Assembly (NCBI RefSeq): GCF_000010625.1
Contig: NC_010296.1
Coordinates: 240,001-272,000, forward strand
From: Microcystis aeruginosa NIES-843
GTDB lineage: Bacteria; Cyanobacteriota; Cyanobacteriia; Cyanobacteriales; Microcystaceae
Direction of reading: 5' to 3'
Length of the DNA: 32,000 nucleotides
The position numbers and the translations under genes are program-made. Under the pieces are notes generated by a model, which saw nothing but the letters and a program-made list of their open reading frames with translations, did not search any database and was not told the DNA's origin. Positions 1 to 32,000 of the stretch are shown one piece after another (the first letter of the stretch is position 1; each line of letters starts with the position of its first letter).

Positions 1-2
1 CG

Positions 3-641
3 ATACATGAAGTAATTGTGCCAGCATTTCAGATAGGCAAATATCCCGTAACCCAAGCACAGTATCAAGCGGTGATGGGATATAATCCTTCGATAGCGGC
101 ATATTATCCTTTAAAGTTTTCAGGAAATCCCCAGAACCCGGTAGAATCCATTAGTTGGTTTAATGCTCAAGCTTTTTGTGAAAACCTGAGCCAGTTAACT
201 GGAAAAAACTACCGTTTGCCTACAGAAACAGAATGGGAATATGCCTGTCGCGCTGGTACAGAAACCCTATTTAGTTTTGGCGATGATAAAGATAAACTAG
301 GAGATTATGCCTGGTTTCGTGCTAATTCAAATAATACAACCCATCCTGTTGGGGAAAAACAGCCTAATCCTTGGGGAATTTATGATATGCACGGCAATGT
401 TTGGGAATGGTGTGCTGATGAATATCATGAAAGTTATGTTAATAAACCAGAAAATATTAAAGAAAATGGCAGTATTCCATGGTATGGTGGTTATTTAAGT
501 ACCAAACCATCACTTCGTGGCGGCGCTTGTGACTCCTATCCCGGGCTTTGCCGTTCCGCATATCGCGGCGACAGCGATGTTCACGGCCAGGGACACGGTT
601 TTCGTGTTGTGTGCGATCTCCCCCAATCAGTTAACAGTTAA
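3..641 (+). CDS. FGE-sulfatase / SUMF1-EgtB-PvdO family domain protein, C-terminal part (5' end lies upstream of the window)
   Basis: Frame is open from base 3 (IHEVIV precedes the listed start at 18). Family motifs present: YPVTQAQY, RLPTETEWEYACRAG, HGNVWEWC, LRGG..CRSAYR..GFRVVC. Confidence 0.85.
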   Translation: MHEVIVPAFQIGKYPVTQAQYQAVMGYNPSIAAYYPLKFSGNPQNPVESISWFNAQAFCENLSQLTGKNYRLPTETEWEYACRAGTETLFSFGDDKDKLGDYAWFRANSNNTTHPVGEKQPNPWGIYDMHGNVWEWCADEYHESYVNKPENIKENGSIPWYGGYLSTKPSLRGGACDSYPGLCRSAYRGDSDVHGQGHGFRVVCDLPQSVNS

Positions 642-649
642 CAGTTAAC
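628..649. repeat. (CAGTTAA)x3 heptamer tandem repeat overlapping the stop codon of the FGE-domain gene
   Basis: Direct reading: cagttaacagttaacagttaac. The TAA stop at 639-641 lies inside the repeat. Confidence 0.8.
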
Positions 650-693
650 TTTTATCAGTTGGGGGCCACTATTGGCGCAATAATATTATTGTA

Positions 694-714
694 GGGGCGA
701 ATTGCATTCGCCCT
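694..714 (+). terminator. GC-rich stem-loop (GGGCGAAT / ATTCGCCC, 3-nt loop) followed by CTCTTT; possible terminator or REP-like hairpin
   Basis: An 8-9 bp stem read directly, about 55 nt after the stop at 641. The U-tract is weak. Confidence 0.35.
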
Positions 715-968
715 CTTTGAATAACTTCTACTGCTCACCTATAGGTGAGGGAAAGTCACAAATAGGAGATGCAGCCGATAATTTTCTGGAAATATAGTCT
801 TTAAACCCTTGTCTGGCAAAACTACAAGGAATGATAAGCAATGATTATCACACAAAGTCGAGGAGAGCCATAGGGGGAGCCTGAGAATGGAGATCGCTGT
901 AGTTAGCCATCACCGCTTTTTATGGTTACTTTAATGTTAGAATCGAATCACTTCTTTTAGGTTTTGCT

Positions 969-1208
969 ATGCGTGCGATTGAAACCACTGGTATCCTCAA
1001 TACCCAGGGACAAATTCAACTTGATCATCCTATTCCCCAAGAAAAAGATCGGTTTGTACGCGTCATTCTTTTGATGTCGGAGGATGAACTGAACGAAAAA
1101 AACTGGCTAGATGCCGTTTCCCATAACCCTAGCTTTGCTTTTCTGCAAGATACCGAAGAAGATATTTATACCCTTAACGATGGACAACCTGTAACTAATG
1201 AAGGGTAA
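969..1208 (+). CDS. small putative antitoxin paired with the downstream PemK/MazF-like toxin
   Basis: 79-aa ORF whose stop overlaps the ATG (1198) of a MazF/PemK-like reading frame, a typical type II TA layout. The family itself was not recognised. Confidence 0.55.
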   Translation: MRAIETTGILNTQGQIQLDHPIPQEKDRFVRVILLMSEDELNEKNWLDAVSHNPSFAFLQDTEEDIYTLNDGQPVTNEG

Positions 1209-1755
1209 AATTGTATTAATTCAATTTCCCTTCGACGATTTATCTTCCAGTAAGGTTCGTCCTGCTTATTGCCTAACCAATCAAATTGGAGGCTATCAAC
1301 ACATTATCTTTGCCCTAATTAGGGTTTGCTGAAAAAGTTTTTCTTGGGGGCAGGGTGTGGGGTGTGGGGTGTGGGGTGTAGGGTTTTACCGATTTTGAAG
1401 GGGTCAATTACCTAATTTTCAGGGAAAAAGTCCCTGAATTTTCCCCCCGATCACTCCCATATCTGGTACTTTTTGATTGACAAAAACTCTAAAAGTCTTA
1501 ACCAACAAGGGTTTTACCATTATTCAGCCAGCCCTAATTACCAGTCGTATTCCAGAAAATCCCCTTCATACAGATATTATTCTGAGACCAGAAAGTCCAG
1601 ATTTTATGATCAGTGGTCTTCGCCAATCGTCAGCCATCAGACTTGATCATTTAGTAACACTTCGATCTTCACTGATTCAGCGTGAACTAGGCTCATTATC
1701 ATTAAAAACACAAACCTTAATTGTAGATATTTTGTCCGATATTCTACGTTCTTAA
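1198..1755 (+). pseudogene. PemK/MazF-family toxin gene interrupted by a MITE
   Basis: N-terminal half at 1198-1320 (MKGKIVLIQFPFDDLSSSKVRPAYCL...HIIFALI) and C-terminal half at 1540-1755 (TSRIPENPLHTDIIL...GLRQSSAIRLDHLVTLRSSLIQRELGSLS). Both are in the same frame and are separated by a 219-bp insert that contains stop codons. Confidence 0.7.
1322..1534 (+). mobile_element. MITE family A, copy 1 (213 bp)
   Basis: Terminal inverted repeats GGGTTTGCTGAA...TTCAGCCAGCCC. Flanking duplication TAATTA (1316-1321 and 1535-1540). Internal (GGGGTGT)n tract and TTCAGGGA/TCCCTGAA hairpin. Two further copies occur in the window. Confidence 0.8.
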
Positions 1756-2144
1756 AAAAAATACAATCACTGATTTCTTCGGGGGCATTATTTAACGCAG
1801 TTTTTGGCTTTAAATTACGATAAATTTGTCTGTTATATACGTTACGCTATGCTAAGATATTCTACCGTTACTGCTACAATTGGCTCCAAAGACCACTATA
1901 ACCAACTAAAACCATGACTCAAGCCACTTTTGCAGAAATACTAGAAGCAACTGAACAACTTCCCCCAGAAGATCAAGAACAACTTATTCACATTTTAAAA
2001 AAGTGAAAGACATTAACGAGGCTCAACAATACCTCAACAACTAATGGAAGAGATTCCGGCAAGATTAAAATAAATTAAGGTCATCTGGCCGCAGTCAGTT
2101 TTAACCGACTGAAAATATTACTTGGTCTGAGGAGCTTTTTCAAA

Positions 2145-3293
2145 TTGACAGACGATCGCGTTTATTGGTTAGCATGGTCAAGTATTGCTGGAGTTGGGTC
2201 AATTTCCCTAAAGCGACTCTATCAACATTTTGGCAGTGTCGCTGTGGCCTGGAATGCCACCGATACTGCGATCGCAGAAGTGGCGGGATTTGGCAAAAAG
2301 TTAATGGTAGCGGTACGGGAAGGGCGATCGCAAATTGACCCAGAAGCTCTTTTCGCCGAACATATCCAGAAAAACCCCCTTTTTTGGACTCCTAGCGACC
2401 CAGAATATCCCCGCTTTCTCTGGGAAATTCCCAGTCCTCCCCCCTTACTTTACTATCAAGGAAAGGTCAATTTAGAGGAAAATCAGGGAAATATCCCCAC
2501 CGTCGCCATTGTGGGTACTCGTAACCCCACGGATCACGGCCGGCGCTGGGCGCGGCGCTTAAGTACCCTTTTGGCCCAACAGGGATTTACTATTGTTTCT
2601 GGTATGGCCGAAGGAATTGATGGCGAGGCACACCAAAGCTGTTTAAAAGCGGGGGGAAGAACGATTGCCGTCTTGGGAACGGGGGTCGATGTGGTTTATC
2701 CTAGTCGTCATCGGCAGCTACACGCGGACATCCAAAAGCAGGGTTTAGTTATTAGTGAACATCCTGCCGCAACTCAGCCGAATAAAGCCCATTTTCCCAG
2801 TCGTAATCGCATTATCGCCGGTTTAAGTCGCGCGACTATTGTTATCGAGGCCCCCGAAAGGTCAGGCTCCCTAATCACAGCTAATTATGCTAACGAATTC
2901 GGCGGCGATATCTATGCTTTACCCAATTCTCCCGATATTGCTGCCGCTAGGGGTTGTTTACAACTGATTCATCAGGGGGCAGAAATTATCGTTTCTGAGG
3001 AGAAATTATTAGAAATGTTGGGGGCAATTCCCACCACGAACCAATCCGCACCAGTTAATCTCTCCCCTTCACTCCCTCTAGAGACATCCCCGGCCTTTAA
3101 TCCTGCTCCTCCAGTCAATCTAGAACCTAGACTAGCACAAGTGTATCAGTTATTTGACAGAGATGCCCTGTTGTTTGACATTATTGTTGAAAAAATGCAA
3201 ATCCCCACCTCAGAAGTGGCGGGGATCTTATTGGAATTAGAATTAATGGGTTTAGTGACTCAGTTACCCGGTATGCGTTACCAGAAAACCTAG
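2145..3293 (+). CDS. dprA: DNA-processing protein DprA (Smf)
   Basis: Motifs [47 protein letters not shown] start taken from the ORF track. Confidence 0.9.
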
Positions 3294-3622
3294 TTAACTC
3301 CCAGGAGTTTATTTAGGGTATTAGCTAAAGTGGTTCTCGGTACAGCCCCGACCACCATATCAACTTTTTGACCTTCTTTGAAGATCATCAGAGTAGGAAT
3401 ACTGCGAATCCCGTACTGACTAGCGATAATGGGGTTTTCGTCGGTGTTGAGTTTCACCACCTTGACTTGCCCTTCGAACTGTTTGGCAATTTCTTCGACA
3501 ACGGGAGCCACCATTCGACAGGGGCCGCACCAAGGAGCCCAGAAGTCTACTAGGACAAGGTCGGCACTATCTAAAACTTCGACTTTAAAGTTGGCATCTG
3601 TAACTGCAGGAACCTCTGACAT
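3290..3622 (-). CDS. trxA: thioredoxin
   Basis: [10 protein letters not shown] active site, 110 aa, typical TrxA length and sequence. Confidence 0.95.
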
Positions 3623-3999
3623 ACTTAAGAAATCCTCTAGTAATCACGGTTATCTAGAATACGCAAAAATTCCATTCTAGAGATTCGTGGTGCGATGTTG
3701 ACATTCCACTGGTGAAAAGGACGAGAACTAGCTCTAAATCCACTATAGAGGCCTTAACTTGCATCAGAGGTAGCTTCTTGGATTAATTTCACAAGGGGTA
3801 TTCTTCTATTTTATAACCCTAGAGGCTCTATTTTGACTTTTTTTTGATAAAGTTTTGTAATATTGCCCGAGTCAGGGATGGGTGATCACAGCCGGATAAA
3901 ATTTTCTTGAAGAAAAACCCGAAAAGTCAGCGATTTTATCTAGACTTAACCTGAGTTTGATTATGATCGCCATAGGCCACCTCCTAATTGAGCTTTTCT

Positions 4000-5205
4000 A
4001 TGAAAATTCTGGTCTTAAATGCGGGATCGAGCAGTCAAAAAAGTTGTTTGTACGATTTAGAGTTTCTCCCTGGCCATCCTCCGCAACCAATTTGGCAAGC
4101 GGGGATCGATTGGACAGTTAACCCTGATTACGCGGTTTTAACGGTAAAAGCTCAGGGAATTAAACAGGAAATTAATCTTTCTAGTCAGGATCGTCCGGCA
4201 GGAATTGCTCGGATGTTAGATACCTTAGTCACTGGCGAAACTAAGGTAGTAGCCAACCTCGCCGACATTAGTATAGTCGGTCATCGAGTTGTCCATGGTG
4301 GCACGGAATATTCCCAGGCTACCATGATCACTCCCCAGGTCAAAGAAACGATTAAAAAGCTGATTCCCCTGGCTCCTAGCCATAATCCCGCTCATTTAGA
4401 AGGAATTGAAGCGATCGAGCAAGTTTTGGGCGATGTTCCTCAAGTAGCAGTGTTTGACACCGCTTTTCATCGTTCTATCCCTCCCGAATCTTCTCTTTAT
4501 CCCATTCCTTACCAATGGAGTGAACTGGGAATCCGTCGCTATGGTTTTCATGGCACCAGTCATCAGTACTGCTCCCAACGAGCCGCCGAATTGTTAGGAA
4601 AACCCCTGGAATCCTTGAAAATGGTGATCTGTCATCTGGGCAATGGTGCTTCCCTATCGGCAGTCAAGGGGGGTAAAAGTATCGATACTACTATGGGATT
4701 TACTCCCCTAGAGGGATTGATGATGGGAACCCGCAGCGGTTCGATCGATCCAGGGATTCTGATTTATCTAGAGCGAGAATATCAATATAATCCCGATAGT
4801 TTAAATAGTTTACTCAATAAAGAATCGGGTTTAAAGGGAATTTCTGGTATTTCTGGGGATATGCGGGCAATTACGACGGCGATGGCCGAAGGCAACGAGA
4901 GGGCAAAATTAGCATTTGAGATGTATATTCATCGTCTGAAAAGTTTAATCGGATCGATGATTGCTTCTCTGGAGGGGTTGGATGTGTTGGTATTTACGGC
5001 AGGAATCGGCGAAAATTCAGCTTTAGTACGGGAAAAAGCCAGTCAAGGCTGGTCTTTTTTCGGTTTAGAGTTAGATTTAGCTAAAAATGCCGCTCGTCCC
5101 CGGGATGAGGATATCGCCAGCGAGACATCTAAAGTACGCGTGATGGTAATTGCTACGGCGGAAGATTGGGCGATCGCACGAGAATGCTGGCATTTATCTC
5201 CATAG
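4000..5205 (+). CDS. ackA: acetate kinase
   Basis: MKILVLNAGSSSQK N-terminus, FHGTSH, HLGNGAS, MGFTPLEGLMMGTRSG. The ATG at 4000 is preferred over the TTG at 3988. Confidence 0.93.
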   Translation: MKILVLNAGSSSQKSCLYDLEFLPGHPPQPIWQAGIDWTVNPDYAVLTVKAQGIKQEINLSSQDRPAGIARMLDTLVTGETKVVANLADISIVGHRVVHGGTEYSQATMITPQVKETIKKLIPLAPSHNPAHLEGIEAIEQVLGDVPQVAVFDTAFHRSIPPESSLYPIPYQWSELGIRRYGFHGTSHQYCSQRAAELLGKPLESLKMVICHLGNGASLSAVKGGKSIDTTMGFTPLEGLMMGTRSGSIDPGILIYLEREYQYNPDSLNSLLNKESGLKGISGISGDMRAITTAMAEGNERAKLAFEMYIHRLKSLIGSMIASLEGLDVLVFTAGIGENSALVREKASQGWSFFGLELDLAKNAARPRDEDIASETSKVRVMVIATAEDWAIARECWHLSP

Positions 5206-5208
5206 ACC

Positions 5209-5760
5209 TTACCTTTGGCCATTCTCTTTTGGCTGTTCCGTTGCGGGAATCTCCATAATCGGATGGTTAAGAGCAATCATCAAATGGTCTCCCTCTTGGC
5301 TAATACTGCTCGGACTGCTCGCCATTTGGGAGAGGGGATCATTGCGTCCCGAGACGAAGTAGGAGCCAACAGCGATCGCCATAGCGGTGAAAATTGCGCC
5401 ACCATAAACATAATATTGCCGACGACGCTGACCATCGACTTTTCTGAACACCTGTTCTGCTAATCGGTCGCTGGCCATAGTAGCCGGTACGGGAATTTGC
5501 TTTAAATTAGTTTGTAATCCCAAGAGCTGCTGATAGAGTTTTTTAGCGGCAGCATCATGGTCTAACCAATGCTGAACTAGCTTCCGTTCCTCTACCGTTA
5601 CTTCGTTATCAATATAGGCGCTAATTAAATCGAAACGATGAGCTTCTTCGTTATCCTCATCTAAGAATAAAATATCCTCGGTTGCGGAGTTGGAATCGCT
5701 GTCATCGTGACGTAACAAAGACTTGATCCATTGAACGTCTTCGGGTTGATAATTATTCAT
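5209..5760 (-). CDS. putative membrane anti-sigma factor (partner of the upstream ECF sigma)
   Basis: Lies directly downstream of the ECF sigma gene. Has an N-terminal anti-sigma-like helix region (LISAYIDNEVTVEERKLVQHWL) and one predicted TM segment (YYVYGGAIFTAMAIAVGSYFV). The ATG at 5760 is preferred. Confidence 0.65.
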   Translation of the reverse strand: MNNYQPEDVQWIKSLLRHDDSDSNSATEDILFLDEDNEEAHRFDLISAYIDNEVTVEERKLVQHWLDHDAAAKKLYQQLLGLQTNLKQIPVPATMASDRLAEQVFRKVDGQRRRQYYVYGGAIFTAMAIAVGSYFVSGRNDPLSQMASSPSSISQEGDHLMIALNHPIMEIPATEQPKENGQR

Positions 5761-5873
5761 GGTTGACCTCGACCAGAAGCGATCGGTATACAATCACTTT
5801 TTACCAGCACGGAGCTAGTTAAATTTAACGACTCCTCATTTCGACCGTTAGTGCCGAATCACCACAATTTTAT

Positions 5874-6530
5874 TTAGCCTTCCGTAAAATAGGGCTGTAA
5901 AACAGATTGTAATTTAGCGCGAGCGCGAGCAATGCGGGATTTAACAGTTCCTAAAGAAACTCCCGTCATCTCGGCAATTTCTTCGTAGGCCATGCCTTCA
6001 ATTTCTCGCAGAATAATAGTTGTCCGAAAAGCTTCTGGTAAATCAGCGATCGCCGCCTGTAATTGATCGTAGAATTCGTGGGTGGTGAGATGTTCATCGG
6101 GACTGGGGTAATCGGACTCGATATCCCAATCGATTTCGCCATCTTCCACGCGCCGGGGAGCATCGAGGGAAATGGGGTGATTAACCCGCTTGCGTTTCCG
6201 CAATTCGTCGTAAAAAAGATTAGTGGCAATGCGACTTAACCAACCGCGGAACTTGAGGGGTTCATGGAGACGGTTAATATTGCGATAGACGCGAATCCAG
6301 ACCTCTTGAGCCAAATCAGCGCGATCTTGCCAATCGGGAGCCAAATGATAGAGTAATTTATCAATATGAGCTTGATAGCGCCGCAGCAGTTCCGCAAAAG
6401 CTGCTCGATCGGGCTGGCACCCTTCCTGACAGCGTGCAATTAGATCGTAGTTGGAGAGTTTGTCAGGGGACACGGGGTTTTGAGACTTTTTGGCCTCAAG
6501 TGACCAAGATGCTGGAATCGATTGACTCAT
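5874..6530 (-). CDS. ECF-type RNA polymerase sigma-70 family factor
   Basis: Region 2 (DLAQEVWIRVYRN, FRGWLSRIATN) and region 4 (LPEAFRTTIILREIEGMAYEEIAEMTGVSLGTVKSRIARAR). Confidence 0.9.
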   Translation of the reverse strand: MSQSIPASWSLEAKKSQNPVSPDKLSNYDLIARCQEGCQPDRAAFAELLRRYQAHIDKLLYHLAPDWQDRADLAQEVWIRVYRNINRLHEPLKFRGWLSRIATNLFYDELRKRKRVNHPISLDAPRRVEDGEIDWDIESDYPSPDEHLTTHEFYDQLQAAIADLPEAFRTTIILREIEGMAYEEIAEMTGVSLGTVKSRIARARAKLQSVLQPYFTEG

Positions 6531-6655
6531 GGGATTTCCTCTAGGGATATAAACTCCTCACTCAGAGCTTGAGGACGGGAGAATTCAGTAAAGGTTCCCG
6601 AAAATAAATAATTTTTTTCCCATATTTTGATTCTAACCGATCGGGGCATTCATCT

Positions 6656-6753
6656 GGGGGAGCAAGGGAGCAAGGGAGCAGCAAGTGGGGTAGTGGGGTA
6701 GTGGGGTAGTGGGGAGAATACATAAAAGCTGTCTCGGAGTCTCGGAGTCTCCT
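6656..6753. repeat. G-rich tandem repeats (GGGAGCAA)n and (GTGGGGTA)n followed by the module CTGTCTCGGAGTCTCGGAGTCTCCT
   Basis: Direct reading. The terminal 25-nt module recurs at 18415-18439. Confidence 0.8.
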
Positions 6754-6768
6754 GAATAGCTCTGTAAG

Positions 6769-7359
6769 TTAGGTTTTTTCCTTAGCGAGAATAAAGACGC
6801 TGCCCTCGCTGCCGCGGCCGATGCGGAGATCTTCATCGAGATAGGTGATATCGAGCCAACCTGTTTGTTGGCGATTATTGAAAGAAAAATCGAGGGGAGG
6901 AAATTTTTTGCCACTTTCGATCGCTTCGATAAATTCTTGGGGAGAATGATAATTGAGAAGACGTTGCAGACCGAGGATCGAGCGCTCAAATTTGACCATT
7001 ACCCGACGCTCGGATGTGGGTTCAAAGGTAGCGGAGACGATTACTGCCCCTTCTAGCCAAGGTACGCCGATAATTTCGGCGATATTGTAGAGTTTGGCCT
7101 TGTTCAGGTCGAGATATTGATAAATTTGCCCTAATTGCAAAAAAGGTAGGCGATCTATTCCCAGAATGTTGCGGCTGCTGGTGAATAGCAAACGCCAATT
7201 GCCCCCTAATAGTTGTTTAACTTCGAGGGGATGGGGATGGGGATTGTGATCCTCCAATTGTTCGATCGCCGCTAAAATCCGCACGCGGTCGCTTTCCGTG
7301 GCCAGGAGTCCACGATTTCTACCAGCGATCAATTCTAATAATTTCGCTTTGGCATCCAT
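6769..7359 (-). CDS. fibrillin / PAP (plastid-lipid-associated protein) family protein
   Basis: N-terminal KAKLLELIAGRNRGLLATESDRVRILAAIEQLE and GNWRLLFTSS motifs typical of PAP_fibrillin. Confidence 0.85.
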   Translation of the reverse strand: MDAKAKLLELIAGRNRGLLATESDRVRILAAIEQLEDHNPHPHPLEVKQLLGGNWRLLFTSSRNILGIDRLPFLQLGQIYQYLDLNKAKLYNIAEIIGVPWLEGAVIVSATFEPTSERRVMVKFERSILGLQRLLNYHSPQEFIEAIESGKKFPPLDFSFNNRQQTGWLDITYLDEDLRIGRGSEGSVFILAKEKT

Positions 7360-7538
7360 AGAATCTCCCTTATTTTATAAACTACCTCGACCCGCTTGGC
7401 GATCGCTCAAGGTTTTTGCTGGTTCCAAGAGGCTCACCCGCGCCGATGATTTCAGGGTTTCAACGGAGTTTTCACCCCAGTGAGCGGCATTTTCAACCGT
7501 TGGCCTTATTATTTTAACACAGATTAAATGCCGCAGTT

Positions 7539-8193
7539 TTAAAACTTTTTCATAACCGTAATTAAGTGATCAAAATAGGGAGTAATTGCGGTTTTTTCTG
7601 GGTCTCTAAAATACGCTAAACTGTATGCTTTTAAAGCTTCTAAACCCGAAATCATCGCCCCTAATGGTACTTGCAATTCTTGGTAAAGAAGACGCATATT
7701 TTCCAATCCCTCGGCACTGGTATAGGGAATCTGTTGTCCGACGACACCGTAGGTAATACAGCGTAAAAAGTTCCAGAAATCACGCCAACAAGCTTCGGCG
7801 CGGTGGGGTGGATAAAGATCGCCCCCGGGTTGAAGAATGGTAGGAAATTGGCTGAAGACAGTCTGACGGGCGTTATCGACGATAAAATTAGCATTACACC
7901 ATTTTTCTTTATTCGCGTCACAACGAACACCGGCTTGGCAAGCATTCGAGCGTGGATGTCTGTCATGGATTTAGAAATTTGGTATTATCCCGCAGTTTTC
8001 GAGCTTGTTGACTAGAAACAAGTAAATCAGGCTCTAAATTGACGATAGTATCTAAATCGCTATCGCTGAGATAGCGATTTTGCTCATCCGCTTGTTGCCA
8101 AATAGCGATCGCTGCTTGCTGATAGGGCCAATTAGCGAAACTAATGATTCTCGCTTTTGGGATTAATTGCTGGGCGCGCTCACTCAAAGGCAT
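7539..8193 (-). pseudogene. allophycocyanin-like (Apl-type) phycobiliprotein-family gene, reading frame broken
   Basis: N-terminal part is at 7963-8193 (..ADEQNRYLSDSDLDTI..ARKLRDN). The C-terminal part is in another frame at 7539-7970 (ANFIVDNARQTVFSQFPTILQPGGDLYPPHRAEACWRDFWNFLRCITYGVV...), has no start codon and was missed by the ORF track. The ACWRD...LRCITYG motif corresponds to the Cys-81/82 bilin site. Confidence 0.7.
7898..7983. mobile_element. 86-bp mini-MITE-like insertion inside the Apl-like gene
   Basis: Ends ACCATTTTTCTTTAT / ATTTAGAAATTTGGT are imperfect inverted repeats (about 13 of 17). Flanked by ATTAC / ATTAT. The 91 nt of extra sequence relative to the phycobiliprotein alignment accounts for the +1 frame change. 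Confidence 0.5.
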
Positions 8194-8342
8194 CGATCGC
8201 TCTCCGTTAGGTCAGATTAGGCAGTTAAGATCACTTCTATCATAAATGATCGAAAAATTAGCGATAACTCCAGATTTTTTGAAATCTATCCAAGAGGATC
8301 GCTTACAATAAACAAAAGCTAAGTCATTATAATTTGATCATC

Positions 8343-9434
8343 ATGTCAGTTTTAATAGCGATCGGTGTACTTGCCCTATTAATTGTCGTTCACGAATTCG
8401 GTCATTTTGCCGCTGCTCGTTGGCAATCTATCCATGTTAATCGCTTTTCCATCGGTTTTGGTCCAGCTTTAGCTAAATATCAAGGTAAAGAAACGGAATA
8501 CGCCCTCCGCGCCATTCCTTTAGGGGGTTACGTTGGTTTTCCCGATGACGATCCCGATAGTCAAATTCCCAATAACGACCCTGATTTATTACGCAATCGT
8601 CCTGTTTTCGATCGAGCTATCGTCATTAGTGCGGGAGTAATTGCTAATTTAATTTTTGCCTATTTTTTGCTTGTTACCCAAGTCGCTACCGTGGGGTTTC
8701 CCCAAATTAACTATCAAGAAGGGGTAATTATTCCTGAAGTTTTCACTGCTGAAAATTCCGTCGCTAAACAAGCAGGAATGAAAGCGGGGGATATCGTTCT
8801 GGCTATCAATGATCAGCCCCTTGGTGCTTCTCAAAATGCCATTATTGACTTCCGTGACATTATTCAATCTTCCCCCGATCAACCCCTAAAATTAACCATC
8901 AAACGCCCGACAGAAACGATCAATTTAATCGTTACTCCTGAATTGGGAAGTGATGGTCAGGGTAAAATTGGGGTTAGATTGGCTCCTAACGGTGAAGAAA
9001 CTCGCCTGAAAGCCGATAATTTTGGTCAAGCTTTTAGCTTAGGTGCGGGTGAATTTCAACGATTAACCCTATTAACCGTTCAAGGTTTTGGGCAGTTAGT
9101 TAGTAACTTCAAAGACAGTGTTCAACAGGTAGCGGGACCAGTTAAAATTGTCGAATACGGAGCCGCAATCGCTCGTAATGATGCGGGTAATCTTTTTCAA
9201 TTTGCCGCCCTAATTAGTATTAACTTAGCGGTAATTAATATTCTGCCTTTACCTGCTCTTGATGGCGGTCAATTAGTATTTTTATTAATCGAGGCTTTGG
9301 TAGGTAAACCTCTCCCAACTAAACTACAAGATAACATCATGCAAACAGGTCTAGTTTTACTCTTAGGATTAGGAGTTTTCTTAATCGTGCGCGACACGGC
9401 TAACCTAGCAGTTTTTCAGGATTTATTCCAGTGA
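8343..9434 (+). CDS. rseP: RIP (site-2) zinc metalloprotease, RseP family, with PDZ domain
   Basis: HEFGHF zinc motif at the N-terminus, central PDZ-like region (AGMKAGDIVLAIN), C-terminal NLAVINILPLPALDGG. Confidence 0.9.
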   Translation: MSVLIAIGVLALLIVVHEFGHFAAARWQSIHVNRFSIGFGPALAKYQGKETEYALRAIPLGGYVGFPDDDPDSQIPNNDPDLLRNRPVFDRAIVISAGVIANLIFAYFLLVTQVATVGFPQINYQEGVIIPEVFTAENSVAKQAGMKAGDIVLAINDQPLGASQNAIIDFRDIIQSSPDQPLKLTIKRPTETINLIVTPELGSDGQGKIGVRLAPNGEETRLKADNFGQAFSLGAGEFQRLTLLTVQGFGQLVSNFKDSVQQVAGPVKIVEYGAAIARNDAGNLFQFAALISINLAVINILPLPALDGGQLVFLLIEALVGKPLPTKLQDNIMQTGLVLLLGLGVFLIVRDTANLAVFQDLFQ

Positions 9435-10090
9435 TGGACTCTCGAAAAAAAACTGAACCTCAACTGCGTGCCCTAGAAATTTTAAGCAACCTAAAGCGAT
9501 TATATCCAGAGGCAACCTGTAGCTTAAATTATCAAACTCCCGTGCAGTTATTGGTGGCAGTGATTCTCTCGGCACAATGCACTGATGAGCGGGTAAATAA
9601 GGTGACTCCTGCTTTATTCGCTCGTTTTCCCGATGCTAAATCCTTAGCTTTTGCCGAGCGAGAGGAGTTAGAAACCCTGATTCGTTCCACGGGATTCTAT
9701 CGCAATAAAGCTAAAAATATTCAGGGTGCTTGTCAAAAAATCCTCAAGGATTTTCAGGGGGAAGTACCCAAGACAATGGGGGAATTATTAACTTTACCCG
9801 GGGTAGCTAGAAAAACGGCTAATGTGGTACTCGCTCACGCTTACGGGATTATTGAGGGGGTGACAGTAGATACCCACGTTAAGCGCTTAAGTAATCGTTT
9901 GGGTTTAACTACTAATAACGATCCGGTGAAAATTGAACGGGATTTAATGGCTTTACTACCTCAACCGGATTGGGAAACTTTTTCTATTAGTATTATTTAC
10001 CACGGCCGGGCGGTTTGTAAAGCAAGAAATCCCGCTTGTTTTTCCTGTCAATTAGCCTCTCTTTGTCCCGCAGCAAACAGTAACCAGTAA
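9431..10090 (+). CDS. nth: endonuclease III
   Basis: HhH-GPD motifs (LPGVARKTANVVL, VDTHVKR) and a C-terminal 4Fe-4S cysteine cluster CKARNPACFSCQLASLC. Start overlaps the rseP stop (GTGATG). Confidence 0.95.
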   Translation: MMDSRKKTEPQLRALEILSNLKRLYPEATCSLNYQTPVQLLVAVILSAQCTDERVNKVTPALFARFPDAKSLAFAEREELETLIRSTGFYRNKAKNIQGACQKILKDFQGEVPKTMGELLTLPGVARKTANVVLAHAYGIIEGVTVDTHVKRLSNRLGLTTNNDPVKIERDLMALLPQPDWETFSISIIYHGRAVCKARNPACFSCQLASLCPAANSNQ

Positions 10091-10201
10091 ACAGTAAACT
10101 CACACCTGATAACTGAATCACTGATAACTGATAACTGTAAACTTAAAACTCACACCTGATAACTGGTAACTGAATCACTGATAACTGATAACTGATAACT
10201 G
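10075..10201. repeat. heptamer tandem repeats (AACAGTA / CTGATAA types) within a duplicated unit of about 50 bp
   Basis: Direct reading. ACTCACACCTGATAACTG..AATCACTGATAACTGATAACTG occurs twice. The repeat overlaps the nth stop and runs to the start of the next gene. Confidence 0.85.
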
Positions 10202-10825
10202 ATGTGGGGGGCTATAATGGGAAAAAATAGCTCATCCATCAATCTTATGAGTCAAGGATCTCGGCAAGAAATAAAAACCCAAGCAATAATCCTCGCTACC
10301 TTTGTGGCGATTTTTTGGCTGTTAGAGATTTTAGATCAATTTGTTTTTCGGGGCAGTTTAGACATTTTCGGGATTATTCCGCATCAAGTCATCGGATTGC
10401 GGGGTATTCTTTTCGCACCTTTCCTACACGGTGACTTTCCCCATCTTATCGCTAATACGGTTCCTTTCCTGATTCTCGGTTGGTTGGTGATGTTACAGGA
10501 AACCAGTGACTTTTTTATTGTTACCGGCTTGACTATGCTGGTGGGGGGGTTAGGAGTCTGGTTATTTGCTACTCCCGGATCCATTCATATCGGGGCAAGT
10601 ATCTTGATTTTTGGCTATTTAGGTTTTTTATTACTGCGGGGCTATTTCCAGAGAAATATTCCTTCTATACTCTTGTCAATTCTAGTCTTTTTACTCTACG
10701 GTGGCACAATTTGGGGCGTTTTGCCTTCCCGTCCGGGGATTTCTTGGCAAGGACATTTATTTGGTTTCCTAGGCGGGGTTTTAGCCGCCAAATTAATCGC
10801 CACCGAAAAGAAACATTATCCCTAA
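10202..10825 (+). CDS. rhomboid family intramembrane serine protease
   Basis: Multi-TM protein with HGDFPHLIANT, the GASILIFGYLG catalytic-Ser motif and the HLFGFLGG catalytic-His motif. Confidence 0.85.
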   Translation: MWGAIMGKNSSSINLMSQGSRQEIKTQAIILATFVAIFWLLEILDQFVFRGSLDIFGIIPHQVIGLRGILFAPFLHGDFPHLIANTVPFLILGWLVMLQETSDFFIVTGLTMLVGGLGVWLFATPGSIHIGASILIFGYLGFLLLRGYFQRNIPSILLSILVFLLYGGTIWGVLPSRPGISWQGHLFGFLGGVLAAKLIATEKKHYP

Positions 10826-11148
10826 ATGGGGGAACCTTCTATCTCGCTACATACTTCATAAAAATCGGTGACAGGCGGTTTCGCAAACAGAGGAGCCATG
10901 GATTTCAGCAATAATTCGTGGGCTTCGCTTTTATTTGCCTCCATATCATCGATTTTATCCCAGATGATCACGGCAATTCCTTCGTCGGTTCCGGGTTTTT
11001 GCAGCAGAAAAGCCCCCTGGAATCCCGTGGAATAGGTGGAAACGGCCTTTTCGTAGAGTTTTTGGGCTTCGGAAAAACACCCCGGTTTGAATTCACCAAT
11101 AGCCACATAGGCGTATTTATGTTTGAGAAAATCGAGAAATTCTGGCAT
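10822..11148 (-). CDS. hypothetical protein, possibly of ABM / dimeric alpha-beta-barrel type
   Basis: 108-aa ORF with ordinary codon usage and no better overlapping ORF. The fold assignment is only a resemblance. Confidence 0.45.
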   Translation of the reverse strand: MPEFLDFLKHKYAYVAIGEFKPGCFSEAQKLYEKAVSTYSTGFQGAFLLQKPGTDEGIAVIIWDKIDDMEANKSEAHELLLKSMAPLFAKPPVTDFYEVCSEIEGSPI

Positions 11149-11308
11149 GGCAATGAGGGGAAATGGAATAAATCTTTCTTTCTACTCTCATTAAAACTTA
11201 GATCGATCGCCCCCTCCGCCCCATCGACATATTTTTTTAACTAAGCTTCCCCAATTGTCTCTTTTTTTGTTAGCTTATATGTAGTCGTTATGAGTTTGTA
11301 TAAGTTCT

Positions 11309-11851
11309 ATGATCAAAATCGTTGGTATTAATGGCAGTTTACGCCCCGGATCCTATAGTGCGATGGCGTTAGAAGTTGCTATCAGTCGAGTACAGGGGTT
11401 AGGGGTAGAAACGGAGATAATTGACCTGAGAAAACTCTCTTTACCCTTCTGTAACGGGGGAGATGACTATTCTGACTATCCCGATGTGGCCAAAATGCAG
11501 CAAACGGTTAAATCGGCAGCGGGATTAATTTTGGCGACACCGGAGTATCATGGCAGTGTCAGTGGTGTGATGAAGAATGCCCTAGATTTAATGAGTTTTG
11601 AGGAGTTATCGGGAAAGGTTGCCGGATTAATCAGTGTTTTAGGCGGCCAATCCAATAGTAACGCCCTAAATGATTTAAGAATCATTCTCCGTTGGGTTCA
11701 CGCTTGGGTAATTCCGGAACAAATTGGCTTAGGACAAGCGTGGAAAGTCTTCAACGAAGAAGGAGAAATCCTTGACGAGAAGCTTTCCCAACGTTTTGAC
11801 GCTTTTGCGCGAAGTTTAGTCGATAATACCCGTAAACTCAACGAGATCTAG
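11309..11851 (+). CDS. NAD(P)H-dependent FMN reductase family oxidoreductase
   Basis: MIKIVGINGSLRPGSYS N-terminus and TPEYHGSVSGVMKNALD motif. Confidence 0.85.
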   Translation: MIKIVGINGSLRPGSYSAMALEVAISRVQGLGVETEIIDLRKLSLPFCNGGDDYSDYPDVAKMQQTVKSAAGLILATPEYHGSVSGVMKNALDLMSFEELSGKVAGLISVLGGQSNSNALNDLRIILRWVHAWVIPEQIGLGQAWKVFNEEGEILDEKLSQRFDAFARSLVDNTRKLNEI

Positions 11852-12194
11852 TGATATCGATGGTGATTTTACCGGTGAAATGGGGAATTGGAGCGGCAGG
11901 TTTCGATAATTGTACTCTTACCTGTCGCACTCGATCGAGTTGTAGGATATCCTCAGCGATAACCGTGGCCAATTTTTCCACTAGGGCAAATTTGCTGGTT
12001 TCAATCTGGTGTTTGACAATTTTGATCGCCTGTCGATAATCTAGGGTATCTTCAATCGCGTCACTTTTGCCAGCAATGCTGATATCAAGTTCTAGGGATA
12101 AATCCACCTCAAACCATTGACCTAAAACCTGTTCTTCGGCCAGATATCCTGTGTAACCGTAGGCACGAATGCCTGTAAAGTGAATAGTATCCAT
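11838..12194 (-). CDS. folB: dihydroneopterin aldolase
   Basis: IRAYGYTGYLAEEQVLGQWFEVDLSL and DTLDY...VKHQIE..KFALVEKLA are typical of FolB. The 3' end overlaps the convergent FMN reductase gene by 14 bp. Confidence 0.9.
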   Translation of the reverse strand: MDTIHFTGIRAYGYTGYLAEEQVLGQWFEVDLSLELDISIAGKSDAIEDTLDYRQAIKIVKHQIETSKFALVEKLATVIAEDILQLDRVRQVRVQLSKPAAPIPHFTGKITIDITRSR

Positions 12195-12645
12195 AGATAG
12201 TTAAAGTGAAATACTCTCAAGGTCGTTGAGAGCTTCCTGCTTCAATGGGATGCGCTTTCTACCTCGAAAGATAGCCAGTCTTACCTTCCCGACCCTTGCA
12301 GAAGTCCTAGTTCCTAAGACCCATACTTTTTCTTGCAACACGACCCGCCGAAGCTCGGTTATCGCTTAAGGAATAGTGGTCAAGATATGTTCAGGGTAGC
12401 ACAGTTTTTGAGAATTGTCTATATGTTGGTCAGCATTACAGCAATTCCAAATTTAAGGTTTCATGACATAAAAATCCTTATGACAAGAGGGTTGTACAAT
12501 TCTTAACATTTGGATTGATCTCTGAAATGGCGCAAAATCGTTCCGAATTTATTTTTGCTGTCAGCATTACAGCAATTCCCAATTCAGAATGTAGCAAATG
12601 ATACGGAACATCAAACACTTTTGCCAGGTACATCCCAATCCAACA

Positions 12646-12930
12646 TCAAGAAGAATTAACGAGAGCAATAGGGACGGCATCATCGAGCATAAAGTCTAGA
12701 AGGTGATGCCAGCTTTCAAACAACAGATACTTGGTCAGACAAATAACGTCTTGAAAAAAGCCCCGGCGAGTTCCTCGCTGAAGCCGAGTCCGTTGATAGC
12801 GTTCATCGACCAGATGCAGAACAGTATGGAATAAGAAAGCCAGAAGATTTAGGGTCAGCAGAAAAGAGGCTAAATGTTGCTTGCCATGCCCAAAATTATG
12901 CTCTATACTTTGCACGGCTACAACTTGCAT
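12646..12930 (-). pseudogene. C-terminal remnant of an older DDE transposase (IS4-like superfamily; family not resolved)
   Basis: ..IEHNFGHGKQHLASFLLTLNLLAFLFHTVL..FESWHHLLDFM resembles transposase C-termini common in cyanobacteria. There is a stop immediately upstream of the listed Met, and an IS630 element abuts it. Confidence 0.55.
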
Positions 12931-12950
12931 TTTTTACTCAAGGACAATAA

Positions 12951-14045
12951 TATAGTTTAAGAGTCATAATTAGAAGCAAAGCACTCATTGAAAACATGAT
13001 TAACCTAGAATTCACCGAAGAAGAAAAGAACTCACTGTATTATGAAAGATTTCATCATCCTCATCCCCGGGTTCAACTGAAAATGGAAGTTCTCTGGTTA
13101 AAGAGCCAAAAGATACCGCACCAAAAAATTTGTCAGTTAGCAGGAATCTCGCCAAATACCTTATTAACTTATCTTCGAGATTATCAAGAAGGCGGAATAG
13201 AAAAATTAAAAGAAATCAACTTCTATCGCCCTAAAAGTGAATTAGAGTCTCAAAAAGAAACGCTCAAAAAATACTTCGAGAAAAATCCACCAGCCACAAT
13301 AAATGAAGCTGTATATAGGATAGAAGAATTGACGGGAATAAAACGAAGTCCTACTCAAGTGAGGAAATTCTTAAAATCAATGGGAATGAAATGTTTAAAA
13401 GTAGGTTCTCTTCCTTCTAAAGCTGACCAGGATGAACAAGAAGACTACAAATAAAAAAAGCTAGAACCCAGACTAAATGAGGCAAAAGAAGGAAAAAGGG
13501 CTGTTTTTTTTGTTGATGCCGCTCACTTTGTTATGGGAGCTTTTCTCGGTTTTGTTTGGTGTTTTGAGAGACTTTTCGTTAAGTCGCCGAGCGGGCGTAA
13601 ACGCTTTAATGTTTTGGGAGCATTAAATGCGATAACTCATGAAGTTATTATGGTAACATATGACACTTATATTACAGCAACTCAAGTCTGTGAACTCTGG
13701 TCAAAAATAGCTGCTTTAGGACTAATAATTACCATCACTCTAGTATTAGATAATGCCCGCTATCAAAAATGTAAAAGTTGTTGAGGAATTGGCTCTTTTT
13801 TGTCAATAGAGCTACTCTATTTGCCGTCTTATTCGCCTAATCTAAATTTAATTGAAAGGCTGTGGAAATTGGTAAAAAAGAAATGTTTGTATGGTAAATA
13901 TTATGAAAACTTTTCTGACTTTTCTTCAGCTATTTATGAATGTCTGAATGATGCCCATATGAAACATAAAAAAGAACTGGATTCCTTGCTCACTCTACGA
14001 TTTCAGAAGTTTAATAAATCTCAGATTATGAACGTCTAAAGTATA
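12951..14045 (+). mobile_element. IS630-family insertion sequence (about 1.1 kb), decayed
   Basis: Imperfect terminal inverted repeats TATAGTTTAAGAGTCATAAT (12951-12970) and ATTATGAACGTCTAAAGTATA (14025-14045) with TA at both ends. The internal transposase has HTH and DDE regions. Confidence 0.8.
12996..14039 (+). pseudogene. IS630-family transposase carrying an in-frame TAA and a local double frameshift
   Basis: All three ORF pieces are in one frame. TAA at 13452-13454 lies between ..EDYK and KKLEPRL..FFVDAAHF. At 13773-13801 the conserved frame K-VVEELALF-LSIELLYLPSYSPNLNLIERLW is reached only by dropping one A (A4 run) and adding one T (T6 run); the observed frame reads KSC*GIGSF. Confidence 0.8.
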
Positions 14046-14094
14046 AATTAAAAAGCTTCTATCCGTCAATAACATCTTGACAGATCACTACATA

Positions 14095-14301
14095 GGGCTT
14101 GCTGAATAAATCTAAAAACCTTGTTGGATAAGGCTTTTAGACTTTTTTGACCTCAAAAAGTGCCGACCATTGGAGGGATCGGGGGTAAAATTCAGGTACT
14201 TTTTCCCTAAAAATTAGGTAACTGACTACCTCAAAATCGGTAAAACCCTACACCCCACACCCCACACCCTGCCCCCACCAACAAACTTTTTCAGCAGACC
14301 C
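14095..14301 (-). mobile_element. MITE family A, copy 2 (207 bp, inverted relative to copies 1 and 3)
   Basis: Ends GGGCTTGCTGAA...TTCAGCAGACCC. Flanking duplication TACATA (14089-14094 and 14302-14307). The internal tract reads CCCCACA on this strand. Confidence 0.8.
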
Positions 14302-14358
14302 TACATATCAGGAGAGGCAATAGGCACTCATGCAATAGGCAATAGGGGCAATAGATAA

Positions 14359-14814
14359 TCAGTCTTTAATAACCAGATTTAGGATAATTTTCCTAATAGC
14401 TTTAATCGCGTTTGTCAAGCCCTTTTGAGTTATTGTTGATAATTCTTCACCAAATTCAAAATTAATAGCAGGAATAAATATTCCCCAGGCCCTGGGAGTT
14501 TGTTGATAAATTGCTTGAGTTAATGCTAATAAAGAAGCGGGACTTTCTGCATGACCTAAATTATTCCATTCGGTAACTGCTGCTAATTTTTCTATCCGGA
14601 TATCGGTTTGATTAGATAATACCGCATCAACAAAAATAACTAGAGAAGCATCAGCTATATCGGCTGCTAACTCAGGAGTCAATTGATGGGTAGCGATGAC
14701 TTGCACATTAGGCAAATTCTCCTCGGCAATAATTTCGGCTATTCTCACTCCCACTCCGTCATCATTTCTTAAAGTATTACCGTAACCGATGAGCAGTATT
14801 TTAAAATTATTCAT
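14359..14814 (-). CDS. hoxW: hydrogenase maturation endopeptidase (HoxW/HupW-HybD family)
   Basis: ILLIGYGNTLRNDDGVG N-terminus and a conserved Asp/His pattern (FVDAV, LGH). 151 aa. Confidence 0.8.
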   Translation of the reverse strand: MNNFKILLIGYGNTLRNDDGVGVRIAEIIAEENLPNVQVIATHQLTPELAADIADASLVIFVDAVLSNQTDIRIEKLAAVTEWNNLGHAESPASLLALTQAIYQQTPRAWGIFIPAINFEFGEELSTITQKGLTNAIKAIRKIILNLVIKD

Positions 14815-14869
14815 GGTTAAATAGAGGAAACAGGAGTTGGAAACTTGACAGTAAGTAACTTTTCCCTAA

Positions 14870-15798
14870 TCAGGTTAACTTGGTTCGGGATTTACTTGGT
14901 TGCCATGAAAGACGCTGTAAGCGGGAAAAATTAGTTGAAATACTATAAAAATCTTCGAGATGTTGTTTTAGTTGACGAATTGCCATACTACTATTGCGAT
15001 TGTCGGCAATTTCTCCACAGAAAGAAACTAAATTTTCTAGGTTAAAGTCAGGAAAATATTGACTTTGATGGCGAGGGATATACTCTTGATTCTCTAGCCA
15101 ATAAATGGGTTTGCTGAAAAAGCTTTTCCTGGGGGCAGGGTGTGGGGTGTGGGGTGTGGGGTGTGGGGTTTTATCGATTTTCAGGTGGTCAACTACCTAA
15201 TTTTCAGGGAAAAAGTACCTGAATTTTCCCCCCGATCCCCGCAATGGCTGGCACTTTTTGAGGGGAAAAAAGTCCAAAAGTCTTATCCAACAAGGTTTTT
15301 AGATTTATTCAGCAGACCCTAAATATAGAGATTTTTCTGACGATACAACCAAATTTCAGGCACTTGATAAGGCAGATAATCATCCACATTCGAGTAACTG
15401 GTGACATCAATTTCTAATACTAAATCGGGAGGAGGATCATTTACCCAGTCAATTCTGGCTTTCCCTGCTATAGCCGGCCAATGGTCAATATAAAAACTAT
15501 AATCTGGTTCAATACCACTTGTTTCTGGTAATTCCATGGTTACGGGAGTAAAAGCCTCGTACTCACGCCCCAGATAATCCAATAAGGTGATGATAATATT
15601 AGCAATTAAATGGGCATCACGTCCATGCTTAGGAAGTGGAGACATAAGCAAGACTTCTCCATTGTGATATTTGATTTTAGGCTGAGAATTGTCGCCCCTT
15701 TGCCGAGACAAAGTTTGATAATCTAGCCAAGTGGCAGGTAATCTCACTAAGGACCCCGCCGGTAGCTCGATTTTATCTAGTGAAACTAAGGCAAACAT
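14870..15798 (-). pseudogene. Uma2 (DUF820) family endonuclease gene split by a MITE
   Basis: N-terminal 159 codons (15322-15798) end in ..EIWLYRQKNLYI, with the stop TAG spanning the MITE end (15319-15321). The C-terminal 77 codons (14870-15103: YWLENQEYIPRHQSQYFPDFNL...) continue the family alignment once the MITE and one TAAAT copy are removed. Confidence 0.75.
15107..15319 (+). mobile_element. MITE family A, copy 3 (213 bp)
   Basis: Ends GGGTTTGCTGAA...TTCAGCAGACCC. Flanking TAAAT (15102-15106 and 15320-15324). Near-identical to copy 1 across (GGGGTGT)n and the internal hairpin. Confidence 0.8.
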
Positions 15799-15953
15799 GG
15801 CGCAAGGTTGCAGGTAAATGATCAGAAACGCTGTAAAATAAGTATAGGATATCTTCGATGCTCTCGATGCACAGCTTAACCTAATCGATAAATTAACTGA
15901 GTCTGGTAAGAAAACTTAAGCCTTGATAGTAGTTTCTTGATGAGCCAAAAATT

Positions 15954-16637
15954 ATGCTATCGACTAACACAGTTTCCCCCCATATTATTCCCCCTCTCAA
16001 AAATGGCGATAGATTAACTCGTCCTGAATTCGAGCGCCGTTATCAAGCAATGACACAGCTAAAAAAAGCTGAATTAATCGCAGGAGTTGTTTATATGGCA
16101 GCCGCGGTGAGAGCCAAAAACCACGGTAAACCCCACGCTAATATTATCGGTTGGTTAACTGCCTACGAAGTGGCGACACCGGGAGTAGAAACACTGGATA
16201 ATACTACTGTGCGACTGGATGGGGATAATCAACCACAACCAGATGCTTTATTAAGAATAGAAACCGGTGGACAATCAAGCATTAGTGAAGATGATTATGT
16301 AGAAGGCGCGCCGGAATTAATCGTGGAAATTGCCGCTTCTACTGCTTCCTACGATTTACACGAAAAACTCAAAGTTTATCGTCGCCAGGGAGTGCAAGAG
16401 TATATTATCTGGCGAGTTTATGACGTTCAATTAGATTGGTTTGGTTTAACTGATGGGGAATATTTGCCCCTAGAATCAAATCAAAATAACATCTTTTGTT
16501 CTCAAGTATTTCCTGGATTATGGCTGAATAAAAATGCTTTATTATCGGGTAATTTAGCCGAAGTTTTGGCAGTGTTACAGCAAGGAATAGCTAGTGAACA
16601 ACACCAAAATTTTTGTCAAACTTTGGCTAATAAATAA
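15954..16637 (+). CDS. Uma2 (DUF820) family putative endonuclease
   Basis: PELIVEIAASTASYDLHEKLKVYRRQGVQEYIIW core (PD-(D/E)xK-like E..K) and the ..FPGLWL.. C-terminal signature. Confidence 0.85.
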   Translation: MLSTNTVSPHIIPPLKNGDRLTRPEFERRYQAMTQLKKAELIAGVVYMAAAVRAKNHGKPHANIIGWLTAYEVATPGVETLDNTTVRLDGDNQPQPDALLRIETGGQSSISEDDYVEGAPELIVEIAASTASYDLHEKLKVYRRQGVQEYIIWRVYDVQLDWFGLTDGEYLPLESNQNNIFCSQVFPGLWLNKNALLSGNLAEVLAVLQQGIASEQHQNFCQTLANK

Positions 16638-16660
16638 CCAGGATAAACTTGATTTTTTTC

Positions 16661-18085
16661 TTAGTTGCCTAGGGATGGCTCAGAAAGATTAGCTGATTTT
16701 TCTTGCCAATCTTGACCGATTTTAATCGTCACATCAGAAGCGAGATTCCCCGTACTTTCCACCAAAACTTCCCCGACACCAAGGCTATTATGCAGGGCAG
16801 CAGCCAGGGAATTATCCCCTTTTTGAGCAATAATTTTGGTAGTTTCTAGAATTGGCGATGAAGACTTAGAGACAAAAACATTTTCATAACCAAACGAGCG
16901 CAGATATCTGACTAGAGCTTGCACCGCTTCTGGATTATCGATGCTATCTTCCACAGCTATGCGAGTCGGTTGCGTGGTTTCTTCGATGTCAGCCATAAAA
17001 GAGCCGTGGTTAAAATGTTGAGCCACTAGCTCTTGAATTTTACTTTGATTGGGCAACCAATAACTGATCCCTTGCCGACCATCACCATTAAAGTCTCCTG
17101 GTAGCAGTAGCATTTGCACATCAGCGCGCTGAGTTTTGGAGGCAAAGCCAGCTAGGGCGAGTAACTCCTCTAAACTGAGATTAGTATCGATATGATTGCG
17201 GATAACCTCGATAATATCGGGAATTTTCAATAAAGTTGCTGGTTTTAGGGTTTGTTCTACTAAAGACCGCATTAATTGCTGTTGTCGTTGGATACGACCG
17301 ATATCGCCGTTAGCATCGTAACGAAAACGGGCAAACTGGAGGAATTTCTCGCCGTTGAGGTGTTGTTCCCCTTTTTTCAGGTCAATGTAGAGGTGTTGAC
17401 TAAAATCTTTATACTTCATGTCTTTGGGAACATATACCGTCACCCCCCCCAAAGCATCAATTAATTTTTCCACACCCTGCACATTAATGCGAATATAGCG
17501 ATCGATAGCCACTCCGTCCAAAAGATGACTAACCGTTTCCGCCGTTAAAGCAGGTCCACCGAGGGCGTTAGCTTCATTGATTTTTTTCTCCCCGTAACCC
17601 TCGATATCGGTGCGGGTATCCCGGGGGATGGAAAGCATGGTTAACTTCTGTCTTTGGGGGTCAAAACGCAGTAACAGCATGGTATCGGTTAAACCATCCA
17701 AGGAATTAACCGGGGCATGATAACCCAGATCTGGGGTTTGTGCTTCCTTGACATCGGATGTCAACACTTTCGCGCCAACTACCAGAATATTAACGGGGCG
17801 GTTGAGGGCGGGAAGTTGCAGATTTTGATAGGATATCGCCTGCTGATTGTTAAAAGCGGCGGCTTCTTGGGGACTAAGAGCAGCTTGTCGCAAAGGTGTG
17901 GAGGAGAGAGACACAGCCAACATAGCCCCCGCCGTAGCGGAAACTAGGGCGCAGCCAGTTAAGCCTAGGGCTGTCAGGAACCATTTACCCGACAATCGCC
18001 GCTTTTTAACAGGTTTAGCTGCTAATTTGCTTGATTTTCCGCTTTTAAGCCTTGATTTCCTCTTATTAACCACAAATTGCCTCAC
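16661..18085 (-). CDS. LytR-CpsA-Psr (LCP) family cell-envelope phosphotransferase
   Basis: Basic N-terminus plus a TM segment, then NILVVG..TDTMLLLRFDP..LSIPRDT..INEANALGG and RFRYDANGDIGRIQRQQQ. Confidence 0.85.
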   Translation of the reverse strand: MRQFVVNKRKSRLKSGKSSKLAAKPVKKRRLSGKWFLTALGLTGCALVSATAGAMLAVSLSSTPLRQAALSPQEAAAFNNQQAISYQNLQLPALNRPVNILVVGAKVLTSDVKEAQTPDLGYHAPVNSLDGLTDTMLLLRFDPQRQKLTMLSIPRDTRTDIEGYGEKKINEANALGGPALTAETVSHLLDGVAIDRYIRINVQGVEKLIDALGGVTVYVPKDMKYKDFSQHLYIDLKKGEQHLNGEKFLQFARFRYDANGDIGRIQRQQQLMRSLVEQTLKPATLLKIPDIIEVIRNHIDTNLSLEELLALAGFASKTQRADVQMLLLPGDFNGDGRQGISYWLPNQSKIQELVAQHFNHGSFMADIEETTQPTRIAVEDSIDNPEAVQALVRYLRSFGYENVFVSKSSSPILETTKIIAQKGDNSLAAALHNSLGVGEVLVESTGNLASDVTIKIGQDWQEKSANLSEPSLGN

Positions 18086-18268
18086 ACAGTCACTAATTAT
18101 CTCCCTAAAACCATATTTTAAAGGGATGAACTATTTGTTTTCTCAGATACCCGGAAAAGATCATTAAACTAATCGGGTTTTTTAGAGAGTTAGCAGATAA
18201 TATAGCAGAATTTTTCCTTATAGTTCTTCTGCATGGCAATTTTGTCGAAATATCTAGGGTTTGTTTCG

Positions 18269-18405
18269 TGGGAGTGGGGAATGGGGAAGTGGGGAAGTGG
18301 GAAGTGGGGAAGTGGGAAGTGGGAAGTGGGAAGTGGGAAGTGGGGAAGTGGGGAAATTGAACTAAAACCCCAAAACCCCAAAACCCCAAAACCCCAACCC
18401 CCAAC
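18269..18405. repeat. tandem (GGGGAAGT/GGGAAGT)n array followed directly by (AAAACCCC)4
   Basis: Direct reading. The ORFs at 18105-18407, 18190-18381 and 18233-18475 are translations of this repeat. Confidence 0.9.
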
Positions 18406-18445
18406 ACCTAAAACCTGTCTCGGAGTCTGGGAGTCTCCTATCTCC

Positions 18446-19066
18446 TCATTGGCTGATTTTTTTGTGCAGAAATAACTTTTGTGGTCGATTAAATAACCAA
18501 TTGATCAACCAACCGTCGGTTTTTTGCAGACGATAACCGCTACTTGAGTACAGTGACTGGGCCGCTAGATTATTATCGAGAACATGGAGGGAAAGTTCCT
18601 CAAAACCCCATTCTCTAGCGATCTGTTCACACTTGAGCAGCAATCTCCGGGCCAGACCGGCACGCCGGCGATCGGGACTAACGGCTAAATTAGAGATATA
18701 AGGAATGGGAACAGCTAAAAAAGAACTGGATTTTAAGGCGATTTCCGCCGTAGCAACAATAATTTCCTGAGGACCCGTGACGGTGACGCTGGTTTGACTG
18801 ACTACCAGACAGTGATAGTAAGGGGTATCGGCGCGCAATCGTCCCCGTAAGTCCTCGTAAATGCCTAATTTAAAGATAGGACGCAGAAAAGACCAATAAT
18901 TGGCCGTGGGGAAAAAACTATCGGTGAGAATTTCCGCCAAGCTTTTGAGATCTTGGCTTTGGGCCAAACGCACCTCGACGGTAATGGCGGCATTGTCACC
19001 GGTCGCTTCCGAGTCGGAGGGATTAGACAATAGGTATGAGATAAAACAGGAGTCCACTTTAATCAC
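18446..19066 (-). CDS. GNAT family N-acetyltransferase
   Basis: Acetyl-CoA binding motif VSPDRRRAGLARRLL, then ELSLHVLDNNLAAQSLYSSSGY. The true start may be internal. Confidence 0.75.
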   Translation of the reverse strand: MIKVDSCFISYLLSNPSDSEATGDNAAITVEVRLAQSQDLKSLAEILTDSFFPTANYWSFLRPIFKLGIYEDLRGRLRADTPYYHCLVVSQTSVTVTGPQEIIVATAEIALKSSSFLAVPIPYISNLAVSPDRRRAGLARRLLLKCEQIAREWGFEELSLHVLDNNLAAQSLYSSSGYRLQKTDGWLINWLFNRPQKLFLHKKISQ

Positions 19067-19372
19067 AGGAGTCGGCAGGGAAGGTGGGGATGGCAGTCCT
19101 TATCTGGGAAAGGTAAATAGGGGTGGGATTTAGTTGGGAGAATCAAGCATCTATCTTAAGGAGAAGACCGCAATTTTTCAAGACTACTGAATCAAAATCT
19201 CATCCATTCTACTGCCTATAGCCCCAGTTGGGGGAAAGACCGCTATTTTTCGGGAATTTTTTTTGATCGCCGGGCCATGGTTAAGATGGGACGATGCCGG
19301 TCAGAACTAATTTCTTTCTTTTTGGGTCAATTAACTATATTCTTTAATCTAATCTATCCTCCTACCCCCTCT

Positions 19373-20614
19373 ATGATCAAGGAAATTTCCGCCTATTTAC
19401 AAGTGTTCCGCAGTCAAAAAATGGCGGCTTTGTTATTCTTAGGTTTCGCTTCTGGATTGCCCTTGTTGCTCACCAGTCGCACCCTGCAAGCTTGGATGAC
19501 CACCGAAGAAGTTCCTCTGGAATCGATCGGTTTATTTAGTTTATTCGCTCTCCCCTACTCTCTCAAATTTCTTTGGTCTCCCTTACTCGATCGCTATGTT
19601 CCTCCTTTTCTTGGTCGTCGTCGCGGTTGGATTTTAATCGCTCAAATTTGTTTAACTTTAGCGATTGGTTTTATGGCCTTTCAACAACCAAAACAATCTT
19701 TGGAATTATTGGCAATTAATGCTCTACTGATCGCTTTTTTTAGTGCCAGCCAAGATATTGCCTACGATGCCTATCGCACAGATATTTTAGAAAAATGGGA
19801 GATGGGTGCTGGGGTAGCGATCGGGGTTTTAGGTTATCGTTTGGCTTTAATTCTAACCGGTTCGATCGCTTTAATTTTAGCCGATCACTTTCCCTGGCCT
19901 CTCGTCTATCTTTTCCTAGCTGGATTGATGGCTTTAACGATTATTTGGTCTTTTTTCGCCCCAGCTACTCCCCCTAGAGATGATACTCCTCAAACCCTTT
20001 TAGAGGCGGTTTGGTTGCCTTTCCAAGAGTTTTTTCAACGCTATCGATTAGGTCAAGGAATCGGTATTCTCGCCTTTATCGTTCTCTATCGTTTAGGGGA
20101 TGCTTTAGTTAATAATATGGTGACTCCTTTTCTCTTAAAAACTGGTTTCAGTCAAACCGATATCGGGGCGATCCAAGGGGGCATGGGCATGATAGCAACT
20201 ATGGTGGGAGTTTTATTAGGTGGTTCCCTGTTAAGTCGTTGGGGAATTAATCGATCGCTCTGGATTTTTGGCGGCTTGCAAGCTATTAGTAATTTAGCCT
20301 ATTTTACTTTAGCAAATTTAGGGCAAAATTATCCTTTTATGGTCTTGGCTATTAATATTGAAAACTTCTGCGGTGGCTTAGTCACTGCCGCTTTTGTGGC
20401 TTTTTTAATGAGTCTTTGCAATGCTCGTTTTACCGCTACTCAGTACGCCCTCTTATCAAGTTTAATGGCCTTTAGTCGCGATATTTTGGTGGCTCCCGCC
20501 GGAGTTTTAGCTGAGGCGATCGGTTGGCAATGGTTCTTTTTAATCACAGTAATTGCCGCTTTACCCGGGTTAGCTTTATTGCCTTTATTTGCTCCTTGGC
20601 AAGAGGACAATTGA
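19373..20614 (+). CDS. ampG: AmpG-family MFS muropeptide permease
   Basis: LFLGFASGLPLLLTSRTLQAWM, YSLKFLWSPLLDR, GRRRGW, about 12 TM segments. The ATG at 19373 (MIKEIS) is preferred over 19277. Confidence 0.85.
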   Translation: MIKEISAYLQVFRSQKMAALLFLGFASGLPLLLTSRTLQAWMTTEEVPLESIGLFSLFALPYSLKFLWSPLLDRYVPPFLGRRRGWILIAQICLTLAIGFMAFQQPKQSLELLAINALLIAFFSASQDIAYDAYRTDILEKWEMGAGVAIGVLGYRLALILTGSIALILADHFPWPLVYLFLAGLMALTIIWSFFAPATPPRDDTPQTLLEAVWLPFQEFFQRYRLGQGIGILAFIVLYRLGDALVNNMVTPFLLKTGFSQTDIGAIQGGMGMIATMVGVLLGGSLLSRWGINRSLWIFGGLQAISNLAYFTLANLGQNYPFMVLAINIENFCGGLVTAAFVAFLMSLCNARFTATQYALLSSLMAFSRDILVAPAGVLAEAIGWQWFFLITVIAALPGLALLPLFAPWQEDN

Positions 20615-20627
20615 GCTAATTGATGAT

Positions 20628-22052
20628 TTATTCCTCCGATTTCACTCGCATAACTACTAAAGTCATATCGTCACTACTGTCATTTCCTAAACCGGTAAAA
20701 GCGGCCACTTTTCCAAATAAATATTCTAGAATCTGTTCGGGATCGGTGTACTGTTGACAGGCTTCTTTAACTGCCGATAGCCAATTTTTCTGATCAAATC
20801 TTTCCCCTTTCGAGTTAACTGCATCGGTAAAGCCATCGGTATAATAAATCAGCGTATCTCCCGCTTCTAATTGCACTTGGGCATCGTCATAGATAGAATC
20901 GGCCTCTAAACCAACTAATGTCCCTTCCGTGTCGAGAGACTCTAACTCTCCCGTTTTGGCCCGCCACCAGAGGGTGGGATAATGGGCAGCATTACTGTAG
21001 CCAAGACGGCGCGTCAGGGGATCATACTCGGAATAAAATAATGTCACGAAACGATGAGAATTATCGAGATCGGCATACATAACCCGATTGAGATGACGCA
21101 AAATCTGGGCCGGGGAGTGACGATTTAACACTTCCGCTCGCAACATTCCCCGGGTCATGGTCATCAATAATCCTGCTGGGACACCTTTTCCCATGACATC
21201 ACCGATGACTATACTCCAAGGAGCGGCACTGGCTTCCCTTTCCGCCTCCGTTGCCGGTTTAAATTGATCGTAGTTGCAGGGGATAAAATCATAATAGTCG
21301 CCACCAACGCGATTAGCCGTTTGGCAGTGGGCTGCCAATTCTACCCCCTGAATTTTCGGACATTGCCGAGGTAAAAGACGATTTTGGATTTCGGCAGCGA
21401 TTTCTAACTCTCGATCCTGACGTTCCTTAGAACGTAATTCGATCGTTAATTCATTATTAGCTATAGCCACCGCCGTTTGATCGGCCACTAGCTGCAACAG
21501 TTTACGACGGGTGGGTGTCCAACCATAATCGGGATCGCGACTGAAAACGTATAAACGCCCCCGCTCACTATTTTTTACCAAAACAGGTGTACTATAAACC
21601 TGCGTACCCTGTCCGAGAGTTTGCCGGATTTTATGGTCGAGACTATCGAGAAGCGATCGATTATTTTTATTCTCAAGTGCCGGTTCTTGGTTTAATTGTC
21701 GGATAATTGCCTCTAATTGTCGGCGTAGTTCCCCATTAATTTGATTATCTTGGCAATGGAGTTGATCGAGCGCCACTTGACCGTTATTTTTGCTCAAAAT
21801 CAATGCCCCTCCCTCCGCGTCTGCCACTCGTGCGGCCATCAAGGGGGTAAGATCGAGGAATTGGTTTAAATTATTGAAACTCCGCAGGGCAAAACCGAGG
21901 GAACTTAAGAGATTTTGAACTTTGTTTTGTTCGCGATATAAACTAGCGACCAACTCTTTTAAGGCTAAAATTGGCTTGATATCGGTACTGTGATCGCCCA
22001 TATTGACGGTGGGAGTGGTGAGGGTGTCGCTCGGTTCCGGCTCAGAAAGCAT
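20628..22052 (-). CDS. GAF-domain PP2C-type (SpoIIE/RsbU-like) serine phosphatase
   Basis: N-terminal GAF-like region and C-terminal PP2C motifs (VGGDYYDF, IGDVMGKGVPAGLLM, YYTDGFTDA, DDMTLVVMRV). Confidence 0.85.
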   Translation of the reverse strand: MLSEPEPSDTLTTPTVNMGDHSTDIKPILALKELVASLYREQNKVQNLLSSLGFALRSFNNLNQFLDLTPLMAARVADAEGGALILSKNNGQVALDQLHCQDNQINGELRRQLEAIIRQLNQEPALENKNNRSLLDSLDHKIRQTLGQGTQVYSTPVLVKNSERGRLYVFSRDPDYGWTPTRRKLLQLVADQTAVAIANNELTIELRSKERQDRELEIAAEIQNRLLPRQCPKIQGVELAAHCQTANRVGGDYYDFIPCNYDQFKPATEAEREASAAPWSIVIGDVMGKGVPAGLLMTMTRGMLRAEVLNRHSPAQILRHLNRVMYADLDNSHRFVTLFYSEYDPLTRRLGYSNAAHYPTLWWRAKTGELESLDTEGTLVGLEADSIYDDAQVQLEAGDTLIYYTDGFTDAVNSKGERFDQKNWLSAVKEACQQYTDPEQILEYLFGKVAAFTGLGNDSSDDMTLVVMRVKSEE

Positions 22053-22199
22053 AAAATGATCTTTGTGGCGGTGACATGATTATAGCTAGATGGTCATTGG
22101 GTTATGACCTGTTTAAGTCTAACAGTATAGTTGATCTTTTTCTGACTGCCACAATTTAACCCTGATGTTTTACTATTTCCGTTTTTTGACGCTCCCCGT

Positions 22200-23619
22200 C
22201 TAAAGAGACGGGGATTCTTCGTTCATTGAGTCTCCGTTAGCAAGCAGGATTTCTCCAACCAACCAAGAGGGAATCTCTCCCGAAGCGTTTAAAGTTTGCG
22301 TGCGCCCCACGCTACTTAATCCCTTTTGCAAGATGTTTAAAGCGGCGTTTCTATCTCGACAATCTGTATATCCACAATGAGGACAAACATGGGTTCGAGT
22401 AGATAGCGACTTTTGGACTTTTTGTCCACAATTAGAACAATTTTGAGACGTATTATGAGGTGAGACAGCTATAGTTAACTTGCCGTATTTGTCCCCAAAA
22501 TACTCTAGCCATTGCCTAAAAACAGACCATCCTGCATCGGTTATCGACTTCGCTAAATGACGATTTTTGACCATGCCTTTGATATTCAAGTTTTCATAGA
22601 CGATTAAGTCGTTAGACTTAACTAAACGGAGTGCCACACTCTTGACAAACTCTTCTCGTTGCCTACTTACTCTTAAATGTTTCCGAGCATATCGCTTTCT
22701 AGCTTTGTGATAATTACGAGATTGTTTTTTACCCTTACGGTATTTCTTTGACTTTTTTTTATTTAATCGGTTTAGTTGTTTTGGTTCTTCGGTTTGTGTT
22801 ATGCAATGGACGGGAGTTATAAGGGGTGAAACCCTTATATAGAAAGACATTGCTTCGATTTTTGCCAATTGTTTTCAATCTAGAACGAGCTAATCAATTA
22901 AGTCTCTTGCCATATAAGGATTTAGTCGATTTATGCCCCCCTATCGAACCATAACAAGTAACGAAGAGCCGTTGTTTTTCAGCTTTTCGATAGTAGTTCG
23001 GACAATCAATTTGATGGCCTTCGCTATCTACTAAGAAAAACTTTAATCCCACATCAATCCCAGTGGCTTTCTGGGAAGGTGTTAAAGGCTTAACCCTGTC
23101 TCTGGGGTCTAATTTAAGGCAAAACTGCACATAATAACCATCGGCACGATTAAGGATTCTTACCCGTTTAATCTGGTCTGGTTGATAGTAATTAATATCT
23201 CTAGAACCAATCAGTTTAAGAGTACCAATACCTTTTTTGTCTGTAAAGGTAATATGACGTTTATTAGCTGATAGCTTCCATCCAGATACTTTATACTCAA
23301 CAGAACGGGAATGTTTTTTAAACTTAGGGTAGCCTTTCTTTCCTTTAACTTTATTTTGGCAATTATCGTAAAACCGAGTAATTGCCCGCAAGGTTCTTTC
23401 TACGGCAGTCTGGCAAGCATGGGAGTTTAAATCATCAACAAATTTAAACTCTTTCCTTAATGCTGTGTTGTATCGAAATAACTCTGTTTTGCCAACACCC
23501 CGATTATCCATCCAATAACGCAGAACTTTATTCCGAACAAATTGAGTTGTCCGTATTGCTTCGTTAATGGCTTCTATCTGATTAGGTTTTGGCTTAACCT
23601 TGTATTCTAGTACAAACAT
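22200..23619 (-). pseudogene. tnpB: TnpB (OrfB) RNA-guided endonuclease gene interrupted by a 188-bp MITE
   Basis: N-terminal 216 codons run to ..YYRKAEKQ (22972). The C-terminal 191 codons run from LNRLNKKKSKK.. (22775) through RuvC and zinc-finger motifs (CSNCG..CPHCG..DRNAALNI). The 196-bp insert changes the frame. Confidence 0.85.
22783..22970. mobile_element. MITE family B (188 bp) nested in tnpB
   Basis: Inverted ends GGTTCTTCGGTT / AACGAAGAGCC. Perfect 8-bp target duplication GTTGTTTT (22775-22782 and 22971-22978). Internal hairpin ATAAGGGG-TGAAA-CCCTTAT. Confidence 0.7.
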
Positions 23620-23813
23620 TTTGATACTGCTTGACTGAGTATCAATATCTTAACACAAAATTCTTTAAGTTGACAATACATATTTATTTAAAGCCGCCCG
23701 ACCCTGCGCGGGCATGGCGGGGCTTGTACCCAAATTTTCGGTCACACCGAAGTCTAGGGCTGATAACCTGACCTTATAATAATTAGAAGTATTTAACTTG
23801 ATCCACTGACTTT

Positions 23814-24464
23814 ATGACCTTGCCTCTCGATGTTCCCACGGCGATTAATCAACGTCGTTCTATTAAAAATTTTACTACCGCTCCGATCGCCCCAGAACTG
23901 CTGAAAACCCTGGTAGAATTAACCGTTGCCGCACCTAGTAGTTTCAACATCCAAGATTGGCGAATTATTTTAGTACAGGATGAGGCACAAAAGGCCGCTT
24001 TAGCCGAGGCCGCTTGGGGACAAAAGCAAATTATCCAAGCGCCGGTTACTTTTGTTTTCGCTGCCGATGCTGCCGCAGGAGGGGGAGAGCTAACTCCTAT
24101 CTATGAACAGGCTCTCAGTACGGGTGCCTGGAGCGAAGGCACGGTAAAATATTTTCAACAGGCAATCCCGGGATTTCAAAAGAATTTAGGCGAAAAAACC
24201 CGGGAATACGCGATTAAAGATGCCATGATCGCCGCTACTCATCTGGTTTTGGCTGCCGAAAGTCTCGGTTTATCTAGTTGTTTTCTCAACGGTTGGATTG
24301 AGGACAAGGTAAAAGCTGTCATTGGTGCTGCCGATCATCCCCATCTGGCGATCGCTGTTGTCGTTCCCATCGGTTACGCGGCGGAACCACGGCTTAATCC
24401 GGGGCGTTTACCCTTAGATTACAATGTTTTTGTGGATCGCTTGGGTAATCCCTATCAAATCTAA
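23814..24464 (+). CDS. nitroreductase family protein
   Basis: RRSIKNF N-terminal motif, PSSFNIQDWR, GWIEDKV. 216 aa. Confidence 0.85.
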   Translation: MTLPLDVPTAINQRRSIKNFTTAPIAPELLKTLVELTVAAPSSFNIQDWRIILVQDEAQKAALAEAAWGQKQIIQAPVTFVFAADAAAGGGELTPIYEQALSTGAWSEGTVKYFQQAIPGFQKNLGEKTREYAIKDAMIAATHLVLAAESLGLSSCFLNGWIEDKVKAVIGAADHPHLAIAVVVPIGYAAEPRLNPGRLPLDYNVFVDRLGNPYQI

Positions 24465-24473
24465 ACTTTAGCG

Positions 24474-24767
24474 ATGACTTTCTCTCCCTCAGCTTGGTTA
24501 ACGCCCTTTTTTAACACTCCCCTTTGGCGCGCTGGGGGAGTGTCGATCACTCTTGGTTGGACTATTGGTATTCTTGTACTGTTTATTCTTGTCACCTGTC
24601 TGACGATCGCTTTTAAAAGTTTACTAAAAAATCGTCTGCTGAAAAGTATCGGTTTTGGTAAGATATCCCTGTTGTTTTCAGGGATGAGAAGATGTGGACT
24701 TCCAAACCCCCTCATACTCCCAGTCAAACCAAAATTTAAGTTATACTTCATCTATTTTAGCTTTTAA
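24474..24767 (+). pseudogene. probable N-terminal fragment of an MscS-type mechanosensitive channel gene
   Basis: The first 60 or so codons (..TPLWRAGGVSITLGWTIGILVLFILVTCLTIAFKSLLKNRLLKSIG) resemble MscS-family N-termini. The resemblance ends near 24655 and the rest looks like random read-through. Confidence 0.4.
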
Positions 24768-24787
24768 GAGCAGGCTAGGGAAAAATC

Positions 24788-25570
24788 CTAAAATCCGAAA
24801 GAATAACCGATTTTTAGCTTTAATTGACTTTGATCATTGCCATTAGTGGCAATATCTCCCTCGATACCCCAATCGATCACACCTTGGCGATTAATTTGCT
24901 GACGAATTCCCATACCAGTGCGAATTAAAACGCCACCATTACTATTATCGCCGGTAATTACGCCCAATTCTGCTAAAAAAGTGCGATCAAAACGTTTCGG
25001 ATAACCAATCGGTCGCGAATAACCGAGAATTGCTGCCGGGGAAAAAGCTCGATCGCCGTTATCGGGGTCAGTGTTTATGTTTAAATCGAGATTAAGATGC
25101 ACGCGATCGAATTGACCAACAGTTTTACTAGCAATTCCCCGCAGACGAAAATCTAATCCCCTAGCATTATTTCCCGTCGGTAATCCTAAATCGGTACGAA
25201 TGGCAAAAGCGGGAACATTATCGTATTCTCGATTGAAATTATAGAAAAAACCTACAGATAAATTTCCCACATCAAAATCCGTATCATCACTATTAACTCG
25301 TCCTCCCACTTGCGGATCGATGCCGATAATAATGTGACCATTGCGAATAATACCGTTGAGGTATTCAATATCAAACTCACCCCCAAGATTACTATTTTCA
25401 GGAAAGACTAGACTTCCTCCAAATTCTATTGATTGTTCCCCAAAACCAATACTTTCAGCATCATCAAAAGAAAGGGGACGACCAGAATCCAGATTATTAT
25501 GATCGTTGGCAAAAACTGGATTAGTAAAACTAACGACTAAACTCACAGCAATTAATAAAAATCTTCTCAT
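24788..25570 (-). CDS. putative outer-membrane beta-barrel protein (resembles the 'MetA-pathway/transporter' barrel family)
   Basis: Signal peptide ending VFA-ND, alternating beta-strand pattern, Asp/Gly/Asn-rich loops, C-terminal ..KIGYSFGF ending in Phe (OMP beta-signal). Start overlaps the upstream stop (ATGA). Confidence 0.6.
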   Translation of the reverse strand: MRRFLLIAVSLVVSFTNPVFANDHNNLDSGRPLSFDDAESIGFGEQSIEFGGSLVFPENSNLGGEFDIEYLNGIIRNGHIIIGIDPQVGGRVNSDDTDFDVGNLSVGFFYNFNREYDNVPAFAIRTDLGLPTGNNARGLDFRLRGIASKTVGQFDRVHLNLDLNINTDPDNGDRAFSPAAILGYSRPIGYPKRFDRTFLAELGVITGDNSNGGVLIRTGMGIRQQINRQGVIDWGIEGDIATNGNDQSQLKLKIGYSFGF

Positions 25571-26787
25571 TTTTTGGGTTCCTCTTGATGATTGCTGTCG
25601 TCAGGTTTTTTCTCCGTATTAGGAGGGTTTTCCGGAGAGTGATTTTCGTGGTTATGGTGTTGGTGATCTCCTCCCTCATCTCCCTGAGAATTATCAGGTT
25701 TTTTCTCAGAATTATGAGGATTGTCGTGATTATGACCTTCGTGAGAAATATCTGCTGGCATTAATCCCATCCCCGGAATTCCTGACTGAAAACGATGATC
25801 GTGTAGTCCTTCACCACCATAATTTTTTCCTGCTGCCATTTCTTGATGATTAGCAGCCATTACTAACCAAATAGCGCGGGTGATTTGTTCGTCTTTTTGT
25901 TGGGGAGTTAGCCAATCTGATGCCAGAATATCATTAACCATATCGTGCAACATATGCAGGTTATCGAAGGTGTTAGATATCTGAGGAAAACGTCGGGCAA
26001 ACTTGGGACTAAGTTCGGCAAACATCGGCATAAAAGCTCGATCGGTGCGATACAATTCCTGACTATGGTATTGTTTTCCTACCTGTTTATAAGCTTGTTT
26101 TTGTTCTTCTAGCGTCTTCTCATAGAGCAAGTCATACATTGTTCCTTGTAACCAATGGTAGCCCCAAAATAAGCCATTAACTTTCGGATATTTCTGGCGA
26201 AAGGCTTTAGAATAAGGCTGGGAATCCAGATAACCCATATTCATGGGTAATCCCGTAATCGCATAGGGAACTTTTGTCAAGTAAAATTGATATAATTTCT
26301 CAATTTCCGCCTCTTTTTCCTTGTTGGTTAATTTGCTGCTGGCTAAAACATCAACGGTTTGAGCATGGAAAATATGCGCCCAATCGAAAACCTGTTCTAA
26401 AACACCGTATTTTCTGCCAAAAGTTGGGGAAATATTACCCTCGTCGGGCATAAATTTAGGCGGATTTTTTAAAACCCAATTAATTGTTTGGTATGTCTTA
26501 GTTTCTAAATCTTTCGCTTTTCCCGTTACGATATCTTCGTAAGCAAAGGCATGACCAACAGCGATCGCATTCAAGTCTAAAGCTAAATCTCTGACATTAT
26601 AAATTGCATTGTTATAAACCCCTCTTTGGGGATAAATATGATTACGTTGCTTGTTATACATCCAAGCTGGTATATTGTCAGGAATTGCTTGTAAAGTCTG
26701 AGTTTGAGGTGAATCAAGATGTAAATGTTGAGCAATTACAGGAGTAGAAATAAGTGCTACAGTTACCAATACAATCAACTTTTTCAT
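25567..26787 (-). CDS. secreted protein of unknown family with a His-rich C-terminal tail
   Basis: Signal peptide MKKLIVLVTVALISTPVIAQ. Helical-looking core with scattered His motifs (WAHIFHAQ, LHMLHDM, LHDHRF). Tail: HEGHNHDNPHNSEKKPDNSQGDEGGDHQHHNHENH. Confidence 0.7.
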   Translation of the reverse strand: MKKLIVLVTVALISTPVIAQHLHLDSPQTQTLQAIPDNIPAWMYNKQRNHIYPQRGVYNNAIYNVRDLALDLNAIAVGHAFAYEDIVTGKAKDLETKTYQTINWVLKNPPKFMPDEGNISPTFGRKYGVLEQVFDWAHIFHAQTVDVLASSKLTNKEKEAEIEKLYQFYLTKVPYAITGLPMNMGYLDSQPYSKAFRQKYPKVNGLFWGYHWLQGTMYDLLYEKTLEEQKQAYKQVGKQYHSQELYRTDRAFMPMFAELSPKFARRFPQISNTFDNLHMLHDMVNDILASDWLTPQQKDEQITRAIWLVMAANHQEMAAGKNYGGEGLHDHRFQSGIPGMGLMPADISHEGHNHDNPHNSEKKPDNSQGDEGGDHQHHNHENHSPENPPNTEKKPDDSNHQEEPKK

Positions 26788-26792
26788 GATAG

Positions 26793-27185
26793 TTAAACCT
26801 TGAGATTAGGGCAAATAAATTGATCGTCTTTTACAGGTGTATCCGTCCATTCTTGCAGGGTTTCGGTTAATTGTTGACGCAATAAAAGCAATTGTTCCAC
26901 TTGTTGATCGATCTCAGCAATATGTTTAATTAATTTTTCCTGAATATCTCCACAGGGTAACTCACCATGGTCATGAATTACTAAACATTCGCGGATCTCT
27001 TGCAGACTTAAACCCAAAGATTGCAATCTTTTGACAAACAGCAAGCGATGGACAGTATCGGGAGTAAATAGGCGAAATTGTCCCTCTGTCCTCTCAGGGG
27101 ACTGAATTAGTCCTAATTCCTCGTAATAACGAATCGTTTTAATTGAAACACCACTTTCTAGGGAAAGTTGACCGATTCTGAGCAT
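26793..27185 (-). CDS. MerR-family (metal-sensor-like) transcriptional regulator
   Basis: N-terminal HTH IGQLSLESGVSIKTIRYYEELGLI, coiled-coil dimerisation helix, candidate ligand residues HDHGELPC (Cys78) and C-terminal FICPN (Cys124). AAGGAG Shine-Dalgarno 8 nt upstream. Confidence 0.9.
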   Translation of the reverse strand: MLRIGQLSLESGVSIKTIRYYEELGLIQSPERTEGQFRLFTPDTVHRLLFVKRLQSLGLSLQEIRECLVIHDHGELPCGDIQEKLIKHIAEIDQQVEQLLLLRQQLTETLQEWTDTPVKDDQFICPNLKV

Positions 27186-27216
27186 TATTTTTGCTCCTTA
27201 ATCCTATCGTTACCCT

Positions 27217-27248
27217 ATTATAAAATCTCCCCCTGACTGGAGAATCAA
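27217..27248 (-). promoter_or_regulatory. MerR-type promoter: TTGATT -35, 20-bp spacer containing the dyad TCTCC-N8-GGAGA, TATAAT -10
   Basis: Minus strand reads cTTGATTctccagtcagggggagatttTATAATagg. -35 at 27243-27248, -10 at 27217-27222, dyad at 27226-27243. Lies about 30 nt upstream of the merR start. Confidence 0.55.
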
Positions 27249-27272
27249 GGGGGGGGGGAAAGAAATATTTTT

Positions 27273-27827
27273 TTAACTGACTTTACACTCAACTCCAAAA
27301 CCGACCAAGAGAACTTTTTCCAAGGGTTCCCCCTCCTTGGGACGTTGATAGTTAATAATTTTGCGAATTCGCAGGTCTGGATTGATTAAAGTAATTGAAT
27401 CCACGGAAACACTGCGAGTATAATTGGTGGTCATTAATAACTCTCTGGTAGTGGAATCAAAGCGAAAAGCAGAGATAATTGGTCTTGCTTCTTCGTAGGC
27501 GCGATCACGAAGATAATCCCCTTCTAAATAACCGTTATTTTCTGCTTTAACCACAAATAAAAGATTAAGATTTTGTCGCACTTCTTCCCCTTTTTCCGAG
27601 ATGGTATAGAAACCTAAATTAAACCCGGGGATACTTTCTAAATCCGCAATATCAGGATAGTTATTATCTGTCAGAACTTTCTGTTTAATCTCCCTAGTCA
27701 GGGGTTGAATGAGGAATTCAGTACGGGAACGTTCCACTTCTTGATCGGCTAGATAATGATAGGTTCTTTCCGTTTGCCAACTACCGACACAATAGACAAA
27801 AAATTGCTGAAAAACTTCGGTATTCAT
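27273..27827 (-). CDS. CpcS/CpeS-family phycobiliprotein lyase-like protein
   Basis: FFVYCVGSWQTERTYHYL N-terminal signature (compare F..S.G.W.S.R..HHL), YLRDRAYEE and NPDLRIR segments typical of the family. Confidence 0.8.
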   Translation of the reverse strand: MNTEVFQQFFVYCVGSWQTERTYHYLADQEVERSRTEFLIQPLTREIKQKVLTDNNYPDIADLESIPGFNLGFYTISEKGEEVRQNLNLLFVVKAENNGYLEGDYLRDRAYEEARPIISAFRFDSTTRELLMTTNYTRSVSVDSITLINPDLRIRKIINYQRPKEGEPLEKVLLVGFGVECKVS

Positions 27828-27854
27828 AGAGTTAATTCTCCTCTTGTCAGTATT

Positions 27855-28838
27855 TTAATTTTGAGTTATTTTATCAGTAACTTGTTCCCGATTTTCAAAA
27901 CCATAACAATCTCGAACAAGATAAAGTGGCCGTCCCTTTACTTCTTCATAAACCCTGCCAATATATTCGCCAATAATACCAAGAGTCAGTAATTGAATTC
28001 CTCCTAAAAATAAGATAGCAACCATCAGAGAAGCGTATCCAGGTACATCGATTCCTAAAATAATAGTCCTGAGCATTAAAAAACTAGCATAAACAAGACT
28101 AACAAGTGAAATGATAAATCCTACATAGGTCCAGACTTTTAGAGGTAAAAAACTAAAAGAGGTAATACCATCGATGGCAAAATTCCATAATTTCCAGTAA
28201 TTCCATTTAGTTTGTCCTTGATACCGTGGTTCTCGATCGAATAAAATTGATGTCTGTTTATATCCCACCCAAGCAAATATTCCTTTCATAAATCTTTGAC
28301 GTTCGGGCATCTTTTTAATTGATTCTACCACTCGGCGATCAATCAAGCGAAAATCTCCCGTATTAGGGGGAATAGGAACCCGACTTAATTTATTAATGAC
28401 TTGATAGAAACCTTCTGCTGTAAAACGTTTCAACCAACTTTCGCCAATTCTAACCCGACGGGACGCATAAACCACATCATAACCCTGCTGCCATTTTTCG
28501 ATCATTTCGGCAATTAATTCGGGGGGATCTTGTAAATCAGCATCAATAGGAATTACTGCCATCCCTTGACTGTAATCAATTCCTGCTGACATGGCAATAT
28601 CTTTACCAAAATTACGGGATAAATTAACCACTTTAATTTGTGGGTAACGTTGATGATATTCCACGAGATTTTTGAGAGTATTGTCACGACTACCATCATT
28701 GACGCAAACGACCTCATAACTGGTATTTATTGTCTCTAAAACCGCTAAAAGTCGCCCAAAGAGAGCATCGATATTTTCTTCTTCGTTATACAGAGGAACA
28801 ACAACAGATATTTTCACTGGTATTTGATTTGATAGCAT
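27855..28838 (-). CDS. GT2 polyprenyl-phosphate glycosyltransferase (ArnC/GtrB-like)
   Basis: VVVPLYNEEENI, VNDGSRDNT, DADLQDPPE and two C-terminal TM helices, as in the ArnC/GtrB/DPM1-like architecture. Confidence 0.9.
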   Translation of the reverse strand: MLSNQIPVKISVVVPLYNEEENIDALFGRLLAVLETINTSYEVVCVNDGSRDNTLKNLVEYHQRYPQIKVVNLSRNFGKDIAMSAGIDYSQGMAVIPIDADLQDPPELIAEMIEKWQQGYDVVYASRRVRIGESWLKRFTAEGFYQVINKLSRVPIPPNTGDFRLIDRRVVESIKKMPERQRFMKGIFAWVGYKQTSILFDREPRYQGQTKWNYWKLWNFAIDGITSFSFLPLKVWTYVGFIISLVSLVYASFLMLRTIILGIDVPGYASLMVAILFLGGIQLLTLGIIGEYIGRVYEEVKGRPLYLVRDCYGFENREQVTDKITQN

Positions 28839-28867
28839 ATTAATTTACAAAAAACTAGAGAAATTGT

Positions 28868-30085
28868 CTAACAAATATCAGCAGTCAAAACTTGTTCGTA
28901 CTTAGTGGCTGCTTGCTGCCAAGTATAATTATCTTCGATTAACTTGCGAGCATTTCTAGATAATTTTTCTCGTAACTCTGCCGATTCAAAAAGACTACTA
29001 ATCGCCGTACAATATTCCTCAATACTATTAGCCCTTAAGGCTGCTAAAGGAACATGATTTCCTTCCACTGTTAACCCTTCTAAACCTCGATCGCTGGCTA
29101 CCACCGGCACTCCCGCAGCCATCGATTCTAGGGTTTTATTTTTAATCCCAAAACCCGAACGCATTGCCACAACACAAATAGTAGCATGATGAAGATACTC
29201 GGCCATAGATGGAACTCGACCTGTGACAGTGATTTTAGAATTTTTTGTTAATTCTATGACCGATGGAGCAGGATTGGAACCAACAAGTATCAGAGTAACC
29301 TCAGGATATTTTTGTTGTAAAATAGGGAAAACTTCTAAACTGAAAAAGCGTACTGCATCTATATTAGAACTGTAATCTAGGCCTGCCGTCATAATAATTT
29401 GATAACCACTGGGATCGGTTTCTCGATAGGGGAATAGTTCCAAGTCAACGCCGTTGGGAATTACAATAACAGGGCGATTAATGTTCAACTCTTTCATCTG
29501 CTCCTTGTCTTCTGAAGTAGTGACAACTATAGGGTTAAATTTCTGACAAAATCTCCGTTCATAGCGTTCGAGAAGTGGCAAATACAATGTATCTCGAATA
29601 GGATTAGGGCTGACTCCTATCTCTAATTGATTTTTGCAGGTTTTATAGGCTAAACTATGTATATTTATTATAGTTTTAAGCTTTTTTTGCCAATGGGGGC
29701 GGACAAAGATCTCATTGACGCTATGCTCACAAGTAATAACATCAAATTTTTGACTATCAATGGCACGATCAAGCCACAATTGAATATCAGCACTATATAC
29801 TTGTCGAACGTTGGGAGGAGTACCTTGCATTATAAAATCATAAAAACGATTTATTTTGCCTAAAATACTAGGGTTGGCAGAATTAGAATAGGGAAATATC
29901 TTTACCTCCTTAACCAATCTTTCCAAGGCTTCAATATCAGTCCTACTAACATCCGAATTTGGTCGAGTCATGATCGTGATTTCATGATTCTTACTCAGGT
30001 GTTTTAAAAGATTGAAGGTTCTAACTTGAGTTCCCCCTCTGGTTGGGGGATAGGGAAAAGTAGAGGATAGAATTAAAATTTTCAT
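28868..30085 (-). CDS. GT4 (group 1) glycosyltransferase
   Basis: MKILILSSTFPYPPTRGG N-terminus. C-terminal E-x7-E region (GFGIKNKTLESMAAGVPVVAS). Confidence 0.9.
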   Translation of the reverse strand: MKILILSSTFPYPPTRGGTQVRTFNLLKHLSKNHEITIMTRPNSDVSRTDIEALERLVKEVKIFPYSNSANPSILGKINRFYDFIMQGTPPNVRQVYSADIQLWLDRAIDSQKFDVITCEHSVNEIFVRPHWQKKLKTIINIHSLAYKTCKNQLEIGVSPNPIRDTLYLPLLERYERRFCQKFNPIVVTTSEDKEQMKELNINRPVIVIPNGVDLELFPYRETDPSGYQIIMTAGLDYSSNIDAVRFFSLEVFPILQQKYPEVTLILVGSNPAPSVIELTKNSKITVTGRVPSMAEYLHHATICVVAMRSGFGIKNKTLESMAAGVPVVASDRGLEGLTVEGNHVPLAALRANSIEEYCTAISSLFESAELREKLSRNARKLIEDNYTWQQAATKYEQVLTADIC

Positions 30086-30098
30086 GGCTTGAGCAAAG

Positions 30099-31727
30099 TT
30101 AGCGTTTGATGACTTTCCATGCGTTGGGTTTACTAGGATAGTTTTCTTGGGATTTAAAAAGTGGTTCTAAGACAAAATTTTCTGTTGATTGTAACTTTTC
30201 CACAAGAGTTGATGATGGACGAAAAATGATAATATCAGTATATCCTCGGTAAATATCATTAGGTTGATTGGGATTAGTTTCGAGATGAAATTCTGCTCTT
30301 TTAGTCAGATGAGAATAGACATTATGGTTAACTAAATAACTCATGGTTAAGGCATCAGCAAAATCATCATATAGAACTACAGGTTTCTCTAATTTGTTCA
30401 ATTTTTGAGCTATTGCTGGGTAATCAGGTGCTCCAAATGCCCACCAAGAAGGAGAACTAGCTATGATCCAAGATGATAGCAATCCCAATAGTAAAAGGCT
30501 AGAAATGATGATTTTACTCAGTTGTCTTTGCCAGCTTAAACGAGAATAAAAAAGATAAGCTATCAAAGCAGTTGCTGCTAATTGCCAACCGATAGCGTAG
30601 GGCAACATATAACGTAATCGAACAGAAAACCCTGTTCCCGAGATAGCGTCTTTTATCATCAAAATCCCTCCCCCACCAATTAGCAAAGCGAGAATCATCC
30701 AGTTTTTATTTTTGCCAGCATTAAAAATTAAAAATACTACAGATGTCAAAAGAAAAACTAGAAGAAAAATCCAAGAAGTTCTTTGTAATAAGAGAAAAGA
30801 GTCAGTATCCTTAATCCAGCCATCATTTAGATCGATAAAAATACGAAGCACCCCTCTCATCCAATCTTTAATTAACCCAGTGATTGGGATATTTTGTTCA
30901 GCCGGTTGTTCCACAGAATATCCGAATAACCCTGGCTTGGTTAGAAACAGATAGAACCAGGGCATAAAAAGTGAAATTCCTAACAGCGATGATAGAATAT
31001 AGTTCTTAACATTCTTAGTAATTCTGCCTCTGGAATCAATAATTATATAAAGAGCATGACTAATTATTACAAAAGCGAAAAGAATATTAGAATATAACCC
31101 GAAAGCAACGGTAAATGTATAGAGCAACCAATTAATTTTTTTGGGAACTCGTAAGCTGTGAAGTAAAGTTGCACTAGATAATAGAGTAAAGGCTGTAATT
31201 AGACTATAAGTTCTGACGATCTGGGAATATTGGAGTTGTAATGGAGAAATTGCGAAAATTGCCGTCCCTAACCAAGCGATAGATGCTGATTGAAATAATT
31301 CCCAACATAGCCAATACATAAAAGGGAGAGAAAACAAACTAATAAAAGCTGAACAACTTCGAGTGATTATCGCAGGCTCGGTAAGGAATAAGCTCCAGAA
31401 TCTTGACCAAATTTGCACCATGAAAGCATATAAAGGCGGAAAGACGTAAGGTCGCTCAAGCAGGCGCTTAAAACTATCGAAAATACCTTCATCTGTGTTA
31501 TATCTTTGATAGTTTTGTAATTCCGAGGCAGAGACAATTTTAACATCGATAATGTTCGCTATATTTTGCCCGTAGATATAGGTTGTACTAAAAGCTTCAT
31601 CATTAGAATATAATTTGCCATCTAAATTATAAAATCTCAGGAAAATCCCCAAAATTAAACTGATTAATACTAAAGCTTTTAACCAATTGGGAATTTTCAA
31701 GAATCCAGCTTTAAGTTCCATTAACAT
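30099..31727 (-). CDS. GT39/ArnT-PMT-like polytopic membrane glycosyltransferase
   Basis: About 12 TM segments. First-loop acidic motif YSNDEAF after TM1 (LRFYNL). Soluble C-terminal domain. Confidence 0.8.
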   Translation of the reverse strand: MLMELKAGFLKIPNWLKALVLISLILGIFLRFYNLDGKLYSNDEAFSTTYIYGQNIANIIDVKIVSASELQNYQRYNTDEGIFDSFKRLLERPYVFPPLYAFMVQIWSRFWSLFLTEPAIITRSCSAFISLFSLPFMYWLCWELFQSASIAWLGTAIFAISPLQLQYSQIVRTYSLITAFTLLSSATLLHSLRVPKKINWLLYTFTVAFGLYSNILFAFVIISHALYIIIDSRGRITKNVKNYILSSLLGISLFMPWFYLFLTKPGLFGYSVEQPAEQNIPITGLIKDWMRGVLRIFIDLNDGWIKDTDSFLLLQRTSWIFLLVFLLTSVVFLIFNAGKNKNWMILALLIGGGGILMIKDAISGTGFSVRLRYMLPYAIGWQLAATALIAYLFYSRLSWQRQLSKIIISSLLLLGLLSSWIIASSPSWWAFGAPDYPAIAQKLNKLEKPVVLYDDFADALTMSYLVNHNVYSHLTKRAEFHLETNPNQPNDIYRGYTDIIIFRPSSTLVEKLQSTENFVLEPLFKSQENYPSKPNAWKVIKR

Positions 31728-31759
31728 ATTTTAGCTCCTTTTTTCTATGTTTTATTTAT

Positions 31760-32000
31760 TTACTGATTTTTTTCTACCATCATGCGGACAATATCAGTCA
31801 TTTTGTATTGTGCTTGCCAACCTAATTTTTCCTTAGCTTTGTTGGGATTGCCGCGACTAATGGCTAAATCTGTTGGTCTTAATAAACTTTGATCGGAAAC
31901 TACATGATCTTGCCAATTTAAGCCAACAGTAGCAAAAGCTGTGGCGACAAAATCCTCCAGTTTTGAACTTTCTCCCGTGGCAATGACGTAATCATCGGGT
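31760..32000 (-). CDS. gmd: GDP-mannose 4,6-dehydratase, C-terminal part (5' end beyond the window)
   Basis: Own translation of the minus strand: DDYVIATGESSKLEDFVATAFATVGLNWQDHVVSDQSLLRPTDLAISRGNPNKAKEKLGWQAQYKMTDIVRMMVEKNQ*. Confidence 0.8.
   Translation of the reverse strand, partial: PDDYVIATGESSKLEDFVATAFATVGLNWQDHVVSDQSLLRPTDLAISRGNPNKAKEKLGWQAQYKMTDIVRMMVEKNQ

Follow-up and report, generated by a model that had tools for sequence, protein, structure and literature searches.

The segment at positions 513..611 (+ strand) of the 32,000-nucleotide stretch of Microcystis aeruginosa NIES-843 DNA analyzed here (hereafter the window) is, with a probability that we put at roughly 60%, an orphan, or relic, variable region (VR) of the type produced by diversity-generating retroelements (DGRs), located in the C-type-lectin-fold (CLec) domain of a chromosomal KAP-NTPase. 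We infer that an ancestor of this region was diversified by a DGR in the past and that the copy in the window is at present inactive as a DGR target, making it a new and apparently decoupled member of the family of DGR-type VRs. A sequence-only reading of the window had proposed that the stretch 512-612 was copied from a template repeat (TR) with adenine-specific mutagenesis. Homology to known VRs, the asparagine runs of Microcystis TRs and the codon bias of the segment speak for that proposal, whereas no fitting TR, no 3′ homology module and no adenine-specific variation were found in the sequences compared; these are three of the tests that define a current DGR target, and the window copy failed all three.

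Only the 3′ part of the gene lies in the window, its reading frame (3..641, + strand, with a TAA stop codon at 639-641) running off the 5′ end, and this part encodes an FGE-sulfatase/C-type-lectin-fold domain (Pfam PF03781, E=7e-41). The orthologous locus was taken from six Microcystis genomes through the neighboring 79-aa gene, and the gene was found to occupy the same chromosomal site in seven Microcystis strains, with orthologs of 856-885 aa that have a KAP-family P-loop NTPase at the N-terminus and an FGE-sulfatase domain at the C-terminus in every strain. The full protein is a KAP-NTPase + FGE-sulfatase (CLec) protein of ~885 aa. In the full-length ortholog of M. viridis NIES-102 (L003, 7016-9673) the KAP_NTPase domain covers residues 26-311 (E=3e-34) and the FGE-sulfatase domain residues 652-876 (E=3e-48), which is the architecture of NTPase-CLec sensors, a P-loop NTPase with a single C-terminal CLec. 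The first 2050 nt of the window are identical to NIES-102, after which SNPs and indels appear; the two strains have an identical VR and differ in sequence elsewhere. Downstream, all of the strains have an antitoxin-like gene, dprA, thioredoxin, and ackA as neighbors, and the genes around the KAP-NTPase + CLec gene have housekeeping or toxin-antitoxin functions. The KAP domain matches the PADLOC models PDC-S20 (E=2e-26), QatA (7e-24), and PifA (5e-16). The protein is most likely a putative intracellular antigen-sensor or conflict-system protein. The VR-like stretch is placed as DGR VRs are, at the 3′ end of the gene in a CLec/FGE-sulfatase fold, and ends 10 codons before the stop. It would encode the ligand-binding loops of the C-terminal C-type-lectin-fold domain and is best read as working like the ligand-binding loop region of the putative NTPase-CLec antigen sensors.

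The segment 513..611 encodes LRGGACDSYPGLCRSAYRGDSDVHGQGHGFRVV and is an A-poor run of NNC and NNT codons set between conserved framework residues. Adenine makes up 12 of the 101 nt of 512-612 (11.9%), nearer one base in eight than the one in seven first estimated, compared with 32.9% in positions 1-511 of the same ORF, which agrees with the description of the upstream part as A/T-rich; the reported rise in GC is likewise real, to 60.4%. Among all 101-nt windows of the 32 kb, these values fall in the lowest 0.22% for the adenine fraction and in the highest 0.18% for the GC fraction. Every codon that the sequence-only reading had listed proved correct, and 28 of the 33 codons of 513-611 end in C or T (third positions T14, C14, G3, A2). 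The segment therefore has the adenine depletion and the NNC/NNT codons at variable positions by which DGR VRs are recognized.

When synonymous codons were redrawn for the 513-611 peptide at the frequencies found in 15 long ORFs of the window, the observed sequence proved to have fewer adenines (11 vs. 16.6 expected, P=0.011), more G+C (61 vs. 53.5, P=0.010), more C-ending codons (14 vs. 7.2, P=0.006), and fewer A-ending codons (2 vs. 6.6) than the resampled ones. As this excess goes beyond the expectation based on the peptide, the signature is real and partly synonymous: one part of the compositional shift comes from the peptide, with its many G, R, C, S, and D residues, and another from the choice among synonymous codons. 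The synonymous codon bias of 513-611 fits descent from a TR-templated sequence.

A search with the C-terminal 212 residues encoded by the window gene returned thousands of CLec paralogs from Microcystis, whose C-termini follow the pattern RGGSW-xxx-P-xx-CRSA-x-R-xxxx-RR-xxxxxx-GFRVVC(GAGRTL / VFGRTL / DN) or …GFRVACVSPGL. The x positions are occupied by N, D, Y, S, F, H, C, G, I, L, and V, and in the DNA they are nearly pure NNC codons. No reverse transcriptase (RT) was found within 6-10 kb of three of these paralogous CLec genes (P0116, P0119, and P0084). Two of the three sit on phage-like contigs.

Microcystis DGRs were reached by way of Nostoc. A synthetic Asn-rich TR peptide identified TR-spanning ORFs from Nostoc, Rivularia, and others, with none from Microcystis; one Nostoc locus (L038) holds a complete DGR in the order VP-avd-RT-TR, and tblastn with its RT led to DGRs on Microcystis plasmids. 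Plasmid p1FD4 (L039) has MoxR, a long VP, avd, an ISMae4 insertion, RT, TR, and a second VP (that is, two targets), and plasmid p1 of NIES-2481 (L040) has a TR together with the remnant of an RT. Searching with the FD4 RT, combined with a cluster look-up, indicated that Microcystis has at least three RT lineages, which among the members listed lie on contigs of up to 47 kb. Two of these lineages provided further loci: two MAG contig loci (L046 and L047) have avd, RT, and TR, and two others (L044 and L045) combine a CHAT-NB-ARC/NACHT-CLec target with avd, RT, and a truncated TR. The Microcystis DGRs are plasmid-carried and often damaged by IS insertion or TR truncation. DGRs are also listed for M. 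aeruginosa NIES-2549 and NIES-4285 (PMC7517822 Tables S1, S3), the former with RT AKE65309.1, VP AKE65307.1, and several remote VPs (PMC7517822). For NIES-843 itself, myRT gave no DGR-type RT, the RTs being those of group II introns only.

These searches provided the TR sequences of Microcystis DGRs, which encode LRGGSW(G/Y)NNPNNCRSA(I/Y)RNNNNRRDN(R/N)NNN(N)GFRVVC(VFGRTL / GAGITL) and are polymorphic in length, with 12 or 13 codons between R and GF. Their AAC/AAT codons align with the positions of the NNC/NNT codons in the window; the TRs of related DGRs thus bear out the earlier assertion of Asn runs in relatives. The framework TGCCGTTCCGC (Cys-Arg-Ser-Ala; 549..559, + strand) is shared without change by the window, all four Microcystis TRs, and those bona fide Microcystis VRs that were examined. 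The stretch 512-612 is homologous to real DGR VRs. Patterns guessed for the TR (TGCCGTTCCGCTAACCG and …GCNAAYCGNAAYAAYAAY) were discarded, as in viral and metagenome collections they retrieved chance matches or GC-rich TRs of other organisms; they failed because Microcystis TRs read GCG-ATT-CGC or GCT-TAC-CGC at the codon concerned.

In the reading that we favor, the CLec module would have descended from a family whose C-termini were written from such AAC/AAT-rich TRs by adenine-mutagenic reverse transcription. An ancestry of this kind would leave low adenine, codons ending in C or T, and the residues D, S, Y, H, C, G, V, and L between the fixed motifs RGG, P, CRSA, R, and GFRVV.

The window copy fits the recovered TRs far less closely than true targets do. 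The true VRs compared, namely both targets of p1FD4 and that of NIES-2481 p1, depart from the FD4 TR at 14-17 of 34 adenine positions and at only 2-3 of 98 non-adenine positions, with no gaps. By contrast, the window has mismatches at 29-30 of 93-94 non-adenine positions (31%) and 7-10 gap columns in comparison with the four Microcystis TR variants, and differs from the best-fitting TR at 17-20 of 28-29 adenine positions. It is 9 nt shorter than the Microcystis TRs, is without their CGC-CGC framework, and has 10 codons in the CRSAYR-GFRVV spacing, which is 12-13 in the TRs. A cognate TR, meaning one of the same length with at least 80% of the mismatches at TR adenines, was not found in the sequences searched. 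The framework identity of the window to the TR, 69%, equals the identity that the upstream FGE domain has to the same paralogs at the DNA level (63-69%), so that the divergence of the framework from the known Microcystis TRs matches that of the remaining domain. Divergence is significantly higher at the positions homologous to TR adenines (Fisher P=0.015 and 0.0004). An old paralog whose loop positions were once randomized, or are simply free to vary, would show such a pattern. The window copy has not been overwritten by the recovered TRs since the paralog split.

The 3′ end of the window copy is also of another kind. Five true or remote targets have a 3′ module …GGGAGRACTCTNTAA-CCCTTTTTC… with a CT-rich tract, the true and remote targets examined reading …GGTTTTCGGGTRGT.TGCG…GGGAGRACTCT.TAA-CCCTTTTTC…, and in L018 and L044 the module is followed by a CCCGCC…GGCGGG hairpin. 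The 3′ end of the window is mismatched to this module (also written GGGAGAACTCT…CCCTTTTTC), and the module is absent from the window, which reads GGTTTTCGTGTTGTGTGCGATCTCCCCCAATCAG… and then CAGTTAA heptamers; the 3′ homology expected of a DGR VR is thus missing here. The boundary block of the window, CGGTTTTCGTGTTGTGTGCGATCTCCCC (GFRVVCDLP; 596..623, + strand), which is near-invariant over the ortholog allele classes, is unlike the block of 3′ homology found in the known TRs, which reads GGTTTTCGGGTRGTSTGCG-GTGCTGGGATTACTCTT or GTATTCGGGAGAACTCTT.

Downstream of this block an inverted repeat, CCCCCAA / TTGGGGG (620..665, + strand), encloses the stop codon and the array of CAGTTAA heptamers at 628-660, where there is also a TRF row; the DNA fold of 606-725 has z=-4.2. 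We do not regard this heptamer array as a feature of a DGR, as arrays of this type are scattered throughout the window, and their frequency makes the array at 628-660 probably generic. The centroid structure of the DNA fold also contains a GC-rich hairpin, GGGCGAAT-TGC-ATTCGCCC, followed by TCTTT (695..713, + strand). This hairpin, located downstream of the gene, is probably a terminator-like or palindromic element.

Neither BLAST with a word size of 7 nor an adenine-tolerant sliding comparison identified a TR in the 32-kb window, the best adenine-tolerant match elsewhere in the window having at least 26 non-adenine mismatches in 101 nt. By tblastn with the Microcystis DGR RT and Avd, no RT and no Avd were found, either in the window or in the ±10 kb around the gene in seven strains. 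The statement that the window contains no TR or RT was thereby confirmed, and holds for Avd too. The Pfam lists of the same locus flanks contain no RVT_1 and no bAvd, and no TR was found in the flanks of the window gene in the seven strains.

Searches farther afield gave a similar result. The window VR had no match at E≤0.01 among 72,556 plasmids (PLSDB), a collection in which the FD4 TR found the expected cyanobacterial TRs and VRs. The collection scans used exact matches, with 20-35 fixed bases and "X or A" elsewhere, by which a TR with a few non-adenine mismatches is missed; within that scope, viral contigs had no match to the window-specific X-or-A pattern and none to the KAP-family 3′ block. 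The sole match in the genome collection (scanned with 20 fixed framework bases, the window's own genome and NIES-102 being left out) was the orthologous VR of M. ichthyoblabe, and the complete chromosome of that strain had no TR, although its own orthologous VR matched the X-or-A pattern. The window copy would in this sense be decoupled from any template found.

Among strains, no part of the gene is as divergent as the stretch from RGG to GFRVV, where the pairwise diversity is 0.22-0.31 vs. typically 0.01-0.1, and the 3′ flank, which is specific to the KAP family, is near-invariant. Allele classes are separated by length differences of 3-9 nt (indels) and by differences at third codon positions. 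DGRs make no indels. The length and third-position differences between the allele classes are therefore not something that one TR can generate.

The four window-type alleles compared (the window, L041, L042, and L043) differ at many sites and by indels in the upstream FGE domain and have only ~11 variable sites in the VR, which is no more variable than the upstream domain. Three of the ~11 sites are synonymous or framework changes (GCA/GCG, GGT/GGG, and CGT/CGG), and a TR adenine is present at one of the four VR sites that can be mapped unambiguously, as counted by hand from the alignments. In another class (L005/L006/L013) the differences are mostly at first and second codon positions, one site being TGC/TAC/TTC; they resemble those left by site-specific hypermutation. 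However, variability in the VR of this class does not exceed that seen elsewhere in the gene's 3′ half.

Variation made up of substitutions only and confined to adenine was thus not seen among the alleles compared. The sequence-only reading had predicted variation confined to A-derived positions in an alignment of strains, and the alignment has synonymous, framework, and indel changes instead; it had named variation unrelated to TR adenines as grounds for giving up the DGR explanation, and the alleles across strains provide part of such a pattern. As a statement about a current DGR target, the proposal is not supported, given the absence of a local TR, RT, and Avd, the 29-30 mismatches at 93-94 non-adenine positions, the different 3′ end, the non-adenine variation, and the indels.

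It is feasible, but in our judgment rather unlikely, that the region is an active remote target, in which a dedicated TR (of the KAP family, …GFRVVCDLP) and a trans-acting RT located elsewhere in the strain are still rewriting 513-611. That DGRs of at least three RT lineages are present in Microcystis, partly on plasmids, makes such an arrangement plausible, as does the finding that cyanobacterial DGRs commonly act in trans (PMC7517822), remote targets being the rule in this group. The TR length polymorphism of 12 vs. 13 codons between R and GF means that length classes alone do not exclude DGR action, and the first- and second-position differences that prevail among the L005/L006/L013 alleles point the same way. 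So does the sharp 3′ edge of variability, which also speaks against a relic: the variable stretch extends up to the invariant CGGTTTTCG… block, as a boundary of the IMH type would have it. However, the four recovered TRs are all of the RR…GFRVVC(GAG/VFG) type and none of the VCDLP type, the window VR is without a plasmid or viral match, and the complete M. ichthyoblabe chromosome has no TR for its own allele. Changes among the window-type alleles include framework and synonymous ones, and variability is not in excess of that in the upstream domain; the allele classes differ freely at third positions in a way that a single TR does not produce, and two distinct strains, those of the window and NIES-102, have the identical VR. 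A more specific version, in which an undescribed Microcystis TR family is dedicated to the KAP-NTPase sensor (…GFRVVCDLP) and rewrites it in trans, probably from a mobile plasmid of some strains, seems to us unlikely; were it true, the C-terminal length classes would be successive TR variants and the window allele would have been frozen after loss of the element.

We are equally doubtful of an origin with no DGR history at all, in which a conserved C-terminal FGE motif (Gly, Arg, Cys, Ser) is combined with diversifying selection on the loops and alleles are shuffled by recombination. The peptide under local codon usage would by itself have ~17% adenine vs. 33% upstream, mosaicism and variability among strains extend over the entire 3′ half of the gene and are not confined to this stretch, and indels separate the allele classes, all of which such an origin would accommodate. 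Protein constraints do not, however, explain the 14 C-ending codons in place of 7.2 (P=0.006) or the two adenines in place of 6.6 at third positions, and the window shares TGCCGTTCCGC, as well as the way in which variable and fixed codons are spaced, with the true TRs and VRs of the genus. Moreover, the saturation is specific to positions homologous to TR adenines. Still less probable is gene conversion, by which the variable cassette would have been imported ready-made from DGR-diversified CLec paralogs and not diversified in place: the same window-type VR does occur on strongly diverged upstream backgrounds, the genus has many paralogs with similar frameworks, and an L001-type allele matches the 5′ part of the FD4 TR (53 nt, 79%), but the RR framework and the 3′ end that mark the known target families are both missing from the KAP-family VRs, and the 3′ flank is KAP-family-specific and conserved.

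A relic of DGR diversification, our preferred reading, would have lost 9 nt relative to the Microcystis TRs and acquired a different 3′ end, and its present changes would come from ordinary point mutations, from indels, and from the exchange of alleles among strains. A parallel is found in the Microcystis phage Ma-LMM01, in which gp037 has the same signature inside a longer protein (A 16.7% vs. 32.4% upstream), with NNC codons; its framework closely resembles that of the FD4 TR. No DGR was found in this phage, and a search for RT in sequenced phages gave 149 matching records, with no Microcystis phage among the matches listed. The sequence-only reading had held that an A-poor pattern in paralogs outside DGRs would count against it, and gp037 is in part such a case. 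The presence of the signature in gp037 with no DGR detected indicates that VR-type composition travels with the module and outlives the link to the template.

Cyanobacterial CLec VPs, remote VPs, and non-diversified "VP homologs" have been cataloged (Vallota-Eastman et al. 2020, PMC7517822). The CLec VPs of p1FD4 and NIES-2549 have the same fold and the same C-terminal position of the domain as the window gene, and cyanobacterial CLec VPs have in common with it the framework RGG…P..CRSA.R…GFRVV, with TGCCGTTCCGC identical, the A-poor NNC/NNT codons, and an N-terminal signaling or NTPase domain. Like the remote VPs, the window gene is far from any RT. Unlike the CLec VPs, it has no cognate TR among the sequences searched, 31% non-adenine mismatch, and a 9-nt length difference, and unlike the true Microcystis targets it has another 3′ end without the CT-rich tract and hairpin module, and variation that is not adenine-specific. 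By any criterion stricter than 50% identity, the window gene encodes a "VP homolog" in the sense of PMC7517822 and not a VP or RVP.

KAP NTPases have been noted among the NTPase types in DGR targets (Doré et al. 2024, PMC10907252), and the combination of an NTPase with a single C-terminal CLec, as here, is that of the NTPase-CLec putative antigen sensors (PMC10907252; Kaur, Burroughs, Iyer and Aravind 2020, PMC7159879). The CHAT-NB-ARC/NACHT-CLec target of L044 is the Microcystis-like counterpart of these sensors in a DGR. The NTPase-CLec sensors of multicellular bacteria adjoin a DGR or are demonstrably diversified by one, whereas the window gene is without a linked DGR component. The N-terminal KAP NTPase of QatA (of the Qat system), PifA, and PDC-S20 is matched by the window protein family over the first ~100 residues only; these proteins, unlike the window protein, are without a CLec/FGE C-terminal domain, and no partner genes of the Qat, PifA, or PDC-S20 systems were found at the locus.

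The compositional signature, i.e., low adenine and codons ending in C or T between fixed motifs, flags VRs of the DGR family from raw sequence; as it persists in copies decoupled from their template, it cannot on its own show present activity. Many Microcystis CLec genes, those borne by phages included, probably hold orphan VRs of this kind. The conserved KAP-NTPase + CLec gene exists in several very different putative ligand-binding alleles across bloom-forming strains. This diversity of alleles fits the role of an immune sensor and may bear on phage-host dynamics in Microcystis blooms.

The DGR loci recovered from Microcystis are carried by plasmids or short contigs, and damage to them is frequent. 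On plasmid p1FD4 of M. aeruginosa FD4 (L039, 5711-10312), ISMae4 lies between avd and the RT gene, and plasmid p1 of strain NIES-2481 (L040, 8001-8903) retains only an unannotated RT remnant and an intact-looking TR. The TR found 3′ of the RT gene in two MAG contigs (L044 and L045) is truncated, ending after CGTAACAAC. The number of AAC repeats also varies among Microcystis TR variants (12 vs. 13 codons).

At the KAP-NTPase/CLec locus itself, the orthologous position in the complete genome of another Microcystis strain (L006, CP177167.1, 7100-9679) lacks a gene call, although the 3′ end of the gene is still there; the gene may be disrupted in that strain. In the window, a perfect 8-bp GC-rich hairpin (GGGCGAAT-TGC-ATTCGCCC, 695-713), followed by TCTTT, lies ~55 nt beyond the stop codon and is kept in L041, a locus with the window-type VR allele; the hairpin probably represents a terminator or a palindromic repeat element. 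Downstream, a gene for a 79-residue antitoxin-like protein (969-1208) precedes a PemK-family toxin gene (1198-1755) that is interrupted by a 219-nt insertion (~1312-1530), which contains an array of the heptamer GGGTGTG and is bordered on its flanks by the direct repeat GCCCTAATTA. In the L001 strain, which has the same KAP-NTPase/CLec locus, the toxin gene is uninterrupted and encodes 112 residues. The insert looks like a MITE-type insertion that would knock out the toxin.

Short tandem arrays with a period of 7-8 nt are numerous in intergenic regions of the window (628-660, 1353-1384, 10071-10203, 14245-14346, 15138-15169, and 18268-18437), their units including CAGTTAA, GGGTGTG, CTGATAA (13.7 copies), and AGTGGGGA (11 copies), among others. 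Related AATCAGT-type heptamers also occur past the stop codons of the phage-borne CLec paralogues of L014 and L037.

These two JGI metagenome contigs (82.8 and 49.7 kb, respectively) are phage-like, with tape measure, Mu F, and capsid genes, and encode short CLec proteins with VR-type C-termini; no RT was found within 6-10 kb of their CLec genes. In Microcystis phage Ma-LMM01, the FGE/CLec protein gp037 (L049, 1483-2223), annotated as a "kinase," has a VR-like NNC stretch whose framework is near that of the FD4 TR; this stretch is internal, with ~70 more residues behind it. No RT was seen for Ma-LMM01 among the phage matches listed. The two tandem CLec copies of L037 have identical VRs. One CLec protein of the phage-like contigs, P0116, was found as an exact copy in 70 blocks of the collection, and its VR is therefore stable over many samples.

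Follow-up and report, generated by a model that had tools for sequence, protein, structure and literature searches.

A putative copper-defence operon of Microcystis aeruginosa joining a MerR-type regulator, a helical secreted protein of no assigned family and a predicted outer-membrane channel

Three genes of Microcystis aeruginosa encode a MerR-type regulator, a 406-residue secreted helical protein (MID) and an outer-membrane barrel. The operon probably contributes to bacterial copper defence and is as yet unstudied, its function being inferred. Copper is the metal most likely to be handled, an inference drawn from genomic association in the absence of expression, binding or phenotype data.

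Organization of the operon

The window, the whole stretch of 32,000 nucleotides that was analysed, contains four features of interest, listed here from the promoter onwards:

27217-27248, minus strand: MerR-type promoter/operator (from the sequence and orthologous promoters)
26793-27185, minus strand: merR, 130 aa (ORF list, Pfam)
25567-26787, minus strand: MID, the 406-aa secreted protein (ORF list; no family or fold match)
24788-25570, minus strand: outer-membrane barrel, 260 aa (ORF list, AF2, Foldseek)

The window sequence shows a gap of 5 nt between merR and MID (TAA-ctatc-ATG), and the MID stop overlaps the barrel start as ATGA. Homologs at 50-99% identity number 531 for MID and 285 for the barrel, so both are real genes and not chance ORFs. 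This gene structure is shown, and the trio is present in 9/9 sampled Microcystis species representatives (L005-L013). No other copper gene was found in the window beyond the trio, and an Rfam scan of positions 22000-29000 returned no RNA family match. The initial annotation, made from the sequence alone, had described three minus-strand genes with this gap and overlap, and these hold exactly. It had also given the 406-aa protein a signal peptide, a His/Asp/Glu-rich tail and no family, all of which are confirmed, the last against Pfam, NCBIfam, PDB and Foldseek, and had read the 260-aa protein as a beta-barrel, which a 12-strand model and Foldseek support; the barrel has a signal peptide as well.

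MID and the barrel form an obligate pair

The MID and barrel genes are adjacent and co-directional in 82/82 loci from at least seven phyla. Their order is reversed in a distant branch, and hundreds of Gemmatimonadota proteins fuse the two, barrel then MID. Read-through artefacts were considered for these fusions and rejected: the fused order is opposite to the cyanobacterial gene order, and the fusions comprise more than 100 distinct sequence clusters on long contigs. The MerR gene beside the pair is a cyanobacteria-only addition. The proposed co-occurrence of the trio across cyanobacteria holds, and conservation on the wider scale is that of the MID-barrel pair only; this pair, not the trio, is the conserved unit, and its obligate pairing or fusion is shown.

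Copper markers, counted as CopA, HMA, cupredoxin/YHS, DUF305, CsoR or DUF326 within ~7-8 kb, lie near the pair in 53/70 loci (21/29 cyanobacterial-type and 32/41 from other phyla). Cupredoxin or YHS-cupredoxin genes are neighbours in 44 loci, DUF305 in 8, and DUF2231 in 6 plus L090, with a cytochrome b in L087. Distant unfused relatives are flanked by CsoR, HMBD-ATPase, PCYCGC, YHS, DUF305 and CusCBA-like genes, and MID relatives also occur as fusions with cytochrome c (P0301) or DUF2231 (P0304). An SPC-type (CoaT-like) ATPase directly adjoins MID at L017, L018 and L020, accompanied by its own CoaR-like regulator. Three fused Gemmatimonadota loci have no copper genes nearby. Literature searches on the gene pair, on COG4313 with copper and on DUF2231 returned nothing on this system.

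MID has a duplicated helical core with six conserved histidines

MID carries a Sec-type leader (signal peptide 1-20, assigned by eye), with cleavage between MKKLIVLVTVALISTPVIA and QH. The remainder of the protein is organized as follows:

~30-58: N-terminal segment, clade-specific and conserved
~58-292: duplicated helical core with H79, H138, H141 / H211, H278, H281
329-331: HDH (HxH)
339-343: GMGLM
345-406: variable His/Asp/Glu tail

The AF2 model is all-helical over residues 55-320, with a core pLDDT of ~80. The core consists of two copies of one helical repeat, an internal duplication that hhalign supports at 99.2% probability and E 2e-19; each copy bears H + HxxH + D, with the HxxH motifs at 138-141 and 278-281. 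The six His are conserved superfamily-wide together with E84, D146, D275, D282 and D286, and cross-phylum identity is 50-70%. Duplication and conserved His set are both shown. The six His are predicted to sit on four helices as a buried set, a candidate metal site; their spatial clustering was left unchecked.

The tail, which the initial annotation had described as packed with His, Asp and Glu, contains 10 His per 62 residues, and His, Asp and Glu make up 40% of it vs 15% of the core. It is the least conserved part of MID, a correction to that description: the conserved feature is the six buried core His. The Microcystis tail lacks Met; orthologs have Met-rich motifs and His/Met-rich tails.

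MID had no qualifying match in Pfam (one sub-threshold match, 17.9 bits vs a 29.3 cut-off), none in NCBIfam or among PDB sequences, and nothing in the PDB at E < 0.001 when its model was searched by Foldseek. As far as these resources reach, MID represents an undescribed family with thousands of members and no annotation.

Several candidate identities were tried and rejected. Foldseek returned RNR-R2 and aldehyde-deformylating oxygenase folds with no better than E > 1 and TM ~0.15, and these were not relied on. A multicopper oxidase of the PcoA/CueO type is not supported, with no Pfam cupredoxin match, an all-helical model and no Foldseek match. Against DUF305/CopM, the whole core and each of its halves reached only 0.1-0.2% probability in hhalign. 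DUF3160 (PF11369), a UniRef label on one ortholog cluster only, did not match at E <= 1. ZepA, a cyanobacterial zinc exoprotein, is unrelated, being a 27 kDa, PEP-CTERM, Zur-regulated protein with a different His motif (PMC10957091).

The barrel resembles COG4313 channels

The barrel has a signal peptide (1-21), an invariant N-terminal plug-like motif DHNNxDxxRPLSFDDAES (23-40), which the Gemmatimonadota fusions retain, and a C-terminal end of ...GYSFGF. It scores 21.1 bits against Pfam PF13557, just under the cut-off of 22; many of its orthologs, 50-57% identical, pass that cut-off in precomputed PF13557 matches. Its profile found no match among PDB sequences, and a fold search was needed. 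The AF2 model has 12 strands (pLDDT 80), and the best Foldseek match is Pput2725 (4RL8; TM 0.66-0.68, probability 1.00), with FapF, a polypeptide transporter, and the 12-strand barrels of autotransporters and intimin coming next. The barrel is, in all likelihood, a 12-strand channel of the COG4313/PF13557 type, as predicted from the model. In the solved COG4313 structure an N-terminal segment occludes the lumen; whether this occurs here was not testable. PcoB/CopB (PF05275) was rejected as an identity, with no match at E <= 1 and the PcoB structure 7PGE only at rank 31 (TM 0.43).

The regulator is a MerR protein with a two-Cys site

Membership of the MerR family is shown: Pfam MerR_1, MerR-DNA-bind and MerR match at E 4e-18 to 2e-14, with 65.8, 64.2 and 53.4 bits against cut-offs of 21.6, 25.4 and 28.2. 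Among solved structures, B. megaterium MerR (4UA1) comes closest, at E 2e-23. The regulator falls below the cut-off of every NCBIfam MerR subtype: MerR (99.5 bits), CadR-PbrR (97.4) and ZntR (71-76) against cut-offs of 143-168, and the CueR equivalog TIGR02044 (91.3 against 147.4). Membership of the Hg/CadR/PbrR/ZntR group was taken to require an equivalog score and at least three thiolate ligands, two of them in the C-terminal loop.

The initial annotation had proposed metal ligands in HDHGELPC and at a C-terminal Cys, which held in part. The only Cys invariant in the clade are C78 (in GxLPC) and C125 (in ICP), both aligned with canonical MerR metal-site positions; H71 is mostly conserved, and H73 and C67 are not. 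Thr116 occupies the position of MerR C114, a ligand absent clade-wide. The CueR test (Ser 77, C112-x7-C120) meets Cys at position 78 and a clade with a single loop Cys. CueR itself has Ser at that position plus two loop Cys, and Cys at regulator position 78 is reported to mark divalent-metal MerR sensors (Changela et al. 2003). Literature searches for a Microcystis MerR or a cyanobacterial CueR found nothing on this system.

A conserved operator links the operon to copper-pump genes

The promoter comprises a -35 element TTGATT (27248-27243), a 20-nt spacer and a -10 element TATAAT (27222-27217). The spacer contains an imperfect dyad, ATTCTCC-N8-GGAGATT, and the promoter thereby satisfies the criterion for metal-sensing MerR proteins of a 19-20-nt spacer with a dyad operator. 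A standard sigma-70 scan did not detect the promoter at 27217-27248 because a 20-nt spacer exceeds the scan's 18-nt limit. This spacer and the half-site resemble ZntR/CadR/PbrR sites.

In orthologous merR promoters, position and 20-nt spacer are unchanged and the operator reads, in consensus, TTGACT-CTCCAG-N4-CTGGAG-AGTC-TAAAAT (TTGACTCTCCAGTTAACTGGAGAGTCTAAAAT); the dyad is near-perfect in at least 12 of them. The Microcystis version is degenerate, matching the conserved one at 14/18 dyad positions. Of 90 operator matches, 86 fall in cyanobacterial loci, vs ~8 expected by chance. The operator lies upstream of merR at ~14 loci, of an HMA/CopA operon at ~16, and of MID, or a small gene then MID, at 11. 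In most other cyanobacteria the same operator precedes an adjacent operon for an HMA chaperone, a Cu+-type P1B-ATPase and a cupredoxin, and 25/31 of the ATPases under it bear the Cu+/Ag+ P1B-1 signatures HMA CxxC, CPC and MxxSS. Operator conservation and regulon are thereby shown. The operator that the initial annotation had placed at 27217-27248 is thus real as a sequence and conserved in orthologous promoters, with no binding data; its remark that no inner-membrane transporter is present is true for this window only, given the Cu+-ATPase operon found elsewhere under the same operator.

A model for copper handling in the envelope

The initial annotation's central reading, of an autoregulated MerR, an unassigned secreted His-rich protein and a barrel in an uncharacterised metal system, is supported, with metal and function inferred; it had left the metal open, and we infer copper as the most likely. 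In the model we favour, the operon is a MerR-activated cell-envelope copper-defence system, a proposal that could as readily prove wrong as right when taken whole. MerR would bind the dyad within the over-long spacer of its own promoter, and metal at C78' and C125, at the dimer interface, would activate transcription of merR-MID-barrel. Elsewhere in the cyanobacteria, this operator would in addition induce the genes of an HMA chaperone, a Cu+-exporting P1B-1 ATPase and a cupredoxin. MID, exported to the periplasm, may dock on the periplasmic face of the barrel. Its flexible His tails (with Met too in orthologs) would collect copper, to be held at the duplicated 3-His + 3-His site of the four-helix core, where the channel opens to the periplasm. 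The pair would then dispose of periplasmic copper, most likely out via the outer-membrane channel, an exit that would keep the ATPase from merely loading the periplasm. Copper as inducer and ligand is inferred only, as are the docking in the periplasm and the way and direction in which transport would run.

Some observations weigh against this model. In the window, the trio stands alone, the tail is Met-less, the operator is degenerate (14/18) and Cys78 is of the divalent type. Characterised COG4313 channels take up hydrophobic molecules, and a passive 12-strand channel alone cannot drive export. The three fused Gemmatimonadota loci without copper genes also count here.

Alternative explanations

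A bolder joint reading extends the model, and we would lean against it. Here, MID would found an unrecognised class of periplasmic metalloproteins, a duplicated four-helix protein with a 3-His + 3-His binuclear centre, coupled to a COG4313 channel. The two would form a new and phylogenetically old route on which copper is redox-processed and passed through the outer membrane, in lineages ranging from cyanobacteria to Gemmatimonadota and Armatimonadota, and the regulator would be a new two-Cys (inter-subunit) MerR copper sensor in cyanobacteria, in which no cytosolic copper sensor was known. On its own, the notion that MID is a periplasmic redox metalloenzyme with a binuclear (di-copper or di-iron) 3-His + 3-His centre is possible but not likely. 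Such an enzyme would exchange electrons with cupredoxin or cytochromes, for example oxidizing Cu(I) to Cu(II) like CueO/PcoA, with the barrel in the role of PcoB. In its favour are the cytochrome c and DUF2231 fusions among relatives, the cupredoxin/YHS-cupredoxin, cytochrome b and DUF2231 neighbours, and the cross-phylum identity with carboxylates beside the His, which is more in keeping with an active site than with a metal sponge. The H + HxxH + D repeat also recalls type-3 copper and hemerythrin-like four-helix centres, a resemblance that is untested. However, MID resembles no oxidase in sequence or structure, the cupredoxin might just as well bind copper in the manner of CopI, and the cyanobacterial MID orthologs have no redox-domain fusions.

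The remaining alternatives fare worse. It is unlikely that Microcystis uses this system for a divalent metal (Zn, Cd, Co, Ni or Pb) and not for copper. Cys at regulator position 78, top HMM scores for MerR (Hg) and CadR/PbrR rather than CueR, the 20-nt spacer with a ZntR/CadR-like half-site, the His/Asp/Glu-rich, Met-free tail, the lack of a Cu+-ATPase in the window and the three SPC-type pumps beside MID all speak for it. Yet the pumps under the operator are all Cu+-type, the SPC pumps bring their own CoaR-like regulator, sensors of Hg, Pb and Cd use a third thiolate that this two-Cys site does not have, and the CsoR, cupredoxin, YHS, DUF305 and PCYCGC neighbours in other phyla favour copper. 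It is very unlikely that the barrel is a dedicated translocator bringing MID, or just its tails, out onto the cell surface, where MID would trap metal outside. This idea draws on the Foldseek matches after Pput2725 (FapF, 12-strand autotransporter and intimin barrels) and on the fusion order, barrel N-terminal and MID C-terminal, which is that of inverse autotransporters. Against it, the fused proteins retain the plug motif, which is lumen-filling in the COG4313 structure; MID is a compact helical domain of ~270 residues, unlike usual passengers; and unfused MID has its own Sec signal, with no threading linker or helix evident. Finally, a non-metal system is highly improbable: COG4313-type uptake of a hydrophobic compound, with MID as a periplasmic binding or processing protein and MerR responding to that compound or to oxidative stress. 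The characterised COG4313 proteins TcpY and SphA serve hydrophobic uptake, many MerR regulators are not metal sensors, and three fused loci lack metal genes; but the regulator has two invariant Cys at canonical metal-site positions, the operator is common to Cu+-ATPase/chaperone operons, and a strong excess of copper genes surrounds the pair in many phyla, with His/Met-rich tails.

Significance

Beyond Cus and Pco, little is understood of the route by which periplasmic copper crosses the outer membrane. For cyanobacteria, a 2014 review (PMC4284471) attributes outer-membrane metal passage to porins and TonB-dependent receptors only, and gives CoaR as the sole MerR-type metal regulator. MID is an unannotated family in which a candidate metal site is clear and the channel partner is obligate, and the MerR clade combines an unusual two-Cys site with a well-defined operator and regulon. 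If the copper-defence model is true, the substrate of this COG4313 subfamily would be a metal or metal-protein complex, not a hydrophobic molecule. Copper salts are widely used algicides against Microcystis blooms, and this, with the presence of the trio in all nine sampled Microcystis representatives, gives the putative operon practical relevance.

Comparison with known systems

PcoA/PcoB (CopA/CopB) offers a parallel in which the gene of a secreted copper-handling protein adjoins that of an outer-membrane barrel in a metal-induced resistance cluster, with His/Met-rich flexible regions and a Cu+-exporting P1B ATPase alongside. In contrast, MID is all-helical, without cupredoxin domains or MCO motifs, the barrel belongs with COG4313/PF13557 and matches PcoB (7PGE) only as a generic barrel, and MID systems are under MerR or CsoR, whereas Pco is under the PcoRS two-component system. 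CopM/DUF305 proteins are likewise secreted, helical and His/Met-containing and belong to a copper-induced cluster, but no homology was detected, and MID is three times larger with another motif set.

The CueR-CopA-CueO and Rubrivivax CopR-CopA-CopI systems combine a MerR-type activator, a dyad in an over-long spacer, a Cu+ ATPase and periplasmic proteins including a cupredoxin. Here too, a MerR-type dyad in an over-long spacer would control, in other cyanobacteria, a Cu+ ATPase and putative periplasmic copper-defence proteins, a cupredoxin among them. Unlike CueR, the regulator has Cys and not Ser at position 78, and the single loop C125 replaces C112-x7-C120; unlike the CueR regulon, the Microcystis spacer is 20 nt and merR is co-directional. 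In the classical layout, as the initial annotation had pointed out, merR is divergent from an efflux ATPase, whereas here it heads its own operon. The closest solved relatives by sequence are B. megaterium and Tn501 MerR (Hg) and PbrR/CadR (E 2e-23 to 2e-18). MerR (Hg) shares the Cys at the start of the dimerisation helix and a C-terminal Cys-Pro that aligns with C123-P, but the regulator has Thr116 in place of C114 and no mer genes nearby. The COG4313 channels Pput2725, TcpY and SphA match the barrel in their 12 strands, length (~260-270 residues) and conserved segment before strand 1; known members are linked to hydrophobic substrates and have no obligate periplasmic partner, whereas the MID-linked subfamily is always paired or fused and sits in copper clusters.

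Gene layout in Microcystis

The initial annotation had placed merR, the gene for a 406-aa secreted His-rich protein (MID) and the gene for a 260-aa outer-membrane barrel as a minus-strand trio; the ORFs were re-derived and all its coordinates held:

26793-27185, minus strand: merR ORF, 130 aa
25567-26787, minus strand: MID ORF, 406 aa
24788-25570, minus strand: barrel ORF, 260 aa
27217-27248, minus strand: merR promoter, TTGATT (27248-27243), 20-nt spacer, TATAAT (27222-27217)

The merR stop lies 5 nt from the MID start, and MID and barrel overlap as ATGA. The best hits are from Microcystis (95-99% identity), and the 531 and 285 homologs found at E <= 1e-3 for MID and the barrel indicate that the trio consists of real genes. 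The trio is flanked by genes for a CpeS-like protein, a nitroreductase, glycosyltransferases, a SpoIIE-type phosphatase and a split TnpB. No neighbor in the window is metal-related, and no Rfam family was found in the trio region. The TnpB (IS605 OrfB with a Cas12f-like TNB domain), broken into ORFs of 241 and 222 aa (22200-23619, minus), is probably a disrupted copy. An extra 667-aa ORF separates barrel and nitroreductase in Microcystis sp. T1-4, so this flank varies among strains. Two of the glycosyltransferase genes adjoin a 542-aa ORF (30099-31727, minus) without a Pfam match at E <= 1e-5.

MID and the barrel form the conserved unit

The loci compared comprised 80 from a MID-based scan of species-representative genomes and four retrieved by exact look-up. 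The barrel is the next gene after MID, on the same strand, in 82/82 loci with a complete MID ORF, often with the ATGA overlap, and a MerR homolog is found nearby only in cyanobacteria. The conserved unit is thus the MID-barrel pair. A distant branch has the barrel first and MID second. Four loci (L037, L054-L056) are labelled as Chloroflexaceae and Actinomycetota/Actinomycetes MAGs; monoderm lineages would not be expected to have an outer-membrane barrel, and the L037 protein is 72% identical to the cyanobacterial one, so these contigs are likely mis-binned.

MID is a duplicated helical repeat

No qualifying match to MID was found in Pfam, NCBIfam or PDB sequences, with either the single sequence or a 36-sequence profile. 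In its AlphaFold2 model, residues 55-320 form an all-helical core (pLDDT ~80) and the ends are disordered; Foldseek against the PDB returned no match with E < 0.001. Conservation of the core is exceptional: identities are 65-80% between orders of cyanobacteria and 50-70% to members of Armatimonadota, Abditibacteria, Elusimicrobiota, Zixibacteria and Acidobacteria. Both tails vary in sequence and are always His-rich, with Met, Asn, Asp or Glu; the C-terminal tail of the window MID contains 10 His among its 62 residues and lacks Met.

An exhaustive HMMER search yielded 356 cluster representatives. In 58 full-length members, His 79, 138, 141, 211, 278 and 281 are conserved at 81-100%, as are E84, D146, D275, D282 and D286. 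Profile-profile comparison aligned residues 58-152 with 190-292 (probability 99.2%, E 2e-19), pairing H79/H211, H138/H278, H141/H281 and D146/D286; MID thus consists of two tandem, duplicated copies of a helical repeat, each with H + HxxH + D, a pattern from which a binuclear site, or two 3-His sites, in a helical bundle may be inferred.

In 3-5/58 superfamily representatives, several of the six His (positions 79, 138, 141, 211) are replaced by Arg, which suggests loss of the metal site in this subgroup. Non-cyanobacterial MID proteins (L040-L083) carry an extra C-terminal domain of ~150-200 aa with conserved CxHC...RCxLCA...HxxC, preceded by Met-rich linkers (GMPGMGxM...MGWMSM), as in L042 (7977-9545) and L056 (7962-9611). 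A free-standing secreted paralog of this domain lies directly upstream (e.g. L042, 7471-7974); it has no Pfam match.

The barrel and its fusion to MID

The window barrel scores 21.1 bits against Pfam PF13557 (cut-off 22), and many orthologs exceed the cut-off. Its AlphaFold2 model has 12 strands (pLDDT 80) and best matches the COG4313 channel Pput2725 (4RL8, TM 0.66-0.68), then FapF and other 12-strand barrels. The Pput2725 lumen is occluded by an N-terminal segment; in the barrel, the segment before strand 1 carries the invariant motif DHNNxDxxRPLSFDDAES. Cyanobacterial barrels end in an aromatic C-terminus (…GYSFGF), and distant-branch homologs in short His-rich tails (…GGDHDHDH, …GGSDAHRH; L087 6172-7017, L088 6178-6993, L090 6184-7014).

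Gemmatimonadota encode hundreds of fusion proteins, ~570-600 aa long, with the barrel N-terminal to MID; the contigs that carry them reach 2.6 Mb. Read-through artefacts were ruled out, the fused order being opposite to the cyanobacterial gene order. Signal peptide and plug motif are retained in the fused proteins, whose C-terminal tails are His-rich. Because the plug motif is kept and MID follows the last strand, MID is inferred to sit, in all likelihood, where the barrel opens into the periplasm. Unfused MID has a clade-specific conserved N-terminal segment (~30-58) that fused forms lack, their MID match beginning at profile position 89; that this segment is a docking element is speculation.

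A two-Cys MerR regulator and its operator

The 130-aa regulator belongs to the MerR family (Pfam) and meets none of the NCBIfam equivalog cut-offs (143-168 bits), scoring 99.5 for MerR, 97.4 for CadR-PbrR, 91.3 for CueR and 71-76 for ZntR. Its closest solved relative is B. megaterium Hg-MerR (4UA1, E 2e-23), then PbrR and CadR, then CueR. In the 4UA1 alignment, the Cys that begins the dimerisation helix aligns with C78 and the last Hg ligand with C125-P126; Thr116 occupies the middle-ligand position. Among the candidate ligands, including those initially proposed, C78 (GxLPC) and the C-terminal Cys, C125 (I/V-C-P), proved to be the sole invariant ones in 24 cyanobacterial orthologs; H71 is largely conserved, and H73 and C67 are not. 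The regulator is therefore a two-Cys variant, whose metal site is inferred to form across the dimer interface.

The merR promoter, missed by a generic promoter scan because of its long spacer, contains the dyad ATTCTCC-N8-GGAGATT. The operators of orthologous merR genes, with unchanged position and spacing, read TTGACT-CTCCAG-N4-CTGGAG-AGTC-TAAAAT, which makes the Microcystis operator a degenerate copy. Across 2.03 Mb of fetched loci, 90 operator matches were found, 86 of them in cyanobacterial loci against ~8 expected by chance; the operator being palindromic, each was counted on both strands. Matches precede merR itself, the HMA chaperone heading an HMA-ATPase-cupredoxin operon, the ATPase gene, and MID or the small HMA or His-rich gene before it. 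The ATPases under the box carry HMA CxxC, CPC and MxxSS; among P1B-ATPase subtypes, these are the signatures of Cu+/Ag+ P1B-1 pumps.

A second operator copy in Stanieria PCC 7437 (L001, 4199) precedes a gene that encodes a membrane protein of 263 aa (glutaredoxin + MauE domain) and runs divergently from an amino-acid permease, so the regulon may include a thiol-redox component. In Microcystis, a ~12-C run adjoins the -35 on its upstream side and is complementary to GGGGG in the right half of the operator (27229-27258, minus); pairing of the two would give a 10-bp hairpin, with a T-rich stretch after it (CCCCTTGATTCTCCAGTCAGGGGG AGATTTTATA). Judged from sequence alone, this element resembles a terminator of the cpeS-like gene upstream and overlaps the merR promoter; the C-run differs in length in strain T1-4.

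Genomic context

Neighbors were counted by clustering the ORFs of 70 non-redundant loci and naming cluster representatives by Pfam.

Gene families near MID-barrel pairs (loci of 70)
Cupredoxin or YHS-cupredoxin proteins: 44/70
HMA-P1B ATPases: 32/70
MerR: 21/70
HMA chaperones: 10/70
RND pumps: 9/70
DUF305: 8/70
CsoR-type repressors: 6/70
DUF2231: 6/70
DUF326 Cys-rich proteins: 5/70

Of the cyanobacterial-type loci, 21/29 have one or more copper markers within ~7-8 kb, as do 32/41 of the others. The typical cyanobacterial order is HMA-CopA-cupredoxin-MerR-(HMA/small His-rich)-MID-barrel; in other phyla it is (CxxC protein)-MID-barrel-YHS/cupredoxin, plus DUF2231, CsoR, CopA or DUF305. Distant unfused pairs are flanked by CsoR, HMBD-ATPase, PCYCGC, YHS, DUF305 and CusCBA-like genes. 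This neighborhood probably points to copper, an inference that carries caveats: in the Microcystis window the trio stands alone, no copper genes were seen around three fused loci, and a few cyanobacterial loci have a CoaT-like SPC pump and CoaR-like regulator beside MID. In L018 (~4700-7860) and L020 (~4700-7830; Aphanothece hegewaldii), a divergent pair, a 370-385-aa MerR-like protein of CoaR-like length and a CoaT-like SPC/HEGxT P1B-ATPase, separates the copper merR from MID as an insertion, making these regions composite metal islands.

Proposed mechanism and alternatives

A copper-induced envelope module is the best-supported account, although we regard it as no surer than a balanced judgement, its metal and mechanism being inferred. 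The MerR protein would sense metal and activate its own operon; MID would bind metal in the periplasm, in physical contact with the channel; and outer-membrane export would add to the work of the Cu+ ATPase, which by itself takes copper no further than the periplasm.

A redox-enzyme role for MID, the main rival account, remains possible: electron-transfer partners recur, namely cupredoxin, cytochrome b, a cytochrome c fusion and DUF2231. Nor is specificity for a divalent metal in Microcystis excluded, in view of the Cys at regulator position 78, the ZntR/CadR-like operator and the Met-free MID tail. Two further readings are judged less likely: that the barrel exports MID to the surface, and that the system has a function unrelated to metals.

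Comparison with known systems

The regulator fails the definition of each of CueR, MerR, CadR/PbrR and ZntR. The literature search returned no paper that deals with MID, with its pairing with the barrel or with a MerR-type copper sensor in cyanobacteria; a 2014 review of cyanobacterial metal homeostasis (PMC4284471) gives CoaR as the sole MerR regulator. The system works like PcoA/PcoB or CueR-CopA-CueO/CopI and is a member of neither: MID is not a multicopper oxidase, and the barrel belongs to COG4313 instead of PcoB. The new element is thus likely to be the undescribed MID family, in a module of a type already known, a metal-induced periplasmic protein with an outer-membrane partner.
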